UHGV virus genome: UHGV-0118819
DNA from: a virus
Length of the DNA: 42,305 nt
Strand: one strand, 5' to 3'
The position numbers and the translations under genes were made by a program. This document shows, piece by piece, positions 1 through 42,305 of the stretch (position 1 is the first letter of the stretch; the number at the start of each line of letters is the position of its first letter). The notes under the pieces were generated by a model. That model had not been told where the DNA came from. It worked only from the letters and a program-made list of their open reading frames with translations, and searched no databases.

Positions 1-155
1 TCACCGACATCATCTGCGAAAACTGCAAATACCTTCCAACGAAACGCTCCAGAAATAAACGCAAGCCAATCCCAAAAGAATCTGACGTAAAAACCTTCAA
101 CTACACGGCTCACCTGTGGGATATCCGGTGGCTAAGACATCGTGCGAGGAAATGA
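1..155 (+). CDS. ninE: NinE-like protein, C-terminal part (gene wraps across window ends; N-terminus at 42284-42305)
   Basis: Frame-3 [53 protein letters not shown] joins in frame with MRRQRRS at the window end; recalled similarity to lambda NinE. Confidence 0.7.
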
Positions 156-517
156 CAATGGATTATTCACAGTTAAGTGATTTTGAAATTAACGTGGCGG
201 TATTCGAAGCCATTCATAACGGATCACCGGATTACAAAGAAGGTGAGAATGGCGATATGGTGTTTGTCTCATTTGAGGGAGACATTGTAAACGGAGACGC
301 AGTTGAAGTAGAAGTTGAGCGCGGATCCTTTAACCCATGCGCAAACCCAGCAGACGCATGGCCGATTATTGAAAAATACAGGATTAGCATTATCAATCTC
401 GATGAAGACGAGTGGGGTGCACGCGGTGTGGCCTACTGTAAATCTAAGCGAGCTATACATGAAAATCCCCTCCGCGCCGCCATGATTGTCTTTCTCATGA
501 TGCAGAGAATCCAATAA
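152..517 (+). CDS. hypothetical nin-region protein (121 aa)
   Basis: ORF 116-517; ATG at 152 overlaps the ninE stop (ATGA); no family recognised. Confidence 0.6.
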
Positions 518-693
518 TGCTTAGCCCATCCCAATCCCTTCAATACCAGAAAGAAAGCGTCGAGCGGGCTTTAACGTGCGCTAACTGCGGTCAGAAGCTG
601 CATGTGCTGGAAGTTCACGTATGTGAGCACTGCTGCGCAGAACTGATGAGCGATCCGAATAGCTCAATGTACGAGGAAGAAGACGATGAGTGA
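517..693 (+). CDS. ninF: NinF-like small cysteine-rich protein (58 aa)
   Basis: Own translation [58 protein letters not shown]; below the 60-aa ORF-track threshold; start overlaps upstream stop (TAATG). Confidence 0.65.
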   Translation: MLSPSQSLQYQKESVERALTCANCGQKLHVLEVHVCEHCCAELMSDPNSSMYEEEDDE

Positions 694-955
694 TTTCTCT
701 GAGCTTATTTCCTTCAAAAAAGACAGAGAAGAAATGCGGACTGAATCTGTCTATTACGTTCAACACCGGAATAAACGCTCGGTGCTTGATCAGGAGCTGG
801 TTATTACCGGAGACCTGGCATTCAGAACATATAAGGCCAGCATGGAAATGAAGGATTTCCCTAAATGTGGTTCTGAAAGAGAAGCCGCGTTAAAGCTGGC
901 TGAGTGGATGCAGAGAATGGCTGCTGCAATTGAGAATTACTGGAGTGAACCATAA
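686..955 (+). CDS. hypothetical nin-region protein (89 aa)
   Basis: ORF with ATG overlapping ninF stop; tightly packed operon context. Confidence 0.6.
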   Translation: MSDFSELISFKKDREEMRTESVYYVQHRNKRSVLDQELVITGDLAFRTYKASMEMKDFPKCGSEREAALKLAEWMQRMAAAIENYWSEP

Positions 956-1245
956 TGGCTAACCTACGCAAAGAAGCACGCGGCAGAGAATGCCAGGTAC
1001 GTATTTACGGCGTATGCAATGGCAATCCTGAAACTACAGTTCTGGCACATTACCGGATGGCTGGAATTTGCGGAACGGGAATGAAGCCTGACGACCTGAT
1101 CGGCGCATGGGCTTGTAGCGCGTGTCACGATGAAATCGACCGACGCACCCATAACCTCGACAACAAAGACGCCAGACTTTACCACCTCGAAGGCGTGATC
1201 AGGACGCAGGCGGTATTGCTGAAGGAGGGGAAGGTTAAGTCATGA
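955..1245 (+). CDS. DUF1364/YbcO-like putative nuclease
   Basis: MANLRKEARGRECQVRIYGVCNGNPETTVLAH... with Cys/His-rich pattern typical of YbcO-like prophage proteins; sits upstream of rusA as in DLP12-type nin regions. Confidence 0.7.
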   Translation: MANLRKEARGRECQVRIYGVCNGNPETTVLAHYRMAGICGTGMKPDDLIGAWACSACHDEIDRRTHNLDNKDARLYHLEGVIRTQAVLLKEGKVKS

Positions 1246-1604
1246 ATGAATATCGGTTTGTGCTTCCATACCCGCCGTCGGTGAATACCTACTGGCGAAG
1301 AAGGGGAAGCCAATACTACATCAGCGATAAAGGCCAGAAATACCGAAAAGATGTACAGCAAATAATCCGCCAACTCAAGTTAGACATTTTCACCAAATCA
1401 CGACTCCGCATCAAAGTCATCGCAGACGTTCCAGACTCCCGCCGCCGCGACCTCGACAACATCCTGAAAGGTTTACTCGACTCCCTTATCCACGCCGGAT
1501 TTGCGGAAGACGACGAGCAATTCGATGACATTCGCGTAATTCGTGGTGTGAAAGTACCAGGCGGACGGCTTGGAATAAAAATCACCGAACTGGAGAACGT
1601 ATGA
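1242..1604 (+). CDS. rusA: Holliday junction resolvase RusA
   Basis: 120 aa, MNEYRFVLPYPPSVNTYW... with conserved acidic residues; ATGA overlap with upstream gene. Confidence 0.85.
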   Translation: MNEYRFVLPYPPSVNTYWRRRGSQYYISDKGQKYRKDVQQIIRQLKLDIFTKSRLRIKVIADVPDSRRRDLDNILKGLLDSLIHAGFAEDDEQFDDIRVIRGVKVPGGRLGIKITELENV

Positions 1605-1789
1605 ACGCCACAATTCAAACGATACCAGAGCTTCTTATCCAGACACGAGGCAATCAGACCGAAGTGGCGAGGATGCTTTCCTGCGCAAGAGGAACAGTGC
1701 TCAAGTACAACCGAGACAGCAAAGGCGAGCGTCACGTAATAGTTAACGGCGTCCTGATGGTCAAACAGGGTAAGAGGGGAAGACGATGA
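1601..1789 (+). CDS. ninH: NinH-like protein
   Basis: MNATIQTIPELLIQTRGNQTEVARMLSCARGTVLKYNRD... close to recalled lambda NinH; HTH-like. Confidence 0.8.
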   Translation: MNATIQTIPELLIQTRGNQTEVARMLSCARGTVLKYNRDSKGERHVIVNGVLMVKQGKRGRR

Positions 1790-2274
1790 GCATAAGAGAA
1801 CTAAACCTCACCAAAGAACAGCAAGATTGGCTGAATGGATGGCTTGAACTATGGGGCGCATGGGTTTATTCAGGTCGCCTGGAAAAGCGCATGAGCAGCG
1901 TAATAGCGAAGTTCATGGAGAGCGTAGAGCCGGGAAGAGTTATGACAAGGCCAATGTGCAATGATGATGATGGAATGTTGATTTCTCAGGTCGTCGATTC
2001 CGTCATGTACATTGACAAGAAAGCCTTTGGCATCCTCCTCAGCTACTACGCCCATGGATCTTCCAAGCACGCCATTGCATCTTACTATCATCGCGTCGCA
2101 AGACCTCGCAAGATGTTATGCCGGGGCGGCGGGCGCATTCAAAAACCATCGCTCGCAACCTGTCGACGGGAAGTTGACGAAATCCTTAATGCCTCGTTGT
2201 TTATGATTTACCCGGTTCTGGATAGTGCGTTTAAAAATCGGAAACGTGTAGAGAAAATTAAACATGTAGCATAG
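1786..2274 (+). CDS. Q: late gene antiterminator Q-like protein
   Basis: 162-aa ORF at the end of the nin region, immediately upstream of a TTGACA promoter, tRNAs and the lysis genes; assigned by position. Confidence 0.65.
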   Translation: MSIRELNLTKEQQDWLNGWLELWGAWVYSGRLEKRMSSVIAKFMESVEPGRVMTRPMCNDDDGMLISQVVDSVMYIDKKAFGILLSYYAHGSSKHAIASYYHRVARPRKMLCRGGGRIQKPSLATCRREVDEILNASLFMIYPVLDSAFKNRKRVEKIKHVA

Positions 2275-2280
2275 AACGTG

Positions 2281-2311
2281 TTGACATCATTGAACAAATG
2301 AGCAACAATAT
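2281..2311 (+). promoter_or_regulatory. candidate late promoter (pR'-like)
   Basis: Perfect -35 TTGACA at 2281-2286 directly after Q; -10 is weak (AACAAT/CAATAT). Confidence 0.3.
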
Positions 2312-2322
2312 TCGCATAAGCT

Positions 2323-2361
2323 GCCGTTAGTGACTCTTAAGTTGCAACGGTGGCTTTTTTT
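2323..2361 (+). terminator. candidate tR'-like terminator/short leader RNA end
   Basis: GCCGTT...AACGGT stem followed by GGC and a 7-T run (2355-2361). Confidence 0.35.
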
Positions 2362-2365
2362 ATTT

Positions 2366-2440
2366 GGGTCAGTCGTATAAAGGTCATTACGGAAGGCTGT
2401 TAACCTTCTTATCGTGGTTCGAGTCCACGCTGTCCCGCCA
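2366..2440 (+). tRNA. tRNA-like gene, anticodon GUU (Asn); possibly degenerate
   Basis: Hand-folded cloverleaf: perfect anticodon stem GAAGG/CCTTC, loop CTGTTAA, T-arm CGTGG-TTCGAGT-CCACG, 3' CCA; one mismatch each in acceptor and D stems. Confidence 0.5.
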
Positions 2441-2445
2441 AACAT

Positions 2446-2521
2446 GCTGGTTTAGCTCCAATGGTAGAGCAGTCGCCTTGTAAGCGAATGGGTAGCGGTT
2501 CAAGTCCGTTAACCAGCACCA
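2446..2521 (+). tRNA. tRNA-Thr (anticodon UGU)
   Basis: Hand-folded 76-nt cloverleaf: 7-bp acceptor stem GCTGGTT/AACCAGC, D-arm GCTC..GAGC with GG, anticodon loop CTTGTAA, T-loop TTCAAGT, encoded CCA. Confidence 0.8.
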
Positions 2522-2743
2522 TAACTGAGCCGTAGCCACTGGCTATCCTGAATTCATCATTGATAGTTGCGCTGCGGCCTTCTACACATGACCTTCGTGA
2601 AAGCGGGTGGCAGGAGGTTGCGCTAACAACCTCACGCCGTTTTGCCCGTGCATATCGGTCACGAACAAATCTGATTACTAAACACAGTAGCCTGGATTTG
2701 TTCTATCAGTAACCGACCATATTCCTAATTAAATAGAGCAAAT

Positions 2744-2757
2744 CCCCTTATTGGGGG
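2744..2757 (+). promoter_or_regulatory. sdi-like stem-loop upstream of S dual start
   Basis: CCCC-TTATT-GGGG hairpin immediately 5' of ATG AAG ATG (Met1/Met3), as in lambda S. Confidence 0.5.
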
Positions 2758-2763
2758 TAAGAC

Positions 2764-3087
2764 ATGAAGATGCCAGAAAAAAATGACCTGTTAGCCGCCA
2801 TTCTCGCGGCAAAGGAACAAGGCATCGGGGCAATCCTTGCGTTTGCAATGGCGTACCTTCGCGGCAGATATAATGGCGGTGCGTTTACAAAAACAGTAAT
2901 CGACGCAACGATGTGCGCCATTATCGCCTGGTTCATTCGTGACCTTCTCGACTTCGCCGGACTAAGTAGCAATCTCGCTTATATAACGAGCGTGTTTATC
3001 GGCTACATCGGTACTGACTCGATTGGTTCGCTTATCAAGCGCTTCGCTGCTAAAAAAGCCGGAGTAGAAGATGGTGGAAATCAATAA
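2764..3087 (+). CDS. S: holin S (class I, dual-start antiholin/holin)
   Basis: 107 aa, [39 protein letters not shown]... essentially the recalled lambda S sequence. Confidence 0.95.
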
Positions 3088-3547
3088 TCAACGTAAGGCG
3101 TTCCTCGATATGCTGGCGTGGTCAGAGGGAACTGATAACGGACGTCAGAAAACCAGAAATCATGGTTATGACGTCATTGTTGGCGGAGAGCTATTCACTG
3201 ATTACTCAGATCACCCTCGCAAACTTGTCACGCTAAACCCCAAACTCAAATCAACAGCTGCCGGACGCTACCAGCTTCTTTCCCGTTGGTGGGATGCCTA
3301 TCGTAAGCAGCTTGGCCTGAAAGACTTCTCTCCCAAAAGCCAGGACGCTGTGGCATTGCAGCAGATTAAAGAGCGTGGCGCTTTACCGATGATTGACCGC
3401 GGTGATATTCGTCAGGCTATTGATCGTTGCAGTAATATTTGGGCTTCATTGCCCGGTGCTGGTTACGGTCAGTATGAACACAAGATCGATAGTCTGATTG
3501 CCAAATTCAAAGAAGCTGGCGGGGTGGTTAATGAAACTTCGCTATAA
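3071..3547 (+). CDS. R: endolysin R (lytic transglycosylase)
   Basis: 158 aa, [42 protein letters not shown]... matches recalled lambda R. Confidence 0.95.
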
Positions 3548-3992
3548 GCTGGTTATTTCTGCTTTCCTCCTGACTTTATTCGGTTCTCTCGTCTGGTCAG
3601 CTAATCATTACCACAATAAAGCCATTGAATACAAAAAACAGCGCGACGAAAACGCTATGGCATTAGATTCGGCTATGGCGACGATCTCTGATATGCAGAA
3701 GCGTCAACGTGACGTAGCAGAACTCGATGCCAGATATACAAAGGAGCTTGCTGATGCTAACGCGACTATCGAAAGCCTCCGTGCTGATGTTTCTGCTGGT
3801 CGTAAGCGCCTGCAAGTCGCCGCCACCTGTGCAAAGTCAACGACCGGAGCCAGCAGCATGGGCGATGGAGAAAGCCCAGGACTTACAGCAGATGCTGAAC
3901 TCAATTATTACCGTCTCCGAAGTGGAATCGACAAGATAACCGCGCAGGTTAACTACCTGCAGGAGTACATCAGGACTCAGTGCCTGAAATAA
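3531..3992 (+). CDS. Rz: i-spanin Rz
   Basis: 153 aa from ATG 3531 ([14 protein letters not shown]... N-terminal TM, coiled-coil body); overlaps R end as in lambda. Confidence 0.9.
   Translation: MKLRYKLVISAFLLTLFGSLVWSANHYHNKAIEYKKQRDENAMALDSAMATISDMQKRQRDVAELDARYTKELADANATIESLRADVSAGRKRLQVAATCAKSTTGASSMGDGESPGLTADAELNYYRLRSGIDKITAQVNYLQEYIRTQCLK
3754..3939 (+). CDS. Rz1: o-spanin Rz1 (lipoprotein, embedded in Rz in +1 frame)
   Basis: AGGAG RBS 7 nt upstream of ATG 3754; MLTRLSKASVLMFLLVVSAC lipobox then proline-rich segment. Confidence 0.75.
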   Translation: MLTRLSKASVLMFLLVVSACKSPPPVQSQRPEPAAWAMEKAQDLQQMLNSIITVSEVESTR

Positions 3993-4024
3993 TTTTTTTG
4001 CAAATCACAAAGTCCATTTAATGA

Positions 4025-4049
4025 GCCTCGCGATGCGGGGCTTTTTTAT
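4025..4049 (+). terminator. intrinsic terminator after lysis cassette
   Basis: GCCTCGC-GAT-GCGGGGC stem followed by TTTTTTAT. Confidence 0.6.
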
Positions 4050-4190
4050 GTCCGCAGTAAACGCGCATCTCACGCGCATATTAACGAGAGCCTTTCAGTA
4101 AGCGAGCCTGAGAAATGCCGTTATAGGTGGCGACCTCTCTCGGGCGGCTTTTCTGTGAGACAGGCTCACTTTCTAAAAGGTAAAGACGCT

Positions 4191-4709
4191 ATGAATCATC
4201 AATTGGCTAATCTCGATTTCCGGGACATGGTGGTTGTTTCTGGTGATCGCGTGATCACAACCTCCCGCAAGGTAGCAGCTTACTTCGACAAGCAGCATCA
4301 CCACATCATTCAGAAAATCGAAAAGCTAGACTGTTCGGATGAATTTCTAACCAGCAACTTTTCGCGGGTTACCTATGAACACAAGGGTAATCAGTATGTT
4401 GAATATGAAATTTCCAAAGACGGCGCGATGTACATCATCATGTCGTTTACCGGCAAAAAAGCTGCCGCCATCAAAGAGGCGTTTATCAAAGCATTTAATT
4501 GGATGCGTGACAGGCTGATGGAGTTGGCTCACTCATACCAAAGAGAGCACAACGAGTTAATGCTGGAGTTCATGAAGGAAAAGGATGTTGCCAGTATGTC
4601 AGGACGCTTGCTGAACCGCTGGGGCAGGATCAAAAAACCGCAACTCATAGCAAGAATCGAAAGGCTTGAGCAGCAGGCGCAAATATCGATCCCCGGACTG
4701 CCAAAGTGA
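4191..4709 (+). CDS. Rha-family phage regulatory protein
   Basis: MNHQLANLDFRDMVVVSGDRVITTSRKVAAYFDKQHHHIIQKIEKL... typical Rha N-terminal domain; alternative GTG start at 4155. Confidence 0.75.
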   Translation: MNHQLANLDFRDMVVVSGDRVITTSRKVAAYFDKQHHHIIQKIEKLDCSDEFLTSNFSRVTYEHKGNQYVEYEISKDGAMYIIMSFTGKKAAAIKEAFIKAFNWMRDRLMELAHSYQREHNELMLEFMKEKDVASMSGRLLNRWGRIKKPQLIARIERLEQQAQISIPGLPK

Positions 4710-4717
4710 CCATTCCA

Positions 4718-4739
4718 AAGCCCATCTACTGGTGGGCTT
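4718..4739 (+). promoter_or_regulatory. perfect 7-bp stem hairpin after Rha stop (no U-tract)
   Basis: AAGCCCA-tctactgg-TGGGCTT. Confidence 0.35.
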
Positions 4740-5131
4740 GATAATGAAACCGTGATTTACATCCCTCACAATCCAGGTATGTAAAAGCTGGATCATGCGA
4801 GAACGGATTTAACTAAATCTGTGCGCCACCAGTTAACGGCAGTACCACGAAACAACCCAAGCCAGTAAGTGGGGAAATAACACTGGCAGCCACTGAAAGA
4901 TGAACCTCCTGCATTATGGCAAAAAAGATTCTTTGTGGTGGCGGACTGATGGAAAGACATCGGTTATTGCAGAGACCATTCAATGAGTGGTCTCGACAAT
5001 GGCTTATACCCTACACGGGATAACTTAACTGATATCCCCACAAGCGGATAAAGAGGTCCCTCAATGTCAGGAATCTACTTTTAGTCCTAGTAATGATGAA
5101 CTAGATATCAGTTGAGTCGCTTGGGTGGTGA

Positions 5132-5368
5132 TTACGATTCTGCTTCAAACTCAGAAATTAGTTGATGAACACGTTCAGTATATGATGGGTTAGAACCTAG
5201 AAACTCTTCCACTGTCTGAATGGTTTCATCACCCTCCCATTCAAAATGGCTCACAGGTGACGAATGACCAGCCCTGACTTGGTAGGAGCCATTGTCCAAT
5301 TTGTCCAGGAATATATAAGTTTCATTATCATGACCTGTATTTCGGTAAAAAATTTGCTTTGAGTTCAT
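5132..5368 (-). CDS. hypothetical acidic protein (78 aa), AT-rich, divergent from terS
   Basis: ORF with GAGGA RBS; only 24 bp from terS start on opposite strand; looks lower in GC than neighbours. Confidence 0.6.
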   Translation of the reverse strand: MNSKQIFYRNTGHDNETYIFLDKLDNGSYQVRAGHSSPVSHFEWEGDETIQTVEEFLGSNPSYTERVHQLISEFEAES

Positions 5369-5392
5369 TAAAGAAATCCTCTAGAGAAAACT

Positions 5393-5944
5393 ATGGCACT
5401 CACCGACAAACAAGAGATGTTCTGTCGCGAGTACCTCATCGATTTAAACGCCACACAAGCGGCTATTCGGGCGGGGTACAGCGCAAAGACAGCTAACCGT
5501 ACCGCATCCGAAAACCTGTCAAAACCTGACATACAATTCAGAATCGCCGAACTGAAAGCGCAACGCAATGATCTTGTTGGTATTAATGCAGAATATGTAC
5601 TTAATCGCCTTATTGAAATCGACCAGATGGATGTGCTCGACATTCTCCTGCAAAACGGTGAGCTAAAGCCCATTAAAGACTGGCCTAAGGTATGGCGCAC
5701 AACGCTATCAGGAATGGATGTCGTGGAGATAGTATCCGCAGATAGCGCCGCACTTCTGAAGAAAATCAAATGGCCTGATAAGGTTAAAAACCTTGAGTTG
5801 CTCGGGCGTCATGTTTCTGTTCAGGCGTTTAAAGACAATGTCAAAAATGAAGTGACTGGTGCTGACGGAGGACCAGTCAGAACAGAAATTACCAACTTAA
5901 CGCCGGAGCAGGCTGCAGAAGCGTATAAAAAAATGATGGGCTAA
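5393..5944 (+). CDS. terminase small subunit
   Basis: [30 protein letters not shown]... characteristic small-terminase N-terminal DNA-binding motif. Confidence 0.85.
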
Positions 5945-5946
5945 GT

Positions 5947-7569
5947 ATGCCGTTACCATTTCCCTTCGATTTTAAACATCCTGATTACCAGATGGTTTTT
6001 GAATGGCGGATGGAACGCTTACAGCGCATTCGCCAGAACCCTGAAATATTGCCAGCACTAAAACAGTTTTACCGGACCAACCCGGCTCAGTTCATCATCG
6101 ACTGGGGCATGACAACGGACCCGCGTAATATTGATTATGGCCTGCCGGTGACCATTCCGTTTTTACTCTTCCCTAAGCAGGAGGAGTGGATCCACTGGAT
6201 TATGGAACGCTGGGGTAATCGGGAGAATGGTATTACCGAAAAATCCCGTGAAATGGGGCTCAGTTGGACCGCGATCGGACTGGCCTGCTCGCTTTGTCTC
6301 TTCAACAAAGAAATGGTTATCGGTTTCGGCTCCCGTAAAGAGGAATACGTCGACAGCACCGGTGACCCGAAAGCATTGTTCTGGAAGGCGCGCAAGTTCG
6401 TGGAAACACTACCTGTAGAGTTTCGCGGTTCGTGGAGCGAGAAGAAGCACGCGCCATATATGCGTGTTGAGTTTCCTGAAACTGGTGCCGTTATCAAAGG
6501 CGAGGCTGGCGATAATATTGGTCGTGGTGACCGTACCACGCTTTATCTGGTTGATGAGGCTGCATTCCTTCAGCGTCCTCTGCTGATTGATGCGGCGTTG
6601 TCACAAACGACGCGTTGCCGTATTGACCTGAGTTCAGTTAACGGCATGGCGAACCCGTTCGCTCAGAAGCGTCATGGCGGGAAGATACCGGTATTCACAT
6701 TCCACTGGCGGGATGATCCTCGCAAGGATGAAGAGTGGTATCGCAGGGAATGCGAGAAAATCGATAATCCGGTGGTGGTGGCACAGGAACTTGACCTGAA
6801 CTACAGCGCATCAGCGGAAGGCGTCCTGATTCCATCCGAATGGGTACAGGCTGCCGTTGATGCACATATCAAACTGGGGATCCAGCCAACAGGCAAACGA
6901 CTTGGCGCGATGGATGTCGCCGACGAAGGCAGGGACAAAAATGCCTTTTCCACCCGTCATGGCTTCCTCCTGGAGAATGTGCGGGAATGGTCCGGTGTGG
7001 GCAGCGACATTTATCAGTCCGTCGAGAAGGTCTTCGGTTTTTGCGAACAGGACAACCTCGAAGAGTTTCGCTTTGATGAGGACGGGCTGGGCGCTGGCGT
7101 TCGCGGCGATGCACGCGCTATCAACGAACAGCGTAACGCTGCGCGTCGACCGTCAATACTCGCTACACCGTTTCGCGGTAGCGGCGCGGTGTTTGATCCG
7201 GACGACGAAGCGGTGCGCGGTGACAACGGGCAAGCCGCACGTCTGAACAAGGACTTCTTCGCTAACGCCAAAGCCCAGAGCTGGTGGCGGTTACGTAAAC
7301 TTTTTCAGAATACCTGGCGCGCCGTGGTTGAAGGTATGGCTTACAACCCGGACGAAATCATCTCAATCAGCAGTGGCATGGCACTCAAAGATAAACTCAT
7401 CATCGAGCTTTCGCAGCCGACCTATTCCATTAATGGTGTGGGAAAAATCGTTATTGATAAACAGCCTGATGGAACCCGGTCGCCAAACCTTGCCGACTCG
7501 GTGATGATCAGCTACGCGCCAATGAATTCAGCCCTGAACATCTGGGAGCTGCTAGGGAGACAGGCCTGA
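5947..7569 (+). CDS. terminase large subunit
   Basis: 540-aa ORF directly after terS and before portal; acidic motifs (LYLVDEAAF) consistent with ATPase/nuclease. Confidence 0.8.
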
Positions 7570-9035
7570 TGGCACGAAACAAACAAGCCCTGCGGAGAAC
7601 TGCGCAGGCCACCGCTGATGGCTATGAGAACTTTGTCGCCCGCGTGGGAATGCAGACGCCTAACCAGCACTCAGCATCGACCTACCGGGCTAACTTCACC
7701 AGTCGCAACCGCATGCTGGTGGAATGGTCCTATCGTTCGTCCTGGATCATCGGCGAAGCGGTCGATGCTATCCCGGATGATATGACCCGCAAAGGCATTC
7801 GCATCACTTCGGAAATTGATGCAAAAGATCGCGGCATTCTCGAATCACAACTGGATGAGTTGCAAATCTGGGATGCGCTGAACGACGTGCTGAAATGGTC
7901 GCGTCTCTACGGCGGCGCGGTGGGTTTCATCATGATTGAGGGGCAGGCACCAATGACCCCGCTGAGGCTCGAAACCATTGGAGAAGGCAAGTTTAAGGGC
8001 GTTCTCCCACTCGACCGCTGGATGATTAACCCGGTGCTGACCCGCCGCATTAAAGATATGGGGCCGGATCTCGGCAAACCTGAGTTTTACGATGTGGTGA
8101 CCACAGCAACGGGAATTCCTGCCTGGCGCATCCATCACAGCCGCCTGATTCGCTTCGATGGCGTCACGCTGCCATTCCAGCAGAAGATGACCGAAAACGA
8201 ATGGGGAATGTCGGTTGTAGAGCGAATCTGGGATCGGCTTACTGCGTTCGACAGCGCCACTCTCGGCGCGGCTCAGCTGGTCTACAAAGCGCATCTGCGC
8301 ACCTACAGCGTGGAGAAGCTGCGCGAGATTATCGCGCTTGGTGGCCCAGCGTTCGAAGCGTTGCTGAAGAACATCGACCTGATCCGCCAGTTCCAGAGCA
8401 ATGAAGGCATGACGCTCATGGACTCGCGGGATAAGTTCGAAACCCACCAGTACAGCTTCAGTGGTCTGGATGACATTCTTTCGCAGTTCGCTGAGCAGAT
8501 AAGCGGTGCCGTTGGTATCCCGCTGGTGCGCCTTTTCGGGCAGTCCCCGAAAGGCTTCTCTACCGGTGACGCAGACCTCGCCAACTATTACGACCGGGTG
8601 AGCTCGTTGCAGGAACGCCGCTTACGGCTGCCGATGCGTCGGATACTGGACATCATGCATCGTTCGGAGCTTGGCAAGCCGCTGCCGGACGATTTCACGT
8701 TTGAGTTTAACCCGCTCTGGCAAATGTCTGACGTTGACCGCTCAACGGTGGCCGTAAATACCACCACCGCGATCAGCACCGCGCTGGGCGACGGATTGAT
8801 GACGCGTAAGGCGGCAATGACCGACCTACGCGAAAACTCTGATGTCACCGGCATCGGGGCATCTATTACCGACGAGGATATCGAGAATGCCGAAGACGAA
8901 GCGCCGCCAGGCATCGGCGAACTTGACGACAAACCGCCAGAGCCGCCAGGCGGAGATCCGATATCGAACGAGCCTACGGCAGATAGCGCGGGCGGTCGGG
9001 GACATCGTAAATGGTCGCTACGATGGTTCAAATGA
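7569..9035 (+). CDS. portal protein
   Basis: 488-aa ORF following terL with ATGA-type overlap; position and size. Confidence 0.8.
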   Translation: MARNKQALRRTAQATADGYENFVARVGMQTPNQHSASTYRANFTSRNRMLVEWSYRSSWIIGEAVDAIPDDMTRKGIRITSEIDAKDRGILESQLDELQIWDALNDVLKWSRLYGGAVGFIMIEGQAPMTPLRLETIGEGKFKGVLPLDRWMINPVLTRRIKDMGPDLGKPEFYDVVTTATGIPAWRIHHSRLIRFDGVTLPFQQKMTENEWGMSVVERIWDRLTAFDSATLGAAQLVYKAHLRTYSVEKLREIIALGGPAFEALLKNIDLIRQFQSNEGMTLMDSRDKFETHQYSFSGLDDILSQFAEQISGAVGIPLVRLFGQSPKGFSTGDADLANYYDRVSSLQERRLRLPMRRILDIMHRSELGKPLPDDFTFEFNPLWQMSDVDRSTVAVNTTTAISTALGDGLMTRKAAMTDLRENSDVTGIGASITDEDIENAEDEAPPGIGELDDKPPEPPGGDPISNEPTADSAGGRGHRKWSLRWFK

Positions 9036-9660
9036 CAGTATCACGGAAATTATTGAGGCGCTGGAACGCTACAGTGAAATCATCACCCCCTGGGCGACAA
9101 AGGTAGCTGAGAACTTCACCGCAGACATAGCGCGCCAGAATGAAAAGCAGTGGCGTCAGCACAGCCGGAATATCAGCTCAGAGCTGCGCAACATGGTCGA
9201 CCGCGCTCCGGTAGGCCAGGTGATGAAATCCATCGTCGCCGAGCAAATTAAGTACATCAAATCGCTGCCTCTTGAGGCCGCCGATCGGGTGTATGACATT
9301 CAGAACAAGGCCATCGAGGCCGTTGTGTCTGGTGGCCGCGCTGAACCATTCGCGAAAGAGATAGCAGCGTCCGGTGACGTGTCACGCTCACGAGCGAACC
9401 TTATCGCCCGTACCGAGCTTGGACGTGCAACCGGCGCGCTGGATCAGGCGCGTGCGCTGTCAATCGGCTCGAATGGTTATATCTGGCGTACAGCCGAAGA
9501 TGGCGACGTCCGGCATTCTCATCGGGAGATGGAAGGTAAGTTTGTCGAATGGGGCAAACCTCCAACGCTTGATGGCATGACCGGTCACGCTGGCGAGCTC
9601 CCGAATTGTCGCTGTTATAAAGAAATCGTTTTTCCCAACCCTCATTCTTATCTCGCCTGA
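8887..9660 (+). CDS. head morphogenesis protein (Mu F / SPP1 gp7-like)
   Basis: ORF 8842-9660; GAGGA RBS before ATG 8887; about 150 bp out-of-frame overlap with portal 3' end. Confidence 0.75.
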   Translation: MPKTKRRQASANLTTNRQSRQAEIRYRTSLRQIARAVGDIVNGRYDGSNDSITEIIEALERYSEIITPWATKVAENFTADIARQNEKQWRQHSRNISSELRNMVDRAPVGQVMKSIVAEQIKYIKSLPLEAADRVYDIQNKAIEAVVSGGRAEPFAKEIAASGDVSRSRANLIARTELGRATGALDQARALSIGSNGYIWRTAEDGDVRHSHREMEGKFVEWGKPPTLDGMTGHAGELPNCRCYKEIVFPNPHSYLA

Positions 9661-9674
9661 ATCGCAGGTAAACC

Positions 9675-10895
9675 ATGAAATATTTTTTCAATACCAGGCT
9701 GGGGGAAACCCGCTATCAGCTGGCTGACGGCTCGCTGCTGTGCAAAGACGTGCCGATAGGTCGAACGGGTAAGCAGCTCTACGGCTCTGCCGATCTGCCA
9801 AACCTCAAACCCGACAAGCTCGGTGAGATAGTCGTAACGCGTTCTCCTGAGCAGGTATTCCATCCGGCCACGCTCGCCTCATTCGAAGGGATGAGCATCA
9901 CGATCCTGCATCCTGAAGATGAAAACGGGAATGTGCGGCTGGTAAATCCCGAGAACTGGAAAGAGCTTGCTGTCGGGCACCTCCAGAATGTCCGGCGCGG
10001 GACGGGTGAGCAGTCTGATTTGATGCTGGCTGACCTTATCGTCAAAGACGAAAACGCCATTCAGCTTATCGAAGATGGCCTGCGTGAAGTGTCGTGCGGC
10101 TATGACGCGGAGTACGAGCAGACCGAGCCAGGTAAAGCCGAGCAGGTCGATATTACCGGAAACCATGTGGCTCTTGTCCCCAAAGGCAGAGCCGGAAATC
10201 GTTGTGCAATTGGAGACAGAGACACAATGGCAAATCAAAAGAAAAACTGGTGGAACCGCATGCGTGCAGCCATCAAGACAGGAGATGCCGACACCATGAA
10301 CGAACTGGTGGAGTCGGCTCCCGCATCGGTTACAGGAGATGAGGGGGATTTGCCGCAGGGCGTTAATCTCAACATCAACCTGTCCCCGCAGCAACCACTA
10401 CCGGACAAAGCACCAGAGATGGGTGGAGGTCCAACCGGCGACAGTGATGATGACCTCAAAACATTACTGAAAGCCCTGCTGGCTAAGCTGGAAGGAAATG
10501 CGACGGGCGATAACGACAATAAGCCTGACGATAATCCGACCGGTGACGGCGAGGACGATGAAGAGGAAACCACGATTACTGGTGACTCAGCCTGGCGTGC
10601 CGAAGTTATCGTTCCGGGTATCGATCTGAGCCGTAAGATGAAACCGACCGCGTTCAAACGCGAGGTTCTGGCTTCCGCAGATAAAACGCTGGTTCGCCAG
10701 ATAGTCGGTGATGCGGATATCCGCAAATTGCCGAAACAATCGGTCGACATGGCGTTTAATGCCGTGTCTGAGATTGCCAAAGGGCGAAACACCCGCGCCA
10801 CCACCGGCGATGCACAGCGCCCAAACATGGGCATGACCAGTATCGCTTCCCTGAACAAACAAAACGCTGAATTCTGGGCAAACCGTAAAGGGTAA
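9675..10895 (+). CDS. scaffold/prohead protease-like protein (DUF2213-like) with acidic low-complexity region
   Basis: 406-aa ORF between morphogenesis gene and capsid genes; D/E-rich repeats TGDSDDD...GDGEDDEEE. Confidence 0.6.
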   Translation: MKYFFNTRLGETRYQLADGSLLCKDVPIGRTGKQLYGSADLPNLKPDKLGEIVVTRSPEQVFHPATLASFEGMSITILHPEDENGNVRLVNPENWKELAVGHLQNVRRGTGEQSDLMLADLIVKDENAIQLIEDGLREVSCGYDAEYEQTEPGKAEQVDITGNHVALVPKGRAGNRCAIGDRDTMANQKKNWWNRMRAAIKTGDADTMNELVESAPASVTGDEGDLPQGVNLNINLSPQQPLPDKAPEMGGGPTGDSDDDLKTLLKALLAKLEGNATGDNDNKPDDNPTGDGEDDEEETTITGDSAWRAEVIVPGIDLSRKMKPTAFKREVLASADKTLVRQIVGDADIRKLPKQSVDMAFNAVSEIAKGRNTRATTGDAQRPNMGMTSIASLNKQNAEFWANRKG

Positions 10896-10898
10896 AAA

Positions 10899-11405
10899 AT
10901 GAATAATGTATTTCTGTACCGGATGCCTGTTGGCATTGCCGGGGCTGTCTCTCGCCCGCAGGACTTAACCGTCGAACCGGTGGTCCTTAAATCCGATAAC
11001 GCCTTCGCTGCCTATGGGCTGGCTGGTAAATACGATGATGACGGTTTTTTCGTGCCGCTGGCAGATGGTGATACCGCAGACAAGGTGAAGGGGATCTATG
11101 TGCGCCCTTATCCGACCACTTCGCAGCCGGACATGGTTCGCCAGGTGGGGAGTGGCAAGAACTTCCCGGGCGACGCAATGAAGCGTGGCTACGTGACCGT
11201 TAATCTCGGTTCTGATTTTGATGCCAGCACCATCAAAAAAGGCGACCCGGTATACGTTGTCGTCTCCACTGATGAATCCATCAAAGTGCCGCTGGGTGGA
11301 TTCATGGCCACGTCAGTCAGTGGCAAAAACGTGGTGCTGACCAACGCTGAATTCACAGGTGCCGGTGATGCTAACGGCAATGCAGAAATTTCCTGGAAGA
11401 TTTAA
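10899..11405 (+). CDS. head structural protein (decoration/cement-like), hypothetical
   Basis: 168-aa ORF immediately upstream of major capsid gene. Confidence 0.5.
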   Translation: MNNVFLYRMPVGIAGAVSRPQDLTVEPVVLKSDNAFAAYGLAGKYDDDGFFVPLADGDTADKVKGIYVRPYPTTSQPDMVRQVGSGKNFPGDAMKRGYVTVNLGSDFDASTIKKGDPVYVVVSTDESIKVPLGGFMATSVSGKNVVLTNAEFTGAGDANGNAEISWKI

Positions 11406-11416
11406 GGAACAGACGA

Positions 11417-12358
11417 ATGATTACTTTTGATCAGGCAACCGTTGACAGCTCTGGTGCCTTTCTCATCGGGGAGCTGGAACGACTCGACCAGACGCTGAAC
11501 CTGCCACTGGTGGGGTACACCTGGACCCGCGATATCCAACTGCGTGAAGATGTCTCCATCGCAGATGACATTTCCAGCTGGACGAATACCAGCTTCGCCG
11601 CTGCGGGTACTGGCGCAAATCCGAATGGCAAAAACTGGGTAGGCAAAGACTCAACCGCTATTGCTGGCGTGAACGTGGATATCGGCAAATCCGGTAACCC
11701 GCTGAACCTGTGGGGGATGGAACTTGGCTGGACGGTCATAGAATTGCAGGCTGCTCAGCAGGTCGGACGCCCGATTGATACGCAGAAGTATGACGGGATG
11801 CAACTGAAATGGCAGATGGATAACGATGAACAGGTGTATGTTGGCGATTCCGCATTAAACCTGAAAGGCCTTGTTACCCTGGACGGCGTGCCTGTCAACA
11901 ACGCTGCCAAAACGTGGGCAACCTCAACACCGGACGAAATCCGCGCAAGCATTAACCAGGTGCTGTCTGATGCGTGGGCCGCTTCCGGTTACTCTGTGGT
12001 TCCGCGTGATTTGCTGATCCCGCCTGAGCAGTTTGCTCTGTTGTCCAGCATCATCGTTTCATCTGCGGGTAACCAGTCCCTGTTGACGTACCTTCAGACC
12101 AACACCATCAGCTATCACCAGAACGGTGTTCCGCTGAATATCCGCGCGGTTAAATGGCTGAAAGGCCGTGGTGTGGGGAATAAGGATCGCATGGTTGCGT
12201 ACACCAACGATAAAAAATACGTCCGCTACCCGCTGGTTCCGCTTCAGAGCGTGCCAGTGCAGTATCGCGGTCTGTATCAGATCGTCACTTACTACGGCAA
12301 GCTGGGTGCAGTCGAGCCAGTGTATAAAGAAACTCTGTCCTATGTGGACGGTATCTGA
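11417..12358 (+). CDS. major capsid protein
   Basis: 313-aa ORF in capsid position, followed by a GC hairpin. Confidence 0.8.
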   Translation: MITFDQATVDSSGAFLIGELERLDQTLNLPLVGYTWTRDIQLREDVSIADDISSWTNTSFAAAGTGANPNGKNWVGKDSTAIAGVNVDIGKSGNPLNLWGMELGWTVIELQAAQQVGRPIDTQKYDGMQLKWQMDNDEQVYVGDSALNLKGLVTLDGVPVNNAAKTWATSTPDEIRASINQVLSDAWAASGYSVVPRDLLIPPEQFALLSSIIVSSAGNQSLLTYLQTNTISYHQNGVPLNIRAVKWLKGRGVGNKDRMVAYTNDKKYVRYPLVPLQSVPVQYRGLYQIVTYYGKLGAVEPVYKETLSYVDGI

Positions 12359-12368
12359 TAACCAGAAT

Positions 12369-12384
12369 GGCCCCGAAAGGGGCC
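12369..12384 (+). promoter_or_regulatory. GC hairpin downstream of major capsid gene
   Basis: GGCCCC-GAAA-GGGGCC stem-loop with GNRA-type loop right after the capsid stop. Confidence 0.5.
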
Positions 12385-12398
12385 TGAAGGAAACTGAA

Positions 12399-12767
12399 AT
12401 GGCGAAAGAAAAGCTGGTTACCATCCATGTTCACACCCCGTTTACGCTGACGCTCGGCGATCAGTCAAAACAGGAGTTTGGCCGGGGACGGCATAACGTA
12501 CCGGAAGAGGTCGCGTCGCACTGGTTCACCCAGGCGCACTCTGAGCTTTCCGAAAGCGTGATTAGCGACACCGATGATCTGCAACCCATTATCGACGGCC
12601 TGCAAGCGCAGATTGCCGACAAAGATAAGCTGATTGCCGATCTGAAAGATGCATTGCTCAAACTGCAGGAGCAGAACGACAGCCTGCAGGCGCAGATTAC
12701 TGCCGCCCGGACTGGCGGTAATGGGGCTAAAGATGCCAAAGAATCAAAGTCTGCCAGCGGTAAGTGA
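12399..12767 (+). CDS. hypothetical coiled-coil protein (122 aa)
   Basis: ATG at 12399 with AGGAA RBS; upstream part of ORF 12168-12767 rejected because it overlaps the capsid gene. Confidence 0.55.
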
Positions 12768-13140
12768 TTTTCGCCGCGACTTCCCGCAGTTTGCTGACCC
12801 GGCAAAATATCCCGACGCCCAAATCGGGTTCCGTCTGAATCTGGCCGATGAACTGCTGAGTGAAAACGTCACCGGCAAAAAGTTGTTTCCGTACTTTGCC
12901 GGATTGTTCGTTGCGCACTACATGACGCTCTGGGCGGCAGACAGCAGAGCGATGCTGGCTGGTGGTCCGGGCGGTTCAACCAATGGTGTTCAGTCCTCAA
13001 AGTCCGTGGATAAGGTAAGCGTCAGCTATGACACCAGCGCGACGCTGAATCCTGATGCAGGTTTCTGGAATAACACCCGATATGGCGCTGAATTTTATCA
13101 GTTGATCACGATGTTCGGTGCAGGCGGTCGCCAGCTATGA
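12733..13140 (+). CDS. head-tail connector-like protein (DUF4054-like), start uncertain
   Basis: ORF 12649-13140; internal ATGs at 12721 and 12733. Confidence 0.5.
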
Positions 13141-13691
13141 GTTTCAAAAGCGGTGTAACAACGAGGGTGGATAACGCTAAGGCCATTCTGGATGCGCTCA
13201 GGTCGTTAACCAAAAAAGATGTGCTGGTCGGCATCCCTTCGGAAGACAGCGGGCGGGATGATGTTCCGTTTGGTAATGCGGGCATCGGTTACCTCAACGA
13301 ATACGGCTCACCAGAGCAGAACATCCCGCCACGACCTCACCTGGTCCCCGGCGTTAAATCGGTAGAAGAACAGACGTTGCCGCAGCTCAAAACAGCGGCG
13401 CAGGCTGCGCTTGATGGAAATGCGGCGGGGGCGGAAAGAGCACTCAACCGCGCCGGAACGCTGGCCGCTAATGGCGTCAGGCGTTACATGACTATTACCG
13501 GCTTTACGCCGCTTGCTGACAGCACTGTTGAAGCCCGCGCACGTCGAGGGCGCAAAGGGGCGAAAGCTGAGCTTGCCCGACGCGCTGCTGGCGAGTCACC
13601 CGGAACCGATCTGGTGAAACCGCTAATTGACACCGGACAGTACCGCAGAGCTATTACCCATGTAGTGAGGGATAAAGATGCCGACTCTTGA
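13137..13691 (+). CDS. hypothetical virion protein
   Basis: ORF in head-tail joining region, ATGA overlap with upstream gene. Confidence 0.55.
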
Positions 13692-14067
13692 TGTAACAGA
13701 CGTGCTTTTTGACCCCGATTTTTGCGACTTCAACCTGTGGGTAACGCGTCGCGTGCAAACGGTGGACGATGACGGGATCGGCAGTGACAGCGAAGTTAAA
13801 ACGCAGTTTGCCGGAGTTGTTACCGTTGACCGCTCCCTGGAGAACCGCCGTATGCAGTCCGGGCAAGTTATCAGTGGCGCGATTCTTATCGTGACAACTG
13901 AGCGGCTGACACAGGGGCAGACTGGCCGTGATGCAGATATCGTGACGTATCAGGGCCGTGATTATCGTGTGACTTTCGTCGACCCGTATACAGCGTATGG
14001 TGCCGGATTCGTTCAGGCGCATTGTGAGTTGATGCCGTTTGATGGGGGAATTCCGGTTGAGCAATAA
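13678..14067 (+). CDS. hypothetical virion protein
   Basis: ORF in head-tail joining region. Confidence 0.55.
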   Translation: MPTLDVTDVLFDPDFCDFNLWVTRRVQTVDDDGIGSDSEVKTQFAGVVTVDRSLENRRMQSGQVISGAILIVTTERLTQGQTGRDADIVTYQGRDYRVTFVDPYTAYGAGFVQAHCELMPFDGGIPVEQ

Positions 14068-14605
14068 CACCAGCACAGAGCGCGGATGGTTAATACCAAC
14101 CAGTGGCGATCCGGATTATGACGAAGCGCTCGACAGGCTGTTAAGCCAGTGGATGCGTAACGTTTCCGGTCTGTCTGCCGGGGTGGTTCGTCCGCGCTGG
14201 CAGAAAGAGCAGCCGCCACTGCTACCGGTTGAAACGAACTGGTGTGCGTTTGGGGTTATCGGATGGTCAGGTGATGACAGTCCGGCATTCACCAGACAGA
14301 CCGATGATGGCTCTCAGCTCTGGCGGCATGAAACGATTGAGTGTATGGCTTCGTTTTATGGTCCGGCGGGGATGGTGTATGCGTCCCGGTTTCGTGACGG
14401 TATATCTGTACCGCAGAACAATGCAGCACTGAATGCGCTGGGGCTGTCTCTTGGCGATTACACAGGTCTGACTCCCTTCCCTGAACTTATTAATCAGCAA
14501 TGGGTCCGCCGCTACGATATGACGGTGCGTCTGCGCCGGAAGGTTGTGCGCGAGTACGGTATTAAATCGCTGGTGGAAGCACCAGTCATCTTTTTCGGAG
14601 ATTAA
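14039..14605 (+). CDS. hypothetical virion protein (start uncertain)
   Basis: ORF preceding sheath gene; overlaps upstream ORF by about 29 bp. Confidence 0.5.
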   Translation: MMGEFRLSNNTSTERGWLIPTSGDPDYDEALDRLLSQWMRNVSGLSAGVVRPRWQKEQPPLLPVETNWCAFGVIGWSGDDSPAFTRQTDDGSQLWRHETIECMASFYGPAGMVYASRFRDGISVPQNNAALNALGLSLGDYTGLTPFPELINQQWVRRYDMTVRLRRKVVREYGIKSLVEAPVIFFGD

Positions 14606-14608
14606 GCT

Positions 14609-15754
14609 ATGGCACAGGGCTTGCCTGTATCAAACGTTGTTAATGTTGATGTGATCATGTCGCCGCGTGCAGCATCAGGGCGAAATTTTGGTGCATTACT
14701 CATTCTCGGCCCGTCCACAATCATTCCGGTAAGTGAGCGCATTCGCCGTTATTCTGCCGCGGAAGATATTGGAAAAGATTTTGGCGTGGAATCACCAGAA
14801 TATAAAGCTGCGCAGGTGTTTTTCTCACAATCACCGAAACCTCAGGAGGTTTTTGTTGGTCGTTGGGTGAAAACGAAGGGAGACAGCGAACAGGCCACGC
14901 CTGAGACGCTGGAGCAGGCTGTGAATGCCATGCTTGATTATACTTCATGGTATGGGCTGGGGATTGCAGACGATGCAGATATTCCGGATGCAGACTGGCT
15001 GAAAGTGGCTGCGGCGATCGAATCCTCTTCTGTAAGCCGTATTCTGGCGATTACGACAAGCGATGAGAAATGCCTGCAGACTGCATCCAGCGATGATTTG
15101 GCATCAAAACTGAAAACCGCCGGATATTCACGCAGTTTTATTCAATATTCATCGGGTAATAAATACGCTGCGTTATCTGCATTTGGCCGGGCATTCACGG
15201 TTAATTTCAATGGCAGTAATACCGCGATTACGCTCAAGTTTAAGCAGGAGCCGGGTGTCGGGTATGAAACACTGACAGTCAGCCAGGCATCGGCACTTGA
15301 TGCAAAAAACTGCAATGTGTTCGTGTACTACCAGAATGATACAGCTATCCTCCAGCAGGGAGTGATGGCTAACGGCGATTTCTTTGATGAACGCCACGGC
15401 CTGGACTGGTTACAGAATTATGTGCAGACCAACCTCTATAACCTGCTTTATACCAGCACCACGAAAGTTCCCCAGACTGAAGCCGGTATTACCCGACTGT
15501 TATCAAATGTTGAAAAATCACTGGATCAGGCCGTTCAGAATGGACTGATTGCTCCGGGCGTATGGAACGGGGGCGACCTTGGCCAGTTGTCATCAGGTGA
15601 CACGCTGCCCAAAGGTTATTACGTATACGCCCAGCCGCTGGATGAACAGGCACAATCAGAACGTGAAGCCCGTAAGGCTCCGGTGATTCAGGCTGCAATA
15701 AAACTTGCAGGCGCGGTTCATTACGCTGACGTACAGATTAACGTTGTTCGCTAA
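14609..15754 (+). CDS. tail sheath protein (DUF3383-like)
   Basis: 381-aa ORF followed by tube, chaperone and tape measure genes (contractile-tail gene order). Confidence 0.7.
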
Positions 15755-15764
15755 GGGGAAGTGA

Positions 15765-16205
15765 ATGTCTACCTATTCTTTTATGGATGTCACTGCGACG
15801 CTGACCGGGCCGACCGGTTCGATTGACCTCGGGTACGGTTCTGCAAGTTCTGAAGAGGGGATTGTGGTTGCGATGGGCGGCCCTAAAAACACCATGACCA
15901 TCGGTTCTGATGGCGAAGTGATGCACAGTCTCCATGCAGATAAAAGCGGGACGATTACCGTTAACCTTCTGAAGACATCACCGACAAATAAAAAATTGTC
16001 GCTGGCGTATAACGCACAGAGCCAGTCTTCTGCCACATGGGGGAATAACGTTATTGTGATCCGAAACAAGGTCAGCGGCGACATCATCACGGCACGCAGT
16101 GTTGCGTTCCAGAAACAACCGGATAATGCCAACGCTAAAACCGGTAATACGATGCCGTGGGTGTTTGACTGCGGCAAGATTGACCAGGTTCTCGGGGAGT
16201 TTTAA
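15765..16205 (+). CDS. tail tube protein
   Basis: 146-aa ORF between sheath and chaperone. Confidence 0.7.
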   Translation: MSTYSFMDVTATLTGPTGSIDLGYGSASSEEGIVVAMGGPKNTMTIGSDGEVMHSLHADKSGTITVNLLKTSPTNKKLSLAYNAQSQSSATWGNNVIVIRNKVSGDIITARSVAFQKQPDNANAKTGNTMPWVFDCGKIDQVLGEF

Positions 16206-16208
16206 TAC

Positions 16209-16661
16209 ATGGAATTCGAAATCAAAGGCGTGAAATATCGCGCGGCAAAACTCAGCGTTTTTGATCAGCTGAAAGTGACCCGCAAACTTCTACCGGTGCT
16301 GGCAGGAATGATGTCAGATTTCGGGAGCATTCGCTCCCGTTTGCCTGCTGATGGCAAAATCGACACCGTGAAATTCGAGCAGTTAAAACCGGTGTTTGAA
16401 ACCATGCTCCCGCGTATCGCTGAGGAACTGTCTTCCCTGACCGAAGATGACACCAGTGCGATTATTCATCCCTGTCTTGCGGTGGTATCGCGGCGTCATA
16501 TGGACGGATGGGTTCCGGTATTTACCCAGGGCGAACTGATGTTTGATGATATTGACTTGCTGGTCATGCTGCATCTGGTGGCGCGGGTGGTCGCCGATTC
16601 GCTGGGAAATTTTTTGCCTACACCCCTTACCAGCACGACGCAGAGCCTGCAACAGGGCTGA
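16209..16661 (+). CDS. tail assembly chaperone (short form)
   Basis: 150-aa ORF immediately upstream of tape measure gene with slippery site near its 3' end. Confidence 0.7.
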   Translation: MEFEIKGVKYRAAKLSVFDQLKVTRKLLPVLAGMMSDFGSIRSRLPADGKIDTVKFEQLKPVFETMLPRIAEELSSLTEDDTSAIIHPCLAVVSRRHMDGWVPVFTQGELMFDDIDLLVMLHLVARVVADSLGNFLPTPLTSTTQSLQQG

Positions 16662-16849
16662 CGTTTAACAGCCTGCCGGACGGGCTGTCTTACCTTCTCA
16701 ATCCGGTTGACGCCGGGTTAATTCCTTATACAGCACTTAAAGATGGCTCTGTCGATTTGTACGACATTGCTCTCTTGAATGACCATCTGGCGGTAAAAGC
16801 GGATAACCAGCGGCGCATTGAGAAATGGAGAGAGGATAATGAACGCTGA
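16209..16849 (+). CDS. tail assembly chaperone, frameshift-extended fusion form (G/GT-like)
   Basis: 0-frame 16209 to slippery site joined to -1 frame ...KFFAYTPYQHDAEPATGLTFNSLPDGLSYLLNPVDAGLIPYTALKDGSVDLYDIALLNDHLAVKADNQRRIEKWREDNER*. Confidence 0.5.
16604..16613 (+). promoter_or_regulatory. programmed -1 ribosomal frameshift slippery site
   Basis: CTG GGA AAT TTT TTG: overlapping heptamers G GGA AAT and A AAT TTT; -1 frame stays open for about 80 codons to a TGA at 16847-16849. Confidence 0.55.
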
Positions 16850-18827
16850 AACTATTAAAGATTTCCTCGTCTCGCTTGGCTTCAGTGTGGATGATGCAGG
16901 AGCGAAAAAGTTCGGTTCTGTCCTCGCCGGTACAACTGCAAATGTCATCAAAATGGGGCTGGCTGTTGAAGGATCTGCGCTGTCCGTGGTGGCCTTCACG
17001 GCTAAGATCGCCTCCGGCCTGGATAATCTTTACTGGGCGTCACAGCGCACCGGCGCGACAGTCCAGGGAATTCAGTCTATTGGCTATGCGGTTTCGCAGG
17101 TTGGCGGCAGCGTGGACGCGGCGCGAACCTCTCTGGAAAGCCTCTCCCGGTTTGTTCGTAACAATCCCGGCGCGGAAGGCTTCCTGAATCGCCTGGGCGT
17201 ACAGACCCGTGATGCCAGCGGCAACATGCGCGACATGGCCGCTATCTTTACGGGTGTCGGACAGAAGCTCAGCAGCATGCCGTATTACCGGGCTAACCAG
17301 TATGCGCAGATGCTTGGCATTGACGAAAATACCCTCATGGCGATGCGCCGGGGTGTGGGTGATTTCTCCGGGCAGTACAGCGCAATGGCGAAAGCTATCG
17401 GCTTCAATGCTGACGAGGCGGCCAGAAGCTCCAACAAATTTATGACCTCCCTGCGTGAGTTTGGCGCGATGGCAGGCATGGCCCGTGACAAAATCGGCTC
17501 TAATCTTGCGGGTGGGCTTGCGGGTTCGCTGGACACTCTGCGCCGCCATATCCTGGACAACTTCCCGCGCATCGAGCAGACCCTGACGAAAGCCATAAAA
17601 GGCATTCTGGCGCTCGGGGATATTATCGGGCGGCTGTTCTTCAGACTGATTGAAGGAACATCAGGCCTCATCACCTGGTGGCAATCGCTGGATAAGCAAA
17701 CGCGGGAGCTCATCTCGCTGTTTGGCGCGCTGACGATTGCGCTGCGCATTCTGAACAGTACGTTCTGGATGTCGCCGATTGGCCTCATTACCGCGCTGGC
17801 GGCGGGGATTGCCCTTCTGTGGGAGGACTATCAGACCTGGAAGGAAGGCGGCGACAGCCTGATTGACTGGGGCAAGTGGAAGCCGGAGGTCGATGCCGCG
17901 CTGAAGATGGTTCGTGACCTGAAAGGGTCTGTTAATGAACTGGCGAAAGCGCTGGCGAAACTGCTCAATATTGACCCCAAATCATGGTCCCTGAAGTGGG
18001 ATTTCAGCAACTTCATCGACCAGATGGGCGAATTCAGCAAAATGCTGAACATGATCGCCGACCTGCTCAACGCTATCAAAGATGGCCGCTGGGCTGATGC
18101 CGTCAGCATCGGCAAACAGATACTTAATCAGGGCAGCGAAAATCCGTCAGCGATGCCGATGGTTACAGACAGCGCTAACAGTACTGCCGACTGGATTAAA
18201 GAGCACTGGGGATTCGATCCCCGCAGTGTGGGCCGGACGGTACGCGGCTGGTTTGGTGATGATGAGCCGGAACAATATGCACAGGCTACGAAACGAGGAG
18301 AACGGAATAACAATCCGGGAAACCTTAATTTTGCTGGTCAGGCAGGGGCTTCTCTTGAACGCCCGGGCGGGCGATTTGCCAGATTTGAAACTGCTTTTGA
18401 TGGATTACGGGCTCTTGCTCGTCAGTTAATGCTGTACGCCGGACGGGGAATAAACAGTGTGGAGAAAATTATCTCTACCTGGGCACCTGCGTCTGATAAT
18501 AACAACACAACTGCGTATATCAGGGCTGTATCGCAACGACTGGGAGTGGATCCCCGGGCTGCCCTGAATATGAGCGATCCGCAAACCATGTCAGCATTGA
18601 TGAGCAGCATTATCCAGCATGAAAATGGAAGAAATATCTATTCTCGAGAGCTGATTAATAAGGCTGCCGTGGCGGGAATTAGTGGCAAAATGACAGAGGT
18701 TAACCAGCAAAATACTTACCACATTTACGGTGGCGGAGATCCGCACGCTGTCGGTAATGAGGTTGCACGTCGGCAACAGTCTGCAAATGCTCAGGTCATG
18801 CGGAGTAATCAGGTGAGGGTGGGTTAG
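16839..18827 (+). CDS. tail tape measure protein
   Basis: About 660-aa helical protein after the chaperone; ATG at 16839 preferred over 16818. Confidence 0.85.
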   Translation: MNAETIKDFLVSLGFSVDDAGAKKFGSVLAGTTANVIKMGLAVEGSALSVVAFTAKIASGLDNLYWASQRTGATVQGIQSIGYAVSQVGGSVDAARTSLESLSRFVRNNPGAEGFLNRLGVQTRDASGNMRDMAAIFTGVGQKLSSMPYYRANQYAQMLGIDENTLMAMRRGVGDFSGQYSAMAKAIGFNADEAARSSNKFMTSLREFGAMAGMARDKIGSNLAGGLAGSLDTLRRHILDNFPRIEQTLTKAIKGILALGDIIGRLFFRLIEGTSGLITWWQSLDKQTRELISLFGALTIALRILNSTFWMSPIGLITALAAGIALLWEDYQTWKEGGDSLIDWGKWKPEVDAALKMVRDLKGSVNELAKALAKLLNIDPKSWSLKWDFSNFIDQMGEFSKMLNMIADLLNAIKDGRWADAVSIGKQILNQGSENPSAMPMVTDSANSTADWIKEHWGFDPRSVGRTVRGWFGDDEPEQYAQATKRGERNNNPGNLNFAGQAGASLERPGGRFARFETAFDGLRALARQLMLYAGRGINSVEKIISTWAPASDNNNTTAYIRAVSQRLGVDPRAALNMSDPQTMSALMSSIIQHENGRNIYSRELINKAAVAGISGKMTEVNQQNTYHIYGGGDPHAVGNEVARRQQSANAQVMRSNQVRVG

Positions 18828-19414
18828 TGGATATTCTCTCTACACTTTTTCATCAGCAGAGCAGAAAAATAGGAATGATTGTTCCCAGTGTTGTTATTTC
18901 AGAGAAGCATACAGATATGCTTGAAATAACAGAGCATCCGGTAGAGGTTGGGGCCGCTGTCGCTGATCATGCCTATAAAAAACCGTCAGAAGTGGTGATG
19001 GAGGTTGGTTTCGCCGGTGGCGGCGCATTGCTGGATTTTGCCAGTAATCTGACGGCTACCAGCCTGCTCGGCCTGAGTCCTCAGCAGACGTATCAGGAGC
19101 TACTGGATCTGCAGGAAAGCCGTATCCCCTTCGATGTGGTAACCGGTAAACGACTGTACAGCAACATGTTGATCCGGGCGCTGGAAGTGACGACGGACAA
19201 GACAACCGAAAACGTCCTGTCCGCCGTCCTCACCCTGAGGGAGGTCCTTATCTCCCGGACACAGCAGATTACCGTCGCGGATAAAACCAACATGAAGGAA
19301 GGGGCCAGCACGTCGGCGGTACAGAATAGCGGCAACAAAACCACAAAGCCTCCAGATACTTCACTGCTGAAAAGCATCACGGGTAACGTGGCGTCATTAC
19401 TGGGAGGCGGCTAA
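18827..19414 (+). CDS. tail/baseplate protein, hypothetical
   Basis: ORF between tape measure and baseplate genes. Confidence 0.55.
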   Translation: MDILSTLFHQQSRKIGMIVPSVVISEKHTDMLEITEHPVEVGAAVADHAYKKPSEVVMEVGFAGGGALLDFASNLTATSLLGLSPQQTYQELLDLQESRIPFDVVTGKRLYSNMLIRALEVTTDKTTENVLSAVLTLREVLISRTQQITVADKTNMKEGASTSAVQNSGNKTTKPPDTSLLKSITGNVASLLGGG

Positions 19415-19716
19415 TGATAATTCAGGAAATTCCGCTGACAGCGGACAACCAGCAGTTCAGCATCGTCCTGGGTGGTGTCACTTGGCAGATTAGCATCATA
19501 TGGCGCGATCTTTACTGGATTATGGACCTGCAGAACGACAGAGGGGAGCCGGTAATCTCCGGTATTCCTCTCGTCACTGGCGCTGATCTGCTGGCGCAGT
19601 ACGCCTGTATGGGGCTTGGTTTTAAGCTGGTGGTGGTCTGCGATGACAACACACAGGATTATCCCTCGAAAACTGATCTGGGTGGCCGCAGTCATTTACT
19701 GGTATCAACGGAGTAA
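19414..19716 (+). CDS. tail/baseplate protein, hypothetical
   Basis: 100-aa ORF, ATGA-coupled. Confidence 0.55.
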   Translation: MIIQEIPLTADNQQFSIVLGGVTWQISIIWRDLYWIMDLQNDRGEPVISGIPLVTGADLLAQYACMGLGFKLVVVCDDNTQDYPSKTDLGGRSHLLVSTE

Positions 19717-19718
19717 GC

Positions 19719-28810: not shown

Positions 28811-29155
28811 TTAGTCCTTGCGTAACTCGCTAATTCTTCTGTAAGTCTCTGGTGCTTTGTTTCCGTGTATCTTCATTTCAGACTTCAACAGAGCAACGAG
28901 AGAATCCCATTCGTTGAGGATGCCTTTGAATGCCGGAACGCGCTTTGCAACCTTGCCGAATGAATCTCTGATTTCTGGAATCTGCTCAACAAGTGCAACG
29001 CATCGTCGGAAATCTGCTGCGTCATGTGGAGCGCCGAAGTGATGACCATAGATATTCTTTTTCAGGCCACATGCGATTGAGGCAAGAGTTGCGCTACTGA
29101 TGCCGACATCGCCAGTCGATTGCCATTTCAAAACCTTCATAGCCAAATCTGACAT
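28811..29155 (-). CDS. hypothetical protein (114 aa) downstream of an intrinsic terminator
   Basis: ATG at 29155 with GGAGA RBS; ORF-track start 29182 would overlap the terminator. Confidence 0.55.
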   Translation of the reverse strand: MSDLAMKVLKWQSTGDVGISSATLASIACGLKKNIYGHHFGAPHDAADFRRCVALVEQIPEIRDSFGKVAKRVPAFKGILNEWDSLVALLKSEMKIHGNKAPETYRRISELRKD

Positions 29156-29169
29156 TTCTTGTCTCCAAT

Positions 29170-29190
29170 AAAAAACCGCCATCAGGCGGC
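29170..29190 (-). terminator. intrinsic terminator (leftward transcript)
   Basis: Minus strand GCCGCC-TGAT-GGCGG followed by TTTTTT. Confidence 0.6.
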
Positions 29191-29255
29191 TTGGTGTTCT
29201 TTCAGTTCTTCAAATCGAATATTGGTTACATTGTTTTCATATATGAATAAATAAA

Positions 29256-29435
29256 TTAGCTTTTTTCGTTGCCTTCGCGTTCTTTATTAATTTTGACAAA
29301 CTCGTTTTTACCACGCTCTCCAAATGCGTCTTTAGAGTCGTTGTATCCGCAATCGCAGCACACATAATCACCAGACCATCCACGCATTGTTTTTTCTTTT
29401 GCAATATTTCCAGAACCGCATTTTGGACAAGACAT
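29256..29435 (-). CDS. zinc-ribbon protein (59 aa)
   Basis: GGAGG RBS 7 nt before ATG 29435; CPKCGSG...CCDCG two CxxC pairs. Confidence 0.6.
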   Translation of the reverse strand: MSCPKCGSGNIAKEKTMRGWSGDYVCCDCGYNDSKDAFGERGKNEFVKINKEREGNEKS

Positions 29436-29531
29436 ATCACTACCTCCAAAGCATGAGTGAGATGACAACGTAACATTGATTGGAGATTAACAATAGATTG
29501 CTGATGTAAAAGATATGTATAAGCTTCGCTT

Positions 29532-30377
29532 TCAAAGTGGAGGCTCTGGTAGCGTCATCCAGTGTGACGGTTTCCACGACGCACCAGGAATTATCCACCC
29601 ATCATTAGCGTCAGGATGCCCCGGGATGTAAGTCGCCCATTTCATTCGCCAGTCACCTTTCCTGTCAAACTCCACGGCAACAAGAACGGCTGTTTTTGTA
29701 TCCGGCATTCGCTCACTACAGCTTATCCAACCATCCGGAGTTACCGGAGAGTTGCCCGATAGCGCGTTCTGCAGTCGCTCCAGCTTCACGTATTCCTGAA
29801 CCCTGTTTCCGTCGCATGCCTGAAGCCATTGCGCAGCCTTTTGCGCATCAGTGTGAAAGGCACAAGTGCGACCGTCATCAAATTGCATTTCGTAGAGGTC
29901 AGCAACTTGTTCAAACTGCGTATGTTGTGACTTGTAAGTTTGGCTTACAGGTTCGGCACCATGAAGCATGGCGTCGCTCCGCTCTATGCCATCCAGCGCG
30001 ATTCGCAGTGCCTGAATTGTGGTAGAGCTATCGTTTGGGGCTATTCCATATCGCTCGAATACAGCTAAATGGTTGCGCATAATCTCAGGCGTAAGCTCTT
30101 TGTAAGCATAAGCAAGAGGCTCTGATGCATTATCCGGCACAACCGACGCAGGCGCGGCAGCATAAACAGGAATAACGTCCGATTGCTCTTTATTGCTTTC
30201 ATCCGTCAAAGCCCAGAATAATTTTCCGGCCGGATGTTTGAAAATATAAGCAATTGGTTCTGCTTCCAGTGATGCCAGCGCAATTCGTGCAAGTTCCATT
30301 TGTTCGCCACGGGTAAGTACGTTATCGAGCGGATTTTTAATGAATAATTTGATACGTTCTTTGGTTATAGCGCTCAT
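29532..30377 (-). CDS. hypothetical early protein with DUF551-like C-terminal region
   Basis: ATG 30377 coupled to upstream stop; C-terminal PDGWISCSERMPD...WMTLPEPP pattern. Confidence 0.55.
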   Translation of the reverse strand: MSAITKERIKLFIKNPLDNVLTRGEQMELARIALASLEAEPIAYIFKHPAGKLFWALTDESNKEQSDVIPVYAAAPASVVPDNASEPLAYAYKELTPEIMRNHLAVFERYGIAPNDSSTTIQALRIALDGIERSDAMLHGAEPVSQTYKSQHTQFEQVADLYEMQFDDGRTCAFHTDAQKAAQWLQACDGNRVQEYVKLERLQNALSGNSPVTPDGWISCSERMPDTKTAVLVAVEFDRKGDWRMKWATYIPGHPDANDGWIIPGASWKPSHWMTLPEPPL

Positions 30378-30378
30378 A

Positions 30379-30939
30379 TCACTCTCCTTTGATGCGAATG
30401 CCAGCGGCTCGGATAGATTTCCATTGTTTCCACATTCGGTTGAAGTCTGTGCCTGATAAGGTTGCGTTACGGTATCCAGTTTCGGTGCGCAATCCTTCAA
30501 GCGTCGATTTGGAGATACAAATTGAATACATTACCCATGATTCAAACAAATCACGCTCACGGGCTTCGCAACTTTGCTTACTCATCTCTTCGATACGTTC
30601 AGCCATCGCAGCACACTCTTCAAAGTTGCTTAATGCTTTTCGCTCCCATTCGGCGCATTGTTTTCCAAGCTCTGCAATCAGCTTGTCTTTGCCTTCCAGC
30701 TCAACACGCAGCTTCCCTACCGTTAGCGCAATATCCTCGTTCTCCTGATCGCGGCGTTTTATGTATTGCTGGTTTCTTTCCCATTCATCCAACAATGCCA
30801 GCGCGATATCTGGCGAAAAGTGCTTCATAAAATCGTTAAGCGCATTAATTCGCTGATCGAAAGGCATTACAGGTGCTTCACCAGCAATTTTTGTTTTTTC
30901 AGCGATTTCACGAAGCTTTTGATAATCAATCTTGCTCAT
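30379..30939 (-). CDS. Ead/Ea22-like early protein (hypothetical)
   Basis: 186-aa coiled-coil protein in the ea region of the leftward operon. Confidence 0.5.
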   Translation of the reverse strand: MSKIDYQKLREIAEKTKIAGEAPVMPFDQRINALNDFMKHFSPDIALALLDEWERNQQYIKRRDQENEDIALTVGKLRVELEGKDKLIAELGKQCAEWERKALSNFEECAAMAERIEEMSKQSCEARERDLFESWVMYSICISKSTLEGLRTETGYRNATLSGTDFNRMWKQWKSIRAAGIRIKGE

Positions 30940-31493
30940 TGGATGACTCCTTTACGAAGCTGTTCGGCGATATCTTCGAGAACGCCATCAGAGAATGAGC
31001 GATCAAAATCGCCTTCCGGCGCATTAGCCATAAACTCAGTAGAGGTAAGGATCATCCGGGCAATATCCGCGGCGTTCTTCGCAGTATCATCAATAAAACC
31101 AGCTTTCCAGGCTGCCAACATTCTGTTCGCCACAAAATAAGCGCCTTCCTTGCGTGCTTCAGTCTTCCCTTCAGCCAGGAAAGCGTCGGTGGCTGGGGTG
31201 TCTGATTGCAGAGACTTTGCGCGATAGTCATTCCACCCTCTTGCATACATGGGATTAACTTGCACTCCATCTTTTACGCAATATGCCTGCCCTCCACGGT
31301 TGATAACCTCGATTTCGTCCATAGCGCCAGACTTCAGCCCCGCATTCTCCGCTGCCAGCGCCGCGCACTTGGCCTCCGCTTCAGCAAATTTACGCACCAG
31401 ATATTCAGCGTTTGTTTCGTTAACCTTTAAATCTCGTGGGATGCATTTACCTTTCAGAAATCCATCCATCTCAATTAGTGACATTTGTTTCAT
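30936..31493 (-). CDS. hypothetical early protein
   Basis: ATG 31493 coupled (ATGA) to upstream small ORF; ORF-track start 31511 is GTG. Confidence 0.55.
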
Positions 31494-31654
31494 TTCTTCC
31501 CACTCCGCCACATCGCATTCAGATATTTGTTGTCATTAACAGAACCGAAACTCTTTCTCTTAAGCAATTCCTCTCTCGATGGCATTGGCTTTACGCGTTG
31601 GCGAATAATCATTTCTGCCGGAAGAATGCCGGGATTGTATGCAAGTCCTCTCAT
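31490..31654 (-). CDS. small ORF (54 aa), translationally coupled
   Basis: Own translation [54 protein letters not shown]; ATGA overlaps at both ends; below ORF-track threshold. Confidence 0.35.
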
Positions 31655-31932
31655 GATTTACTCTCCACGAACTGGTCAACAGCCATGCTAAGTGACACAC
31701 CTAAAGTCTCGATATGTTGCTGAATATCCTGTAGCGTCTGCGCCTGAGATAACAGGATTTCACGGTTGCATAACTCTTTAACCAGATGCTCAAACTTGCT
31801 GTAATAACCGATACGACTTAGTGTTTCTTTGCCTGCATTCTCGCCTTCTTTGATAATTCCTCTTTCACTAAGAATCAGGTCGTGTTTGGTTCCGGTAATA
31901 ACGTATTTTCCGAGGTCGATGTTTAGATTCAT
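31651..31932 (-). CDS. hypothetical early protein (93 aa)
   Basis: ORF in leftward operon. Confidence 0.55.
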
Positions 31933-31948
31933 TGTTAATTACTCCATG

Positions 31949-32263
31949 TTAATTTATTCGTATGCCTGCTCTTTCTTCATCGAGTTTTTTTAGCTTGTAT
32001 CGCATAGCTCTTACTGAATAAATTGAGCGGCAGGTTGCAATTGCTATTTCTTCTGCTGAGAACTTACCGAAAAGTGATACTTCGGCTCTTGTCCAGCGTC
32101 TTCCACGAAGTCGGCTAACAATGTCAGCGCCAATCCTTGTTGCTTTCGCCATAACTGCTTTTTCAGTCCTTTCCAGTTTTTCAGCAATAACTTCAACTGG
32201 CATTGTCGCCGATACTTCGCGCAAGAAATCTACTTCCCATTTCTCCCATGGAGTCTTTTTCAT
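31949..32263 (-). CDS. hypothetical early protein (104 aa)
   Basis: ORF in leftward operon. Confidence 0.55.
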   Translation of the reverse strand: MKKTPWEKWEVDFLREVSATMPVEVIAEKLERTEKAVMAKATRIGADIVSRLRGRRWTRAEVSLFGKFSAEEIAIATCRSIYSVRAMRYKLKKLDEERAGIRIN

Positions 32264-32274
32264 AGGCGATACCG

Positions 32275-32763
32275 TTATTTGATAAGAAGTGAAGGTTTCC
32301 CAACCTTAAGTTGAGCACCGGGAATATTTATTCCTGCTTTTAGTTGGTGCTTGATTGCCAGTTTGTCGGCTTTAATTGTCGTTTCAAACTCAACGTATTC
32401 AGGAGGAAGGGCGCTTGAGTCGATGATTTCTACAGTTTCTGAGGGTTTGCGGATTGTTACCTGGTGAATACCTGCTCGAATATTTTTCTTGCCAACCATT
32501 TCAAGCGATGACGCTATATATGATTTGATGCTGTCAATCTTATTTTGAATTACTGCGGCTCGCTCATTCAGTGACTTTGCCTCTTCCTTGAGGCGTTCGG
32601 CATAACCAGATTCATTTTTAATGACGGAAAGAAGTTGTTCTATTTTATCGGTAAATTCTCCTTCCATGCCTTCTATTGTGTCAGCAATCATCTCTGGTTC
32701 TAAATCTGAATCCATCAATTTTGCGTATTCATTGGCAATTTCATATAGTTTGCTCACTGGCAA
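32275..32763 (-). CDS. Gp157-like/Gam-like protein associated with RecT (hypothetical)
   Basis: 162-aa ORF immediately downstream of RecT, partially overlapping. Confidence 0.45.
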   Translation of the reverse strand: MPVSKLYEIANEYAKLMDSDLEPEMIADTIEGMEGEFTDKIEQLLSVIKNESGYAERLKEEAKSLNERAAVIQNKIDSIKSYIASSLEMVGKKNIRAGIHQVTIRKPSETVEIIDSSALPPEYVEFETTIKADKLAIKHQLKAGINIPGAQLKVGKPSLLIK

Positions 32764-33652
32764 CCTCCAGTTTCGCTTTGCATTCTATGTAAATGGCTTG
32801 TATGTTCTGCTGCAATTTCATTCCAGATGTCAGGCGATATGCTTCTGCAAAATATCTCTTCAAATCATCCATGTTTTCAGCCTGAGCCATTTCATCACAA
32901 AGAAGTTGTGCTTTATCCGTTATTCCCTGCTGGCGTTTCCGTTCATCTTCGCGGATATCTTCCTCTGATTTGTGCGGCATAACTGGTTCAGTCCATACAC
33001 CTTCTTCTTCGTTTAGTACGTGAATAGCACTATCAAGACGTGATGCCTTAGGCCAATACTTGCTTGCACGCTTTACGACCGTCTTTCGCGCCATCTCATT
33101 CCAGTGATTTACCCATGGTCCTTTATCGCTGAATGCCGCCTTGCTTGTTTTCCTTACAGCCTCAATTTCAGCCAGACTCATCTCTTCCGTTAGATAATCA
33201 CCTGCTGGCGTCTTAACTGTGCAGTAAACACCAACGATATCGCCACGATCACCGAAGGCGTTGTATTTATGGGTTGGTGCTTTATCAAGTCCGTTTGACT
33301 CATAAGTATCGTTAGCATGAACAAGCTTTGCCTGACCCCATGAGATAACACCAGACTCCATTGCAATATGTAGCAATCCCATATAGCTGATATCAAGGCA
33401 CACCATGCCGTCGCGCGGAACCAGATAAGCCAGTTTGCTAGCCGGGTTTAAGGTGATGCCGATCGCCGCAACATTGATGATGGCGTTCTGTGCGCTGGTT
33501 GGATTTGCCAGTGCCGTTTTAGCCAGGTAATCATTTTTCTGGAAATACTGAATTGCAAACTGGCTTTCCTTAGCCCATGTCACCGTCTGTTCAGTCAATG
33601 CTCCGCAGAATAACTGCTCTTGCTGTTTAACGAATTCAACGATATTGCTCAT
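32741..33652 (-). CDS. recT: RecT-family single-strand annealing recombinase
   Basis: 303 aa with LAYLVPRDG and typical RecT core. Confidence 0.85.
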   Translation of the reverse strand: MSNIVEFVKQQEQLFCGALTEQTVTWAKESQFAIQYFQKNDYLAKTALANPTSAQNAIINVAAIGITLNPASKLAYLVPRDGMVCLDISYMGLLHIAMESGVISWGQAKLVHANDTYESNGLDKAPTHKYNAFGDRGDIVGVYCTVKTPAGDYLTEEMSLAEIEAVRKTSKAAFSDKGPWVNHWNEMARKTVVKRASKYWPKASRLDSAIHVLNEEEGVWTEPVMPHKSEEDIREDERKRQQGITDKAQLLCDEMAQAENMDDLKRYFAEAYRLTSGMKLQQNIQAIYIECKAKLEVASEQTI

Positions 33653-33960
33653 GCTGCTTCTCCAAAAATGTGTCTGCGTTTGAATATTGCGAAGGCATAT
33701 TCAGCCTTAACTCTTTCGGTTATTGCATCCCAGAACCATTCAGCGGCTTTTTCCTGATAGTTACAGTCATCATCTTCCAGCCAGTCGATAGCGTCCTTAG
33801 TGTGTTCATCTGGTTTATATGAGCGAAGCATTTCGCTTATTGGGTCGCAACGTTTGCAGAGGCGATCAACTTCACTGTTGATTCGTTCGTAATCTTCATC
33901 AGTAAAACTTGCGATTATTTGCGATATTTCACGCTTATCATTCAGAGTCAGAATCATCAT
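33649..33960 (-). CDS. hypothetical early protein (103 aa)
   Basis: ORF coupled to RecT start. Confidence 0.55.
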   Translation of the reverse strand: MMILTLNDKREISQIIASFTDEDYERINSEVDRLCKRCDPISEMLRSYKPDEHTKDAIDWLEDDDCNYQEKAAEWFWDAITERVKAEYAFAIFKRRHIFGEAA

Positions 33961-34041
33961 CTTTCTCCTGTTCTTTGTGCTGATTGAGCATTTTGTTCAT
34001 CTGACGAATGAACTCTTCGTCTGACCAGTTATCTGTAAAAC

Positions 34042-34194
34042 TCATTTCCTGCGATACCACGGAAGATTGATAGCTGATTTCATCGCTTTATTTGCTTCAA
34101 GCCACATTTTTGAATCACCAATAAATCTGGCTATTACTGCTTTGTTCTGTGCAGCACGAAGCATCTGGTGATTGATGGCTATTTCATTGCGCAT
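34042..34194 (-). CDS. Kil-like small protein (50 aa), tentative
   Basis: Own translation MRNEIAINHQMLRAAQNKAVIARFIGDSKMWLEANKAMKSAINLPWYRRK with GGAGG RBS; position after cIII and FIGD..KM motif recall lambda Kil. Confidence 0.4.
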   Translation of the reverse strand: MRNEIAINHQMLRAAQNKAVIARFIGDSKMWLEANKAMKSAINLPWYRRK

Positions 34195-34313
34195 AACGCC
34201 TCCAGTTGTTTCTTTGCTGCTCTGATTAATTGTTTAACTCGGCGTGATAATTCAGATTCGTGCGGGTAGAAAGCGGACATGACGCCGCTACCCGCGAGCT
34301 GAAAGTGCATCAT
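34179..34313 (-). CDS. cIII: CIII-like protein (protease inhibitor protecting CII)
   Basis: 44 aa from MMHFQLAGSGVMSAFYPHESELSRRVKQLIRAAKKQLEAL; resembles lambda CIII amphipathic helix; AAGGAG RBS. Confidence 0.7.
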   Translation of the reverse strand: MMHFQLAGSGVMSAFYPHESELSRRVKQLIRAAKKQLEALCAMK

Positions 34314-34377
34314 GGGTAACTCCTTATATTTGATTGCATAACGAAAACGCCTCTCGTGAAGCGTTATTGGTATGCAT

Positions 34378-34403
34378 ATAAAAAAGCCCTCACACTGGAG
34401 GGC
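34378..34403 (-). terminator. intrinsic terminator (tL1-like) upstream of cIII
   Basis: Minus strand GCCCTC-CAGTGT-GAGGGC followed by TTTTTTAT. Confidence 0.6.
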
Positions 34404-34465
34404 AAAGAAGATTTCCAATAATCAGAACAAGTCGACTCCTGTTTAGTTACGAGCGACATTGCTCC

Positions 34466-34493
34466 GTGTATTCACTCGTTGGAATGAATACAC
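34466..34493 (-). promoter_or_regulatory. perfect 9-bp stem hairpin just after the 156-aa gene
   Basis: GTGTATTCA-(10 nt loop)-TGAATACAC. Confidence 0.45.
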
Positions 34494-34507
34494 AGTGCTT
34501 ACTCGTA

Positions 34508-34978
34508 CTAATAAAATACCCAATTTTCTGTTTCTTGGTTGTGCCCAAAGTTATATTCAATATCTGGTGTTGATGTATCAATATTCTTCATCCCATCAAC
34601 AAGAGTTGATACAACAGCCAAATCTTGTTTGATTCTCATTAAATGGTATTTCTTCCGGCGCAATAAACTTTCAATGGCAAGTTTCTTCGTTGGGAATGCA
34701 AAAGATCTTTCTGCATTTTTTGCTACTTTCTTAATTGCATATCTATTTCTCCTTTGTTTCCATTCCTGTAACCACTGATTTGGTGCTGGTTTAAAATTAA
34801 CAATCCAATGCGCAGGAACCAACCATGCATAATGCTCTGTCTGATGAAAAGCTATATATTGAAGTGCGAATATTTTGATCCCATCTTCTTCAACTGTCGC
34901 CTGGAATCTCCAGAAAACAGGCATTCCATCATGTTCAGTTTCTGATTCAGGAAAAGGTACGCTCCATGATTTTGTCAT
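34508..34978 (-). CDS. hypothetical AT-rich protein (156 aa) in N-cIII interval (moron candidate)
   Basis: ORF between N-proximal gene and terminator; composition visibly more AT-rich than neighbours. Confidence 0.6.
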   Translation of the reverse strand: MTKSWSVPFPESETEHDGMPVFWRFQATVEEDGIKIFALQYIAFHQTEHYAWLVPAHWIVNFKPAPNQWLQEWKQRRNRYAIKKVAKNAERSFAFPTKKLAIESLLRRKKYHLMRIKQDLAVVSTLVDGMKNIDTSTPDIEYNFGHNQETENWVFY

Positions 34979-35040
34979 ATCTCACCTCAAATAAGTGGCT
35001 TGCTGCCAAAACAATGAACCATCCGGAAATTCCAGATAGT

Positions 35041-35268
35041 TCATAATTCACTCTTCAATACTTCCAACTTACTAATCGCCGATAGATATCCGCGCTGATA
35101 GGGCATCATCATTCCTTCGAGCTTGCCACTTCTTAACTCCTCCCTGAGCAATTGTATTGCTTGATCAATAACCTCTGCCTTAGCGTCCTTTATGGATTGC
35201 TTTCGGGGCTTTGCTTTCTGCTTTGGCAGATTTCTCAAGCATGATGGAATGTATGTCTGATTCATCAC
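35041..35268 (-). CDS. hypothetical small basic protein (75 aa)
   Basis: ORF directly downstream of N. Confidence 0.5.
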   Translation of the reverse strand: MMNQTYIPSCLRNLPKQKAKPRKQSIKDAKAEVIDQAIQLLREELRSGKLEGMMMPYQRGYLSAISKLEVLKSEL

Positions 35269-35541
35269 TTACCTCGCTGTCAGTTGTTTTGATTTCCGGT
35301 AGCCTGCCGCGTAAATGGCTACGTTTGGCAGGCAAATACTTCCACTGCATTCATCTGCCTTCTTGCAGCGAAGGCTTCCGAGTGATGCTGCTTTGTCTGC
35401 TCTGACGCAACCAGAGAGCTTTAGCGCAATTTTTCGTGCCAGTCGCTGCTCTTGCATTGCCTGTTCACGTTGAGCCTGTCTGCGTGCTCTGCGGCGATTT
35501 CTGGCGTTATCGTCAGCCAGATATGTAATGACTACTGTCAT
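35269..35541 (-). CDS. N: N-like antitermination protein
   Basis: 90 aa; arginine-rich motif DNARNRRRARRQAQREQ near N-terminus; first gene after nutL. Confidence 0.75.
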   Translation of the reverse strand: MTVVITYLADDNARNRRRARRQAQREQAMQEQRLARKIALKLSGCVRADKAASLGSLRCKKADECSGSICLPNVAIYAAGYRKSKQLTAR

Positions 35542-35649
35542 GTTGACCTCCGATGATTGACTTTGGCGGTGACGCGCCGGGTGCTTATCTTCCGGTTGCC
35601 GTCGTGCAGCTGCACTTCACGTCACCCCAAAGCCAACTACTCTTTGGTT

Positions 35650-35689
35650 CCCGCATTTCGGCGGGACAATCCCATCAATGTTAAAGAGC
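35650..35689 (-). promoter_or_regulatory. nutL (boxA + boxB)
   Basis: Minus strand GCTCTTTAACA, 13-nt spacer, boxB hairpin CCCGC-CGAAAT-GCGGG; identical to nutR. Confidence 0.7.
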
Positions 35690-35735
35690 CTGCCAATCTG
35701 TTCCGTTTGGCTACCAGCGTCCTGCTGATGGCTAA

Positions 35736-35764
35736 AGAATACTGTAGGTATTTTATTGTGTAAA
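35736..35764 (-). promoter_or_regulatory. candidate pL promoter
   Basis: Minus strand TTTACA - 17 bp - TATTCT overlapping OL operators; -10 context shared with pR. Confidence 0.4.
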
Positions 35765-35823
35765 TACCCAAGGTATTTATTTTTGGTGAAATAATGATAA
35801 GCAAATGAATACAAAGGATATTT
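35737..35823. promoter_or_regulatory. OL operators (17-bp partial palindromes, 2 clear + 1 weaker)
   Basis: GAATACTGTAGGTATTT (35737-35753), AAATACCCAAGGTATTT (35762-35778), GAATACAAAGGATATTT (35807-35823); consensus RAATACY-N3-RGTATTY. Confidence 0.55.
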
Positions 35824-35909
35824 ATTTTTTTCGGTGTCTGCTTGTTCAGTGCTTTTTATGCGGGATATGTGAAGTGGATCCCGATAGCTATTGCTGCCGG
35901 GATTATGGG

Positions 35910-36299
35910 TTAGTCAGCGAAGGTTAAGACGAGAATTACCTTAATGATGTCTGCTACAACAGACACGGCCATAGATAAACCAAAGACAATCCAAGCCATA
36001 GAGATGTCTTCACTACCATCGTATAGAGTTCCGTAATCACTGGTGTAAGGCGTAAATGTCGCGCCTTGATACAATAGGTATAAGCTTGATCCATAGAGGA
36101 TAAATGCAGATATCCCTTGTATTGCCATGATCACCAGAATCATGAAACGAGCTGATCTATGCGCCCAAGCCTGGCTTATTTTTTCTGATAGAGATTTCGC
36201 AATAAAAGCATGCGCTAAGCCGTAAATTGTCGAGATTGCCAACATCCCAAAAAAGCTTGCTATAGCGGTTCCAACCATAAGCGCCCCTTGCGTGATCAA
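35910..36299 (-). CDS. small multi-pass membrane protein co-transcribed with cI (rex-slot moron candidate)
   Basis: 129 aa with about 4 hydrophobic segments; TTG start overlapping cI stop (alternative ATG 21 nt downstream); ends just before OL. Confidence 0.65.
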   Translation of the reverse strand: MITQGALMVGTAIASFFGMLAISTIYGLAHAFIAKSLSEKISQAWAHRSARFMILVIMAIQGISAFILYGSSLYLLYQGATFTPYTSDYGTLYDGSEDISMAWIVFGLSMAVSVVADIIKVILVLTFAD

Positions 36300-37012
36300 A
36301 CCAGCCTTAGTTTTGTCTCAATTGCAACGCCTATAATCTTGCAGTTTCCATTGATTGGCACGAGAGGCCATGCAGGGTTAAGTCCCTTGAGGTATTTATT
36401 TCCGCCGTCGATTATCAGCTTCTTGAATGTTGCTTCGTTAGAGTCAGAAAGTTTTGCTATGACCAAGCTGCCGTTGATCGCCTCCCTTCCGGTATCGAAA
36501 AGAACGAATGTTCCCTCTGGAATGCTTAACCCAACCGGTGCCGTCATTGAATCACCTTCCACTTTAAGCCAAAACGCATTACCTTGAATATGCGCGTCAG
36601 ACTCAAGCCAAACATCTATGTCTTTAATGGTGTATGGTTCGCATGCTTCACACCACGAGCCAGCCTGGATACTGCTTAACACCGGATACCTCTTTCCTGC
36701 TCTGTATTCCCCTGCATACCTTACGTTGGCATCGCTCTTAAGGCTTTCTGCCTGTTCTGCAACCTTGGCAGCAATTGACTGGCTAAAATCAGCAATTGAG
36801 ACTTGCAACAATCGTGCAAAACCAGATGCAACCTCAACGTTTAGCGCATTTCTGCCATTAAGATAATGCCCTACCGCTCCTTGGGTGATACCCAGTTCAT
36901 CAGCGATTGAGTATTGGGTTATTCCCAATTCTTTCTTTTTTGACTCATACAAAGCCTTAAGCCGCTTAGCGTCTTCCAGCTGTTCTGTCGTCAGTGATTT
37001 TTTATTTTCCAT
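36296..37012 (-). CDS. cI: CI repressor (HTH + S24 autoprotease domain)
   Basis: 238 aa; N-terminal HTH LGITQYSIADELGITQGAVGHYLNG; C-terminal GDSM...K LexA-like motif. Confidence 0.9.
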   Translation of the reverse strand: MENKKSLTTEQLEDAKRLKALYESKKKELGITQYSIADELGITQGAVGHYLNGRNALNVEVASGFARLLQVSIADFSQSIAAKVAEQAESLKSDANVRYAGEYRAGKRYPVLSSIQAGSWCEACEPYTIKDIDVWLESDAHIQGNAFWLKVEGDSMTAPVGLSIPEGTFVLFDTGREAINGSLVIAKLSDSNEATFKKLIIDGGNKYLKGLNPAWPLVPINGNCKIIGVAIETKLRLV

Positions 37013-37046
37013 AGCTTAATTCTAATAGCTAAGGTACTTAAACTAA

Positions 37047-37088
37047 AAATACCCTGAGTATTGATTGCTTTGAATACCTGTAGTATTC
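37047..37088. promoter_or_regulatory. OR operators (two 17-bp sites)
   Basis: AAATACCCTGAGTATTG (37047-37063) and GAATACCTGTAGTATTC (37072-37088), same half-sites as OL. Confidence 0.55.
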
Positions 37089-37089
37089 T
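37061..37089 (+). promoter_or_regulatory. candidate pR promoter
   Basis: TTGATT (37061-66) - 17 bp - TATTCT (37084-89), overlapping OR2. Confidence 0.4.
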
Positions 37090-37118
37090 TTATTCATGGT
37101 TAATAACGGAGAGTGCAT

Positions 37119-37313
37119 ATGATTCGAATGACACTTGCCGATTACGCCAAAATCCATGGACAGGCTAAAGCAGCCAGTGACTTTGGTGTAATCCAGTGCG
37201 CTATCAGCAAGGCCATTCTGGCAGGCCGTAACATCATGGTTACGGTAAAGCCTGATGGCAGTGTGATTGGAGAGGAAGTTCGTCCTTTCCCAAGCAACAA
37301 GAAAAACAAATAG
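37119..37313 (+). CDS. cro: Cro repressor
   Basis: 64 aa [64 protein letters not shown]; close to recalled lambda Cro; GGAGAG RBS. Confidence 0.9.
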
Positions 37314-37319
37314 TAACAC

Positions 37320-37362
37320 CGCTCTTTAACAGTCATGGTCATCATTCCCGCCGAAATGCGGG
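37320..37362 (+). promoter_or_regulatory. nutR (boxA + boxB)
   Basis: CGCTCTTTAACA then CCCGC-CGAAAT-GCGGG hairpin, 7 nt after cro stop. Confidence 0.7.
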
Positions 37363-37370
37363 AATACAAC

Positions 37371-37388
37371 GCGCATAAGTTGATGCGC
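37371..37388 (+). terminator. tR1-like hairpin
   Basis: GCGCAT-AAGTTG-ATGCGC followed by a weak T-rich tail. Confidence 0.35.
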
Positions 37389-37421
37389 ATAACTTCTTAT
37401 TTGTTAAGGAAATACTTACAT

Positions 37422-37700
37422 ATGCAACTTACAAGTACTCGCAAGAAAGCGAATGCAATTACAAGCAACATCCTGAATCGAATTGCTGTACGTGGTCAGC
37501 GAAAGGTTGCCGACGCGTTAGGGATTAATGAATCGCAAATTTCGCGATGGAAAGACAGCTTCATCCCCAAAATGGGAATGCTTCTGGCTGTTCTTGAATG
37601 GGGTGTTGAAGACGAGGAGTTGGCGGAACTGGCTAAGAAAGTAGCCAGAATGCTGACAAAAGAAAAAGCCCCGAAGAACGGCGAATTCTTCGAGGCCTGA
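37422..37700 (+). CDS. cII: CII-like transcriptional activator
   Basis: 92 aa from ATG 37422 (AAGGA RBS); core ESQISRWKDSFIPKMGMLLAVLEWGVEDEELAELAKKVARMLT close to recalled lambda CII. Confidence 0.8.
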   Translation: MQLTSTRKKANAITSNILNRIAVRGQRKVADALGINESQISRWKDSFIPKMGMLLAVLEWGVEDEELAELAKKVARMLTKEKAPKNGEFFEA

Positions 37701-37734
37701 TGTAGAAAGACTGGATCAATCCACAGGAGTCATT

Positions 37735-37896
37735 ATGACAAAACGTCGTAAGAAATACCAGGAAAAAGAAGAGATTCGACACCCTGATTCACCTGAGGGA
37801 TTAGTGGTAGCCGCAGCAAATAACAGGGCGTTCGCAGAGCGCCTTGTTGGTGTTTACAGACTAGCCAAAGCAGGAGTGAAACATGGGCGTCGTTAA
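37735..37896 (+). CDS. small basic ORF (53 aa) between cII and O
   Basis: Own translation MTKRRKKYQEKEEIRHPDSPEGLVVAAANNRAFAERLVGVYRLAKAGVKHGRR; AGGAG RBS; below ORF-track threshold. Confidence 0.35.
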   Translation: MTKRRKKYQEKEEIRHPDSPEGLVVAAANNRAFAERLVGVYRLAKAGVKHGRR

Positions 37897-37945
37897 GTTA
37901 GCTGATTACAGGCATAACCCTGTACAACATCAGGAGGCATCCAGT

Positions 37946-38773
37946 ATGGGGTATGTCTCTATACACCGCCAGTTTATGGACAGCAGGCTCTATAAGGACT
38001 CTCAGGCAGTACATCTTTGGCTTCACTTAATCCTCAAGGCTAATCACGAATCTACTGTCGTCAATACGGATATCGGTCCGATAACTGTTGATCGCGGTCA
38101 GATGATAACTGGACGCCCGTCGCTGGTCAGAGAAACATTCATCCCCGACAACAAAGTTCGGAGCTTATTACGGACTTTTGAGTCGAAAGGGATGCTTAAT
38201 ATTTGCTCGATGGGGAAGAAATTTAGCCTGTTTACAATCGTTAAATATGACGATTTTCAGGCAAAAAATTGTCCAACGGTTGTCCAACGGTTGTCCAACG
38301 CAAACACCAGTAATGGCGCTGCTCTCAGCGGAGATTGTCCAACGGTTGTCCAACGATTGTCCATAAACAATAATATAAATAATATCTCTAATACTGACGT
38401 ATTAGAGAGTGCCACAGCAGACAAAAAGTCTGACAAGAAAAAACCTTCCGTCAGCTGTCAGGATGTTGTCGATGCTTACCACGAAATCCTTCCTGAAGCG
38501 CCAAGAATCCGCGCACTGAATGACAAGCGTAAAAACCAGATCCGAACGTTCTGGCGCAAAGCCGGAGTGATAACCCGCCAGCTTGACGGGCATGGGTTCA
38601 CGATGCAGGACTGGAGAAATTATTTGAGCTACGTAGGCGAAAATTGCCGATGGATGTTCGAAGAACGCCCAAACCATCAACGCGGAACCGTCTGGCACAA
38701 AAAGGGATTTGATTTCCTGCTTAACGACAATACCTACCTGAAAGTTCGTGAGGGTGAACACGATGACCGATAA
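37946..38773 (+). CDS. replication initiator (O-like) containing origin iterons
   Basis: ATG 37946 with AGGAGG RBS (ORF-track start 37883); iteron DNA translated as NCPTVVQRLSN...DCPTVVQRLSINNN. Confidence 0.7.
   Translation: MGYVSIHRQFMDSRLYKDSQAVHLWLHLILKANHESTVVNTDIGPITVDRGQMITGRPSLVRETFIPDNKVRSLLRTFESKGMLNICSMGKKFSLFTIVKYDDFQAKNCPTVVQRLSNANTSNGAALSGDCPTVVQRLSINNNINNISNTDVLESATADKKSDKKKPSVSCQDVVDAYHEILPEAPRIRALNDKRKNQIRTFWRKAGVITRQLDGHGFTMQDWRNYLSYVGENCRWMFEERPNHQRGTVWHKKGFDFLLNDNTYLKVREGEHDDR
38269..38410. repeat. origin of replication: six 11-bp iterons (TTGTCCAACGG) in two clusters plus AT-rich region
   Basis: Iterons at 38269-38301 and 38335-38367 followed by AATAATATAAATAATATCTCTAATA. 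Confidence 0.65.
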
Positions 38774-40199
38774 TTTTTATGCGCCGCCCCATAGCATCGA
38801 GGCAGAGCAGGCGGTGATTGGTGGATTGCTTCTGGATGATGACAGCAGTGAGCGCGTCCAGAAAGTTCTGGCGATGCTGAAGCCTGATTCATTTTACAGT
38901 CGACCACACAAAATCCTTTTCGAAGAAATAACCAGAATGCACCGTGAGCAAAAGCCAGTAGATGGCCTGACGCTTTTCGATGAACTGGAGCGTAAATCGT
39001 TAACGGCGTCTGTTGGCGGTTTTGCTTATATCGCTGAGATCGCAAAGAACACGCCAAGCGCAGCAAACATCGTTGCCTATGCAATGCAGGTTCGTGAAAC
39101 CGCAATGGAACGCTACGCCATCAACCGCATGACTGAAGCGACGGAATTGCTCTATTCCCGCAACGGAATGACTGCAACGCAGAAGTACGAAGCTATTCAG
39201 GCGATTTTCACGCAACTGACAGACCATGCAAAAACCGGATCGCGTCGCGGCCTTCGCTCATTTGGTGAGGTCATGGAAGACTGGGTTAGCGACCTTGAGA
39301 AGCGATTTGACCCGTCAGGCGAACAACGAGGAATGAGCACAGGGATCCCATCGCTGGACAGGATGCTGTCACCGAAAGGTCTGGTGAAAGGCTCTCTGTT
39401 TGTCATTGGCGCTCGCCCTAAGATGGGGAAAACGACGCTATACAGCCAGATGGCAATCAACTGCGCAGTGCATGAGAAAAAGCCCGCTCTGATGTTCAGC
39501 CTTGAAATGCCAGGTGATCAGATACTGGAAAAACTGGTAGGACAGAAGTCAGGTGTTAACCCGAATATTTTTTACCTTCCGGCGACAAATGACGCTGATG
39601 ACGGCTATCAGGGTGATTACGATGGTGACTTCAATAGGGCGATCGAAACAGCCAATCGCTTGAGTGAAATCGACCTGCTTTACATCGACGACACGCCGGG
39701 ATTATCTCTGGCTCAAATCGTCAGCGAAAGCCGTCGAATCAAGCGAGAAAAAGGATGTGTTGGGATGATTCTGGTCGATTACCTGACACTAATGGCCGCT
39801 GAGAAGGCCGATCGTAACGACCTTGCTTACGGCATGATCACCAAAGGACTGAAGAACCTTGCCAAAGAGCTTGATTGCGTTGTTGTGCTTCTGACGCAGC
39901 TTAACCGCGCACTGGAAAGCCGAACCAATAAACGCCCATTACCAAGTGACTCACGAGATACAGGGCAGATTGAACAGGATTGCGATTATTGGGTTGGGAT
40001 CCATCGTGAAGGTGCTTTTGATGACAGTGTTCCACCTGGTGAAACCGAACTAATCCTTCGTCTCAATCGTCATGGCAATACCGGTACGGTGTATTGCATT
40101 CAGGCAAATGGCGCTATTTATGACACAGACCAACAGTCTGCTGAAATTCGCCGCCGTGAACGCGAGGAACCGCAGTCCAAGAAGAAAGGAGGATTCTGA
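38763..40199 (+). CDS. replicative DNA helicase (DnaB-like)
   Basis: 478 aa from ATG 38763; Walker A GARPKMGKTT; DnaB-like N-terminal IEAEQAVIGGLLLD. Confidence 0.9.
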   Translation: MTDNFYAPPHSIEAEQAVIGGLLLDDDSSERVQKVLAMLKPDSFYSRPHKILFEEITRMHREQKPVDGLTLFDELERKSLTASVGGFAYIAEIAKNTPSAANIVAYAMQVRETAMERYAINRMTEATELLYSRNGMTATQKYEAIQAIFTQLTDHAKTGSRRGLRSFGEVMEDWVSDLEKRFDPSGEQRGMSTGIPSLDRMLSPKGLVKGSLFVIGARPKMGKTTLYSQMAINCAVHEKKPALMFSLEMPGDQILEKLVGQKSGVNPNIFYLPATNDADDGYQGDYDGDFNRAIETANRLSEIDLLYIDDTPGLSLAQIVSESRRIKREKGCVGMILVDYLTLMAAEKADRNDLAYGMITKGLKNLAKELDCVVVLLTQLNRALESRTNKRPLPSDSRDTGQIEQDCDYWVGIHREGAFDDSVPPGETELILRLNRHGNTGTVYCIQANGAIYDTDQQSAEIRRREREEPQSKKKGGF

Positions 40200-40227
40200 T
40201 GACCATCTACATCACTGAGCTAATAAC

Positions 40228-40257
40228 AGGCCTGCTGGTAATCGCAGGCCTTTTTAT
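40228..40257 (+). terminator. intrinsic terminator after helicase gene
   Basis: AGGCCTGC-(8 nt loop)-GCAGGCCT followed by TTTTTATTT. Confidence 0.7.
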
Positions 40258-40274
40258 TTGGTGGAGGGTAAATC

Positions 40275-40481
40275 GTGGCTGAGTTAATTTTCTCTGCATT
40301 GAGGCTTCTCGGTGCTATGTGGATGGTGGCGACGTTCATTGTGGTTGTCGGAAGTTTTGTCCGGTTGATAGGCGAAGGTAAAGACCTGGTGGGTGTGCTG
40401 TTCGGTAGCATTCTCCTGTGGGTGATTATCGGTGTTATGCCTGTCGCTGTAGCAAAAATGGCGTGGCGTTTTGTGAGTTGA
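40275..40481 (+). CDS. small two-pass membrane protein (68 aa)
   Basis: GTG start with GGAGGG RBS just after the terminator; two hydrophobic segments. Confidence 0.55.
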   Translation: MAELIFSALRLLGAMWMVATFIVVVGSFVRLIGEGKDLVGVLFGSILLWVIIGVMPVAVAKMAWRFVS

Positions 40482-40498
40482 ACTGAGGGTAAGTATCG

Positions 40499-40765
40499 AT
40501 GGACGAATCAAGAAAGCAGTTTGAAGAATGGTTTGAAAATTACACCGGATGTGATCCTAAAAATAAAATATACGCCAATATGGTTGAGATGTATTGGCAA
40601 GCGTGGCAGGCATCGCGAGCAGCTATCGAGATTGAGTGTTCTGGAGAAAGAGAGCGTGAGGCATTTTCTACCGATTTCGAGGATGGGGTTACATTTGGTT
40701 ATAACAACGCAATTAGTGAATGCGAAGGACGGATTCGCGCTGCTGGAGTCAAAGTGAAGGAGTGA
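40499..40765 (+). CDS. hypothetical nin-region protein (88 aa)
   Basis: ORF in nin region. Confidence 0.6.
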   Translation: MDESRKQFEEWFENYTGCDPKNKIYANMVEMYWQAWQASRAAIEIECSGEREREAFSTDFEDGVTFGYNNAISECEGRIRAAGVKVKE

Positions 40766-40769
40766 GTAT

Positions 40770-41024
40770 ATGCCATTTATAAAATTAACCATGCAATGCA
40801 GCATCTATCAGCCACCAAGCACAGGCGTGATAGAAAGCACCAGAAGTGCATATGAGCCCTTGTACGTTAACTCTGACAACATCGAAACCCTATTTGATGC
40901 CGGATTTACGATTGTAAGAATGGCAAGTGGTGAGCGGTTCGATGTTATTGAGAAACCAGAAGCTATTTTGGCGTTAATTAATCCATGCGTGCAGAAGGTG
41001 AGCCATGAGGAAACTAACGTTTGA
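40770..41024 (+). CDS. hypothetical nin-region protein (84 aa)
   Basis: ORF in nin region. Confidence 0.6.
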   Translation: MPFIKLTMQCSIYQPPSTGVIESTRSAYEPLYVNSDNIETLFDAGFTIVRMASGERFDVIEKPEAILALINPCVQKVSHEETNV

Positions 41025-41445
41025 ACTAAGAAGCCCCATTCATCAGCAGAACGCCATTCAAGCTATCCAGCAAATCCTTCCAGACCCAACCACACCAATC
41101 GTAGTAACCATTCAGGAACGCAACCGCAGCTTAGACCAAAACAGGAAGCTATGGGCCTGCTTAGGTGACGTCTCTCGTCAGGTTGAATGGCATGGTCGCT
41201 GGCTGGATGCAGAAAGCTGGAAGTGTGTGTTTACCGCAGCATTAAAGCAGCAGGATGTTGTTCCTAACCTTGCCGGGAATGGCTTTGTGGTAATAGGCCA
41301 GTCAACCAGCAGGATGCGTGTAGGCGAATTTGCGGAGCTATTAGAGCTTATACAGGCATTCGGTACAGAGCGTGGCGTTAAGTGGTCAGACGAAGCGAGA
41401 CTGGCTCTGGAGTGGAAAGCGAGATGGGGAGGTCGGGCTGCATGA
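41005..41445 (+). CDS. ninB: NinB (Orf) recombination mediator
   Basis: 146 aa MRKLTFELRSPIHQQNAIQAIQQILPDPTTPIVVTIQERNRSLDQNRKLWACLGDVSRQVEWHGRWLD... nearly identical to recalled lambda NinB. Confidence 0.9.
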   Translation: MRKLTFELRSPIHQQNAIQAIQQILPDPTTPIVVTIQERNRSLDQNRKLWACLGDVSRQVEWHGRWLDAESWKCVFTAALKQQDVVPNLAGNGFVVIGQSTSRMRVGEFAELLELIQAFGTERGVKWSDEARLALEWKARWGGRAA

Positions 41446-42287
41446 TAAATGTCGTTAGTTTCTCCGGTGGCAGGACGTCAGCATATTTGCTCTGGCTAAT
41501 GGAGCAAAAGCGACAGGCTGGTGAAGACGTGCATTACGTTTTCATGGATACAGGGGCAGAGCACCCTAAAACATATGAGTTCATCCGAAATATCGTCAGT
41601 AACTGGAAAATAGACTTACATTGCCTTCGTGTAATACCTAATCCAGAAATGGGGAAGGCCAGTAGTTATGAAGAGATAGGTGTCACTGATATTGGTCCAG
41701 ATCTTATACCGTGGAAAAGGATGTTGAATAAATACGGACATCCATATATCGGCGGTGCGTTCTGTACCGACAGAATGAAGTCTGTTCCATTCACCAAATA
41801 TTGTCAGGAAAAGTTTGGGAAAGGAAATTACATCACATGGCTTGGCATTCGCACAGATGAACCAAACAGGCTTAAAAGGGCTAATGGTTTTCGGTACCTG
41901 GCTGATATAAGCGATTTTGAAAAACAGGATGTGCTTGATTGGTGGAGTGGGCAGAAGTTTGATCTTGGCATACAGGAGCATCTTGGTAATTGTGTTTTCT
42001 GTATAAAAAAAAGTATGCAAAAGGTTGCGCTGGCAGCCATGGATGAACCAGAACTTGCAGATGCATTTATCAACATCCTTGATACAGAAATAAAAACAGG
42101 AAAGGAACCGGTTATGTATCGAGGGAATAATACACTTAAATCACTGATTGCCTTGTTTAGTGATATATCAAGAGATGAGTTAGCCTCAAGAATGACATCA
42201 ATGCGACAGTATGATTCAGGTTCGTGTTCTGAATCATGTGAAGCATTTTCATGTCAGCTTGGATTTTATTTTGAGGATGCGGCATGA
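41442..42287 (+). CDS. ninC: NinC-like protein, PAPS-reductase/PP-loop family
   Basis: 281 aa from ATG 41442 (ATGA overlap with ninB); MINVVSFSGGRTSAY PP-loop (SGG) motif. Confidence 0.85.
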   Translation: MINVVSFSGGRTSAYLLWLMEQKRQAGEDVHYVFMDTGAEHPKTYEFIRNIVSNWKIDLHCLRVIPNPEMGKASSYEEIGVTDIGPDLIPWKRMLNKYGHPYIGGAFCTDRMKSVPFTKYCQEKFGKGNYITWLGIRTDEPNRLKRANGFRYLADISDFEKQDVLDWWSGQKFDLGIQEHLGNCVFCIKKSMQKVALAAMDEPELADAFINILDTEIKTGKEPVMYRGNNTLKSLIALFSDISRDELASRMTSMRQYDSGSCSESCEAFSCQLGFYFEDAA

Positions 42288-42305
42288 GACGACAGCGACG
42301 AAGTA
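42284..42305 (+). CDS. ninE: NinE-like protein, N-terminal 7 codons (continues at position 1)
   Basis: ATG 42284 overlapping ninC stop; MRRQRRS then in-frame continuation across the window junction. Confidence 0.6.

Follow-up and report, generated by a model that had tools for sequence, protein, structure and literature searches.

Ends of a metagenomic lambdoid phage genome abut within ninE, pointing to a circular map opened by linearization

The window, i.e., the whole 42,305-nt stretch of DNA that was analyzed, is in all probability (roughly 0.93) exactly one unit length of the genome of a complete temperate lambdoid phage, which was not integrated (attP), was closed by a metagenome assembler, and was linearized inside the ninE gene. 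The original prediction held that the sequence behaves as a circular or replicative-form genome rather than as a prophage with host flanks. The circular reading is supported by the exact abutment of the two ends, by a 55-nt terminal repeat in the source contig, and by the presence of attP. The split of ninE is an ordinary bookkeeping effect of linearization, and it involves no new biology.

In silico joining of the last 22 nt of the window (positions 42284 to 42305, plus strand; ATGAGACGACAGCGACGAAGTA) to positions 1 to 155 (plus strand) generated an open reading frame (ORF) extending from ATG to TGA and comprising 58 codons plus the stop codon, located at positions 153 to 155. The terminal segment contributes codons 1 to 7 and the first base of codon 8, and its ATG shares the tetranucleotide ATGA (42284 to 42287) with the TGA stop codon of the preceding ninC-like gene. 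The remaining 155 nt, TGA included, open the window, and the first 55 of these nucleotides (1 to 55) recur at the 3′ end of the source contig. A GAGGA Shine-Dalgarno motif was read directly in the sequence 6 nt upstream of the ATG. The translated ORF matched the Pfam NinE family (PF05322) over model positions 1 to 58 of 58 with a score of 148 bits (E value of 7e-44), the gathering score of this family being 25. It was identical at all 58 positions (100%) to the RefSeq "NinE family protein" WP_001254255.1 from Escherichia coli PM4-5 and at 54 of 58 positions (93%) to NinE of phage lambda. Judging from this match, which far exceeds the chance level, the 58-aa frame cannot be a chance ORF, and both the family score and the location in the nin region assign the gene as ninE. 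Joining, translation, and the Pfam search thus confirm that the terminal 22 nt and positions 1 to 155 form, in frame, a 58-aa NinE-like ORF, as had been proposed. ninE is listed among the nonessential genes of lambda (PMC10695390).

The window was also proposed to open and close within the nin region, and nin genes were indeed found on both sides of the junction. Before the window end, ninB (41005 to 41445, plus strand), encoding a recombination mediator, precedes the last complete gene, which encodes a 281-aa NinC-like protein of the PAPS reductase family (41442 to 42287, plus strand; 57% identity with lambda NinC). Past the window start, the first complete gene is ninX (158 to 517, plus strand; P22 NinX family), followed by a 58-aa ninF-like ORF (517 to 693, plus strand), which owes its name to its position and to its homology to the annotated NinF of PM4-5. 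The nin chain continues on the plus strand with genes encoding a YbcO family protein (955 to 1245), RusA (1242 to 1604), and NinH (1601 to 1789) and ends with the gene for antiterminator Q (1786 to 2274). Overlaps between stop and start codons, typical of the lambda nin region, link these genes without a break through the junction (stop/start positions 41445/41442, 42287/42284, 517/517, 693/686, 955/955, 1245/1242, 1604/1601, and 1789/1786). The gene order of the end-joined window is that annotated in PM4-5, namely, NinB, PAPS reductase family, NinE, NinX, NinF, hypothetical protein, DUF1364 (YbcO), RusA, NinH, and Q, and annotated prophages and lambda likewise place NinE in the nin region. 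Comparison with the nin region of lambda revealed the same succession of ninB, a ninC-like gene, ninE, ninF, ninH, and Q, interrupted by other genes between ninE and ninF and between ninF and ninH, and the same type of overlapping start and stop codons. Unlike lambda, the phage studied here carries neither ninD nor ninI, harbors an inserted P22-type ninX and an inserted 89-aa ORF, has YbcO and RusA in place of ninG, and encodes a Q of the PF06530 type. The nin region of lambda is reported to be dispensable for plaque formation (PMC10695390). On the actual molecule, ninE would be an uninterrupted, ordinary gene of the delayed-early rightward operon (cro-cII-replication-nin-Q), which the overlapping stop and start codons would tie to its neighbors.

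Alignment with the prophage of PM4-5 positioned the two ends of the window relative to each other. Positions 41001 to 42305 aligned with positions 1461 to 2765 of the PM4-5 locus (L002), and positions 1 to 1790 aligned with positions 2766 to 4572. Since positions 2765 and 2766 are consecutive in PM4-5, bases 42305 and 1 of the window are adjacent, without any missing or duplicated base. A 53-nt string spanning the junction was found verbatim in six IMG/VR viral contigs, and alignment of these six contigs with the rotated window produced single high-scoring segment pairs extending over the junction (e.g., 99.55% identity over 1,559 nt and 97.6% over 1,994 nt). The NinC-like, NinE, NinX, and NinF genes are contiguous in independent genomes, with 94 to 99.6% identity over 1.5 to 3 kb. 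Three independent lines, i.e., the PM4-5 alignment, the IMG/VR contigs, and the stop/start chain, argue that the two ends belong together.

An exact look-up with the NinC-like protein retrieved a single contig, NODE_636_length_42360_cov_4.314785, from the ENA metagenome assembly ERZ651882. Positions 31442 to 42305 of this contig and of the window, which have the same coordinates, were compared and displayed 0 mismatches (10,864 nt). The contig begins at base 1 of the window, and its start recurs at its end as a 55-nt direct repeat, the extra 55 nt (contig positions 42306 to 42360) being an exact copy of window positions 1 to 55. The length of the window (42,305 nt) is that of the contig (42,360 nt) minus 55 nt, and the window is the contig minus one copy of the repeat. 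The format of the contig name (NODE_x_length_y_cov_z) and a final k of 55 are SPAdes conventions. A single occurrence of the 55-mer, on one strand, was found in the window, within which no 40-mer is repeated. The source assembly was inspected for host DNA adjoining the window ends, as the original prediction had suggested: just the 55-nt copy of positions 1 to 55 lies beyond position 42305, and no host DNA was found at either end of the source contig or in the window. According to the CheckV paper, direct terminal repeats measuring 55, 77, and 99 bp match the k-mer lengths used by assemblers, and circular templates are cut by assemblers at a random location, leaving a terminal repeat (PMC8116208). 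Contigs of the direct terminal repeat (DTR) type are defined by a repeat that measures 20 bp or more and is present at their two ends, in comparison to 55 nt in the present case. Such a repeat is further expected neither to be of low complexity nor to recur elsewhere in the contig, with which the 55-mer agrees. The contig resembles CheckV DTR contigs by the k-mer length of its repeat, by its origin in an ENA ERZ-type metagenome assembly, by a genome size consistent with that of relatives, and by a break position unrelated to phage biology; there is no substantive difference, one repeat copy having been trimmed from the window. The size of 42.3 kb compares with ~41.6 kb from core to core in a related prophage of strain PSS-04, each module being present once. 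At the sequence level, the contig thus displays the features of a complete viral genome of the DTR type. The 55-mer at the break was found as an exact match in 9 of 15 other ninE-carrying loci and with at most two mismatches in all 15, lambda included. In the source annotation of the contig, ninE is reduced to a NinE stub of 25 residues at the end of the contig. Circular closure is deduced from the 55-nt overlap made by the assembler, at a coverage of only ~4.3×.

The window was further proposed to contain an internal attP, rather than attL or attR, adjoining the integrase gene. This was borne out by a three-way comparison of attP, attL, and attR and by ARAGORN, which detected no complete tRNA at this site. 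The gene encoding the tyrosine integrase (27336 to 28496, minus strand; PF00589, E value of 1.3e-35) lies next to a 46-nt core (27276 to 27321, plus strand), which is identical to the 3′ part of the E. coli tRNA-Thr gene thrW, corresponding to its last 46 nt in strains ET650, PSS-04, and C1. Chromosomal matches to the int region end at window position 27276, inside this tRNA-Thr gene, which is located next to proA. To the left of the core, the P arm (26944 to 27275) corresponds to the phage DNA found beside the core at attR in integrated relatives, and a single base distinguishes the window from the phage arm of attR in C1 and PSS-04. To the right, the P′ arm (27322 to 27390) shows no difference from the phage DNA at attL of strain ET650. 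Outside the phage DNA, the chromosomes of C1, PSS-04, and ET650 continue with the 5′ half of thrW at one border and with host sequence at the opposite border; IS1 and ykgL are found downstream of attR in C1. Since both arms of the P-O-P′ site are of phage origin, the window contains an intact attP, and the site has, by its sequence, the features of a tRNA-targeting attP. TTTGTG(A/C)CAT repeats are present on both arms, at positions 27161 and 27202 (P) and 27379 (P′), the copy at position 27379 of the P′ arm being TTTGTGCCAT, and a 20-nt repeat is present at positions 27151 and 27369. The arrangement of the TTTGTG(A/C)CAT repeats is as expected for arm-type integrase sites, to which binding is putative. 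The string formed by the P arm and the core was found in 44 IMG/VR contigs, which are taken to include the sequenced free phages mEpX2, HK542, and HK75. One IMG/VR contig, 643692022_000008, is a different phage that has only ~600 nt around att in common with the window. The thrW locus of PSS-04 is occupied by a prophage of this architecture, which is bounded by two copies of the core ~41.6 kb apart and has ninE in its interior; the window would resemble this prophage after integration. The integration site is thrW, next to proA, and the host group is likely to be E. coli or close relatives.

Rotation of the map to the junction gives the succession ninE, ninX, ninF, the 89-aa ORF, YbcO, RusA, ninH, Q, tRNA genes, holin, endolysin, Rz, Rha, and TerS. 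The two phage-borne tRNA genes, tRNA-Asn (2366 to 2440, plus strand) and tRNA-Thr(TGT) (2446 to 2521, plus strand), lie between Q and the lysis genes, and an Rfam search detected nothing besides these two tRNAs. The lysis cassette (2764 to 3992, plus strand) comprises the genes for a holin (2764 to 3087), an endolysin (3071 to 3547), and an Rz-type spanin, the latter ending at position 3992. The following genes, also on the plus strand, encode TerS (Terminase_2; 5393 to 5944), TerL (5947 to 7569), the portal protein (7569 to 9035), and a Mu F-like head morphogenesis protein (8842 to 9660). After these come the scaffold and capsid genes and those for the sheath, tube, tape measure, baseplate, and tail fiber, which form a head and contractile-tail module (9675 to 26715, plus strand) including the genes for the major capsid protein (11417 to 12358), the sheath (14609 to 15754), the tape measure protein (16818 to 18827), baseplate protein J (23446 to 24645), the tail fiber (25304 to 26350), and the tail fiber assembly protein (26347 to 26715). 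A truncated invertase remnant is located between the latter gene and attP. Beyond the integrase gene, the minus strand carries a gene for an excisionase-like HTH_17 protein (28373 to 28720) and the early-left operon (28811 to 35541), which includes genes for DUF551, Ead/Ea22, and Gp157 in addition to those for RecT (32741 to 33652), Kil (34042 to 34194), CIII (34179 to 34313), and N (35269 to 35541). cI (36296 to 37012, minus strand) is followed on the plus strand by cro (37119 to 37313), cII (37422 to 37700), and the genes for the replication initiator (37883 to 38773) and a DnaB-type helicase (38763 to 40199). The lambdoid modules are each present once and in canonical order. No host gene was found among the annotated ORFs or in alignments to related phages and prophages, and no plasmid partition or replication family was found in the scanned proteins (a subset of the ORFs) or in the precomputed annotation of positions 31442 to 42360.

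Several forms of phage DNA could have given rise to such a map. TerL had no match in Pfam and belongs to PHROG 2; only its C-terminal (nuclease) half matched solved terminases, namely, 8dkr (E value of 9e-33) and 4idh (E value of 7e-28), the latter being Sf6 gp2 (large terminase). The Pfam family Terminase_2, to which TerS belongs, is of the SPP1 G1P type. Sf6 is a headful packager (PMC5630979). The terminase of the phage studied here may be of the headful type, as hinted at by the similarity of TerL, which is confined to its C-terminal part, by the family of TerS, and by the presence of the Mu F-like head protein. With such a terminase, circularly permuted virion DNA would be plausible: headful packaging would generate circularly permuted, terminally redundant virion DNA, which would assemble to a circle. 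Induced cells containing excised monomer circles or replication concatemers would likewise yield a circular assembly. The sampled DNA may accordingly have consisted of excised or replicating circles or concatemers, of circularly permuted and terminally redundant virion DNA, or of both. The record shows a circular map, which is compatible with a covalently closed circle, a concatemer, or circularly permuted virion DNA; whichever form was sampled, the map is circular and its opening point arbitrary.

Four other explanations for the structure of the window were considered. Excerption of a prophage segment from a bacterial chromosome, with host DNA located just past the window ends, could be envisaged since close relatives of every module are integrated in E. 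coli chromosomes; the probability of this explanation is negligible, because the source contig continues beyond the window with only the 55-nt repeat of its own start, because the att site is internal and of the P-O-P′ type, and because, in integrated relatives, host DNA adjoins the att ends and ninE is centrally located in the prophage. Assignment of the element to prophages with host flanks was rejected, as neither host genes nor attL or attR are present at its ends. A tandem, head-to-tail double lysogen at thrW would re-create an attP-like site, and its repeat could collapse into a cycle in the assembly graph. Tandem prophages at thrW do exist, as the related prophage of PSS-04 and a second prophage adjoin each other at one common copy of the core, and a chromosomal match in strain E10 (H57) spans the attP region in one piece. 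In a dilysogen, however, reads from attL and attR at half the phage depth would create branches, and the contig would normally break at the core, whereas the observed contig is unbroken through attP and has no host sequence attached anywhere. We therefore regard a double lysogen as very unlikely.

False circularization deserves equally little credence. In such a chimera, the 55-mers at the contig ends would originate from two co-occurring lambdoid phages, the part ending with ninB and the ninC-like gene and the part starting with ninX and ninF belonging to different molecules. The near invariance of the 55-mer among lambdoid phages, the match of the surrounding nin region to 2,252 of 5,426 E. 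coli genomes, and the low coverage (4.3×) would favor such an event. Against it, the contig is made up solely of the lambdoid modules, each in exactly one copy, the NinC-like/NinE/NinX/NinF arrangement is contiguous in independent genomes, and the chimera would need to end by coincidence at exactly one genome length. It is extremely unlikely that the window ends are the physical termini of virion DNA or that the phage is a plasmid-like extrachromosomal prophage, even though similar phage circles have been deposited as "plasmids" (e.g., NZ_CP141750.1): it would be unusual for termini to lie within a coding gene, ~5 kb ahead of the terminase genes, and the overlap has the length of a standard assembler k-mer. 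The presence of int, an xis-like gene, and attP and the lack of plasmid partition or replication families among the proteins scanned and in the annotation of positions 31442 to 42360 argue against a plasmid-like element.

Under the preferred reading, i.e., a closed and nonintegrated phage genome, a de Bruijn graph assembler would have recovered a circular path and written it as a linear sequence with the first 55 nt repeated at the end (k = 55). One copy of the repeat would have been trimmed at a later step, and the remaining string would open 22 nt into ninE. The break may have been introduced in ninE at random or because other lambdoid phages in the sample have this k-mer in common with the phage studied here. 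With a second lambdoid phage present, the 55-mer would be a shared node of the graph and a natural cut point of the cycle. The record should be treated as circular, and analysis of its "ends" is meaningless; gene callers applied to the linear string miss ninE or report it in truncated form. The window also provides a checkable example of how a closed phage genome is distinguished from a prophage excerpt by the abutment of its ends, a repeat of k-mer length, and an internal P-O-P′ att site.

Searches of collections of phages, plasmids, and complete E. coli genomes identified no record covering at least 80% of any window segment queried, the best coverage in these collections being 68% of positions 1 to 25000 at 95.6% identity. 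In the phage collection, most of the structural region was covered by four vB_EcoM-* records and Salmonella phage SEN34 only. Phages vB_EcoM-606R2, -611R5, and -689R2 share the terminase-to-baseplate genes at 95.6% identity and SEN34 at 83%, these phages covering 65 to 68% of positions 1 to 25000; they differ from the window in the early and nin regions, the tip of the tail fiber, and the int-attP module. A TerL protein identical to that of the window was found in lambdoid prophages, in a total of 201 blocks of the assembly collection; none of these is the source, the best loci displaying 99.9% identity in the structural genes only. An exact-protein look-up with the tail fiber returned no match. 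The thrW-integrating coliphages mEpX2, HK542, and HK75 are 97 to 98% identical to the window in the integrase gene, the xis-like gene, and the attP region. In contrast, what they have in common with the window is confined to the early, immunity, and replication half, amounting to at most 48% of positions 25001 to 42305, and their virion modules differ, none of the three being among the matches to the structural genes of the window. The phage appears to be a new mosaic of familiar modules. The odds are about even for the broader proposal of a previously unsequenced mosaic, combining lambda/HK-type early, immunity, and replication functions and a thrW-specific integrase with a contractile tail of the vB_EcoM-606R2/SEN34 type and a YafO-like toxin moron, that was caught in the microbiome mainly in excised, replicating, or virion form, i.e., actively induced in situ instead of lying dormant. 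The split ninE remains an assembly artifact even if this proposal holds.

Two replicons deposited separately from host chromosomes resemble the window in carrying the same integrase and an internal, intact attP, namely, NZ_CP141750.1 ("plasmid unnamed4," a 47,948-bp circle) and NZ_LT599830.1 ("phage_14408_1," a separate replicon of 41,305 bp). Host flanks are absent from the inspected region of both records. They differ from the window in being other phages, with a tailspike gene or other tail genes beside att, and in originating from isolate assemblies rather than from a metagenome.

The thrW integrase of the window and an uninterrupted attP are present together in two deposited records, the circular 47.9-kb NZ_CP141750.1, deposited as 'plasmid unnamed4', and NZ_LT599830.1, a 41.3-kb record named 'phage_14408_1'. 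Neither is likely to be a plasmid; both probably represent phage genomes that have been excised. The public gene call at the source contig's end (L068 10843-10917) is a 25-residue NinE fragment, for which the Pfam match is no more than 'weak'. Thus, the linear representation of this genome already degrades the annotation of ninE, a gene of 58 codons.

Direct repeats of the form TTTGTG(A/C)CAT flank the thrW core on both sides (27151-27170, 27202-27211, and 27369-27388), and an extended form of the motif, TTGTGCCGTATTTGTG(A/C)CAT, occurs in two copies. These repeats are candidate arm-type binding sites of the integrase. The P arm of attP also holds an imperfect palindrome of 23 nt (27071-27122). 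In E. coli PSS-04 (NZ_AP027666.1), thrW is occupied by two different prophages in tandem (seen at L003 2312-3490 and 45076-45151), one of which is related to the window. A second tyrosine integrase (~80% similar), which belongs to the other lambdoid prophage, is located directly after the attR core of the related prophage. Since this attR core adjoins the integrase of the other prophage, the junction mimics a hybrid attP.

The nin region of the window differs from that of lambda at several points (41442-42287 and 158-517). The NinC-like protein of the PAPS reductase family (41442-42287) shares only 57% identity with its lambda counterpart, NinC, and ninD is absent. Unlike in lambda, a P22-type ninX gene (158-517) is inserted 3′ of ninE, and the slot of lambda ninG is filled by YbcO and RusA. 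Farther downstream, the phage-borne genes for tRNA-Asn(GTT) and tRNA-Thr(TGT) (2366-2521) are located between Q and the holin gene, and this pair is also found in the PSS-04 prophage. The slot between the lysis cassette and terS, which in the window holds the gene for an ORF11CD3-domain regulator of the Rha family (4155-4709), is occupied by other genes in relatives, namely, an HNH endonuclease gene in PSS-04 and genes for KilA-N or gp49-like proteins in others.

Immediately 3′ of the tail-fibre assembly gene, a 67-codon remnant of a serine recombinase or DNA invertase (26703-26906) encodes the C-terminal HTH_7 domain (E = 1.4e-12) as the sole part of the recombinase, both the catalytic domain and the start codon being missing from the remnant. 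A 'recombinase family protein' pseudogene is present at the matching position in the PSS-04 relative. The remnant is probably a relic of a tail-fibre switching cassette of the Gin/Cin/Pin type.

Midway through the baseplate cluster lie two genes (21302-22298), one encoding a 192-residue protein (phrog_35514) and the other a 138-residue protein. For the latter, the counterparts from related prophages (WP_023565512.1 in PSS-04 and a second strain, C1) carry the annotation 'type II toxin-antitoxin system YafO family toxin'. The YafO-like gene looks like a toxin-type moron conserved within the tail module.
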